In this document: piece after piece, positions 1 to 64,000 of the stretch
Numbering within the stretch: the stretch's first letter is position 1
Layout: the number at the start of each line of letters is the position of its first letter
Source: Gnetum montanum
Taxonomy: Eukaryota; Plantae; Gnetophyta
NCBI GenBank assembly: GCA_015680685.1
Contig: MNCI01001065.1
Span: 1,805,612-1,869,611 of the forward strand
Reading direction: 5' to 3'
DNA: 64,000 nucleotides
The notes under the pieces: generated by a model
The model's input: the letters and a program-made list of their open reading frames with translations, nothing else
Databases searched by the model: none
What the model was told of the DNA's origin: nothing
Translations under genes and position numbers: made by a program

Positions 1-1706
1 TTTAACTCTTGTTCCAGGGGACATTCCCAGAGCCTACGGACTCTTTGAATGTGGGATTGTCAGGGCATTAAGGGCATGAGCCTGCTTTGGGGAGGACCCA
101 CTGACATTTCTATTTGGACCATTCGTTAACTTCTTTTCCTTAACATTTTTTGCAATTAATTAACATTTTTTTGTTCATTTCCATCTTGACATCACTTCAC
201 CGATGCCATAGTTGTCCATTTTCACCTATCTTTCTTACTCCTTTTCTTTCTCCATTCTAACGCTACCAGAGGTTCGCGATTAGTCATGGGGGTACGGGGC
301 CTGCTTTTTCGATTTTTCTCCTATGCCCCAGATTTTTTTGTTTTTCTTCCATTTTTTTGTTTTTCTTCCTAACCCCTACACCTTCGATAGTCATCATCTA
401 CATCTTCCCAGATCCATATCAACCATACCACAACCTAGCCAATGAACCTAAACCGAAGCAAGGTATTATTTACTTATTGATTCAATTACCCTTGCTAATA
501 TATGATTGTGTTGTGTGTGCAGATGACAATCATACAACAACAGAATGGATCTGGAGCAAACACTTGGAATGGAGCAACACTGAAGCAGCTATGCAAGGAG
601 CAAGATCAATAATGCGCATACAGATGGACAACGGACGGCGCAATCTAGGCGTTGGCAGCAACAAGACTCTTCTCTCTTCTTCTCTTCTATTCTCTCTCCT
701 CTTTTCTCTCAGCTACCAAATGTGGCCTGATNNNNNNNNNNNNNNNNNNNNNNNNNNNNNNNNNNNNNNNNNNNNNNNNNNNNNNNNNNNNNNNNNNNNN
801 NNNNNNNNNNNNNNNNNNNNNNNNNNNNNNNNNNNNNNNNNNNNNNNNNNNNNNNNNNNNNNNNNNNNNNNNNNNNNNNNNNNNNNNNNNNNNNNNNNNN
901 NNNNNNNNNNNNNNNNNNNNNNNNNNNNNNNNNNNNNNNNNNNNNNNNNNNNNNNNNNNNNNNNNNNNNNNNNNNNNNNNNNNNNNNNNNNNNNNNNNNN
1001 NNNNNNNNNNNNNNNNNNNNNNNNNNNNNNNNNNNNNNNNNNNNNNNNNNNNNNNNNNNNNNNNNNNNNNNNNNNNNNNNNNNNNNNNNNNNNNNNNNNN
1101 NNNNNNNNNNNNNNNNNNNNNNNNNNNNNNNNNNNNNNNNNNNNNNNNNNNNNNNNNNNNNNNNNNNNNNNNNNNNNNNNNNNNNNNNNNNNNNNNNNNN
1201 NNNNNNNNNNNNNNNNNNNNNNNNNNNNNNNNNNNNNNNNNNNNNNNNNNNNNNNNNNNNNNNNNNNNNNNNNNNNNNNNNNNNNNNNNNNNNNNNNNNN
1301 NNNNNNNNNNNNNNNNNNNNNNNNNNNNNNNNNNNNNNNNNNNNNNNNNNNNNNNNNNNNNNNNNNNNNNNNNNNNNNNNNNNNNNNNNNNNGGTGTGTC
1401 CGGTAAGTGGGAACGGATGCTGACGCTAGTTAATTTAGACTTAGGACATTAGTTAGAGTTAGTTAGCTTCTCAACCCTTTCTCCCATAGCTTAGGCGATA
1501 AAACTGAAAATACCAAAAAAATCACATACCTCAAACTTGCTTAACCATACACCGTGACACTTACAAGCAAGCCTGGGAAGACAACGAACGATTAACCCCA
1601 AGTGTTTCTTGTGGCGTTAAGGCATTTAGTCTGTGGAGTTCGACCGGATCGCACATACACGCTCATATTCGTATGGTTGAGTGTAGGGGTACCTCGCCAC
1701 TCATCA
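1..1706 (+). mobile_element. 3' end of an Athila-like Ty3/gypsy element (element D): 3' non-coding region and 3' LTR, partly in an N gap
   Basis: 1-730 aligns by eye to 53670-54355 of element C. 1393-1706 matches the LTR end of C (GGGGTACCTCGCCACTCATCA). No PBS follows, so this is a 3' LTR. Confidence 0.85.
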
Positions 1707-1850
1707 CAAGTGATAATGTATCCTTATTTGAAACCATGTTGTAGTTTGAGATGTTTGTTTAACTATGCTAGTTTTAGAGTTATGAATCTTAACATTAAGT
1801 TCTAATACAATGAACTTTGTGAAATCAATTACTCAACATACATTGACTTG

Positions 1851-1868
1851 TCCTTGGCAATGACACCA
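1851..1868 (-). promoter_or_regulatory. PBS, decayed tRNA-Asp type
   Basis: Minus strand TGGTGTCATTGCCAAGGA versus the Athila-type TGGCGCCGTTGCCGGGGA; all differences are transitions. Confidence 0.75.
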
Positions 1869-1869
1869 A

Positions 1870-2742
1870 TGATGAGCAGTGGAGTAATCCAACACCCAAC
1901 CATACAAGTCATAGGTGTTCACGTGTGACAAAATCATAATCTATGGATGAGGCAATGTGATTATGCTGGTAATTTGTTTAAGTTCATGATCATTGTCTTC
2001 CCATGTGGAGCTAGTGAAATCTAACTGTATGGTTTAGCTCTTCATGAGGTATGAGATAAGTGATGTTGTTTGGTCCACGCCGCTCCTATCATACATGATG
2101 AATATAAAGATTTCTAAACTAAGTAAAATGAATAAAAAGTCTAGTTTACCCTAGTGCGATGAGTATCTATTCCTAATCTTTCATACACATCTTGGGCTTC
2201 ATGAACTACCACTGGGATACTAAGTGTATTGCTATTGGGCGTACCAAGCAATAGCACTACTAGGTTACCAAGTAATTACACTTAAGTGCTCAAGATTATT
2301 CATACTCATTCCACTTAATATGAATATGTAAAAGTAAAGTGCTTTAGAAAAGTAAATCATTAAGCTAGAAAATAGTAAAAAACTTATTCCGTGTAAATAG
2401 TAAATTTAGGAGAATGTTGCAATAGTGGAAAATAGCTTGATCTTTATTTTCAGTCACACTTGTGCCCAAGTACAAAATGCTCAAATAAAGATGTTGTTCA
2501 CTAGTTCACACTACACTGCAAGCATTCATACTTCTAGTCACTGAGTCTAACTCATAAAAACACATGGAAATATTTTCGAAGGATTGGTGAAATTATTTTT
2601 TGGACCATGCACCTAAGTGTTGTATTTATAGGTAGGCACATGTCTCACGATATCATATATCCGATGTCGTAGCTTGGGCTCCGATATCAAGTACACAATA
2701 TCGCAACTCTAATATTGTAGATGTTAAAAATGCATCTTATTA
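1870..2742 (-). repeat. 5' LTR of an Athila-like element (element E), whose leader is interrupted by element D
   Basis: On the minus strand it starts TAATAAGA (decayed TGATGAGA), has TATAAAT near 2625 and ends CTGCTCATCA just before a PBS. The 3' end resembles the LTR ending at 41826. Confidence 0.7.
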
Positions 2743-4160
2743 GTAGGAATGTCTGATACTACTATCATAGAAGTGTTTATGGCCTTGGCCACCCTATCAA
2801 CCACCAATTCTACTACTATCTCTTACCCACGGTACTGTAGCACTAGGACAGTTTTCCCCTTGTCTTCCTTCAAGTACACTAAGAAAGCTATGGCACTCCT
2901 AGAGATTTCAAGAAATTCTTATTCAAGGATGAACACCATGACCTCTTGGGCACTAGGATTCTTTCTTGCATGCATCTGTGTTCATTGTGTTAAGAACATC
3001 GGGGTGGTCCTCTAGCTAGTTGATGGTCCTAATAACCTTGTTGAGATGGCTTAATGCTAGATAGTAAACCAATGACTCCCTAACACCTACCAAACCTTGT
3101 TATTACTACAGTTGCTACTCATGGAGCTTTTGGAGTCTCCCTACAGTTGCATGCACTTCTAGTGTGGTCTCCCCTATAGGTGGTGATGGTGGCCACTCCT
3201 CTTGCTCCAACTTTGCTGCTTCTTTATCTTTCATCATCTCCTATGAAGATGTGGCAAGAGCATGGTGAAGCATATCATTTGCATAGCATGTTATGCCTTC
3301 ACTCTTGTAGAGTTTTCAAATAAGGCACAAAAAGGGGGAATGTCTTCCTTCCTCACTTATTCTCTTTAAAGCACTTCTTTATCTCTAAATAGATGAGTTG
3401 ATGAAGGTTGACATGAATTTTACTGCTTAGAGTGATGCACCCATAAGTGCAAAAGATTGTGACCTTGTTGAGCATCACCATGGGGTTTAGGTGATAGGCC
3501 ATAATTTTGAAATACACACGCTCCACCTTAGTGAGTGCATTATACTCCTTATGGTCGACCCCATAGGAGTGCTAGATCCACTCTTTCTTGACTTCAGGGT
3601 CCACCTCGGTGGATATCTTTGCCAAAGTTACCCTAGTGTTAAGCAAATAGAGGACCTTTGCGATGGTCTCAACCAAGTAAGAGATGGTGATGTCTTTAAT
3701 TTTAACCAACACATCTCCTTATTGGTTGTTCCAAAATAGGTAGGTCTCCCCCATGTACCATTCTCCACTAAAAGAAAGAATGGGTGACATAGGCGACCCC
3801 TGTAACTATGTGTGAACTTCCTCTAGTGCTAGTTCCAAAAATGATTTAAAGTTGAGTTCTTAGATAACCGAACTCTTAATCTCCCTAGTTCGAATCCTTT
3901 TAAGGCAAGCCTCTATTAATGCGACCTCTAGCTTGGATCTTGAACTTGGTGGCTCATCTTGCCTCACTGGTCAATTTCAGCAATGGGAATCTATCGAATT
4001 GATTGCAATTCAAGAACCTCCCTACGAGGTTGCATTACATGAGTTGCTTCGTCTTCCTAGTCTTGGGGTTTTTGTGGCTATTACTAGTCCCTTCCTCCTT
4101 ATGGCCACTTCTCCCTTGGCTAGGAAGGTCCCCTAGCTAGTGGTCCCTTCTTTGGTTCCA
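2743..4160 (-). pseudogene. Degenerate accessory (env-like position) ORF of an Athila-like element, cut by insertion of element E
   Basis: Minus strand splice acceptor TTGTGATTACAG directly followed by ATG (MEPKKGP...). Long coding-like frames with scattered stops, e.g. VKIKDITISYLVETIAKVLYL...VYFKIMAYHLNP. Confidence 0.5.
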
Positions 4161-5060
4161 TCTGTAATCACAAATATAACCAAGGATTAGCAATTAATGT
4201 ATAACCTGTAGTTCCTTCTTGATACCTTCCTCATTTGGTTAGGTTACACTTAGGTTTTTTTGTGATCTTGATAGCTCTATTATTATATTATTATTTTATT
4301 CATTGGTTACAAAAGTTTGTTTGTAAATTTTAACTTGGTGTAAGTAGGATTTTTAATATTATTTTAATAGGTAAACCTTGGGAAGTTAGAAAAATTTCCA
4401 AAAACATTTTCATCATAAATCAAAATTTGTGGCCCCCACAACATAAAGTGTACCTTTGGTAGCTAGAGGATTGAAGAATGATGTTAAGTAGACCCTTAGT
4501 ATGGAAGTTATGATGCTCGGAAGGTCATTGAGCTTTGAAAATGGCAAAAATTCCCTATGCATTGGAATGCAAATGTGAAAAATGACTAAGTATTGATGCA
4601 TATATATAGTGTTTTTATATTGTGTCAATGAGGATGCTTCAACATAGCTATTTGCAACAATTTCTCACATATAAAAACTAAGTATTTCGAAAGAGTTTCA
4701 AGATGAAATTAGAGTCCAAAGGAAGCTAGAAAAACCTAGAATGATAACAAATCATGAAAGAGGATATGAGATTGGCTAAAATGAGATTTTGAAGATAACT
4801 AGATATGCCAAGGGATGCAAAACTAGATGTTTCTTATGAAAAATTATGGAATTGAAGGAAAAATAACTAAGGAACTAGAAGTTTAATGAAGCTAGAGCAA
4901 AGAGTTTGCAAGTGGGTCCTTCCCATAGCAAGCTCATGCCAGTAATGCCTTTGTATGCCCTCATACCTAGGAGTCTATAGGCATTGAGGATGATTAATGA
5001 TCATGATCCATCAAAAATAAAATCCACATCAAAAATTATCAAAGGATTAGGAAATCAGTG

Positions 5061-5426
5061 GCTAAAGAGTGTATTGTAGCGTAATGACTGCTACTGCTTC
5101 AATTTTGTTACCTTTTTTGCTGCGGCTAAGTCAACTGTGCTGCTTGTGTTACGCTGTTTCATGCTACGTAGCGTAACCCAGTGTAGCATGATAAAAGTTA
5201 AGATTTTTGAACATGGCTAGCTAGGGAAGTTGAAGCATTATTGCTACGCATCCCTTGTTCTATTCTGTCTTCTGGGGTCTACTACACTGAGTTGCATAGC
5301 ATAATGTAGTAGGCCCTTAGCCGAAAAAAAAGAAAACTTCCTGAGATGTGCCACTTATGGAAATTTTTTGCCTAAACTTCAAAACTTTGTTGAATCATCG
5401 AGGTCTTGAAATTTCACGGTGTTTCA
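5061..5426 (-). repeat. Truncated 3' LTR of element B (first ~365 bp)
   Basis: Closely similar to ~36894-37261 and starts TGAAACACC after the PPT; similarity stops near 5061. Confidence 0.88.
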
Positions 5427-6146
5427 ATGGCCCCTCTTTGTTGACATTTTGAGGGCTTGCCTGAGAGATGTTAACAAAGAATACGAAACACCACAAAAGT
5501 AAAGACACCAACATCATCCGTCAGCTACTGCTTGGATGTTTCTTTTTCAACCTAGAAGTGTGGAGGCAGGAACATAAGGGGAAATGGAGGATTTTATAAT
5601 TATGATGGAGGGAGGTTCAGGGAAGACTCAAGCGTGAGTAGGATACTTCGCAAACATGTTAATAGAGAACTCCTCATGGGTGTTTTCCTGGGAGGTTACG
5701 CTGTTGTACTGTATATGTGGGGCTCGCCTGGACGAGTTGCGTTATGCCCGTATGGCATGGACAAGTTGTGTTTCATCCATTTTTCTTAGCTTTGCCCATT
5801 TTTTTCTTAATACAATTGCTTTCCATGAGGCGAGTTGCGTTACACCAATTCATGGACGTGATGGTTATTTATGTGCAAAAGACTTCCTGTATGCTTACAT
5901 TTTGTACAAATAAAAGGAGAGGGTAAGGGCGGTCGTAAAGATAAGGGAAGGGGAAGGTAGGATAAGATGTCTGGTGGAAAAAAAGGGTAGGTTCTGCACT
6001 TCCAAGTAATTAGGCTAGTCCAAGCAGCCACCTCAGAACGTTGTGACACCTTGCCCTCCTAGTGAATGCATTTTTGAAGAATGCTATCGTAGCAAGTAAC
6101 CTGCAAAATGTAACAAAGAATAGAGAAAAAATTCAGTCATCCTAAT

Positions 6147-7584
6147 TGAAACACCATGAAAATTGCGAATCAGCCTAGGGTGAAGATTCACGATTCAGGC
6201 GAAAGTTTGCAGTAAAAATCCAGAAGATAGAACAAGGCAAAGAGGCACGTAGCATCAAGTCTCCAAGTTTCTTAAAAATTCCAACTTTGTTTTGTTTTCT
6301 CTCTTTATGCCACATTACGCAACATAGCGTCATGTCGCTCAGCGTAATTCTACTTAATGTAGCACGATATTGGAAGATAACTTACTTTAGAGAATACGAC
6401 AAAGTTTAAGGCCTAAGCAGCGGACTATGACTTGTCGCATATTCCATTAAGTCTTTTGTTCAGGACTGAATTTATGCTCCATTACGCAGAGCAGTGTAAT
6501 GAGCTTCGAGAAAGTCAAAGTCAGAGTCCAAAGGAGCGCGGCAGATTGACTTCTTCTTTTTGCAGATTGGTCACTTTACGCTTATTACGCTACACAGTGT
6601 AAACAAGCGTAACTTATTGTGAGGTTGATCATTTTTACGCTCCATTATGCTTTGCAGCGTAAATTAGTGCAAAGCAGCTTGAGTTAACTACCTTTATGCT
6701 TTATTATGCTCTGCCACGCTATACAGCATAAACAAGTGTAATANCATGACCAGCTTTAACATAAAAATTGTCAAGTCAACGATATTTTGAAAGTTCGAGA
6801 CACGTGTCATCAAGGTTGTGCCTTCCCACGTTATGCTAAACTTATAAATACTCCAGTTGGCGAAGGCAAAAGGGGGATTTTTTCTTCTTTTGAAGGACAG
6901 AAGACATTGTTTGAGCATTGGCAACAGGAGCGATCAGTCTTTTGGCGAAAACACTATCCCCTTCATTGGTGATCATTAACTGCTTTGAGCAAAGACTACC
7001 GAAGGCAAAAGGAGTAGATCAAAGATCAAGAGATCATCTGGTATAATTGGCAAGGTTTATTGATCAGAAACAGTTGATCGATAGACATCCAAGCTTGACC
7101 TTCCTTGCATTCCACTTTTGGCTTACGAGGTAGATCAAACTTCATTCTGTACTCCCTTTTGAACAGTTTTCTTATTGTTTTATGTATGCTTTGCACAAAG
7201 ATAAGTGAATTCTGCCGTTGGAACATTGTATGCAATATATTCAACTTTCGAGTCAAAACATAGATCTTGGAATTATGCATCTCTTCTAAATTTGATCTTC
7301 CTTGTCACGTTGACGTTGTCGTTATTTCAAGTTCTTTACATTGTTTTCTACTCCTTCTATGATTCATCGAATTAATTCGTTTCGTGAAATATATATATAA
7401 TACATATACTATCGTGATATTCGACAATTTACTGATTAAGTAAGTCCCTGTCTGATCGACAAGACCGTTCAGGGTACCTCGGATTCGTTTTCTCTAGCAC
7501 AGCCCTCACACGGATCCGTGGTTAAGACTGTGTACACGGATCTTCACTCGGTATTTCCAGCGATCGACGTTTTCCATCGTTACA
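6147..7584 (+). repeat. 5' LTR of element A
   Basis: TGAAACACC...CGTTACA, a direct repeat of 20702-22286, with TATAAATA near 6843. Confidence 0.95.
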
Positions 7585-7590
7585 TTTTTC

Positions 7591-7620
7591 TGGTGCTAGA
7601 AGGAGGGCCTGAACCTCCGA
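7591..7620 (+). promoter_or_regulatory. PBS of element A, tRNA-Asn type
   Basis: TGGTGCTAGAAGGAGGG lies 6 nt after the LTR and is complementary to the plant tRNA-Asn(GUU) 3' end as I recall it (...CCCUCCUUCUAGCGCCA). Confidence 0.8.
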
Positions 7621-7833
7621 TCCATATTTTATGGGTAACCCTGTAAGCAATCCGTACCCATGTTCACATAACGTAAACGTAATACCTCTAGGGAAGTTTA
7701 CAAAATCGTGTGCTGGAGATTGGTCACCGTAACGATTCCTTTGGAATCCTACAGGGTAGAAAGCCCAATCGTAATTTTTTTTTTCCATCGCCATTTAAAT
7801 CTTTTCGTTTGTTGTCATCGATCTATCTGAGAG

Positions 7834-10800
7834 ATGGATTCTGCACATACAACCACTGCCACTATGATCACCACTGACTCGAGTGCCATAACTGTAAATC
7901 CCATTACCATTCCCGAATCAGCTTTCCGTGCGACAGGACCTTAGGGACCGTCGCATCATTCATTGCGATTACAGGGCAAGGATCCTTCACTCACCATCTT
8001 GACTCCTGAAGAGTATAATTTCATTTACATCAAGATCCAGGCAAAGCTTGCCCTTAGTTGAGCTAAGATAGAAGCAAAATGAAATTATGAGCTGATCCAC
8101 AGAGGGGGTCAAGACTTCACCCCTACTGCATATGACATCATCCCCCTGATCGATCATTATCATGAACTCCTGTCCCAACTAGTTATGGCTAAGAATCAGA
8201 CTACACAATCTATTCTAGAACCTCAAAACAAGGAGGAGGAGGAAGATGAATTCGCAACTCCGTCTGAACACGTGGATTCATACCATACCCTCAACCCCCA
8301 TACATATGTGAATCCCTTGTTTAATCCTCTCACCGGAGAAGCTACCCATCTCAACCCAATCATGACCACCCAAACGCATATTCCCATCGTCCCGCAGGCC
8401 ACCACGTAATCCTCGATCTTGCAAGTACAAATGCCACTTCAAAATAACGTGGGAGTAATCCCCTCGCCACATGTAATCAGTATTCTGTCGATGATACCTG
8501 CATCTACTGCCCCCCATTTCATTCCCCAAGTGCAGGTCCATACCACGCCTATATCCCACCCGATGCAAAATCTGGTGCAAACCTTATCGTCGCAGCCCAT
8601 TGCAAGGCAACAGATCGCAACCACCATTCAATCGTAGCAATCTGTTCAACAACCTACAGCTAGTCAATGGATCACGCCTGTTGCACAACACAATCAATCT
8701 GCATTCTACGGTGTGCAACCTTTGGCTGCATCTACCACACATATCCCACAGGCAACTGCACAACCTCCTTACACCTTCAATCCTACGCATCCAGTGATGG
8801 CCAATTTTTCTGCACAGTCTGTCGAGTGGTGGGTTTCACAGGTAGCTCCATCCGCGGGGACAGTCCCCATTACGCCATCTATCAACCAAGCTATCGCTCC
8901 CTTCCCATTGCCTGGTACTACTCTTCCAGTCCAACCCCTTGTTCCTCTAGCGCCAACTTCGTCATCAATAGGTCTGGATCAAGCTTTTTTGCTTATTTAG
9001 ACCCTCACCGAGGAAGTTAAGCACCTTAAAGCTGCTGGCTCTGATACAATATAGGTCATGGATTTCTACCATGATGACCCCATCAGCCCAGTAGTCCATG
9101 CTGTCGTTGCCTCCAAGGATGTCTTTGCCCCATTTTACTAAATACAATGGGGAAGGTGATCCTAATGCTCATTTCGTTACCTTCAGGTCTAAATCCTTGC
9201 TACTACAACAATGGCCCCATACGATTATCCGTGTCTTTGCAATGTCTTTGGCAGGTAAGGCCTTGGACTGGTATCGAGCACTCCCTCGCTCTTCCATCTC
9301 AACCTTGGAAGAGCTCCTAACACAATTTTTAACTCTCTTTAAATACAATTTAAAGTCGAAAGTCACGTTAGATCAACTTATGGGAGTGAAACAAGACCCG
9401 CTCGAGCCAGTCCAGAAGTTTATACAGCGATGGAGTGCTACTCTGAATGAAATCCGTGAGCCTATCGCGGAAGCCCATCTGTTGGCTATTTTCAAAGGAT
9501 TAGTTAATGAGTTCATCAAGTCTAAACTATACTACCTTGCCCCTCGCTCCCTGAGTCAAGCCTTCACGCAAACTAAGAGCATCCAAGATGCTACGGAGGC
9601 TAGTAAAGACCTAGCGTATGTGGCCTATAAGAACGCCAACAATAAAGGTAAAGACAAAGGTAAAATAGCAACGACGATAGTAGCTACACTGGCCAAGGGC
9701 GTCAAAAACAAGAATAACAAGAAGACACCCACAGCACCTGCCGAGACCATGGCTAGTGCAAGCAACACTAGCCAAGAAGCACTTGCCCCTAAACAGCCCT
9801 CACAGTCAAAACCAAACCTCAAGCGTAAAGATCGTTCGAAATATACAGCCCTGCCTATAAAGCATTCAGAACTACTGAAATAATTATTAGGAGTAGTATA
9901 TATTCAAAACAAAAAAATATCTGAAGAAGCTCTGCAACATCACAGGCATCATTGTGAATTGCTAAAGAACCCTTCTTTAGCTCTACCCAATGAACCGCCA
10001 GTTCCTAAGTCTTTCAAGTTGGACCATTTTTGTGACTACCACCAGTTGTCTGGTCACGAAACTGATTATTGCTAGGCATTGAAGGACGATATTCAACGCA
10101 TGATTGATGATGGTTCTTTGACATTAGACAGCAGTAGTCCAACACGTCCCAAAAATCAGGCGATGCATATGTACAAAGACCCGTTAAACGTAAATAACGC
10201 AACATACACCATCAACCTGGTAAGTACGGACAGTAAGAGGAAGGTACCGCCTAAGCAACCCTTTGTGTTACGTGTACCTATCAGTTCACCCCAGGGGGTG
10301 AGCTCTTCACCGGTAGTTAGCAGTGCCTCGAGGCCACCCTTTGTTATTCAGACGCCCTCTCAAACTATAACTCAGTCTCACATTAACAATAAACCCGCGG
10401 CCATGCCCACACCTACTCCTAAGGTGCCTTTTATCCTTAGGGCACAAAAACCACTAGCTGCCCCTTTTACACAGGGGCGAGCCTCTAACCAAAACCATCA
10501 AGCGCCATCCAACAAAAAAAGGGAAGGAGATGCGTCAATTAACGCAACCAAAGACCGCTCTACACTAGGGTTTGCTAAGCCCAGGCCCCTAGCTTCTATA
10601 CCTTTGCTTGCACCTCCTGGGCAAGACAAAGGTACAAAAACATAGCCACCTCCCCTTGGCAAAAAGAAATACAGCCCTCCGACCGACGCTATTCTGCCTC
10701 GGGAAATTCATCTCTTAGGGCAAATGGAAGAAGAAAGAGGGGACAAGCAACCCAGCCAAGAGCGGGACCTCCTCGATGCATTTACGCAAGTCAAGCAGGC

Positions 10801-11672
10801 TCTAAAATAGAAGAACATAACATTGAGCCTCTACAACTTACTTATGACGTCTCAAAAGCACCATGAGGCTATGGTCTACATGCTGACATCCATGCATGTG
10901 GATAAAAGCTTACCAGCGCAAGAGGAAGCGATACATGCTGTCATGTTTCCCCCCCCCCCCCCCNNNNNNNNNNNNNNNNNNNNNNNNNNNNNNNNNNNNN
11001 NNNNNNNNNNNNNNNNNNNNNNNNNNNGATGATCCTGAGAAAGGTCGAGTGACAATAGAACCCATGTTCATCACCATCTAGGTTAGTCAACATCAGATTC
11101 GGAGGGTGCACGTTGACGATGGTGTGGCTACGAATGTCATCCCTTATCCTATAGTGGATAAGTTGGGTCTGGTCGACCAGATTAGTCTTACGATGACATC
11201 ATGCATAAAGTTGATCAACGGGGCACGAGTTCAAGTCAAAGGGACAGTACATATCAATTTTGTGGCAGGAGACCAATTCCCAATAGACACTACATTTATC
11301 GTTGTCGAGGAGATGCCTGGCTTCAACCTAATTCTAGGGAGGTCCTGGCTAGCCCAATTGAGGGCAGTTTCATCACCGATACATCAAGAGATACACCTAC
11401 CTTATGTAGGGGGAGAGGTAGTGATACATGGTGATGAAATAACTCCTAGAACTGTCAATAACATCGAGGAAGAACAGGGTTCGGAAATCGAAATGCCTAA
11501 AGATCAAACCCATGTCCAAATTCCCGAACAGGTCGAAATGACTAATGACAGCCTAGCCTGGGCCAACCTACCATTTCAGGGAGAGGAAGATGATGTGAAG
11601 GATTCAGGTCATAGATCTCCTTGCCCTTATGCACCACTCAACGTAAAAGCTATTAAAAAAATTATAGGCTAG
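7834..11672 (+). pseudogene. gag: gag plus aspartic protease of element A (several premature stops, one N gap)
   Basis: Capsid-like KYNGEGDPNAHF...LAGKALDWY...L.QF; Tat-type knuckle CDYHQLSGHETDYC; protease VHVDDGVATNVIP...FNLILGRSWL. Confidence 0.92.
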
Positions 11673-12253
11673 TGATTGACCTGCGTGATATTTACGTGCA
11701 TCTTTACACTTTCACTAGTTTTTCCATTTACACTTATCAGTTTTGACTGTCAGTTTTGTTTAGTACACACATATTTATGTCTTCTATCAATTACACCATT
11801 TATGTTTCCTAGTTTACACCATTCATGCTTTTTAACTCCTATTAGTTACATTAGTACAATTACACAAATATTTACACTTTTATCAATTGCATTCTCCGAC
11901 ATACGCAAATGGCCCACAACGGCCTAAAAGGCCCAAAATGGCCCTAAACTAAAATATCCGATTTCTATCTTTACGCAAAAAAAAACACTTAACGGCCCGG
12001 GACGACCTCAAACTAGCAAATTCATCTATATTTTACGCAAACACTATGTAATAGCCCGCAATGGCCTTAAACTAGCAACTCCATCCAATGATCGCAATAA
12101 CGCCACCTACTCAAAACCCTCAATAATTCTATTTACGCTTTGTATAAATAAAGACATAAAATTAAAAAACATAAAGAAAATTTCATGATTAATCATGCCA
12201 AAATTCATATTGTCTTTGTCCCATCTCATAAATAAAATCGTGTGTAATCATAA

Positions 12254-15200
12254 TTACGCATCCCCTCTAGCACCACTGTCTCCCGTATCCCTTAACTCTG
12301 CCTCTAAGCCTAGCAAATCGTCTTCATATCGGCCGTCCCTTTTAGGAAGTATTCCCTCATGAGGAATGTCACCTTCACAGGGTTCTTCCACTAAAAATTG
12401 CTCTCCAAAGTGATGACCTGCGTCAATACACTCTCCTCCCTAAACGTACACCTCATCCTATTCACCTTCTTCGTTTGTTTCTTGTAACTACATACAACAA
12501 GTATATTAGCAAAAGCCATGATAGGACAATTCAGAAAATTCAAATTCAATAACATTAAAACTCACTCGCGATGGCCCTGCATCCACAGCAAAGGGGAGTT
12601 GATCTAAGCCGACCCATAGACGTTGCATAATCTTGTCTTCAGTCAACTCAGACCAAACCCTGTTCCTCAAATTAGTTCCAGCCTTAACCTTCCCCTTCTC
12701 CACACTAGTCCACCGAGGTGGTTCAAGGAAGAAGGTAGGGACTGTGGTCTCTCCCCCAAGAAGAGTAATTTCTCTTTCCAAGGACGTGCTCACCGTCACC
12801 TGCTCCTGGAACTTCTCGAAGACCTCAGACACACCAATGACATCGAGGAACAATCGCAAAGATTGAGCTTCAACGGCAGAATCTCAATAATGCTGCTGAT
12901 AAGCGATACTTTCTCGCTTATACAGATGCTTATGATCTTTTTGCTTCTACCCCCACTCTTGGACACTTGCACAAAAGTCCTTCCAGTCTTGATTCTTCTA
13001 GGCTAGGAGCTCCATCTACATCCTTTGCTCGACCAATTCATGACTGGTTTGTACGCTGTTTCTGACTACAGTCCAGTAGCCAGTGTAGTCAATGACAGCT
13101 GTCCGCCAGTCCTCTTCACCCATTCCTCGAGCTCGTAAGAATTCACATCACGACCTTAAATCTTCGACCTCTCTGGTCAGAGACATCCTTTCCTTCTCTG
13201 ATCTCTGCAGCTTCTTCCAGAGGTCTTCATTGACATTCTGACTTTCCCACAAGGAGCGTGTCGAACGTAACGCACATTTACGCATTTCTTCGTAAATGTT
13301 GCGTGGCACAACCGTTCCTTCCAATGAGGGTTCGATGGTGTCCAGGTCAATGGGCTCCGTAGAGTCCCATTGAAGGTGAGCTCCTGATGACAAATATTAG
13401 GTCAAACGTAATTAAGTACTGTAACCTTATAACAAAATAAGCATACGATAGCTACAACATACCAGCCCCAAGATCGACGCGTTCTAAGCGCTCGATCATA
13501 TCACCGACGACGCCTTCCATAAAGGTAAATTTATCGGGGAATTCGCCCCACACTCTACTTACAATGGTGGACGGGGAATCACCTCGTTCATTTGTAGTAT
13601 AATTAAGTCAAAAATTTTGGCTAATAATAGAATCTCTTAAAAATTTTAATAGACTGATTACCTCTTCCTATCCCAGTGGGAAGTGCATCAACATTCTCGG
13701 CCTCCACTCTCTCTTCGCGCACAAGGATCTATGCGTCACTCACTCTAATAACTAGGGCCTCCTCTTCCAAAACTAGGGCCCCTTCCCCACACCGTAACAC
13801 CATCGCCCCTATCTCAGGGGTCAACCGCTCTGTAGGTCTCCCTGTTCATGCCATATAATACACTTAAATAATTCAAAATACCCTGAATAAGTTGCGTAAT
13901 ACAACAATTACCATAACTTTTACTGTATCCTCTCGCTTACCAAGTGGAAGTTTACTCCTCTAAAACCTAACCTGTACAATTCTACTTGCACCACCTGTCA
14001 GCTCCACAAGCACCTCAATTAGACGAGGCCTTTTTCATTGAACCGAAGCGTCTACTATTTCTGCCGCCAGGCATTTTCCCCGTGACGCATCCCCGGTGTA
14101 AGAGGGAAGTGCCCCATCTACGCTGTCAGAGCCTCGCGTTCGAGGTGCCGCCACATTCCTAATCGTTATAGAAAGTGACTCCCCAATTCCCTCTGGAGGA
14201 TCCTGTGATCAGGTAGTGCCGAAGAGGTGGGAGATCCAGGGTTTGGATAACTAGTCTCGGTCATGTTGCACCCAGACCCCATTCCTCTGGACCACCAAAA
14301 ATTTGGCAAAACGTAGGAGGCAAGCTAGGAAAAAGGTGAAGTGCACATTGAAATGGGACTCGAGCTTTTGGTAGAGCCTGATCATTTCAGTGTGTAACCC
14401 TTCAGCAAAATAGCTCGCCCAATCAAATTGGGTCCCTTCCTCTATCACCTCTCACATGATACGGGCCTATTCTATGGTGAAGAACTTCCCCTACGAGAGT
14501 GTTCTGGGGAAGGCCCGGGCTCGGAAGAGGGGATAAATGGTCTTGGCAACCTCCAACTCGATCTTTTCACAAGGAATGCCCTTCGTGTCCTTCTTAGTCC
14601 CCAGCCACTCCTCCATCTCTTCCTGAAATTTGAGGCTTCTCCTCGACTTTTCTTCTATGGGAAGACCATCAGAGGGGACGTCAAAAAGGTCAGTAAACAA
14701 CTAAGCGTCAATGTCAAAATGTACACGCACATTATGCATGCGCGTGCAAAAACGTTCAGCCCCCTCGCTGAAGGAGTTAACCAGGATTAGCATTTCACTT
14801 ATGGGGACATCGAGGGTTATAGCCAGAAACAAATGCATCAGCCTCGCCTCCCGTAGCTTAGTGACCAACACAGTTGGAGCCGCTGCGTGGCCGAGCCAGT
14901 GTTGTGCTTCCTTTATGTTGCCATAACGGAAGAGGAGGGTGTTCGCCTCACGGCCGGAAATCATGATGGTAACTTCCCAAGATTTCCTAACTGATAACAC
15001 AAGTCAAGATAGCAAAGACAATGTTATACAACATTTCAAANNNNNNNNNNNNNNNNNNNNNNNNNNNNNNNNNNNNNNNNNNNNNNNNNNNNNNNNNNNN
15101 NNNNNNNNNNNNNNNNNNNNNNNNNNNNNNNNNNNNNNNNNNNNNNNNNNNNNNNNNNNNNNNNNNNNNNNNNNNNNNNNNNNNNNNNNNNNNNNNNNNN

Positions 15201-16093
15201 NNNNNNNNNNNNNNNNNNNNNNNNNNNNNNNNNNNNNNNNNNNNNNNNNNNNNNNNNNNNNNNNNNNNNNNNNNNNNNNNNNNNNNNNNNNNNNNNNNNN
15301 NNNNNNNNNNNNNNNNNNNNNNNNNNNNNNNNNNNNNNNNNNNNNNNNNNNNNNNNNNNNNNNNNNNNNNNNNNNNNNNNNNNNNNNNNNNNNNNNNNNN
15401 NNNNNNNNNNNNNNNNNNNNNNNNNNNNNCCCTGTGTAGAACCGACTAACAAATTTTTCAAAATGGCTGCAGCCACATCGCCCAACAAATGCGACCAAAT
15501 GATGATGCTGTAGTTACACAACAAAAACTACAAAAAATCTAGCGCATCCTTCTGGAACCATATTGCTTTCCCCTATAGACGAGTTTGAGGGGGAGGAACA
15601 TTGGCTACGGGAGGGTTTATACAACACAAAACCCCGACTATGTCCAAAACAATTAGGACAGGTTTCACCATTATGCTGTACAGAACATAAACACATTACC
15701 ATCAGACAAAAGACTAAATCTAGATTTCATTGCATGCTTAGGCAAACTATAGGAAAACTACAAATTACGCTTTAGCCATGCAGCCAAAATCGCTTAAACC
15801 CTTGCAACAGTGCAAGGTTTTTCTCAGACAATGGCGATAGACACAATACCGCTATCTAAACCCTTGTTTTAATACAAGGTCTATATCCCAAAACTCTAAT
15901 TTATGCAGATAACTCAAAAGAATTAAAATATATATATCACCGAAAGCAATGCGAATAAGTGAGAGATGGCCTACTGTTTCAAGGGAGTAACATCTCGTAC
16001 TTCGACCAAAGCCTACGAAGCGCGCTACAGACTCCCTTGCACTTCATCGATTTTCGCCAATTTGGCATTCTTTCCTCTCACCTTCGGTGCCAT
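12254..16093 (-). pseudogene. Antisense 8-exon accessory gene of element A (FCP1/HAD-like, PMD-like, coiled coil); exon 3 lies in the N gap
   Basis: Inferred exons: 16093-15975, 15675-gap, 14990-13941, 13841-13662, ~13591-13463, 13383-12566, 12487-12254. GT-AG borders except one decayed acceptor near 13591; colinear at protein level with 27222-31615. Confidence 0.85.
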
Positions 16094-16567
16094 AGTTACA
16101 GTTCTATAAACCTTCACAAATAACGCATTGCTATCTTTTGCTCTTTTTCCCTCTCTCTGTGACAGCTGAATTTAAATTCGTAATAGCCAACAACCTGTTT
16201 TCGATAAGAACCGTCTACTTATAACATGCAAGACTAACCGACTTGACGCCTGATTAAAGCAGGGCTTGCCCAAACGCTGGTGTCAGCATGAGCTGGAACC
16301 CAAAGATTAGGGCATTAATGTGGTAGATATCACATGCATTACGGTCCGAAACGACCTTAAACTACTACACCTTATCACTTCGTAATCGGGTCACATTAAT
16401 TACAGGCTATTCACGGTATTCAAAATTTAGTTAGCTCTTCACGCTCGACAATGTCATAACATACCTTTTCAAACTACACCAAGCATCATACACTAATACT
16501 TACGACATTTAACTTAGCATTTTCCTAATCACTTTCATATTTGGCAATTTTGCAGGACAGTTAGCAA

Positions 16568-19160
16568 ATGGACGCAACTCTATCTGCACCCCTAGCCTTA
16601 ACAGGCCCACATGGGGGAATCATTAGAAAATTTGATCTCATACTAGTAGAAACTAACCTTTCTCTCAATGATGCAACCATAGCCACGTCAAAAACGTCTC
16701 TAGACTGGCCAGAACAATCGACGCGCACACTAGATCTAGAGGCTGGAGATGTAACCGAAGACCCCCTCAACGAGGTCCCTGTGGTTACGCATAAAGGTGA
16801 GAAAAAAACTCTTAAGCTTAGTTCTTTACTGGACCAAAAGGCACATGACAATATAAAATAGGTACTTCAGAATAACGTCACAGTATTCACATGGTCATAT
16901 GAAGATATGCTGGGACTAGATCCAAGGCTAATACAACACAACATAATTCTAGACCCCCAAATTAAAGCAATTAGACAAAAAGCATGGAAAATTAAGCCAG
17001 AATTCATGCTAGCAGTACGTGATGAGATCACTAAACTGTACTAGGCTGGTTTCATCCACGCAGTCGATTACTCAGATTGGGTATCTAACATTGTAGTTGT
17101 CCCTAAGAAGACCGGAGGGATACGCATCTGCATAGACTTCCAGGACTTGAACAAAGCCACAATCAAGGACAATTTCCCGCTACCTATATGAAAGTAGTAG
17201 GATAGCTCGTTGGAAAGCTATTACGCACAACCTATATGAAAGTAGTAGGATAGCTCGTTGGAAAGCTATCACGGCAAAATTCGATCTGCATTACATTGGT
17301 CAATCTTCTACGAAAGGCCAAGCATTAGCCGACCAACTAATGACATCACCTATTGACAGTATGGCGATGATAGAGCCTGAATTTCCCGACGAACATGTAC
17401 ATAGTCTAAGCCCTGTTCTAACAAGCCTCGAAGCAACATTACATTTTGACAGAGCTTTAACCGCTAGAGGCGGCAGTGTCGCCATGGTCATTACGCTGTC
17501 ACCTGAGGATGTACGTCTACACGCCTACCGCTTGACCTTCCCCTGTACGAACAACGTGGCAGAATATGAGGGGCTCCTCAGGGGACTATCAACAGTTAGA
17601 GAGCTTAACGTTCAACACCTGGTGATTAGGGGCGATTCGATGCTCGTGATAAATCAAATCACAGGAGTCTACGCCTATAAGGCTGTACATTTACAGCCCT
17701 ACTGCGATATGGCTAAAGATCTTCTGAAACAGTTCACAACAACCGATGTCCAACACGTGCCTCGAAATGACAACACGCTAGCCGATGCACTAGCTACATT
17801 AGCATTGAATGTGACGCCGCATCTGTTTGAAACTTGTCCCACCTTAATGACAAAGTGTGTAGATCCTGTCATTCAGACAATGCAAATATCCTCACTGCTC
17901 ACGGATAGAACGCTAGAGTGGTACGATAACATTAAAACTTACCTTCTGCATGGCGAGCCACCACACGAGCTAACGCGTGCACAAAAGGATGCAATCCGCA
18001 AGCGAGCTAGGCAATACATCATTATAGGAGATAGTACCCTTTGTAGATGCTCTTTTGATGGAGTATTTCTTACTTGCATTAACAAAGACTAAGCATAATG
18101 TATAGTCGGCGAAGTTCACGAGGGACTGTGTGGAAGACACATAGCTCCACGGGCCATGGCCGCTAAAATCTGTCACTTAGGGTATTATTGGCCGTATGTG
18201 GAAAAAAACTATCTTACAAAGGTTAAAATATATGACACGTGTCAGCGTTACATGAACCTTATACATGTGTCGCCTACGAAACTACACACGATGCAGATTA
18301 CATGGCCCTTCCAACGATGGGGATTAGACATTATAGGGCCTATCGCACCAAAATCTTCTACAAGACACAGCTTCATAATCACCACTACTGAGTATTTCAC
18401 GAAGTGGGTTGAAGCCATCCCTTTACGAAAGATCACATCTCAACAGATCTGCCATTTCATTTTGGACAACATCGTAACCAGATCTGGCCTCCTGATGACT
18501 ATCGTGATCGACAATGGGCCACAATTTAGCAGTGTGGAAACCAAATCTTTCTGTGATAGCCTTGGTATCAAACAATATTTTTCCTCACCTTACTACCCGG
18601 AAGAGAATGGTCAAGCTGAAGCAACAAATAAGGTCATTATCAATTTTCTCAAGAAAATGCTCAGCAGTAACAAAAGACGATGGCATGAAAAGATCCTCTA
18701 TGTGCTATGGGCGTATCGTACCACATGTAGAACAGCTACAGACAATACACCCTATAGCCTAGTCTATGGATCTGAGGTGGTGCTACCCCTCGAATTATAA
18801 GTTCCTTCTCTGCGGATGGTCCTCTCCACGATTATAAATGATACTCAACACACCGAGTCTCGGATCATGGATTTAGACTCAGTAGAGGAGAAGCGAATAC
18901 AGACGCTTGATACCATCAAAAAGTATAAAGATAAGCAGAGGCAGAAGCACCGTCATAATCTTCAACAACGTCCAATCAAGAAGGAAGATTTGGTTCTCAA
19001 GGTCGTTCGCGAACCAGTAGGAAAATTCTCTGCAAACTTGGAGGGCCCTTTCTTAGTAGCCGATGTGTATGGCAACGGTGCATTCAAGCTAGTAGACATC
19101 AACGAAAATGAGTTATCAAATCCCGTGAACCATATATACCTAAAGCGGTACTAGATCTAG
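16568..19160 (+). pseudogene. pol: pol of element A: RT N-terminus only (core deleted), RH remnant, archaeal-type RNase H, integrase
   Basis: WVSNIVVVPKKTGGIRICIDFQDLNKA..KDNFPLP jumps straight to LYESSRIARW; aRH LHFD...CTNNVAEYEGLL...GDSMLV; INT WPFQRWGLDIIGP, IDNGPQF, NGQAEATN, GPF. Confidence 0.93.
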
Positions 19161-19189
19161 CTACATATCCAGTGTTAACATCAGGCGTA

Positions 19190-19570
19190 ACAATCGTCCG
19201 CTACGACATAAAACTAGCAGTGTTGTACAGGTCCGCCAAGACATAAAACTGGCATTTCCTGCACACGTCCACCAAGATGCTAAACTGGCATCGGCTGTCC
19301 GCCATGACATAAACTGGCAAAGGTAAGCATCCATCTACTGAGACATAAAACTAGCACAGACTTGTCCCTGGGTCACGACATGAAACTAACATCCACAACA
19401 TGGTCTACTGAGACCATAAAGCAGCTCTACCGCCGTCTGCTACGACGTAAAACTAGCATTTTTCAGTCTGCCCAGACTTTAAACTGGGACCATGGTCTAC
19501 TGGGACTTAAAACCAGCAACAACAGTCTACCAAGACTTAAAACTAGGACCTACAGACTGCCAACATACAA
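19190..19570 (+). repeat. Degenerate tandem repeat array (~30-45 bp units) in the 3' UTR of element A
   Basis: About ten copies of GTC(C/T)(G/A)C(T/C)A(C/A)GAC(A/G/T)TAAAACT(A/G)GCA. Confidence 0.85.
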
Positions 19571-20701
19571 ATCAAGCGAGCGTAAATGTCTTTGTGCAGC
19601 TGCAAAATGAACAGGGTGGGATGTTGGGATAGTCCCAATATCGCTACTTCGCGGGCATTCTGCTGATTCCTCAGATATGTTGAAAGGCATACTATTGATC
19701 CCTCAGAGATGCCGCCACTGCACCCACTTTAGCGGTGGCACCTCTAAGAGGTTAGTTTCACCGTCTGAAGCCCCAAAGGAGTTCTCATCAACCACGGCCT
19801 TGGGGATCTCTGCTCATCATCACTATCAGACTCTAGCTTCACAGATTCACCTAGCTAGTTCTTTACATAACCAGTTGGGTGCGATGAGTCTAATTTTTTT
19901 GGCGGTATGCTAGGCCGAGCATCAACATTGAGACCCTGGCCTCTTGCTATGGTCCCTTGCCCATGGCCGGCTCACTCTTTCTCACCCTGGACGGTACTTG
20001 TTTCAACAACTTCTTCGGCGATTCGGTTGAGCAATGGTGTCCTCTGTTTTCTTCTTTGATTGCAGGTTACTTGCTACGAGGACATCATTCAAAAGTACAT
20101 TCACCTGAGCAGTGAAGTACAGACAGTGTTTTGTGATGGCCGCTTAGGTTAGCCTGTCTACTTAGGAGTGCAACCCTATCTTCCTCATAATCCTAACTCT
20201 TGCTCCTATTCCTCTCCTTGGTCATTCCATTTGTTTTCCTTGTACAAAATATGAATACGCAATATACGCTTTCTGCATTTGCATTACAATCAAGTCCATG
20301 AACTGGCGCAACGCAACTCGCCTAGTGGGCACCAAAAAAAAGTCGGCAAAATGGATGAAAAAAAACCCATCCAGGCCGTGCAGACGTAACAGAATTCGTC
20401 TATGCAAGCCCCTTTATCTACAATATGATGGTATAACCTCATGCAAATGCAATCGTAGGAGAAAGCCTGATCTCTTATGTGCGAAAAGCCATACTCACAT
20501 ACTTGAGCCTTCCCCGAACCTCTCTCTTCTTGCCTCTATAAGAATTCCCTCCTGTACCATTTTATCTTCAATTCTCCTCACTTCTGCACTTCCTGAGTAA
20601 TCGTCGATGGACGTTGTTGGTACTTTTACCCATCCAATGTTTCATATTCTTTGTCGACGTCTTTCGGGCAAGCCCTCTAAATGTCAACAAAGAGGGGCCA
20701 T

Positions 20702-22286
20702 TGAAACACCGTGAGAATTGCGAATCGGCCTAGGGCAAAAATTCACGATTCAGGCAAAAGTTTGCAGCAAAAATCCAGAAGATAGAACAAGGTAAAGAGG
20801 CATGCAGCATCAAGTCTCCAAGTTTCTTAAAAATTCCAACTTTGTTTTGTTTTCTCTCTTTACACCACATTACGCAACATAGCATCATGTCACTCGGCGT
20901 AATTCTGCTTAATGTAGCGCGATATTGGAAGATAGCTTACTTCGACGAATACGACAAATTTTAAGGCCTAAGCAGCGGACTACAACTTGTCGCATATTCC
21001 ATCAAGTCTTTTGTTTAGGACTAAATTTACGCTCCATTACGCAGAGCAGCGTAATGAGCTTCAAGGAAGTCAAAGTCAGAGTCTAAAGGAGCACGGCAGA
21101 TTGACTTCTTCCTTTTGCAGATTGATCGCTTTACACTTATTATGCTACGCAGCATAAACAAGTGTCACTTATTGTGAGGTTAACCATTTTTATGCTCCAT
21201 TATGCTTTGCAGCGTAAATTAGCGCAAAGCAGCTTGAGTTAACTACCTTTATGCTCTATTACGCTCTACCACGCTATACAGCATAAACAAGTGTAATACA
21301 GTATAAAGTTAGCTAAGGCAGTACTAGATACACACCTGCTATCCATACACAGCAATACGCTTATCAACGTATCATAGCGTAACCATGAGGTGGCTTCAAC
21401 AGGAGTGGTTTACAGTGTACTTCACCCCNNNNNNNNNNNNNNNNNGCATGACCAGCTTTAACATAAAAATTGTCAAGTCAACGATATTTTGAAAGTTCGA
21501 GACACGTGTCATCAAGTTTGTGCCTTCCCACGTGATGCTAAACTTATAAATACTCCAATTGGCGGAGGCAAAAGGGGGATTTTTTCTTCTTTTGAAGGAT
21601 GGAAGACATTGTTTGAGCATTGGCAGCAAGAGCAATCAGTCTTTTGGTGAAAATACTATCCCCTTCATTGGCGATCATTAGTAGCTTTAAGCAAAGACTA
21701 TTGAAGGCAAAAGGAGCAGATCAGAGATCAAGAGATCATCTAGTATGATTGGCAAGGTTTATTGATCAGAAACAGTTGATTGATAAACATCCAGGCTTGA
21801 CCTTCCTTGCATTCCACTTTTGGCTTACAAAGTAGATCAAACTTCATTCTGTACTCCCTTTTGAACAGTTTTCTTGTTGTTTTGTGTATACTTCGCACAA
21901 AGATAAGCGAAGTCTGCCGTTGGAACGTTGTATGCAATATATTCAGCTTTCGAGTCAAAACATAGATATTGGAATTACGCATCTCTTCTAAATCTGATCT
22001 TCCTTGTTGTGTTGACGTTGTCATTATTTCAAGTTCTTTACATTATTTTCTACTCCTTCTATGATTCATCGAATTAATTCGTTTCATGGAATATATATAT
22101 AATACATATACTATCGTGATATTCGATAATTTACTGATTAAGTAAGTCCCTGTCTGATCGACAAAATCGTTTAGGGCACCTTGGATTCATTTTCTCCAGC
22201 ACAACCCTCGCACAGATCCGTGGTTAAGACTGTGTACACGAATCTTCGCTTGGTATTTCCAACGACCGACATTTTCCGTCATTACA
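20702..22286 (+). repeat. 3' LTR of element A, preceded by the PPT AAAGAGGGG
   Basis: Direct repeat of 6147-7584, followed by the TSD CTAAT. Confidence 0.95.
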
Positions 22287-22759
22287 CTAATCACTGGGGA
22301 GGCTGTTGAAACAAGTGTTGTCCGAAGAGAAAAGAAGAGCGCAGGCCATGGATAAGGAACCGTAGCAAGAGGCATTGGTCCCTTTGTTGACACCGCAGCT
22401 CAGGAATTCGCCATCGACAACCAGATTCATCTTATCTGTCTGACTAGGAGAAGAGCTAGTCAAATGAATCTATGAAGCCAGAGTCTGGCGACGGTGACGA
22501 CTGGAGGCAACCAAGGCTATGGGTGACCATAGTTTCCTTGGGGCCCCAAGTGGCAAGGCTGACCCTAGGAGTTGTAATTACTGAGTGGTCACTATGGCAG
22601 CATCTCCGAGGGGTCAGTAGTATGCCTTTCGGCATATCCAAGGAATCAATAGGATGCCTGGAAGGTAGTGGCATTATGTCTATTCCAACACCCTACCCAT
22701 TCTATCTGATAGGGATGTCGTGCAAGAATGATTAGGCTCGCTTGCTTCATGGATCTATT

Positions 22760-23200
22760 GGCATATTCCAGTTTTAAGTCCTGGTAGATGGTTGTTGTTA
22801 GTTGTAAGTCCCAGCAAACCATGGTCCTGGTTTAAAGTTTGGGAAGACTGAAGCATGCTAGTTTTACGTTGTAGCGAACAACAAAAGAGCTAGTTTATGG
22901 TCCTAGCAGATCATGCTATGGGTGTCAGTTTCATGTCGTGACCCAGGGACAAGTCTATGCTAGTTTAACACCTCAGCAAACGAATGCTTACCTTGCCAGT
23001 TTCACGTCGTTGCGGACGATCGAAAACTTTGCTAGTTTAGTGTCATGGCGGACACATGCAGGAAATGCCAGTTTTACGTTGTAGCAGACATGTACAACAT
23101 CATCATTTTTACGTCATAGTGAACAATTGTTACAGCACCAGTTTTACGTCGTAGCGAACATTTATTATAGCACTAGTTTTACATTGTAGCAGACATTTGT
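22760..23200 (-). repeat. 3' UTR tandem repeat array of element B
   Basis: Repeated CAGTTTTACGT(C/T)GTAGC(G/A)(G/A)AC, the reverse complement of the unit in element A. Confidence 0.85.
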
Positions 23201-23227
23201 TACCTTGCATTTAAGCTGGGTTGTCGT

Positions 23228-26200
23228 CTAAATGTGGTACTGCTTCAAATACATATGATTCACTAGATTTGGAAGTTCGTTGACGTCGATGTCCACTAAC
23301 TTGAATGCTTCATTGCCGTATGTGTCGACGACCAGGAAAGGGCCCTCCCAGCTTGCAGAGAATTTGCTCACCAGTTCACGAACGACCTTAAGAACCAAAT
23401 TTCCTTTCTTGATCAGTCACTGATGCAAGTTGCGATGATGCTTCTATCGTTGCATGTCCTAATATTTTTCGATATTTTCAAGTGTTTGGGTGCATTTCTC
23501 CTCCACTAAGTCTAGATCCACGATCCTAGACTCATTGTGTTGAGTCTCATTTATAACCGTGGAGAGGACCATCCGCAGTGAGGGAACCTATAGTTCAAGG
23601 GGCAACACTGCTTTAGATCCGTAGACTAGGCTGTAGGGTGTCCTACCGGTAGCTATTCTGCATATTGTACGATAGGCCCATAGCACGTAGAGGATTTTTT
23701 CATGTCATCGCTTCTTGTTGCTGCTGAGCATTTTTTTGAGTAAATTGATGACCACCTTATTTGTTGCTTCTGTTTGACCATTCACTTGTGGGTAATAAGA
23801 TAAGAAAAAAGACTGCTTAATACCAAGGGTGTTGCAGAAAGATTTGGTTTCGGTACTACTAAATTGTGGTCCATTGTCAATCACAATAGTCATGGGAAGC
23901 CCAAACCTAGTTACTATGTTGTCCAAGATAAAATGATAAACCTGTTGAGATGTAGTTTTTGTAGGGGAATAGCCTCGACCCACTTCATAAAGTTCTCGGT
24001 AGCGATAATAATGAAGTTATGTCCTGCGAAAGACTTAGGCATGATGGGGCCTATGATGTCTAGTCCCCATCGTTGAAATGGCCAAGTGATCTATGTAGTG
24101 TGCAATTCAGTTGGTGACACATGTATTAGATTTGCATAATGCTGGCATGTGTCACATGTCTTAACCTTAATAAGGCAGTCTCGTTCCATGTACGGCTAGT
24201 AATACCCCAAGCGTCTAATTTTAGCGGCCATGGCTCACGAGGCCATGTGTCCTCCACATAGTCCTTCATGGACTTCGTTAACTATCCTTTGCGCTTGGTC
24301 ATTATTAATGCAGGTTAGCAATAGTCCATCAAAAGAGTGCCTACATAGAGTACTGTCTCCAATGATGATGTATTGCCTGGCATGCTTACAGATTGCGTCT
24401 TTTTGTACAGGTGTTAACTCATGCGATGGTTCACTATGCAAAAGGTAGGCTTTAATGTTGTCATACCATTCTGGCATTCCTTTCGCACTTAAGGAAGAGA
24501 TTTGCACCGCTTGGATGACAGGGTCTATACATTCTATCATTAACGTGGGCAAGGTGGTGAACAGGCGAGGTGACACGTTTAAAGCTAGTGTAGCTAGTGC
24601 ATCAGCTACTGTGTTCTCACTACGTGGCACGTGCCAGATGTCAGTCATTGTGAATTATTTCAAAAGATCTTTAGCCATATGGCAGTAGGGCTACAAATGC
24701 ACAACTTTGCAGGCATAGACTTCTGTAATTTGATTTACAACAAGCATCGAATCACCTCGGATTACCAGGTGTTGGATGTTTAGTTCTCTAGCTACTAGTA
24801 ATACCCTAAGGAGCCCCTCGTATTCTACCACATTGTTTGTACAAGGAAACGCTAGGCGGTAAGCCAATGGGTGAACATCCTCAGGGGAAAGCATAATGAT
24901 GATGATGGCACTGCCGCCTCTGGTAGTCAAAGATCCATCAAAATATAACATCACCTCGAGGCTTGTTGATATAAGGCTTACACTATGTATATGTTCATTA
25001 GGAAATTTAGGCTCTATCGTGGCCTGATCGTTAACAAGTGATGTCACAAGCTAGTCGGCTATCACTTGGCCTTTCGTGGAAGATTGGCCAGTGTAGTGCA
25101 AGTCAAATTTTGCTATGATGGCTTTCCAGTGGGCTATCCTACTACTCTCATATAAATTGTTTATGATGGCTCGCAGAATGTTGTTCTTGCAAATTATGTT
25201 AACCTGGCTACAGAAAAGATAGTGTCTACATTTTTTAAGTGCAGACACCAAGGCCAAAAATTTATGCTCTACTTCATTGTACCTCGTTTTGTATGCAAAT
25301 AGAGAAGGATTTCCAACCTATCGTCCCTCTTTTGACACAACAACGCACCTATGGACACATCGGAACTTGCTAGGTAAATGTAGAAAGGCTGATCCCTTTG
25401 TGGTGGGAAAATCACTGGCAAATGTAGCAGCTCTTTCTTTAGGTTGTCAAATGCACGTTGGCAGTCCTCGGTCCATTCGAAGTTAACCCCCTTCTTGAGA
25501 AAATGTTGTATAAGAAGTAATTTGTCTGTCAACTTTGAGATGAACCTCCGAATAAACTGTAGCCTACCCTGCAACCCACGTAGTTCTTTGAGATTTGTAG
25601 ATGGTGCCAGGTTAACAATGGCCTTAACCTTGTCAAGGTCAACTCGTATGCTAGCCTCCAATACTACAAACCCCAACATGCATCCAGTTTTGACTCCGAA
25701 TACATATTTTTTTGGGTTGAGCCATAGGTTGTGCCTGAGACATCGTTTAAGGATCAACATTAGGTCCTCTGGGTGATCTTCCGACTTCCTAGATTTAACA
25801 ACTATGTCATCTACATAGTCGTTCAATCTTTCTAATAGGTAATCACTAAAGATATATGTCATGGCACGTTGATAAGTTGCTCCAGCATTTTTTAGCCCAA
25901 AGGGCATCATGATATAACAGAAAGTTCCCCAGGGGGTCATGAAAGTTGTAGTTAGTTGATGTTCTGGGTTGATATGGATTTGATTATATCCCGAAAACCT
26001 ATCCATAAAGGATAGTAAAGCATGGCCAGCTGTTGTATCAATAAGTTGGTCGATACCCAATAATGGAAAATTATCTTTAATCGTTGCCTTGTTCAGATTG
26101 CGAAAGTCTATACAGATGCGTATTCCTCCCGTTTTCTTAGAAACAACAACAATGTTTGACACCCAGTCTAAATAATCAACCACATGGATGAAACCAGCTT

Positions 26201-26674
26201 GATATAGCTTGGTGATTTCATCACGCACTGCCAATGTGATTTTAGGCTTAATCTTCCATGCTTTCTGTCTAACCACTTTGATACTCGGGTCTAATACGAT
26301 GTTATGCTATATTAGTTACGGGTCTAAACCCGGCATGTCTTCGTACGACCATGCGAACACCACAATGTTATCTTGGAATTCTTGAGATATGCCTCTCTGC
26401 ATTTGTTGGTCAAGGAGGGAACTAACCTTCAAAGTTTTTTTTCCCCTTTGTACGTAACCACAGAGACCTCAATGAGGAAATCCTCAATCACGTCACCAGC
26501 TTCCAGGTCTAGGGTCCAGGCCAAATGTTCTAGCTAGTCTGGGGATATTTCCAAGGCTGCTATGGTTATGTCACAGGAGAGGACGTTGGTTCCTATCATT
26601 GCAAGATTATTTTGTCTAAAAGTTTCCCCATATGGGCCTATTAGGACTAGGGTTACAAGTAAAGCTTTGTCCAT
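23228..26674 (-). pseudogene. pol: pol of element B: RT, RH, archaeal-type RNase H, integrase (with stops and frameshifts)
   Basis: RT MPFGLKNAGATYQRAM...YVDD; aRH LYFDGS...TNNVVEYEGLL; INT HEGLCGGH and IDNGPQF. The order RT-RH-aRH-INT is that of Tat elements. Confidence 0.95.
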
Positions 26675-27221
26675 TTGTGAACTAACTTGCAAAACTGCCA
26701 AGAATGAAAGTTGTTACATTGTTTTTGTCACCATGATGAAATGATAGAAGGCTTTAGAGGTACGTGTCCAAAAATGTTGCCAGTTTAAGGTCTTAGCAAA
26801 TTGTCATAATATACATAATTTGTAAGAAAATAGCGAGTCAGGTAAGGTTTCTCCAGACTATGATGAAAGGTATAACGTGGCGTGTCTAGCATGGCAAACA
26901 GCTAATTTAGGATTTTGTGCAGACTGTAGTTAATGCGACTGTAGATAAGCTATGCATTAGTTTAGGATCTTTTTGAACCGTCATCAATGCGATATCTACG
27001 AGATTAATGGTGCGATCTTTATGCTTCATGTCGAACTGACATGTCTACGTTTTGGGAAATTTCCGTGTTGATCGAACATGAAAATAGCAAGTTTTCACCA
27101 TCACGTTTATAAGTAGATGGTTCGTCCTCAAAGTAAATTGTAAACATCGCGAGGTTGAGTTAGGATAAAGCATAGAGAAAGTGTAAGTAGATGATTTTGT
27201 TAAGGTTATTCAGGCGTAACT

Positions 27222-30200
27222 ATGGCACCGAAGACCAAATGCAAGAATGCCAAGTTGACAAGGATTGATGAAGTACAGGAAAGCTTGGGGCAAATTTCGA
27301 AGGTGCGAGTTGAAACTCAAGAGGCTACTCCACTCGCCCAGTAAGTTGTTCTTCACCTTCTTTGTTGGGTTATTTTCCCTATTATGATGTCGTAATTTGT
27401 ATTTGTTTCAAATATGTTCTCTATACTAGTTATTAATACCTGCTTGTGATAAATACGCTACTATGGTTTGTAATATTACTCTGGTCCCCATTGTCAGAGA
27501 CAGACCTTGCATCGACGTAAGGGTTTGGACAATCTTGAGTAATATTGCATAAACACCATACGTAATTGGTCAGGAGTCTAGGTGTTGTACCTTTGTATAA
27601 TGCAAACAAGGTTTCGTTGCCTTGCCCGCGATGGTTTTGTGTTACACTAGGGCAATATGCGGTGCTACCTTTATCACCATTGTCAAAGATAGACCTTGCA
27701 CCATCGCAAGGGTTTGGGTGATTTCGGTAATGCATTTCTAACATAACCTACAATTTTTTGGGAGTCAAGGTAACGAGAACTTCAATTGTTGCGACATTGT
27801 TGATATGTCTATACTGCTTTTCTAATGGTAGTACGTTTTATTGTAAAGGATCACACGAAGGCCAATCCTAATCGTTTTGGACATTGTGGGCTTTTTGTGT
27901 TATTTAAATGTCCCCGTGGCCAATGTTCCTCCTCCCCATGCTCATGTGGGGGAAGAGGCAGTTTGGTTCCGAATGGGTGCACGAGAGTTTCTGTAGTTTT
28001 TATTGCGTAATTTTAGCGTGATTATTTGGTTGCATCTGTCGACCAAAATGGCTGGTGCCATTCTGGAAACATTGTTGGTTGGATCATCGCAGAGTATCTT
28101 AACATTCCTGGTGGATGGGTCAGTCGAGGTCGTAGGTGGGAGGGATCGTGAACAAAGCATCAAGGGTTTGAGATGCTTATCTTGGATCCGGGAAATGCCC
28201 AGGTTTAACTATTATCACACCTACAACATGCTATTCGTGGCTCGTCATCTCATGACCTATTTTCAGAACCCACTTGGCCTCGTGTACTATGCTGGCAGGT
28301 AAGTGCTTTCAAGATTTTATGATGTGCTAACTGTTGTCTATTTTTTTTTTTTGCGTTGGGTATGAGCAATTGTCTATATTCTGTGGCATAGGTTTTTTAT
28401 CAATGTAGATGGTCTCCAAGGTGATACGGACATGTTGTCTATGGCCGAAACAGCCATAAAGGAATTCACTTCCATTGGCAATGTGTGCGCTGGTGTCTTG
28501 GGACAACTGGGATTTGAAATCCAACACTACCCTATCCGATACGCCAAATTCTTCGCCAAGTGTAGAGACTTTGGATGGCTAGATAAGGAGTGGACTTTGG
28601 ATCATCCTATCACCGTTGACAACGTGCAAGAGAGCATTCCACCATTTCCCTTGCCCTTTGGACACGGTAAGTTGTGCTACGGTGATCAACTATGTGACCC
28701 TACGGAATGAGAACATTATACAAGATTTTATTATTTTTGTTGTTTTCTCTAACCTTTTGTTTTATATTTATAGTTAAGGAATCGCAGGAGGTTACGGTGG
28801 TTGCTTTTGGGCGTGAGACGACCAGTATCTTCTTCCGTTATGGTGATATAACAGAAGCACAATGCTGGCTTTGCCATGGAGTGGCCCCAGCTGCCATGAC
28901 CAATAACCTCCGGGAAGCTGGACTGATGGAGCTATTTCTAGCTGTAACCCCCAATGTCACAGTGGCCGAAATGTTGGCCCTAGTCAAATCCTTCAGTGAA
29001 GAAGACGAGCATCTTCACACGCGCATGCGTAATGTGTGCATGAGTTTTGATATTAACGCTCAACTGGTTGCTGATTTTTTTGGCATCTCCTCTGATGGTC
29101 TTCTGGTGGAAGAAAGATCAAAGAGAGGTTCTAAGCATCAGAAGGACATAGAGGAGTGGCTAGGGGTTAAGAAAGAACCAAAAGGCATCTTGGTTGATAA
29201 AATCAAGCTAGAGGTGGCCAATACCATTTATCCCCTCTTCCGAACTCGCGCTTTCCCTAAACTACTCTCCCAAGGAAGGATCCTTGGCATAGAGCAGGCT
29301 TGGATTATGTGGGAGGTTATGGAGGAGGGGACATGGTATAATTGGGCCAAAAACCTTGCTGAAGGCCTGCAGGGTGAAATAAATAAGCTTCACAAGAAGC
29401 TTGACGCTCATTTTAACGTGCATTTTGCCTTCTTCATAGCTTTTTTATAGCATTTTTCCGAATTCCTGGTGGTTCACAGGGATGGAGTCTAGCTGCAGCA
29501 AGATCGTGACCAGATTTCCAAACCATGGATTTCCCAAGTCTTCTGCATCATCTGAACCCAAGATCCTCCTAAAGGTATCAAGGAGTCGCTTTCACTAACA
29601 ACTAAGGATCAGGTAGCACCTCCTATCCGAGGCCAAGATAGCGTGGATGGGGTGCCCCCTTCTTACACCGACAGTATGTCAAGGGAAAAGCACCTAGCAA
29701 CAAAAATAGTAGCTTCATCAGTTCAACGGAAAAAGCATCATCCAACTGTGGATTCTCCTAGTCTGACTGATGAAGAGGGAAGGAAACTATGAATTAAGTT
29801 TCATAGGAACCATCCCCCCGATTGGTAAGTAGAAGAATGCATAATTAATTTATGTATGTTACGCTACGTATAGACATCGTTGCATCACATAGCACTTGTG
29901 AAAAATAAGTAAGGTTTTTTTATTGTTAACTGTGATGTGTTTAGTAGGAAAAGGGAAAGATGTAGAGGGACTGACCCCTGAAACAAGGGCCATAGTCTTG
30001 CGGCATGGGGAAGGGGCCCTAATTTTGGAGAACAAGGCCCCTATTAACATCGTAGGCAGCACACAGGCTCCTGTGCCCAAAGAGGAGATGGGCATAGAGG
30101 ACGTCGAGGTTCTTTTGGATGAGCTCGGAAAGGAGGAGTGGTTCGTCACTGGTGAGTTTTCTCAAGGGCAATCGTCCCACTATTACTCCTAGGGGTTTGT

Positions 30201-31615
30201 TGAATTATAGCTTTGTGTTATTGTAACGTCTTAATTGCTTTTGTCTACTATGCTATGTTTAACTCATTTTGTTTGCGTAGTAGGCACTTCTGATAATAAT
30301 GGCATACCTTTGTCAATAGCCCCAACTCAACACTAGGGTGAGGCTCCTGACAAATTCGGCTTTATGGAATGCATTGTGAACGATATGATCGGTCGCTTAG
30401 AGCGAATCGATCTTGAGATTGGTACCTCACCATTGTTACACAGGAATCATTGAAATTGCGACATTACGTTATTCCATTGCATCTAATTGTTGTTTTTTTA
30501 TGTTACAGGATCTCATCTCAAATGGGATCCCAAAGATCCCATTGACATAGACACTACCCCTGAACCCTCACCGGAGGTGATTGAAGTGCCATGCGGCCTT
30601 TACGATGAGATGCGTAAATGTGCATTACGCTAGGCTCTTTCTCTATGGGAGTGTCAAAATGTCAACGAAGATCTTTGGAAGAGGTTGCAGAAAGAAAAAA
30701 AAGAGAAAACTACCCTAACTGCTAGGGCTAAGGATCTTGATTTGTGGAACGAATTTCTACAAGCTCGAGAGGCTAATGATGAGAATTGGTGAACAACTGT
30801 TGTTGACTATGCTCGTTATTGGATGGTCGTCAGGAACAACGTCCAAGCTAGCCATGAGCTCATCGAGCAAAAAATGAAAATGGATCTCCTAGCCTAGAAG
30901 AACCAAGACTGGAAGGATTTCAGCGCGAGGGTCCAAGAATGGGGGCAAGTATAGAAAGACCATAAGCACATGTACAAACGAGAATGTGCTGCCTACCACC
31001 AACATTACAGCGATTCTGCAGTTGAAGCACGGTCCCTCCGACTGTTCCTCAATGTCATCGGTGCTTCTAGAGTGTATGAAAAATTTTAGGAGCAAGTGAC
31101 AGTGAGTGCCTCCCCTGAGAGAGAGATAACTCTCCCTAGCGAGAAGACTATTGTCCCTTCTTTCTTTCCTAAATTGCCCTAGTGGACTCCTGTGGAAAAA
31201 GGGAAAGTGAAGACTAGAACTGATCTAGGAGATGGCTTTTGGGCTAAGCTCACTGAGGATGAGATCATGCGACACCTATTAGTTGGCCTAGAACAAATTC
31301 CTTTCGCAACCGATGCAGGACCATCATAGGTAAGCTATGTTACGGTTGAATTATTCTTATGCATGATTTTGATGGCAACACTAACGTTTGTTTCATGTCA
31401 AATTGTAGGATCGACATGAAGAGGGTCCCCATGAGGACAAGCCTCATAGAGATAATCATCTTCACGAAGAGGATTCCCATGAGGAGGGGTCCCATAGAGA
31501 GGATCGCTCCCATGAATAGACACCATGCTAAGAAGGTCCTTATGAGGATGATCCTCATGAGGCTGAGATGGAGTTAAATGGCATAGATAAAAGTGGTAAT
31601 AAAGGGGATGTGTAG
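27222..31615 (+). pseudogene. Antisense 8-exon accessory gene of element B, about 1,090 codons, disrupted by stops and at least one frameshift
   Basis: Inferred exons: 27222-27340, 27849-28298, 28392-28666, 28774-29824, 29948-30151, 30284-30421, 30509-31329, 31409-31615. Donors are GTAAGT (x4), GTGAGT, GTACCT and GTAAGC. Phases join in frame except for one extra C near 29819. Confidence 0.87.
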
Positions 31616-31999
31616 CGTGGTGATATTGGGCAAGCATTTTGTTGTAATAAAAAGAGATAAAGCATAACTTTTTTTTATCAAAGTGATTGTAAAATAATTT
31701 TTTTTTAATTTTATTTTATGAAGGAAAGTGTATCGTCAGAGAGGTTACACATTTTAGGCCACTACGGGCCATTGATAGTTTAAGGCCATTTCGGGCCAGG
31801 CCATCGTATGCGTAAAAGAATAAATAGAATTGCTAGTTTTAGGCCATAGCAGGCCGTAACTAGTTTAAGGTCATTTCGGGCCATGATGTGAATAAAAAAA
31901 CGTAACGAGAACAATGCGACAAGAAAGAGCGTAAATTGCATAATAGTAAACAATGCTGACTGATATAACATGTTGCGCTAATTTGTTCATTTCCCAGCT

Positions 32000-34900
32000 T
32001 CATAGCTGCTTCTTGATCATTTTTAGGTTTGGCAACGCGTATGGACAAGGAGGCTTATTATAGCGTTCCTCTACGCTACCATCTTCTTCCTGGAAGGGTA
32101 GTTCAACCCAAATCAAGCTTTCGTTGACCACTGTGCTGGCCTGTTCAACCATTAGCCAGGGATTTCATCTTCGGGGATTTCAATCTCCGAACCCTGTTCC
32201 ATTTCCACGTTGTTAACTGCTTGAGGGGTCATTTTATCACCATGGATGATCACTTCCCCTCCTACATAGGGCAAGTGGATATCTTGATGAATGGGTGATG
32301 AAACTACCCTTAATTAATCCAACCAATACCTCCCTAAGATTAGGTTAAAGCTGGGCATCTCCTCGATAACGATAAACACTGCGTTTGTGGGAAATTGATC
32401 CCCTGCTACAAAGTTGATGTGCACCGTTCCCTTAACTTGCACTCATGCCCCATTAAATGACTTCAAACATGACATTGTTGTGAGATTGATCTAGTCGATC
32501 AAACCTAGTTTGTCCACTATGGGGAATGGAATGACATTGGCAGCAACTCCGTCATCTATGTGTACTCTCCGGATCCTATACTGGCTGACCTGGATAGTGA
32601 TCAACATGGGCATTTGTGTCACCTGACCCTTTTCTGGGTCATCCTTAATGGATTTTTCATGAAATGTCAATTGGGAAGGTCGTGGTTGTTCAGCAGCGGG
32701 GGGAAGCATAATCAAATGGATTGCTTCTTCTTCCGCTGGCAAGCTCTTGTCCATAGGTATGGATGCTAACATGCGAACCATGGCTTCATGATGCTTCTAC
32801 GATGTCATCAGCAAGTCATAGAGGCTCAGCATTGTATTTTTCTTTTTAAGAGCCTACTTAACTTGCATAAAAGCATCAAAGAGATCATGCCCACGATCTA
32901 GTTATTTGCTACCCTTTTCTTCTTCCATTTGTCCAAGGAGATGGATCTCTCGGGGAGGCATGGTTTTTGGTTGAGGGTTGCATTTTCTTGGGTAGGGAGA
33001 AGATGGTCACATTTGCATAATGTCATCTTTTTTATAGGAAGGTGGGCCAAGGGCATCGAGGCAAGGGGTGTAGGCTTAGGAAATCCCAACGTAAGGCGGT
33101 CCTTAGTTGTGTTATTTGTCATACGCCCTTCTCCTTTCCTGGTAGGTTGTGACTGGGACGTTGACTTAAAGATTTTTCCCTGCATAGCAAGAGCAACTAA
33201 CATCTTTAGCATCCTAATGAAAAAGGATGCCCTAGGTGTGGGTGCAGGCTGGGCCGTAGCTTTACCGACAATGGGTTGCGAAACAAAAGTTCGAGACGAA
33301 ACTAGGAGGACAAAAGGTTGTTGCTGAGTCGCACCTGTTAATGTTGATGGGCTTTTCATCCAAGGTGGGTGAGGAGGCACACGTAACACAAAGGGTTGCT
33401 TTGGCTATGCCTAGCCATCGACTTCCGTACCCACTACATTGATAGAGTACCCTGCGTTATTTGCGTTTAACAAGTCTTGGTACACATGCATGGACTGATT
33501 TTCTAGACGGAGTGGACTACTGCTGTCTAGGATCAATTTACCTTGGTCGATCATGCGTTGAATGTCATCCTTCAACACCCAACAGTAATCCATGTCATGA
33601 CCACAAAGTTGCTGGTAGTCACAAAAATGATCCAGCCTGAAATTCTTGGGGACTGGCAGTTCGTTAGGCAGGGCCAAGGAGCAGTTCTTAAGCAGATCAC
33701 AATGCCTTCTGTGGTGCTTCAGAGCCTCTTTGGACACCATCTTGTGTTGGATGTGGCCAGTTCCCAGTAGTTGCTTTAGAAGTTCTAAAGGCTTTACAAG
33801 TAGAGCCGTGTATTTTGAGTGATCTTTCTGCTCAAAATTAGGCTTCGACTGTGGAGGTGCCTCAGGGGTGGGTGCTGTTTCCTAATCGATGCTATTTGAG
33901 CTAGTTGTGGCCTCAACAAGCACTGTAGGTGCTTTCTTGTTGTTATTTTTCTTTTTAGCCCCTTTGGCCACAGTTGCTACTATTTTTGTTACCGCTTTGG
34001 CCTTGTCTTTGCTCTTGTTGTGGGCATTTTTGTAGACCACATACGCTGGGTCCTTGCTAGCCTCTGTTGCATCTTGAATGCTCTTAGTCTAAGCGAAGGC
34101 TTGGCTAAGGGAGCAAGGAGTAAGGTAATATAGCTTAGACTTAATAAAGTCATTAACTGCCACCTTCAAGATTGCCAACAGATGGGCCTCCGCGATGGGT
34201 TCAAGGATTTCATTCAAGGTGGCGCTCCATCGCTGTATGAACTTTTGAACTGGCTCAAGTGGGTCTTGTTCAACTCCCATTAGTTGGTCCAACATGACTT
34301 CTAGTTTCAGATTGTATTTGAAACAAGTCATGAACTAAGTCAGCAGCTCTTCCAAGGTCGAGATGGAAGAGCGTGGAAGTGCACGATACCAATCTAAAGC
34401 TTTGCCCATTAGGGACATAGCAAAGACACAAATGATGGTATGTGGCCATTATTGTAGCAACAACGACTTTGACCTAAAGGTAACTAGATGAGCGTTGGGA
34501 TCGCCTTCCCCACTATATTTTGTAAAATGAGGAAGTGGCATCCCAAGTGGTAACAACAAGATGGGTACTGTCAAGCTAATAGGATCGTCATGGTAGAAAT
34601 CCATGACCTGTATTGTATCAGATCCGACAACCTTGAGGCGTTTAACCTCCTCAGTAAGGGTTTGAATAAGCTAGAAGGCCTGGTCTAGACCCGTGGGCAG
34701 AGAGGTTGGTTGTGGAATAGCAAGGGGAGCCATGATGGATGGCGAGATAGGGGCAGCAGCATGGCCCGTGAGCGATGCATTCGGAACTATCCCTACTGGA
34801 GGTACTGCCTATGTCATCCACCACCAAACAAGTGGTGCAAGCAGGGCAACTATCTTTGATTGTACCATAGGAAATGCTGTTTGCGTAGTCGACGGCATAG

Positions 34901-35760
34901 GCCATGACCTTGTAGTTGGATTTACTGCCTGCTAGATCTAGTGTTGATGATGAGTGAGATGGAACATCTGCGTAGGCAGTGCAACAGGGGGTGATGTATT
35001 TGGAGCCCACCGCGCGGTAGTGGTATGTCCTATCATGTAAGCTGGGATGAATGCAGGAGCTATGTATAATTGTGAAGTAGGCACTGTGTGCACATTTGGT
35101 GACGTAGGCACAGGTATGCAATGAGATGGATTGGCTAACTGTGGCTGTGGAGGAATGGTTTGTGAAGGAATACCACCGAGGAGGGTAGCCGGAGAGAAGA
35201 AATGCTGACGGGATGCATGCGCCACACGGCCGGCAATAGTCAATGATAATGACGTAGTGACCATAAAAAATGGGTTTACACAGGACGCTGTGGAGGGAGG
35301 AGCCATGACAAAGCTAGTATGACTGCCTCCCTTGGAGTGGGAATTTAGGTCCTCATGCCCATCGTGGGATGCTTCATCACGGAACAACTCGTCTCATTGT
35401 TCTGCTGATGCCCTGGCCATTAGCAATTGGTCCAGCATCCACTGTTGCTGGTCTGTTAGGGGTATGGAAACATTATGTGAGGGAATGAATTCCTTCCCGT
35501 TATAGTAGATGAACTCATATTCGCGTTTCATCTCGAGTTCCTGTGGGTACATAGGTAGATTCACCATCAGCTTGGCATAGAGGAAGTTATAGTGTTTAGT
35601 GCACTGAGCGTGTCCCTCAGGCTCTTTATTTTGAATTTTGAGAGATCAACGTGGCCGCACTAGACTAGTCAGTGACTCAACAATAGCAGGCATAGCCTGC
35701 ACTGTCTAGGGGTTTTCAAGGTTAGCAGTGGTAATGGCGGTGGTTGGTACAACCATTCTT
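32000..35760 (-). pseudogene. gag: gag plus protease of element B (degenerate)
   Basis: Homologous to 7834-11672: LDQLMGVEQDPLEPVQKFIQRW, FCDYQQLCGHDMDYC, VHIDDGVAANVIP. Confidence 0.9.
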
Positions 35761-35977
35761 TATGCAACTAGAAAGTAATGATAACAGGGCTGAAGATCAC
35801 AAAGGCAAAGGTAGATCGAAGGCAAATGTGGGCTTTCTATCCTATTGGATTCCAAAGGAATCATCAGAGTGACCAATCTGTACCACACAATCACGTAAAA
35901 AACCATGGAGGTATTACGTTTATGTCAGTCGACAATGGGTATAAACAGCTTACAATACTACCCATGAAAATGCAAAT

Positions 35978-36006
35978 TGGAGGTTCAGGCCCTCCTTCTA
36001 GCACCA
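35978..36006 (-). promoter_or_regulatory. PBS of element B, tRNA-Asn type
   Basis: Minus strand TGGTGCTAGAAGGAGGGCCTGAACCTCC, identical to element A over 28 nt. Confidence 0.8.
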
Positions 36007-36012
36007 GAAAAC

Positions 36013-37261
36013 TATAATGATGGAAAATTTTTGTTGCTAGAAACACTAAGGGGACTTTCCATGTACACAGTTTTAACCCCGGATCCGCGGGTCGTGCTGG
36101 AGAAAACAAATCTGAGGTGCCCTTAACAGTCTTGTCGATCAAATAGGGACTTACTTAGTCAGTAAATTTGTCAACGGTTATATAACGAGGTGATGAGTTG
36201 ATACGAAAATATATTATTGATCTATAGGAAAATAAGATCTGTTCCAAGATCAAATTTCGAAGGCAATGAAGGCGATGTAAATTATGCAAAATGATTATAG
36301 AATTCAATGTGAACAGGACGCAATGAATTGAACTTAGAACATGCACGATCCCAAGATCTGGGATCCACCTTATAAATAAATCTGATGAATAAAATGAGAT
36401 TTACAAGCGGACTTTGGTTTGGACGAAGTACTCGCCACCAACAAGAAGCTACTTAGAGATTAAACAAGCAAAGGTCAATCTACCTTGTTTACTAGCTAAT
36501 CTGGGCACAAGGGAGTCAGGCTCAAAGCAAAGTGTCTTCTTACTTGAAGTCTCTAGTCGAAAGCTTCTCTCTTTCACCATCAATGCTCTTCTATTGCCAA
36601 CTCTTTCTTATCGTCTTGTCAATCTTTGCCCAAAAATGTCAAAAAATTGCCCACTATATTGCCCCCCATTACCCATCGGGGTATTTATAAGATTAGGGTT
36701 AGGAGAAGAACACGATTTAGATGACACATGTCCTGGGCCCACAAACTACTATTGGCCTGATGTGTTGTAGCTAAAGCTTGTGGCACTACGCTGTGTTACG
36801 CTCTGATGTGTAGTATAGCGTATCCACCTTCGCCTTTAGCCTTGAATTTCCAAATATTTAGTAGCATATTGTCTTGTGGCTACGCTGCGATACGCTGGAG
36901 AGCGTATCATAGTGTAATGACTGCTACTACTTGAATTTTGTTACCTTTGTTGCTGCGGCTAAGTCAACTGTGCTACTTGCGTTACGCTATGTCACACTGC
37001 GTAGCATAACCCAGCGTAGCATGACAAAAGTTAAGATTTTTGAACATGGCTAGCTTGCGAAGTTGAAGCATTATTGTTGTGCATCCCTTGTTTTGTTCTG
37101 TCTTATGGGGTCTACTACGCTGAGTTGTGTAGTGTAGCGTAGCAAGCCCTTAGCCGAAAAAAAAAAGAAAACTTGCTGAGATGTGCCACTTGTGGAAATT
37201 TTTTGCCTAAACTTTAAAACTTTTCTGAATCATCGAGGTCTCGAAATTTCACGGTGTTTCA
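36013..37261 (-). repeat. 5' LTR of element B
   Basis: Starts TGAAACACCGTGA on the minus strand, matches 5061-5426 and ends 6 nt before the PBS. Confidence 0.9.
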
Positions 37262-40162
37262 ACAATCATCATCATCTATTTCTAAATTTGGAAGCTCCTC
37301 TATTACTACAGCTTTACCCATATTCTTATAATATCTATATTTTGTATCCTTCTTCTTCCTTCTTTCTTGACCATGACCCTCTTGGTCTCTTCGTTTGTCT
37401 GTAATTTTTAGAGCTATTTGGAACTTCTCATCGAAGGTGTCCCACATCTTGTTTATCTTAATGAATATTTTGATGATAAATTTTTGTATTGGTAAGGTTT
37501 TCCTCTACACCACTTCATCAAGCAGTGCCTCCTCCTTAGTATAATAGAAACACACCTCCCTTTTATGAATGGAAGGATCCTTATTATACTCTTCTACACT
37601 TTTACATTTTTTGAGTTCCCCTTCTTCTTTGGCCACTTGATCTATCAACCTTTGGATTTGAAGGGCTCATAGCTCAAAAATTCTCCCTTGGGCATAAACC
37701 CTAAGAGTTTTTCTTTCTTTGTTCTAGAGCCCATCTATGATATGGGGGAGCTAATCCCTTTGGGAGTATTCATGGCTTGGGCATTGATGCAAAAGTATAT
37801 AGTATCAACCCAAGGCTGCATCCAAGGACTCATGATTACATTATTTCCATCATTGGATTTTTCTTCACAAGTTGAACACTCTGGAGTATATTTGTTACTT
37901 GTCGTTGAAGAGCTTCAATATCATATGCCATCAGTGAATAGATTCTGGTTCTAAGGAATGGTACCAACTTTTAGCTTCCTTAATGAGTGTCCTTGGAAAC
38001 AGTTTCAGCTTTTGCCATTCATTTTCAATGTTCTAGAAGGCATTTGCATTCTGAAAGGCTTGCAGATGGTTCTCTAGATTTGAGTTATATCCCCTTTCAA
38101 ATTTGGGGATATTATTCATATCCAACCTCTTAATTTGGCTATCCTTGCAATGCCTCGTTGGGATTCTAATTGCTTCTAAAATGTTTAGCATATTTTGAGT
38201 AGCTAGCAAGGGTTCATCATAGTCACAATGATCACGATGGCCCCTATCATGTCCATGATGTCTATGATAAGTCCTACTATGCCTTCTTTCTCGATGATGC
38301 TCCTCCCTTTGTTATTGTCCTTACCTTTGTTTTTAATCATCCTAGTAGGTTTTGAATTCCTCCCTATCCCACCATTCATCTCCATCCTGATCATGGTTGT
38401 TCTTCCTTCTATCTTAGCCTCTACTCCTCTTGTTAGAGTTGGAGGAGGAAGATAATGAGGATGATGATGAGGGTGAGAAAGAAGGAGAACTAGCACTAGA
38501 ACGATACCTACTAATTCTTCTCCTTTTGTCCCTACCTTGATCAGCTTGATTTTCTTTATCTTTGTGCTTATTTTTATCCTTGCTTTTGAATGAGTGGCTA
38601 TAGTTGTTATCTTTTGAGGCCTCTTGGTCTTGAGAACCATTCTTTCCCTCATCCAAGTTGTTCATAGTTGATTGCAACCTTTGGTTAAGGATCTCATTAT
38701 CATACAAAGAAGGAGAGTTTGTGTATTAGGGTTCACCTAAAAAGAAGTACTTGTTGTCCTTATGTTGTTGCAAGAATAACTAGGTTGGGACCCTCTTGCC
38801 TTCAAAAGCCTCATATCATGCTTATATCTATCAATCCTTCTTTAGTTAGGCATCAGTGGGGTGATAGTTCCAATTACTATGGTCTTGGACCTCATACTCT
38901 GTGTTAAGTACAACAATGCCCAACTTGATGAGATTGTTCATCAGCATGGGAGGAATAGATTGATCAGGAGGCAACACAATGTTGCCTTCCATATTCCTCC
39001 AGTGTAGCTACTTGTCTTGATATATGATGAAAGGAAAATTTGGATTGTAGGGATCTAGATGAGTGTAAACAACACAAAGTTTTTGGGACATTTTTTGGAC
39101 CTCCTATCTTTGATTGGATCTACTTGTAAATGGTGAAAAGTCATCCCTGCAAGGAGAAGCCATGTTAGCTTTTGCTAAAAATAGTGTGATTGTTCTTGTC
39201 TCCTTAATGATTTATTATTGATTGTTCTTACAACATATTTGTATAATGTTACTATCTTTTTCTACTAGTGAACTTAGCTAAATGGAATCCTTGGCAATGA
39301 TGCCAATAATAAGCAACAAGTATATCCTACATCCAACCATACAAATCACAAGTGTGCACTAGAGATCTGGTCAAATTCTGTGGACTTAGTTCCTAAGTTT
39401 GCCTATAGATAAAAATTGTTATCCTAAGGGTTATGTGATCATTATCTTCCTAACTCTCACTTTTGTATGCTCTTTCATATGGTTAAGTGTGAGTTAAGGC
39501 ATATGATATTTATTTTTGTTTGTGATTTTTATACATTTTTTATCCTAAGTGCTAGGTAAAGCAATGAATGATGGATGATTAATTATTTTAATTATCTAAT
39601 GACTCTAAGGGCTAACTATCCTAACATAAGTATTCATACCCACTTGCCACACACATCCAGAACTCGTATTAATGCTACTCAGTTATCAAGTGATAATTAC
39701 TGGGTGTACCAAATGGCTACTACTGGGATTACTAAGCATTATACGTTATGCTTGAAGCGGTTGTACTAATGTGTTTATTATTGATTATATTAATTATTTT
39801 AATTAATGTAACATGAAATGTAAAATGAATTTAAAGTAAAGTGCTAATTAAAAAAGGTTTAATCTAATCCAAGTGCTACAATGAATGAATGAAATCTTAA
39901 CTTTATTGTCAGTTATGTTAATGCATTTAGGTACATAGCACTTGAGTAAAGTTCCATACAATCTCTTTCATTCATAGTGTGGGAACTTAGAGGGAAAAAT
40001 ATTATAGATCTGAAAACAACAAACTGCAAGGGCTTTGTTCCAATTCAACATGCCATAAATGCAATGGGTACATGCATTTATATAGGTGTGACTTGCATCT
40101 ACATTGATAGGGAATATGTCAATGGGGCTACATCAACGCAGCCAATCGACTATACTTCATCA
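37262..40162 (-). mobile_element. 5' part of an Athila-like element (F): LTR ~40162-39307, PBS 39305-39288, degenerate gag interrupted by element B
   Basis: PBS TGGCATCATTGCCAAGGA; the minus-strand gag matches the 50210 ORF (KRLDMNNIPKFE.GYN...ENEWQKLKLFPRTL). Confidence 0.82.
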
Positions 40163-40949
40163 ATGTAATATCTATCTAATAGATCCTATGGGTCTTTGAA
40201 TGTAATTAAGCTTCATTTCATTTCATTTCAAATTACTTTGAAAACTTGGGTTGAAAGTTTCAAAATCCAATAAGAGTATTAAATGTCATAAGACATCACA
40301 CATTCATAGTACACATCTAGAAAAATATTTCTTTCCAGTATTTTCTTAAGAATGTAGCACTTGGAATGCTTCTTAAGAGGATGGCACTTATAAAAAATGA
40401 GGCTTATCTACATGGGTTGAATTGGTTATGTGTTTCTTTGTTTTAGGGAGAAAGTAGTAATAAAATATGTTAATAAAAAAGAGTAAAGGTTATATGGGAA
40501 CGAGTTAGTGTGCTTAATCCTCAAGGAAGAGGTAATAAAAAATAAAACAACCACAACAAAGGAGTTACAAAATGGAGTCACATGACTGCTTAAGCAAAGG
40601 AGAACACACAAAGCACAGATGCACTAAATCATTATCCCAAAAGTTACTAGCATAAATGTAAAAGATAAACCCACTATGAGGATTCGAATTAAGCATAAAA
40701 AAGACACCCATAGAGGAGAAGTCATTCAAAAAATAAATATGAAATGTGATAGTTGTCACATCATTCATGTTTATCCAAAACTACTTCATCATAATCTTGG
40801 CTAATAGTTTGTGGTTCGCATAATGCTTGATGGGTCGTGCTAGGAGCAATTACATGTGAGAACATTGGATTAGCAAGAGAGGCATTATTTGTAGTTAGTA
40901 AGGAAAGCAGAGAGTCATTGGTCACTACAGATAATTATAGAAGACATGG

Positions 40950-43900
40950 AGGGGCTAACAAAACACTTTTATCATAAGGAATATGATATCATATCTACTA
41001 TATCGTAGATGTGATATGTAGCCTAACATACATCATGGTAGATATAATGTAGTGGATTATAGTCATGCCTATAAATATGAGCCCACCATCATGTCAAAAA
41101 TAAGTTTTTTCCCAATACTTAGAAAATTCTTGCAATTTGTTTTCTTAAAGTTAGAGTTAATATGAATGCTCATAGTGTAGTGAATTATAATTGTATGGAA
41201 TCTTTATTCAAGTGAATTTTTCTTAGACACAATTCATGAACAACAATAAAGATCAAGATTGTTCTTCATCATTGCAACATATCACTTAGAATAGATTTAC
41301 TTTTCCACAATGTTTACTTTTACAAAGTCATTTATATTTCTTAAGTAATTTACTATTCCAGTGCTTGTTTGTAAGGTGGAATAAGTACAACTAGTTTCAA
41401 GCATAAAGTGTAATGGTTTGGTTGCAATAGTAACTCTATTTGATTCCCTTAATAGTAAAGTTACTTGGTAATCCAAGTAATAGTTACATTAACGTAGGAC
41501 ATGTATAGAAAACTAGGAATGTATGCTTATTGTCATAAGATAGAATAGCTTTACATTTCTATTATACTTATAAATAGAAATTACATCATCATCCATTATG
41601 TTTACACTTACCACTTTTAAGAGCCAACAACATCAATTTATTATATACCTTACTTAGAGTTAAACATATGTTTTGCACCTTGCTAACTCTAAGTGGAAAG
41701 ACAGATTATAAACTTGCTACCAACTCACTAGTATACTTACATTGTCCATTCATGGATTATAATCTAGTCACATGTAAACACTAGTGACTCGTATGGTTAA
41801 GTGTTGGAATATCCTACCACTTATCATTGGTGATGTTATTGAGAATATGTCAATGTTTTCTAGTTAGCTACTTTTACATAATTTATTGTATCAAGTATCA
41901 CAAAGTATATTTGTCATACTTAGAATAATTTCTTAAAATGTACACAAACTTAAGCATCACACAAATTAAAATGGCTTCCACAACTAAAGTGAAATCTCCA
42001 TCTACTATCAATCCTAATGAAAATAATGATAGAGATTATAATAAAGAGGATTGGAGTCCACCAATGTAAACAAGAATATCATATGCTCACATTGATTTTT
42101 ATTATCTTGAATTCACATTTATTTTCTACCAAGATGAACAACATAGACGGAGAGACTTACAAAGAAATATTGTATTATCACATGAACTTTTAGCACCATT
42201 AATGCTTCAATCAGGCCTCATGAGATTAAATCTTTACCATATACAAGAAGGGTATAAAGTTATCAAAAACTTGACCAGGCATTATCAACCAATATATGCT
42301 CAAGTAAGAAGGGATGCTATTATGGAGACAATATATAAGCAAGAGAAAGGAAGGAGAGCATCACAAATAATTATCCTTGGAGTGAAAGAAGATGCTCCAT
42401 CCAAAGCTAAATGGTCTAATCAAACTCATAGATCTAGTTCCCAAACATCAATAATATGCATTAAAGATCCTATAAAAATGAAGCTCTATTCAACCCTTAC
42501 AAAAACCTTTGGAAGAGACAAGAAGGACTCTAGACTTAGGAGGATTCAAGGCCTAAAATCAACAAGAGATCCAAAAGAGATGAATCAGGAAGTCATAAAA
42601 GAACAGTCAATCATCAACATTCTCCAACTCTCTCATCTTCTTTCTTACATTGATCAATAGATTCTAACAAGAGGGAACAAGGATTAAGGAATCACGACAG
42701 CGAAAGGAGAAGAGATCATGGGAAACATGCAAATAGAAGGAGACATCCTAATGCAAAAGAAGAAGATGATGAAGATAAAGGAAGGATCAAACATAAAACA
42801 AGAGAAAATTATAAGCATCATAGGGACCACCACTACAGCAAATCCTACAAACTTGAAGACTATGAAGAACCCCTATTAGCCACTTACAATATGATAAATA
42901 TCATGGAAGTAGTGTACATTTCTACAAGACATTTAAGGGATAGTCACATTAAGTAACTTGATATGAATAGTATTCCAAAGTTTGAAGGTGGATATAATGC
43001 AGATCCACAACATCACCTCCAAGCCTTCCATGATGCATGTGCCCTACAAAATATAGAGAATGAATGGCAAAAATTAAAGTTATTTCTTAGGACACTCATA
43101 AAGGAAGAAAAGATCTAGTACATATCCTTAAAATTAGAATAAATTTGAAGATGGAGTACTATGTTAGAACTCTTTAATGACAAATACCAAACTTATTCTA
43201 GAGTGTTAAAATTAAAAAAACAAATCCAAGAATGAAAGCAAGAGATACATGAATCCCTTGATGTAGTAATGGAAAGATACTAATTATTACATAGATGTCC
43301 AGGCCATGGATTTTCTCAAAGGGAAAAACTATGACACATCATCAATGGGCTAAGGACCAAAACTAGAGAGACCCTTGGAGTATATGCTTAATGTAGATTA
43401 TCAAAGATGACAATTCATCAAATCCAAAGGTTACTAGACCATGTGGAAAAAGAAGAGGGAGGGCTATACAAAAGAGAATTTGCTGAAGAATATAATAGGG
43501 ATCCAACTATTAGAAAAAGAGATGTAAGGATATGTGAAACACAACAAGAAGAAATTTTACAAGATATGATTTAGCAAAAGATTCTACCCATTCATAAATC
43601 GATTAATGATATCGCAACAAAGGTAGAGAAAATGTGGGACTCTATGGACAAAAAATTTATCATAATACTAAAGATAGCAAAAGAGAAGAACAAACAAGCC
43701 TTTAACAAAATTAAAAATAAGAATAAGAAAAAGGACAATGAATGGGAGAGTTATAAAAATAAGGAAAAATTTATTGCAATTGAGAAAATTAAAGACTAAA
43801 TCTCTAAAAACAACATTGATTGCAAAGTGTGCTAGTATGAATATCCTAAGGAATGTTGTCCTACCATGGCCCTTTTACAAGAGTCTGGGGCATGTGTACT

Positions 43901-45790
43901 AAATCCAAAGCTTGTCAAAAAATCAAATGCCATGAAGATTACCTTATCCATAAGGTAATACTCCTATTCATACTTCTTCCTACTACTATCTAGTAACATA
44001 CCATATGCCTACAATCCCATGGATGAAATCATAGCCTTACATATCTTAGCCAATAATGGGACCATCCTATAAATCTGCTAATTCTTTGCCACCAGTACCA
44101 CCACCAGTAATGCAAGGAGATCTACCAACATCACCATAATAGAAAAGTGTTGTTAGGACAATTACTACACAAGAGGATACCTCCTATACAAGTGAACCAA
44201 GATCAAGGAAACATTCCTTCTTTAGGACAAGTCTAGAAAAGGTTTGAAGAATAAAAACTTCATCTACTCTTGCTCCTTCTATACAAAGTCCTCAAAAGAA
44301 CACTATGCTTCCAAATTCAATAAAAAAGAACTTGACCATTATCATGATTACATAGACAATAATGCATTGGATAAACATAGGCATTCTTCCTAAGAAAATA
44401 ACAGATCTAGAAGGTCCTTTAGTTTATCTCCAAATAGCAAGACACGAGCCATGAAAGGCTCTACTAAATTTTGGGTTAGAAATGAAGCTTATCTCTTAAG
44501 ACATGTTCAAGGACTAGAATCTACCTTCGTTGAAGAAAAGCAATATCCAACTAGAGCTAGCTAACTAGTCTATTTTTATTCCACTTGGACAAGTGGAAGA
44601 TGTAGTAACTACCATAAGTGGTTGGTCTTATCCTGTTGACTTTCTATTTATCTATGTAGAAAATAATAAAGGTGAATTTCCTATCATCATGGGAAACGCA
44701 TGGCTTAGCACCATGGATGCTAAGTTAGAAATCAAAGAAGATATTTTTAGGGAAGATAAAGTTAGAATCATTTAGAGGTGTAGAGTTCCTTGTATTGGAT
44801 ATAGTGATAATAGGTGCAACTACATGCAGAAAGTATGGATGTTAAGATGAGACATCATTCCAGCATGTAACAAATGTGTTGAAGATGTGTGTACAATAGT
44901 GTCTATATATAGAAGGCACTAAACAAGATGACATCCAAAGGATGATCAATGAAGAAGAATCAAAATCCAACATATGCATGGAACTAGTTGATAAAATTAC
45001 AAGTACCTACATTGAAGAAATCGATAAACTGGAAAAGATATGAAGACTGCCTTTCTACATGAAATCACCATAAGATGAATACATTGACTAGAAAAAATTA
45101 GAGATACTAGAAAAATATGAACCAAAACCACTAGATGTAAAAATCCTACTAGATGAACTTGAATATGCTTTCCTTAATAACAAAAAACTAGTAATTATAA
45201 ATGTCAATCTCAATAAGGAACATAAGAGAAAATTATTGAAAATGATAAACATATGATTGACTGCATGTGCATGGTCTTATGATGAAATCACTAGTATTGA
45301 TCCATGCATCTAGTAACATCAAATCTACACCAATCCAGTTGTTAAACCACATTACTAACCTCAATAAAGGCTGAACCCAAAATTCAAAGAAGTTGTCAAA
45401 CAAGAGCTAGAAAAGTTGTCAAAGGCAAGGTTCATCTATCCTATTGTAGATAGTGAATGAATTAGTCCATTAGTCATTGTCCTAAAGAAGGGTGGTAAGT
45501 GGAGGGTTTATATAGACTTTCGATTGTTGAACATGGTAACATTTAAAGACCATTTTCCTTTGTCATTTGTTGATTAAGTTCTGGATAACATTGCGGGGCA
45601 TCAGTACTATAGCTTTCTCGATGGGTATAGTGGATACAATCAAATTCTTATCGCACAAGAAGATCAAGAGAAACATTTGCATACATGCAAATTGCATTTA
45701 GCCTGTGTAATGCTCCTACCATGTTCTAGAGACTAGTTTTTAGCATCTTTCAAAAACATATTAGTAATGGAGTCAAGGTATTTATGAACT
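40950..45790 (+). mobile_element. Old Athila-like element (G): LTR to 41826, decayed PBS, gag, protease and RT N-terminus; truncated; 5' boundary approximate
   Basis: The LTR ends CCACTTATCA then TTGGTGATGTTATTGAGA. gag IPKFEGGYNADPQHHLQAFHDAC; PR FPIIMGNAWL; RT ISPLVIVLKKGGKWRVYIDFRLLN...FLDGYSGYNQI. Confidence 0.85.
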
Positions 45791-46300
45791 TGATTTCTTT
45801 ATATCATGCAAATATTAGTATTATTATCACTTAATATACCTAGTAGTGCACACTTGGTAACCTAGCAATAATAACATGAGTTTAGGATATGTATAATAGT
45901 TGGAAATATCTACTTATTGCTTAGGCTAACTTAAGCTTTATTTTCTTATTCATATATAAATAAGTAATTTTTTATGTTTTAATAATATTTTAATCATATT
46001 CATTACAACCTTACAATCTTATGCCTCAGTTATACTTAAACATATACACTAAGGGCTACACAAATCTAATCAAAAAGACAATAACCCATGATCACATTTA
46101 ACTATCTAGATACTTCGCTAGTTTAGTTCATAGATTATAATCAAATCATATGTGAATACTTATTATTTGTATGGTTGACATAGGTAATATGCATTGTTAA
46201 TTAATTATGGACATCATTATAAAGGACAAATATTTAATGTTCATTTAGTAATTTTAAATTCATCAACTATTTCCTTTACGCTAGATCCATGTTTATATGA
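45790..46300 (+). repeat. Decayed 3' half of an Athila-like LTR with a PBS remnant
   Basis: Weak similarity to 41400-41850 (CACTTGGTAACC.AG, TTGTATGGTTGA, TGGACATCATTATAAAGGAC). Confidence 0.45.
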
Positions 46301-46699
46301 AAGCTCCAAATGGTTATTAGTGTTATTAGTTCAACTTATATAGGTGACTTAAGTGACTCTCTATACACAAATCTATAGGAGGTGTATCCTATAGGAAGTT
46401 TCTACATGATTTTATATGCCCATGAGACATTTTTGAGTTTACAAGCTTAGTGCTTCATATAATAATTAATTTTTCAAGTTAATATTCTTGTAGATGTTTT
46501 TATGTTAAAATTAGTCTTCATAATTCTAAAAAAGAAGTGGTATTGCAAGCATGTAAGAAGACTTACATTAAAATAATTACATATTATAATCTTCTTGATT
46601 CTTGTAACCTTTGTTGGATCCAAAAATATATATATATTAAAAATAAAAGCCCAAAGTACAAAAGTTGAGTATTGCAAAGAGGAGAAACTCCAAATCAAT

Positions 46700-47800
46700 A
46701 AAAGAAAATGACTAATTATTTTAAAGATGTCTATTTAGGTTTTCATACTTACAACCAATCTTGATAAACCTTTCCTCTGGGATAGGAAATCATACATTCC
46801 ATGAAAAGATTAACATTAGGTGGAGGGGGAAGAAGCCCCTTCCTCATTAATAGAATCAACATGATCAAAAGATACTATCTTTATATCTTGACCAACAGCT
46901 ACAAATAAATTATTAGTGGTTAAAATATGTAAAACATATTGTTCATTCTAAAGATTTGAAATATAATTACCAATAGATAGACTTTATCAACTTTTTTAAT
47001 GATGAAGAACCATTTGAATTAACAATAGGATCTTGTGAAACCTAAGAAACATATATTTGTTTCCTCTTAGTCATTGAAGAATTTTTTGAAATTGATTTTA
47101 TCAAAATCTTCCCTAAAGATATCTTTTGTTGAACAATAGTAAAGGAGAGGAGTGGCTAACTTTTGAAACATCAATAGAAGAAGTCATTGCAAGATTTGTA
47201 GCATCTATAGAAAAAACCTTAGTAGGATCTATAACATTTGTAGAAGAAACCTCAGTAGCATTTATGGTAGCTTGTTGTTGACAGGCTTGCATTGCTTTTT
47301 TTCACAACATACAAGGACATGAATCGAACATATGACTATCTTGATGACAATAGTGACATTACTTTGGGAGATTATAATAAACCTTTTGTAGTAATTAATT
47401 TCACTAGCACACAAAAGAATTTCTTCTTCAAGTGAAGCAAGATCTACTCCAATCATCTATCAAATTTTGTGAAAATCACTAGCTACAATGAGGATGTCAA
47501 GATGTTTGATTGGTTTAATATGAGAGACAATGTTCCTTTCAACTTTTTTAAAAATTAATGAAAAATTTGATAATTCAACAAAATAAGGAACCTTTCAAAA
47601 TTCAAGAGATGTTGAATTAAAAAAGGGACTCCACTTTCAAATAATTAATAAAGCATTACGATGATTGAAAACACTAATATCAAGGACCTTAGAAACCATT
47701 CTCAAATCAACAAATTCTATCAACAAAAACAAGTTTGAAAAACAATAAGCATGGACAACATCCAAACCTTGATCTTTCTAAAACAAATTTAAAAGATTAA
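46700..47800 (-). pseudogene. L1-type LINE ORF1 relic
   Basis: Minus-strand zinc knuckle YNLPK*CHYCHQDSHMFDSCP (CX2CX4HX4C) near 47310-47375 and an upstream KWSPFF motif. Confidence 0.65.
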
Positions 47801-48103
47801 AAAACTAAAAAATGAGGTAAAATAACCTAGAATTTACATGAAATCAAACCTTCTGGAAATTTCATGAGTAAGAGATTCATATAAATCATGAAATTAGTAG
47901 AATGGCAAAGAAGTGGTGGTTCCACTACAAGGATCACCTATTGAATCTAGCAGTATTACATGTAATATTAATGTCAAACCCCTTACTACCTCAGATCAAT
48001 GCTAAAACCCTTGTTGTATAAACCCTTAGATCAATGCACATAAGAAAAGAACATTTATTTATGTTTGTCCTTTTCTTCTTAAGAAAAAAGATACTAAATA
48101 AAG

Positions 48104-49517
48104 TGATGAGACGTGATTCGCATGAGTCGTGCGATATCACGTACGTGATATCGCGTTGTCCCCTACAATGTCGCGTACGCAATATCACGGTCCACCGCCA
48201 AATCTATAAATAAGAGGCAACACTCCCCTTATTTCCCATCCTAGTTTAGAAGTAGGGAAACTCTGGTAGTTTGATCACTCCAGAGATAGAATATTTTCCA
48301 TGTGCCTATAGTAGGAGTCCCAAAGTGAACGAATCTTTATTCGAGCAACATTGTACCTAAACACAAGTTGTGTACGGCAATAAAGACGAGCTTTCCGAAT
48401 AAACCTTGCAGTGCATGGAATAGGATTTTATTTATTTTTCTCTCTCTCACCCTTAAACTCCTAGAATGTGGTATGAGTACGACTTAATTACGAGCATCTA
48501 AGGATGTGTACGGTTAGTCAAGGAATCGGCTACTCATCGCAAGCGGTATGAGTACGACTTGATTACGAGCATCTCGTGTGACTACTTGGTAACCCAGTGG
48601 CGTATCCAGGATCTACGCTTGGTAATCCCAGTGGTAGTCNNNNNNNNNNNNNNNNNNNNNNNNNNNNNNNNNNNNNNNNNNNNNNNNNNNNNNNNNNNNN
48701 NNNNNNNNNNNNNNNNNNNNNNNNNNNNNNNNNNNNNNNNNNNNNNNNNNNNNNNNNNNNNNNNNNNNNNNNNNNNNNNNNNNNNNNNNNNNNNNNNNNN
48801 NNNNNNNNNNNNNNNNNNNNNNNNNNNNNNNNNNNNNNNNNNNNNNNNNNNNNNNNNNNNNNNNNNNNNNNNNNNNNNNNNNNNNNNNNNNNNNNNNNNN
48901 NNNNNNNNNNNNNNNNNNNNNNNNNNNNNNNNNNNNNNNNNNNNNNNNNNNNNNNNNNNNNNNNNNNNNNNNNNNNNNNNNNNNNNNNNNNNNNNNNNNN
49001 NNNNNNNNNNNNNNNNNNNNNNNNNNNNNNNNNNNNNNNNNNNNNNNNNNNNNNNNNNNNNNNNNNNNNNNNNNNNNNNNNNNNNNNNNNNNNNNNNNNN
49101 NNNNNNNNNNNNNNNNNNNNNNNNNNNNNNNNNNNNNNNNNNNNNNNNNNNNNNNNNNNNNNNNNNNNNNNNNNNNNNNNNNNNNNNNNNNNNNNNNNNN
49201 NNNNNNNNNNNNNNNNTACGTGGAAACAGATGCTGATGCTAGGTAATTTAGACTTAGTCATTAGTTAGAGTTAGTTAGTTTCTCAACCCTTCACCTCAAT
49301 AGAATAGGAGAAAAACATAAAAGACCATAAAAATCATATACCTTGGACTTACTTAACCATACACTGTGACAACCACAAGTAAGTCTGGGAAGACAACGAA
49401 TGATTAACCCCAAGTGTTCCATGGGGTGTGTAGGCACTTAGTCTGCGAGTTCGACCGGATCATGCGTGCTACGCTCATTTCGTATGGTTGAGTGTAGGGG
49501 TACCTCGCCACTCATCA
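48104..49517 (+). repeat. 5' LTR of element C (contains an N gap and internal tandem repeats)
   Basis: Direct repeat of 54529-55501; GGTATGAGTACGACTT.ATTACGAGCATCT occurs twice at 48469-48573. Confidence 0.92.
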
Positions 49518-49659
49518 TTGGCACCATTGTCGGGGACTAAGTGTTTGTGCGCCGAATAGAACATAAGGATATCACTCACATCATTGGGAGCCTAAACAAA
49601 CGTTCGGGTTAATCAAGATAAAAAATTATATAATGGTAAATTTAGCACACCAATTACAA

Positions 49660-52530
49660 TGTCTTCTTCTCATAAGAGCAACTCATCATCTAAGGACCAT
49701 ACACAAGACAGTCGGCAACATAAAACACATAGCAGAAATCAGCCAAGTCCTAAACAATAAAAGATAGTTTATACTCATCCTGATGAGTATATTCCAAACT
49801 TTACCTTTATCCTCCATCAAGATGAATAGCTACGATAGAGAGATTTTCAAGGTAACATCATGTTACCCCCAAATCGATCAGTCTCTAACATGCTTTTCCA
49901 TGCCTTGGCACAGATAGGCATGACTGAATTGTATGCTAAATACATTGTGGAAGACTTTGATATGAGGGATTATCATCCCATAGATGCACAACGTATGAGG
50001 GACTTAAGGTAGNNNNNNNNNNNNNNNNNNNNNNNNNNNNNNNNNNNNNNNNNNNNNNNNNNNNNNNAGATAGACAAAACGAGAGACCTCGACGGGAAAG
50101 TCGAGAGAGAGGACAAGGGCAAGGACATAGGGAGAGTAGGGAACAACACAGAAATCATAGGCATCATGAAAGAGATGATTATGATGAACCCCTACTCACA
50201 ACCCGAAGTATGATTGACATAACAAAGGCAGTTAGGATTCCCACAAGGCATTTAAAAGATAGTCGGATCAAACGTTTAGACATGAACAATATCCCACAAT
50301 TTGAAGGGGGATACAATGCTGATCTGAAAAATCATTTACAGGAATTCCACGATGCATGTGCCTTGCAGAATATAGAAAATGAGTGGCAAAAACTTAAGTT
50401 GTTCCCAAGGACACTCACCAAAGAAGTAGAGAGTTGGTACCAGTCCTTAGAACCGAAAACCATCAGGAGGTGGAGTACGATGCTAGAACTATTCAACGAT
50501 AAGTATCAGACGTACTCCAGAGTGTCCAATTTGCGTAAGCAGATCCAAGGCTAGAAGCAAGGTATTTGTGAACCTTTGGATGCTGCCATGGCCCATTACT
50601 ACACATTGTTACATCGTTGCCTGGGCCATGGGTATGCTCAATAGGATCAACTTCTCCACATCGTGGATGGGCTTAGGCATGAAACTAGAAGAACCCTTGG
50701 GACTTATGCCCAAGGGAGACTCTCACAACTTAGAGCCCATGAAGTACATCGCTTGTTGGAACAAGTAGCAAAAGAAGAAGGTGAGCTACAAAAAAGGAAA
50801 AATGCGGAAGAATACAACTGTGATCCCTCTCTTCGAAAAAAGGGAGTAAAATTTTGCGATGAAGAGGATAAGTCACCAATCGAAGAGTTGGTGAACAAGA
50901 AAACCTTGCCAATTCAAAAGTTAACAACAGAAATAGCAGCTAAGGTAGATGACGTATGGAATTCCTTAGACTCTAAAATTAAAATTGTCTTATAAATTGT
51001 AGAAGAGTCTAAGGTAGAACAAAGTAGTGACAAAGGTAAGCAAAGTGGAGAGATTTAGGCCCTACACATAACAAGGGTAACGGGAAAATCACTAACTCCG
51101 ATGTGGCTATAGACTCCAACACAGCCGATGACGGTGGATGTGAGATCTGCCAATATGACCATCCTAAGGGATGTTGTCCAATTATCTCACATCTACAGGA
51201 GTCTGGGGTGTGTGCACTTAATCCAAGACTTAATCAACGGCAAACACCCCGAAGGTTACCTTATCCACAAGGTAACCCAAGGCAATTCCACCAACCCTTA
51301 ATGTATTATCCAAGTGGAACTCCACAACAACCCATCGGACAGCATCAGCAGTGGCAATACCCACAACTATGAGGGATGCCATCACCGAAACATCAGTACC
51401 CTTACTGGTAGCCTGACCCTTATGGATATTATGTGCAGCAGCCGATTTCTCCAAGTAACTCTATGAGTCACACAGCCCCCCACCATCACTACCAAGTTCA
51501 GGAGTACTTCAGAAGGACTCCTTCTTCTCCGGGAGATACTCCATACCCACACCATCCTCCAAATCCATCCACACCTCTTCCACAAGTAGTTCCCATAACA
51601 CCTCCTGTTCCAACAATGCAAGGGGAACTTCCTACTCAACCGTAGCAACGTCACATTCCGAGAGCTGTAAATATTCAACTTGCTGCTAGTTCTGACAATT
51701 GTAAAAAAAGAAGATCCTTCTTCAGAACCAAAAGCCCAGACAAACTCTCGTAACAACAAGCGATTGAGCCCATGTACACTCCTCCACCATCTAATACTTC
51801 GGAGCACCCTTCAGTTGAACATTAGAGCCTAACGCATACGGTTATGTTAATGCATACCATAACCGACTGAATCAAGGTAAGCCACCTTCCCAGGAAATTA
51901 ACTAATCCTGGAAGTCCCTTAATCTACCTTCAGGTTGCTAGAAATGAACCACATAGGGCTCTTCTTGACTCAGGTTCCAAAGTCAACTTAATTTCACGAG
52001 AGATGTATCATGCCTAGAACCTACCCCAACTTAAGAAGAGCAACATTCAACTAGAGCTGGCAGACCAGTCCATCACCATTCCCTTGGGATTGGTGAAGGA
52101 TATCATTACCACTGTGTGTGGTTGGTCTTACCCAGCTGATTTCCTGGTGATTGAAGTCAACAACAACAAAGGGGACTTCCCAATTATAATGGGAAGGGCA
52201 TGGCTTAGTACAGTAGATGCATGCCTTAGGATCCGTGATCTTTCCTTGGAAATTTCTAAGATAAATATTAATGGTAAGATCAGAAGAGGAAAGTTCCATG
52301 CATCACATACAATGATTCATCGGGTGATAACATGGAGGAAATGCCTCCATGTAACAGGTATGCCCTTGAAACATTGAAACAAAGATGCCTGTATGTAGCA
52401 ACCACACAACCAATAGTAGACCCATGGTTGACAGCTACTAGAACGAGCAGAAAAATATGCATGGAACGAACTAAGGAGACCAGCCATGCCAACAATGAAG
52501 GCATAGACACATTGGAACATGAGTGTCGCT
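49660..52530 (+). pseudogene. gag: gag and aspartic protease of element C
   Basis: IPQFEGGYNADLKNHLQEFHDAC...LKLFPRTL...SWY; CEICQYDHPKGCC; protease ALLDSGSKVNLI...PIIMGRAWL. Confidence 0.88.
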
Positions 52531-54528
52531 AACTTCCATCCCTTAATCTAGGATCATCAATTGGGAGAACTTGGGCACTTCTACAAAATTCAAATAGGTG
52601 CTCATTATCTCGAATCTCTCCCTTTCCACTCAGTCATGGGGGAGATGGCCACCTATGCTAATCATATGGAGCCCTCAATTCTTTTAAGTTTTTTTTTCAC
52701 ATTTTTGTTTTACACGTTTTTGTTTTACAACATTTTTATCTTACACATTTTTGTTTTACAAATTTCTTTAACTTTTCTAGTTTTTGTTTTACAAATTTCT
52801 TTAACTTTTCTTATTGTTTTTGTTTTACAACATCGTTATACTTTTTTATTTTGTGTGTGTGTGTGTGTGTGTGATCCACCTTGTAAGTTTGTCACCCAAT
52901 AAGTGTTCGAAATGATGGTATGAACTGTTTTCATATTGATTGCTAATGTTTGGTTTTTACCTTTAAGTCACAATGTTGATACTAAGGTATGTTCTTTTGA
53001 TATGATAGGCAATGAGTTCACTTCATCCATCCATCCACAACATTCTATGGTCTCTCTTGGCTTGGAAATGTACAATCCCTTTCATAATAAAAAGTTTAAC
53101 GAATCGGTAACTGGGCATTTCTCAAACTAAAGAAGGACTTAAGGTTTGAAAAGGGTATGACTTCAAGGGAACTTGATGCTTTTGTGTTGGCCATTCTCTT
53201 GGGTGCTTGGATGTTTTCTTNNNNNNNNNNNNNNNNNNNNNNNNNNNNNNNNNNNNNNNNNNNNNNNNNNNNNNNNNNNNNNNNNNNNNNNNNNNNNNNN
53301 NNNNNNNNNNNNNNNNNNNNNNNNNNNNNNNNNNNNNNNNNNNNNNNNNNNNNNNNNNNNNNNNNNNNNNNNNNNNNNNNNNNNNNNNNNNNNNNNNNNN
53401 NNNNNNNNNNNNNNNNNNNNNNNNNNNNNNNNNNNNNNNNNNNNNNNNNNNNNNNNNNNNNNNNNNNNNNNNNNNNNNNNNNNNNNNNNNNNNNNNNNNN
53501 NNNNNNNNNNNNNNNNNNNNNNNNNNNNNNNNNNNNNNNNNNNNNNNNNNNNNNNNNNNNNNNNNNNNNATCCTTCTCTCCCTTATTCACCTCATTGCTG
53601 ATTGTACCATTAGTGTATATTTTGGTAGATGCATTTTTTTCTTTTTGGTAAATTCTTGCGGTTAAGACTTTAACTCTTGTTCCAATTGACATTCCCAGAG
53701 CCTACGGACTCTTTGAATGTGGGTTTGTCAAGGCATTAAGGGCATGAACCTGCTTTGAGGAGGACCCACTGACATTCCTATTTGGAGCATTAGTTAAATT
53801 CTTTCCCTTAACATTTGTAGTTAATTTTATTTTGTTCATTTCCATCCTAACATCCATTTCATCGATGACATAGTTGTCCCTTTTTATCTATCTTTCTTAC
53901 TCCTTTTCTTTCTTCATTCTAATGCTACTAGAGGTTCACAATTAGTCATGGGGGTACGGGGCCCCATTTTTTTCGATTTTCTCCTAGCCCCAAACTTTTT
54001 GATTTTCTTCCTAACCCCTACACCTTCAGTAATCATCATTACTATATCTCCCAATCCATATCAACCATACCACAACCTAGCCAATGAACTTACACCATAG
54101 CAAGGTATTAATTACATGATGATTCATTTACCCTTGCTAATATAAGATTGTGTTGTGTGTGCAGATGGCGATCATACAACAACAGATTGGATCTGGAGCA
54201 AACACTTGGAATGGAGCAACGCTGGAAGAAACTATGCAAGGAGCAATATGGATAGCACACTTACCGATGGACAACGAAAGATGAAATCTTGGCATTGGCA
54301 GCAGCAACACTTCTTTCTCTCTCTCTCTTTCTTAGCTGCCAACTAAGGCCTGATGTCATTGTAATAAGGTGTTCACCCTTGTTGTCATGAACACCAGTTT
54401 TGTCAAGTCTTGTAATGATGATCTGTTCACATGTCATCCCATTAGTTCCATTCCCCTCAATAATCCCATACCTTCCCAATATTATTGTAAGGAACTCGAG
54501 GATAAGTTCTCATTCAGTCATGGGGGTA

Positions 54529-55501
54529 TGATGAGACACGATTCGCATGAGCCACGATATCGCATCCCATGCGATATCGCGTACACGATATCGCATTGTC
54601 CCTTGCGATGTCGCGTACGCAATATCACGGTCCACCACCAAATCTATAAATAAGAGGCAACACTCCCCTTATTTCCCATCCTAGTTTAGAAGTAGGGAAA
54701 CTCTGGTAGTTTGATCACTCCAAAGATAGAATATTTTCCATGTGCCCGCAATAGGATTCCCAAAGTGAACGAATCTTTATTCGAGCAACATTGTACCTGA
54801 ACACAAGTTGTGTACGGCAATAAAGACGAGCTTTCCGGATAAACCTTGTAATGCATGGAATAGGATTTTATTTATTGTTTTCTCTCTCACCCTTAAACTC
54901 CTAGAATGTGGTATGAGTACGACTTGATTATGAGCATCTAGGGATGTGTACGAATAGTCAAGGAATCGGCTNGGCATATCCAGGATCTACACTTGGTAAT
55001 CCCAATGGTAGTCCCAGATGTGTACGTTTAGTCAAGGAATTGGCTGCTCATCGCACGTAGGCTAGATAGATTCTCTCAACCCTTTCCTCCTAGTTAAGTG
55101 CCTCAGTATGACCACTTCGAGCACGTGCGTTACACGTGGTGATCCTAGCAACGATTAGCATTTGGTAGCCATGGTTGCATCGGTTCAGGGTGTGTACAAT
55201 AAGTGGGAACGGATGCTGATGCTAGGTAATTTAGACTTAGTCATTACTTAGAGTTAGTTAGTTTCTCAACCCTTCACCTCAATAGCATAGGAGAAAAATA
55301 TAAAAGACCATAAAAATCATATACCTCGGACTTACTTAACCATACACCATGACAACCACAAGTAATTTTGGGAAGACAACGAATGATTAACCCCAACTGT
55401 TCTATGGGGCGTGTAGGCACTTACTCTGCAGAGTTTGACCAAATCATGTGTGCTACACTCGTTTCCTATGGTTGAGTGTAGGGGTACCTCGCCACTCATC
55501 A
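54529..55501 (+). repeat. 3' LTR of element C
   Basis: Follows the PPT, ends CTCATCA and is followed by the TSD TAAAG. Confidence 0.93.
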
Positions 55502-58497
55502 TAAAGAAAAATGTGTCAAACTTGAGGATAGAAAAAAATATAAAGTTGAAAATATAAAAAATAAATTTAATGTTAATTAAGAATGATAAAATGATAGTAA
55601 AGAAACTAAATAGGACATAAACTTTTGTTAATATGTTTACTTGTACAACAAGATGTATTGATCAGTAAAAATAGATAGTTCATAAAGAAAATTCTTCCTT
55701 ATCTAATAAGAATAATATTAACTCAAAATTAAAACTTATGTTGATTAGTGGGTAGATTCTTAATGTAAGGTCAATCATGATGGATAGTATGTGTCATCAG
55801 ATCTTCCTTTCATATGAAAGTTACTATTTCTTCAAAGCTTTCTACTGTTACCTCAAATCCTTTTGCTATTTAAGTACAAACTCAAATGTTGAAAGGGATG
55901 TAAATGTTAGAACTGAGTCCATCCTCCCTACTAATAATTAATTTTTTTCTCTTGATTTCTCAAAGGATCAATTGTAATGTTGTACACTTAAAATTGGAAA
56001 GCTTTTTCTTTCCATCTTTTTGGTGTTTTCTCCTTCAGCATGTAATGACCTATACATTTTTTGCTATTATTCTTCTTATTATTATTCAAGTCTAACACAC
56101 CACACACACCCCCCCCACCCCCACCAAAATAAATAAACAGCAAATTAAAACCTTGGGTTTAAATTATGTAGTATACAATGCAACATATGAGAAAGACTAT
56201 TGATTTTTGTTATATTAAACAAATGCTATTTTCATTTTGTTACTATAAAATTATTCAAGAAATTATTACTTAATTCTTTAAAATGTGTAGAACCCCTCAA
56301 TTTAAGCTACTTTTTATGGTAAATGTATTGGCATTCCATGTTACAAGTTATGGATTTAAAAAAAAAATTGTTGTCTAATAAATCCAACAAGATCTATAAA
56401 TAAATAAAAATACGATTTCTATTACAATATATTTCCAAAAGATAAAAAAAACTTTAAAGTAAAACATTACTATTAAAAGGAAGTGAAGGTGTTGGAATTG
56501 AAAAAATGATTATAAATACACCCCAAAAGTTATAGTCAACATGATACTTTAGACTAGATAATGTAAAAAATTAGTTTTAGTATCTTTAGGGTGTGCTTGG
56601 TTTCCCAATTCTTAGAGTGTTGCTTTTGCAAATTCCACCCATCACCTAGAGCCACAATACTCACCCTAATAAGTGAGGTCTTAGGAGGGTTGGTAGATGA
56701 GCAAAAACATAACCTCTTTGAGTGGTCACATCCAAGCTCGAGTCTAGGTCTTCAACTTGAGAAATAGGCACCTTATCCATGGTATTTAGAAAATTATTTG
56801 GTTTCAATTGGTTTCATAAAGTTTTACTTGGATGTATCTTTGATTTTTGTTCAATCCACCATGTCTATTGTTTTCTAAATTCTTTTTAGATTTTATACTT
56901 AGAGATGAAATGTCATCAAATTCATGAATGTGATGACACAACATCTTTACACATTAATCATCCATGAATTCACCCAATTTAGGACCCTAACCGTACCTAG
57001 CCCATATCTTCTATCACTTTTTGTCATCAAATTAGAATTTTAACTAATTTTTAATGATAAGTAAATATCACATAAAATAGCTTTGTAAAAGATGTACCTT
57101 GGGATGATGTCTTACATAGAATCTAACGTTACCAATGCATTCAAGATGTTTAAAAACACTACATTTAACTCTTGGCTCACTAGAATCAAAGCTAGTGTTC
57201 AAAATATCAAATTTTCTATTTTCTAAAAAGTCACATGAGTTATAGATTAGAGTATAACTATCCATTTTGGCTAGTAAAAGGCTTTTAACATGAGCATTTG
57301 GAGAAAAGAGAGAGCATATTGATTCAACACTCCCCAAAGAGAGAATATATTGCAACATTATGAGCAAGAAAAGAAGCCAATAGAAGTTATTTTATTATTT
57401 TTATTATTAAACTAAGATTTCTTTTAATGTACTTTAATACTTACTATATTTTTTGAAGTTAAACTCATATCTAAAATGATCATAACATAAATGAGATAGG
57501 TAGGGATTGAAACCCAGAAATTGAATATGTGCAATAAATTGATAATGACTATAATTGAATTCTACTGTCCAATAAGTGACTTCTTTATCATCTTTGATCC
57601 TTCCAAACCAATAACCTTCCTAAAGATAACAATGAACACAAACAAAAGAATCTAACAATTAAACAAAATTCTTTGTTTGGATCTTTCAAACTAAAACCTA
57701 CTTATGTTTTATTACAATTGCTTCATTGGTATAGTTTATAAGTCATCATTTCAAACATTGTCCAAGAAAATGAGAATACCCATCATCCTAAGCTAATAAA
57801 ATGGAAAATTTCATATATAGACAGCACTAAAACCATAGTTTATAAAGCAATGAATCATAGACAGGAATTAAAATCCAATTGTTAGAATTTCTTTATTAGA
57901 AAAACTTTCTAAGCTAGTAGTATTATCAAAAAAATGTTTATGCCTAACATGCTGAAGCTGATATAGGGAAAAAATCATAACTAGCAATTCTAAAAACTAC
58001 AACTCATAAAACAATGAACATGATTAATACAAATAGGAATTGAACATGCTCAAAAATAGATATATCTAAGATCCTACGGCCAACAGAAGGGAAAACATCA
58101 TAACCTAATGATTTGTTTATTCAAATGGAAAAAATGAATAAATCAAATAGGGATGATAAAAAATAGGCATGCAGAAAACTTAGTTTAGAGAACACCAGAC
58201 ATCATTTACATGAAAGACAGTATCAAAACACTTAAATAATGCCTCCTAAAATATTTAAGAGTCTTATCCATGACTTAAGAAAACACTACTCAAGGATGCC
58301 TCCATATAAAGCAACTTCATAGATTTTTATTCATTCTAAAAATCGATGATATTATATGTTATTAATAATCACAAGTATTTATAAGTAAAGTGACAGAAGG
58401 CTAGTTTTTGAAGCCATTACAAGGAAGGAAAACCAAATTCTCCATAAAATACTAGAAACTAGAACCAAATTCTTCAGCGAACCCAAACTAGACTTAC

Positions 58498-59035
58498 CTC
58501 AAACATTTGATGCCACCTCCCATCGATCCATTCATGTCAGACATGTAGTTGCACATGAGAATAGGAAGACCAAGTGGCTATCAGGAAAAAACACCAAAAA
58601 TCGAGGCTCAAAACAATTGATCTAGAGTTTGATGATGTCTCCATGCCACCTGCAATCTAAATCATAAGCCTCAACTTTATGTCCCACATAAAGCTCCTCC
58701 AACAGAGGACACCTCGGTGAAATAGGATAGATTTGAGATGTACGAACAACTTCTACCAAAGGTTCTCCTCCAACCCTTACCATGAATTTCTTATATTGAA
58801 CCTTGAAAGCCCTAACCTATCATGTTTCATCCCTAATTTTATCCAAAATATTGCATTCAAACCAAGTGCCCTTGAAACCCTCTTCTTGACTACATGCTTC
58901 CACTCTGCTCCCGATTTTCCACTCCATTCTCTTTTGCAGAATCAAATTCATCCCAAAACCCTCTTCACAGCTGCATGCTTCCACTCTAGTTGCAATTTTC
59001 CACTCTATTCTATTTTGTAGAATCAAATTCATTAT
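58498..59035 (-). pseudogene. Tandem Agenet (plant Tudor-like) domain exon, pseudogenised
   Basis: WKIGSRVEACSQEEGFKGTWFECNI...FKVQYKKF...GEPLVEVVRTSQIYP.SP...VGHKVEAYD..RWHG.I...LVFFP...EWIDGRW, followed by the donor GAG|GTAAGT; has frameshifts and a stop. Confidence 0.8.
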
Positions 59036-59240
59036 GGAAATTTTGGGTAGGGCCACAAACTGTGGAAATTTTGAATTCATTAGGGAAATTTGTGAGGGGG
59101 TGGAAATTTTCAATTCATTACAAAAATTTGGGGGGGAGGGTGGGGATGCAGTGGGGGGAAAATTTTGAAGTCATTGTGGAAATTTTGGTTTGGGGGGAGG
59201 GGGCGGATTTTGAATTCATTGTGGAATATTTGGTGGGTGG
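59030..59240. repeat. Degenerate short tandem repeats with G-runs
   Basis: About five copies of (T)GTGGAAATTTTG(AATTCATT) interspersed with GGGGG tracts. Confidence 0.55.
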
Positions 59241-59499
59241 CAAGAGGGGCAGGGTTGTTAAGGTGAGCCACCAACAGAGAAAAAAAAACTTAAAACTAAA
59301 GCCTTAATAAAGCCCAAAACTACAAGATGACCTCCCAATCACCTACAACAAAACAAAAGCTTATCGCACCCCTAAGGACAAAAGCTAAAAACCAAAATAG
59401 GCAATTCAAAAGGGACACCCCTTAAGAGAAAGTAATATTATTGGTAAAACGTAGTTCTTGACATTAAAGTTGAGGATTACTAACAATAAAGCATTTCAT

Positions 59500-62400
59500 A
59501 CTATAGTCAAATTAAGTGTGGTGGGTGTTTTGATATCACACATCTAGACAACATTTCCAAATAAAGAAAATAATCTCAAATAAGAGGATTTTCCAAGCCT
59601 TTCAAAGGTGTCGCTTAACATAGTCATCTTGGAAGATACATAGAGGAAAATCAATAGACTAGTTAGAAATAAAAACCTGGAGATACTAACACCACTTTCA
59701 AATTTGTTGAGAGAACAAGAATTCACAAAAAACATGCATAAAAGAGTCATTAGCTTGACAAATGGTGCATTTAGGGCAATCGGCTCCTAAGAAAAGAAGC
59801 CTATGTCTAATGGGAAGACCTTGATGAATCAAGGACCAAAAAAGGAAATGATGCTTAGGTTGGGCCTTGGAAGTCCAAACACAATAAAAAATAGCTTTCC
59901 AATGGTGATCCTTAAGATGCTCACTCCATCTTCTATTTTAAATGAAAAGTTGGAATTCTTGTGCATGAAACCAAGATTTGGCTTTAGAAAGGCACAGGGA
60001 ATGCAGAGGAGAACCATCAACCAAAACCAGTCATCATACCAAGGAGTATTATTGTGCAGCTTAAGAACACCAAAGTTGGAAAGAACATGCTTAATGCACT
60101 GGTAAATAAAAGTATCTTGTCTTTGAAACCCCCATTTAACTTTGGCATGTTGCCAAGAGAGGGTAGTAGAATCATTCCTAATAGAAAATAACTGAACAAC
60201 ATGATAGAGATTACGACCAGCAAAACGATTGGCTTTGTGAGAATTCTTCGTAAAGACAACCCAAACTCTTTTTGAAAATAGGAGACCACTAAATGGAGTG
60301 CATTGACAAAGAGTTCAAGCTTAACTAGGTAGGCTTCCATTGCAAAAAGCCTTTAAGTTGGCTCTAACACTGCCAAATTTGCTTGAACAAGAAAGAACCT
60401 ATAATCTTCTCAAAACATTTGTTGATGATCCAATTTCTCCAATGAGTGTTTTTCCATCTTTGGTGATTACCAAGACAAGAAATATTATGCCTAAAAAGGA
60501 TCTTCCAAGTGTCATCTCCTTTTATACAATGAGTGACCCACTTGGAGGCTAAGAGAATACTTTGGTGCTCAATAGAGGGAAGGCTTAAGCCCCTGTGTTT
60601 CTTGCTTAAAATGCAAATATCCCAAGCGACTTGATGAAAAGCTTTGTAATTGTCCTTATCCCCCCATAAAAAATTTCTAAGAATTTTGTTGATGCTCTAA
60701 AAGGAAGATTTGGAATGAGTCATGAAGGAAGAGTAGTACACATGAGTGGAGCTCAAGATATGGTTAGCCATGATAAATCTACCTACAAGAGATAAGGGTT
60801 TAGAAGTCAATTTCAAAGCTTCATATTTCACTTTTTCCACCACATTATTCCATAAGGTAGTGGAAGTAGAGAATAAAGTTATGAGGATACCCAAAAGGGT
60901 GAAAACACCTGTAGGAGAAAGCCACTTGATATTAAAATGATAAGTCCAAGTAGGCCTTGGAAAGAAGCTAGACCAAACAGCTTGCATTTTGTTCCAATTA
61001 ATTTTAGCTCCTAAGGCTCTATAATAGATGCCAACACAATCCAAGGCAATGTTAAAATTATTATGGTCCTCAAGCAAAGTGAGAAAAGTGTCATCCAAAA
61101 ACTAGCTATAAATGAGTTCTTTTCCTTCTTATGGAAGAGAGATACCTCTTAACCTCACAGAATCATTGTGAGTTCTAAGAATAACTCCAAGAGCATCAGT
61201 AGCAAGGATAAAAAGATAAGGAGCTAATGGGCATCCTTGTCGTACTGATTTTTTAAGCTCAATAACCTTAGAAAAGGTTCCATTAATACAAATAACTAAA
61301 GAGGCCTCTGATAAGACAAGATCGATATGTCTATCAAAAATAGCACCTAAGTTATGATGCTTAACTACACTTCTTAAAAAGTACCAATCAAGCATGTCAT
61401 AAGCTTTCACAAAATTGAGCTTAAGAAGAATGGTTTTTTGATCACTGGAAGAAGCCTAATGAAAGCCCTCAATAGTAGTAATGACATTGTCTAAGATATA
61501 CATGCCTTAAATAAAACTTGTTTGCTCTTTACCGATGAGATGAGGAAGAAAGGTTTTAAATTTATTGTTATAGCTTTAGCAACAATTTTGTAGATAATAT
61601 TTAAAAGAATGATAAGGCACTAGTTGCTAATGCACATACGATCTCCTAACTTGAGTAGAAGCTTAATAATACTGGCATTGATCACTTTACCAAAAGAACC
61701 TTTCCTAAGAGCTTCCTTATACACACTATAGACAATATCTTGAAGAGTGGGCTAGAATTTCTTAAAAAAATTTGAAGGAAGACCATCCATATTAGGGGCT
61801 TTGCCATCATGAAGTTATTGAAGAGCCTTACCAAGATCCTATTTAGAAAGAAGAGTAGCATCACCAAAGATGAAATGATTAGAAGGAGCAATAACTCCTA
61901 AGTAAGTATTAATTACAATGGGATCAATATCTTCTTTACGAAAAGTCCTAGAGTAAAAATCAAAGAAACCTATAATATGTAAGTCTTGGAACTGATGATA
62001 TTATCATCAACTTGAATAGCTTGAATTTTAGGGAACAGGTGTTCCCCCTTTGAGGAGACAAAAAAAATCTTTAGTAGCCTAGTCACCCATATGATGCCAA
62101 GAAAGATGGGTGCAAAGGGAAGCACCTCTAGCTTCATGGTAATCCATAATACGCATGTTCCCCTTGGCAATTTGCAAGAGACAAAATTGAACCTTAGTAG
62201 CTTCACCTCTATTAATAGCATTTTGTAATAAGGATATTTTCTTATGAAGGTTGGACTTATGAGAATGTAGTTGAGAAGCCACCAATTTACCTGCATGTTT
62301 GGAAAACCGCTGGAGGTGAGTACAAGCGTTAGTCCACCAATCAATCCAACCAGCTTCTCCAAGTGGTTTAGGATGCAGATTCCATATTTGCATCAATAAA
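59500..62400 (-). mobile_element. Degenerate, 5'-truncated L1/Tx1-type LINE ORF2 (reverse transcriptase)
   Basis: KAYDMLDW, SVRQGCPLAPYLFIL, FLDDT (at the YADD position), GAKINWNK, LSLVGRFIMANHILSS; boundaries approximate. Confidence 0.88.
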
Positions 62401-63056
62401 AAGCAAAGGTGGGTCCTCTACTCTGTAGATCTTTTTCTTTTGTAATTTGAATGTTGCTTTCATTGTAGTAAAATGGCTATTTTGCTATAGTTTTGGATGT
62501 GTTTTTATGGTATTTCTGTAAGACTTGTAATATGATTTAGACAAAAATGTTTTACAATTGTGGGTTATGATTTTTGAGGAATGTAACACGAAAATGTCCA
62601 AAATGCAGTAGCTACTGGAACACACACGTTAAGAGACCATTTTTTCATCTAAAGTTCAAAAACTGCATGCCATGGGCACTTTTTTATTTTCCCTCATTTT
62701 TCTTTCAATTTTTTGCTTCTCTCTAGCAAACCCAATGATGTAGGTAAACCTTGGGAAATGATTTGGCCCTTGAAATCCACAATGTAATAAATAAATGTTT
62801 GGCCAATGAAATCATTACATATTAAATAAAAGTCATTAACAACTTCAAAATCTAGCAATTACCTTCTACTTTTATACTTTTTTTCATGAAACTTAGAAAC
62901 TCTACTTCATTATTTTTTTAGTAAATGAATAGTTTTTATTAGAAAGTTAGAATAAAACCAAAATTAGTTGATTCTCTAAATCAATTAGTGCATAATTTTG
63001 TGAATCAACTTACCAAAATTAGTTGATACTAAAAATCAATTTCTATCATCAATATC

Positions 63057-64000
63057 TGTTAGTTATTTTCTAGATTTCTTGTTCCTTATTTAGTAAATTT
63101 CCTATTGTAATTTTTTCTTATAACTTGTTGTAATTGGTGATTCAAGATGAATGAGAGAGTGAGAGAATTATTTTTTGAATATTTTCTTCTCTCCTTCCTA
63201 TTCATGGTATCAAAGGTATCAAAGCTAGTTCTTTCACTGGTGTGAGAACTCAATTAGCAAACCAAAATGGTGACCACGACACCTGAATTCTCTATAGCAA
63301 AATCCTCCTTGATTCTAATTGTCTCAACTCCATCCTTATCCCTGTCCTCCTCTTAAAACCCAAAATCATTCTCTTCAAATCATCATACTTCGACTAAACA
63401 AAAATAATTTCCATAAATGGTATCAATCAATCCTACTCATGATCAAATGGAGGGGCAAAATGAGCTACTAATAGGAGTAACTACCATGGCTAAAAAAAGT
63501 TTTGTCATGTACAACAAATGGGAGGCAAAAAAAACTCAACAGTGATGGCTTGGTTAATCAATTCAATGGAGCCTCAAATCAAAAAGTTGTATCTATTTTA
63601 TTAAATAGCCAAGGAGATTTGGGATACTATAAAAGAGATGTATTCAAACCTTGAAAACATCTCACAAAGCTTCAAAGTTTGATCTACCATCTGCAATACT
63701 TGGCAAGGTAACTCATCAGTCACTAAATATTTCAATACTCTCTCAAAACTATGACAAGAAATTGATGTATTCCACAATGTGACTTGGAAATCTCCTAATG
63801 ATGCAATCATATATAACAAAATGGTGAAAAGAAAGTGGATTTTTGATTTTTTGTAGGGCCTTAACAAAGTACGTGGTGCTAAACCACTCTCCTCCTTAAA
63901 GGAAGTTTTTGTAGAAGTGAGGAGGGAAAAAAGTAGAAAGAAAGTGATGATGCACTCTCAAAATCCATCCATTGAAGCTGTGTTTGATGGTTCGACTCTA
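63057..64000 (+). mobile_element. 5' end of a Ty1/copia element: short LTR ending at 63204 (start uncertain), tRNA-iMet PBS, degenerate gag
   Basis: ...ATTCA|TGGTATCAAAG; gag HSLQIIILRLNKNNFHKWYQSI...NSTVMAWLINSMEPQI...AKEIWDTIKEMYS...QGNSSVTKYFNTL. Confidence 0.85.

Follow-up and report, generated by a model that had tools for sequence, protein, structure and literature searches.

Extra genes are a recurrent feature of Tat-clade Ty3/gypsy LTR retrotransposons. The extra ORFs (eORF) are of the PMD-CC type in gymnosperm lineage III and in lineages IV (Ogre) and V, and of the Tr28-CC type in Retand (Ustyantsev 2015, PMC4408406; Neumann 2019, PMC6317226; Vicient 2025, PMC11963269). They are often antisense and have been catalogued as single ORFs lying only 5' or 3' of the polyprotein, i.e., upstream of gag or between pol and the 3' LTR. 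Antisense ORFs between pol and the 3' LTR are found in Grande (gene23), RIRE2, Retand and PvRetro13; they are conserved across copies and of unknown function, and some have their own internal promoter, as shown for Grande (PMC7264820). Ogre elements additionally separate gag-protease from the RT-RH-INT ORF by a proven sense intron that averages 274 bp (Neumann 2003; Steinbauerova 2008; summarised in PMC6317226).

The window analysed here, a stretch of 64,000 nucleotides of Gnetum montanum DNA, contains two old, decayed Tat/Ogre-like Ty3/gypsy elements that are 71-76% identical: element A (+ strand, 6147-22286) and element B (- strand, about 36010-22590). Element A is complete, with TG..CA LTRs at 6147-7584 and 20701-22286 that are about 92% identical and the target-site duplication CTAAT on both sides, and it abuts the 3' end of B, whose own 3' LTR was not resolved. 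Pfam searches detected gag, RT, RNase H, an extra RNase H and integrase. The extra RNase H (RVT_3, E 4e-20) lies in A at 17340-18089, directly upstream of the rve ORF at 18156-18797, which is the position found in Ogre and Retand and a hallmark of the Tat clade, while RVT_1 plus RT_RNaseH_2 were found in B at 25269-26273. In both elements, protease and pol are separated by a gap of 4.9-5.4 kb (11670-16564 in A). On the opposite strand, this gap holds the remains of what is most likely one eight-exon gene. The features of this region are as follows.

27108..27123 (+): conserved TATA-containing 16-mer (TATAAGTAGAYGGTTC), 99-114 nt upstream of the ATG, the candidate core promoter of the antisense gene; the same motif lies at A 16208-16223 (-).
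27222..27340 (+): exon 1, 119 nt, starting at the ATG (MAPK...), with a GTAAGT donor; counterpart in A at 16093-15975.
27485..27717 (+): intron 1 motif with a small CCTTGCA..GCAAGG hairpin, two copies in B (27485-27528 and 27674-27717) and one in A (about 15846-15790).
27849..28298 (+): exon 2, 450 nt, with an aligned AG acceptor and a CAG|GTAAGT donor; in A from 15675 until an N-run.
28392..28666 (+): exon 3, 275 nt, seen in B only.
28774..29824 (+): exon 4, the largest coding block, 1051 nt in B and 1050 nt in A (14990-13941).
29954..30151 (+): exon 5, 198 nt in B and 180 nt in A (13841-13662), weakly constrained.
30281..30421 (+): exon 6, 141 or 138 nt in B and 120 nt in A (13582-13463), with an aligned GT donor.
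30509..31329 (+): exon 7, the best conserved block, 821 nt in B and 818 nt in A (13383-12566); a charged, coiled-coil-like part followed by a conserved C-terminal part.
31409..31615 (+): exon 8, 207 nt in B and 234 nt in A (12487-12254), an acidic, His-rich tail with a 48-nt tandem repeat in B and an aligned stop.
31776..31882 (+): three copies of a 22-nt motif (TAGTTTAAGGNCNTTNCGGRCC) just downstream of the stop; A has three copies at 11930-12074 (-) and one upstream of the gene at 16343-16364 (-).
12254..16223 (-): second copy of the gene, in element A, from the TATA motif to the stop.
32003..32796 (-): protease region of element B (element sense strand) that bounds the gap; counterpart in A at 11082-11669.
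26672..26700 (-): conserved acceptor-like TTTTGCA(A)G followed by an ATG that opens the pol frame of B; counterpart in A at about 16540-16570.

The first-pass annotation had described a colinear eight-exon antisense gene in both copies, with matching start, splice positions and stop and with introns more diverged than exons, and all of these details are confirmed. The shared start context GTAACTATGGCACCGAAG (MAPK) lies at B 27222 and A 16093, exon 1 is followed by GT in both copies, and exon 4 has an aligned AG acceptor and a GTAAG donor. The aligned stop at B 31613-31615 and A 12256-12254 reads KGDV* in B and RGDA* in A. Exons are 66% identical with almost no gaps, whereas introns are indel-rich and 54% identical where alignable, or 36% over all alignment columns. 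All seven introns are GT..AG, five donors are GTAAG, and the introns (79-508 nt) are T-rich on the gene's strand, with a T content of 0.40 against 0.25 in exons. The reading phases fit at all seven junctions, and the exon length differences of 0, 18, 18-21, 3 and 27 nt are multiples of three; the exception is one extra base in the tail of B's exon 4, such that exon 4 joins exon 5 in frame only with the exon 4 length of A. The N-run in A at 15041-15429 hides the end of exon 2, exon 3 and both flanking introns, and exon 3 therefore rests on B alone, where an open frame is preceded by a T-tract plus AG acceptor, the only one of four candidate acceptors that fits the phase, and followed by a GTAAGT donor. 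The acceptor of exon 6 is not fixed by the alignment.

Substitutions between A and B are codon-periodic, with chi-square p values of 5e-9 for exon 4, 1e-15 for exon 7 and 0.002 for exon 2. In the proposed frame pN/pS is 0.25-0.38, against 0.7-1.65 in the wrong frames and 0.18-0.23 for gag and pol. The individual values are 0.35 for exons 1 and 2, 0.38 for exon 4 up to a TGA at 29553, and 0.25 for exon 7, falling to 0.20 in its second half. The exon 4 tail after about 29690, exon 5 (0.73, with an open frame in B) and exon 6 (0.5) are weakly constrained, at 0.5-0.95. This pattern shows that the gene was under purifying selection, comparable to that on pol, while the two lineages diverged, and it supports the proposal of the first-pass annotation that the gene was a selected part of the element. 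Conservation driven by the element's sense strand was rejected, because those frames are full of stops and codon position 2 of the + strand is the slowest. A segmental duplication of A and B was also rejected, since gag and pol likewise show pN/pS of about 0.2 and A's own LTRs are 92% alike against about 78% between A and B. Gene transduction by plant LTR retrotransposons is documented (PMC7264820) and the exon-intron structure resembles that of an ordinary plant gene. A transduced host fragment carried as a neutral passenger is nevertheless very unlikely, because the periodic pattern is between A and B and hence arose after the capture, whereas neutral drift would give equal rates at the three codon positions.

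Both copies are now pseudogenes without an open spliced frame. B carries at least 15 stops and one frameshift, and A at least 21 in-frame stops; within exon 1, B has none and A has two. The stops are mostly of the methyl-C decay type and mostly pair with CAG, CAA, CGA, CGG or TGG in the other copy. Three stops are shared by A and B, including a TAG at 27994 in exon 2 and the TGA at 29553, but this does not exceed chance for methylation-prone codons (1.4 expected, p 0.14). The shared TGA, the fading constraint from about 29690 through exon 5 and the missing in-frame junction between exons 4 and 5 in B would also fit two or more separate opposite-strand genes, for example with exons 1-4 ending at 29553 and a second coiled-coil gene starting near exon 6 or 7. 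This alternative appears improbable, as the 45 codons after the TGA still give pN/pS 0.44 and 60% identity with no stop in either copy, aligned GTAAG donors and AG acceptors continue through exons 4-7, the phases fit with A's exon lengths, and no second conserved ATG or TATA was seen.

The TATA-containing 16-mer is exact in both copies, is found nowhere else in the window (0 expected by chance) and forms an island in a poorly conserved flank; its promoter function is inferred. The 22-nt motif gives 7 matches against 0.01 expected, all in the gene's orientation and all flanking the gene, while the hairpin in intron 1 does not fold unusually well (z -2.1, -0.5, 0.0). The presence of the 22-nt motif in direct orientation on both sides of the gene, the sharing of PMD domains between MULEs and Tat elements (PMC4408406) and the frequency of nested insertions could suggest that the gap began as a separate mobile element or gene cassette, for example a PMD-bearing DNA transposon, which is carried along without serving the retrotransposon. 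This origin is unlikely, because the gap has no inverted or long direct terminal repeats at its ends, the gene occupies the same place and orientation in two lineages whose gag and pol synonymous sites are saturated, and selection on exon 7 is as strong as on pol, whereas a passenger in a retroelement would drift. The divergence of the gene matches that of gag and pol, indicating that it was already present in the common ancestor of A and B.

In the protease region, the VDDGVA and ILGRSWL motifs were read by eye; Pfam gave no protease hit on the A ORF. The pN/pS between A and B is 0.16 in this region. No conserved sense-strand donor was found after the protease, and a search from the 5' LTR end through the protease (A 7560-11720) gave one unconvincing site inside it. 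Four RNA runs of the same species label (three oligo-dT and one stranded-looking), aligned to 26500-32300, yielded 8-51 partly fitting reads that were 90-95% alike and came from other copies. At a cover of at most about 1-fold, which is too low to count as absence, no joint was seen at any predicted intron or on the sense strand. In one run, reads over the gene lie almost all in one orientation, which is a lead only.

No homologue, Pfam domain or confident fold was found with exons searched singly and in pieces. Pfam searches with 24 exon pieces gave only weak noise (DUF655, GAS, Herpes_glycop_H and WH_PARP12); the GAS match, to a microtubule-binding family, fell on exon 7 at E 0.013, and the first half of this exon is charged and heptad-like by eye. 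HMMER with the exon 4 piece against 1.84 billion representatives returned one spurious repeat protein, word-index searches with the exon 7 piece of A and the exon 2 piece found nothing, and Rfam found nothing meaningful in the gap. AF2 without an alignment reached pLDDT 39 and 47. The LIVLDIVGF stretch of exon 2 had been read as a degenerate HAD/NIF motif, but the FCP1/SCP/NIF phosphatase-like domain (PF03031) is not supported: the motif reads D-I-V-G-F, so that the second Asp and the Thr of the DxDx(T/V) catalytic motif are absent, Pfam, PDB and word searches with exon 2 and exon 3 pieces gave no hit, and the ESM Atlas gave no usable hit, although the domain is broken by a TAG in both copies and could only be searched in pieces. 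Likewise, no plant mobile domain (PF10536) was detected at E up to 10 on exon 4 pieces of B or A, nor was Tr28; the ESM Atlas places exon 4 near plant hypothetical, DUF1985 and PMD clusters (0.92-0.94, with PMD at 0.92, rank 9), which remains a lead only.

We consider it likely, though splicing and transcription have not been shown, that A and B represent two diverged lineages of one Tat/Ogre-like family whose gap carries an accessory gene of about 1,085 codons, kept under purifying selection while the lineages replicated, so that it served the element. In the inferred mode of operation, the gene is transcribed from integrated copies by its own TATA promoter, head-to-head with pol, and the transcript is spliced at seven ordinary plant GT-AG introns and translated. 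In the genomic RNA of the element these introns read as their reverse complement, and they would therefore not be removed and would be copied by reverse transcription. Pol would be reached either by splicing out the whole gap or from its own conserved acceptor plus ATG. The protein is most likely a trans-acting accessory factor of the same general kind as the PMD plus coiled-coil extra ORF of other Tat lineages, and may act in the nucleus or on silencing, but with no homologue found this function is a guess.

A more speculative and rather unlikely possibility is a 'complex' plant retrotransposon with three expression units (gag-protease, pol from its own acceptor plus ATG, and the minus-strand gene), in which a catalytically dead HAD/NIF-like module is fused to a PMD-like module and a coiled coil. 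Such a protein would interfere with the host's PMD/phosphatase silencing machinery, as a counter-silencing factor that can only be inherited because its introns are antisense to the genomic RNA. A pseudo-phosphatase-like block followed by a PMD-like block would parallel the host PMD proteins MAIN/MAIL1 with the phosphatase PP7L, a pair involved in TE silencing (Nicolau 2020, PMC7156037), but neither domain could be confirmed and the proposed HAD/NIF fold is unrelated to PP7.

The first-pass annotation had stated that Ogre carries an intron between protease and RT and that Tat/Ogre extra ORFs lie upstream of gag or downstream of pol, which agrees with the papers consulted, and we found no description of the present layout for such elements. 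A selected, apparently spliceosomal gene inside the polyprotein region widens what a retrotransposon is known to carry, would give a natural example of the reverse-orientation trick by which engineered retroviral vectors preserve introns, and matters for annotation, because gene finders will call these exons as host genes. If the protein acts on silencing, it would represent a new kind of interplay between element and host. As in Ogre, gag-protease and RT-RH-INT are separate ORFs with a non-coding gap at the same place, but here the gap is about 5 kb instead of a few hundred bases and holds a gene on the other strand. HBZ of HTLV-1, an animal retrovirus (named in PMC7264820 and PMC11963269), is likewise a minus-strand gene; it acts as a regulator and is apparently spliced, but it probably has two exons, starts in the 3' LTR and shows no sequence relation to this gene. 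The antisense ORFs of Grande, RIRE2, Retand and PvRetro13 differ in their 3' position, and the review consulted (PMC7264820) does not mention introns in them. With the Tat eORFs, the gene shares a large domain of unknown function followed by a charged region that may be coiled-coil-like and a divergence too great for easy homology detection, but it differs from them in lying between protease and pol and in being split into eight exons.

Self-comparison of the window shows two related LTR retrotransposons in opposite orientation, element A on the + strand and element B on the - strand, which comprise the following features:
6147-7584 and 20701-22286 (+), LTRs of A, about 92% identical, with TG..CA ends and the 5-bp target duplication CTAAT on both sides.
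9098-9880 (+), gag of A, found by Pfam.
11082-11669 (+), protease of A, recognisable by eye from VDDGVA and ILGRSWL.
17340-18089 (+), ORF of A with an extra RNase H (RVT_3), found by Pfam.
18156-18797 (+), ORF of A with integrase, found by Pfam.
About 36010 to 22590 (-), element B.
25269-26273 (-), ORF of B with RT and RNase H, found by Pfam.

The extra RNase H between RNase H and integrase is the hallmark of Tat elements, and this position is typical of Ogre and Retand (PMC6317226). The protease active-site stretch reads V-D-D-G-V-A in both elements (11106-11140 (+) in A and about 32600-32560 (-) in B) rather than the usual D-T/S-G, and the protease is not recognised by Pfam. A and B are 71-76% identical in gag and pol. 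In both elements, the protease ORF ends (A 11669, B 32003) about 4.9-5.4 kb before the pol frame opens (A 16568, B 26674). A lacks about 0.85 kb of RT and RNase H that B retains (17178-17233 versus 26065-25154) and is therefore defective in pol as well as in the antisense gene. B has no complete 3' LTR next to its pol end, and A, flanked by the CTAAT duplication, is inserted right there. A 360-bp direct repeat with 88% identity links the far side of A with the 5' LTR region of B (5066-5427, 22287-22590, 36899-37262), and A may therefore be nested in the 3' LTR of B. Other dispersed repeats of 84-94% identity (1-686/53669-54329, 48130-48531/54570-54971 and 49217-49518/55200-55502) lie in the AT-rich right half of the window and at its left end, and are unrelated to the two Tat elements.

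The first-pass annotation had proposed a colinear opposite-strand gene in both elements on the basis of a shared start context, matching lengths of exons 1 and 4 and an aligned stop, and every one of these details holds. The start context GTAACTATGGCACCGAAG is shared, exon 1 comprises 119 nt in both copies, and exon 4 comprises 1051 nt in B and 1050 nt in A, with an aligned acceptor and a GTAAG donor. The stop codons align, reading KGDV* in B and RGDA* in A. A global alignment of the two gaps on the strand of the gene separates eight blocks from the stretches between them. The blocks are nearly gap-free and 58-70% identical (51% in the last), while the intervening stretches are full of indels and 46-58% identical where alignable. 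Overall, exons are 66% identical, and introns are 36% identical over all columns.

Exon model of the antisense gene in the two elements (B on the + strand, A on the - strand).
E1: B 27222-27340, 119 nt; A 16093-15975, 119 nt.
E2: B 27849-28298, 450 nt; A from 15675, cut by Ns, length not visible.
E3: B 28392-28666, 275 nt; A hidden by Ns, length not visible.
E4: B 28774-29824, 1051 nt; A 14990-13941, 1050 nt.
E5: B 29954-30151, 198 nt; A 13841-13662, 180 nt.
E6: B 30281 or 30284-30421, 141 or 138 nt; A 13582-13463, 120 nt.
E7: B 30509-31329, 821 nt; A 13383-12566, 818 nt.
E8: B 31409-31615, 207 nt; A 12487-12254, 234 nt.

All seven introns are GT..AG, five donors are GTAAG, and the borders lie at aligned positions wherever A is visible. 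The introns are 79-508 nt long and T-rich on the strand of the gene, with a T content of 0.40 against 0.25 in exons. By phase arithmetic alone, the frame found independently in each block by periodicity fits the phase handed on by the previous exon at every junction, with the one exception that exon 4 of B is one base too long; with the 1050 nt of A the frame runs on. All other exon length differences are multiples of three. Exon 3 rests on B alone, because A contains 389 Ns at 15041-15429, and the exon 4 tail after about 29690, exon 5 and exon 6 are only weakly constrained (pN/pS 0.5-0.95). A 48-nt tandem duplication in exon 8 of B (31410-31505 (+)) encodes repeated acidic, His-rich units (GPHED / DSHEE), while exon 8 of A is 27 nt longer and lacks the clear repeat. 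Intron 1 contains a conserved 44-nt motif with a CCTTGCA..GCAAGG hairpin, which is duplicated in B (27485-27528 and 27674-27717 (+)) and single in A (about 15846-15790 (-)), but its fold energy is unremarkable.

Mismatches between A and B follow codon positions. In exon 4, the counts at positions 1, 2 and 3 are 105, 82 and 157 of 353 each (p 5e-9), in exon 7 they are 77, 52 and 141 of about 284 each (p 1e-15), and in the visible part of exon 2 they are 20, 18 and 37 of 83 each (p 0.002). Position 2 is the slowest when read on the + strand of B, and that strand has far fewer stops than any other frame. Uncorrected pN/pS is 0.25 for exon 7 (0.20 in its second half), 0.38 for exon 4 up to 29552, and 0.35 for both exon 2 and exon 1. 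The wrong frames of the same blocks give 0.7-1.65, while gag and pol of the same pair give 0.18-0.23. Synonymous sites are near saturation everywhere. The substitutions compared arose after A and B split, so the selection acted while the gene was already part of the element.

Both copies are pseudogenes. In exons 1, 2 (visible part), 4 and 7, B has 12 in-frame stops and A has 18, and exons 6 and 8 add more. Most stops face CAG, CAA, CGA, CGG or TGG in the other copy, which is the pattern expected from deamination of methylated cytosines in silenced elements. Three stops are shared, TAG at 27994, TGA at 29553 and TAG at 30895. Among 57 codon columns of the stop-prone kind, 1.4 shared stops are expected by chance (Fisher's p 0.14), and the 45 codons after the shared TGA still look coding, with pN/pS 0.44 and no stops. 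The shared stops are therefore interpreted as parallel decay, although an ancestral stop cannot be fully excluded.

The evidence speaks against the alternative that the gap is an independent nested element. There are no inverted or long direct repeats at its ends, it occupies the same place and orientation in both lineages, and it is as diverged as gag and pol. Two small conserved features flank the gene. The 16-mer TATAAGTAGAYGGTTC lies 99-130 nt upstream of the ATG in both copies and is a plausible TATA box. The 22-nt motif TAGTTTAAGGNCNTTNCGGRCC occurs three times after the stop in both copies (31776-31882 (+) in B and 11930-12074 (-) in A) and once upstream in A (16343-16364 (-)). This amounts to 7 matches against 0.01 expected, all in the orientation of the antisense gene and only flanking that gene, and RNA reads show joints that go back among the B copies. 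Just before the pol frame, both elements keep an acceptor-like TTTTGCAG (16540-16570 (+) in A and 26700-26672 (-) in B), followed by CAAATGGAC, an ATG that opens the pol ORF, while no conserved donor follows the protease. Pol may be made from its own start codon on a spliced or internal transcript.

Transcription of the gene from the internal TATA promoter, its splicing, and the survival of the introns because they are antisense in the genomic RNA are inferred. Four RNA runs of the same species label gave 8-51 partly fitting reads over 26500-32300. These reads are 90-95% alike and come from other family copies, and in this small sample, which neither supports nor refutes splicing, none shows a joint at a predicted intron. 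In one of these runs (X10), almost all reads over the gene lie in one orientation, which for the usual stranded design would mean RNA of the gene's strand, but the design of this library is not known.

The nature of the encoded protein could not be established. Pfam gave no real hit on any exon piece of either copy, and HMMER of the 224-residue exon 4 piece against 1.84 billion representatives found one spurious repeat protein. Word-index searches of exon 2 and exon 7 pieces and PDB sequence searches were blank, and AF2 models were of low confidence. The ESM Atlas puts exon 4 next to plant hypothetical proteins (0.94), a DUF1985 cluster and a PMD cluster (0.92 each), which is a lead rather than a test. 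Exon 2 has been read as a degenerate FCP1/NIF fold and exon 4 as a PMD-like domain. The motif in question reads D-I-V-G-F, and because the domain is cut by a stop in both copies, it could only be searched in pieces. This claim remains untested rather than refuted. An accessory, possibly nuclear or silencing-related function is a guess.

Extra ORFs of Tat elements have been described as PMD or PMD plus coiled coil, antisense at the 3' end in lineages III and V and sense at the 5' end in lineage IV (Ogre), while Retand carries Tr28-CC (Ustyantsev 2015, PMC4408406). Neumann 2019 (PMC6317226) sorted extra ORFs only as 5' or 3' of the polyprotein, found them as single ORFs of at least 250 codons, and gives 274 bp as the mean Ogre gag-pro/pol gap. 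The review by Vicient and Casacuberta (PMC7264820) lists antisense ORFs between pol and the 3' LTR, does not mention introns in them, and calls for a search for antisense and spliced transcripts. No report of a multi-exon gene in the PR-RT interval was found in full-text searches of the literature. The gene described here is therefore considered a Tat-clade accessory gene, possibly the relocated PMD-CC gene, in a new place and with spliceosomal introns.
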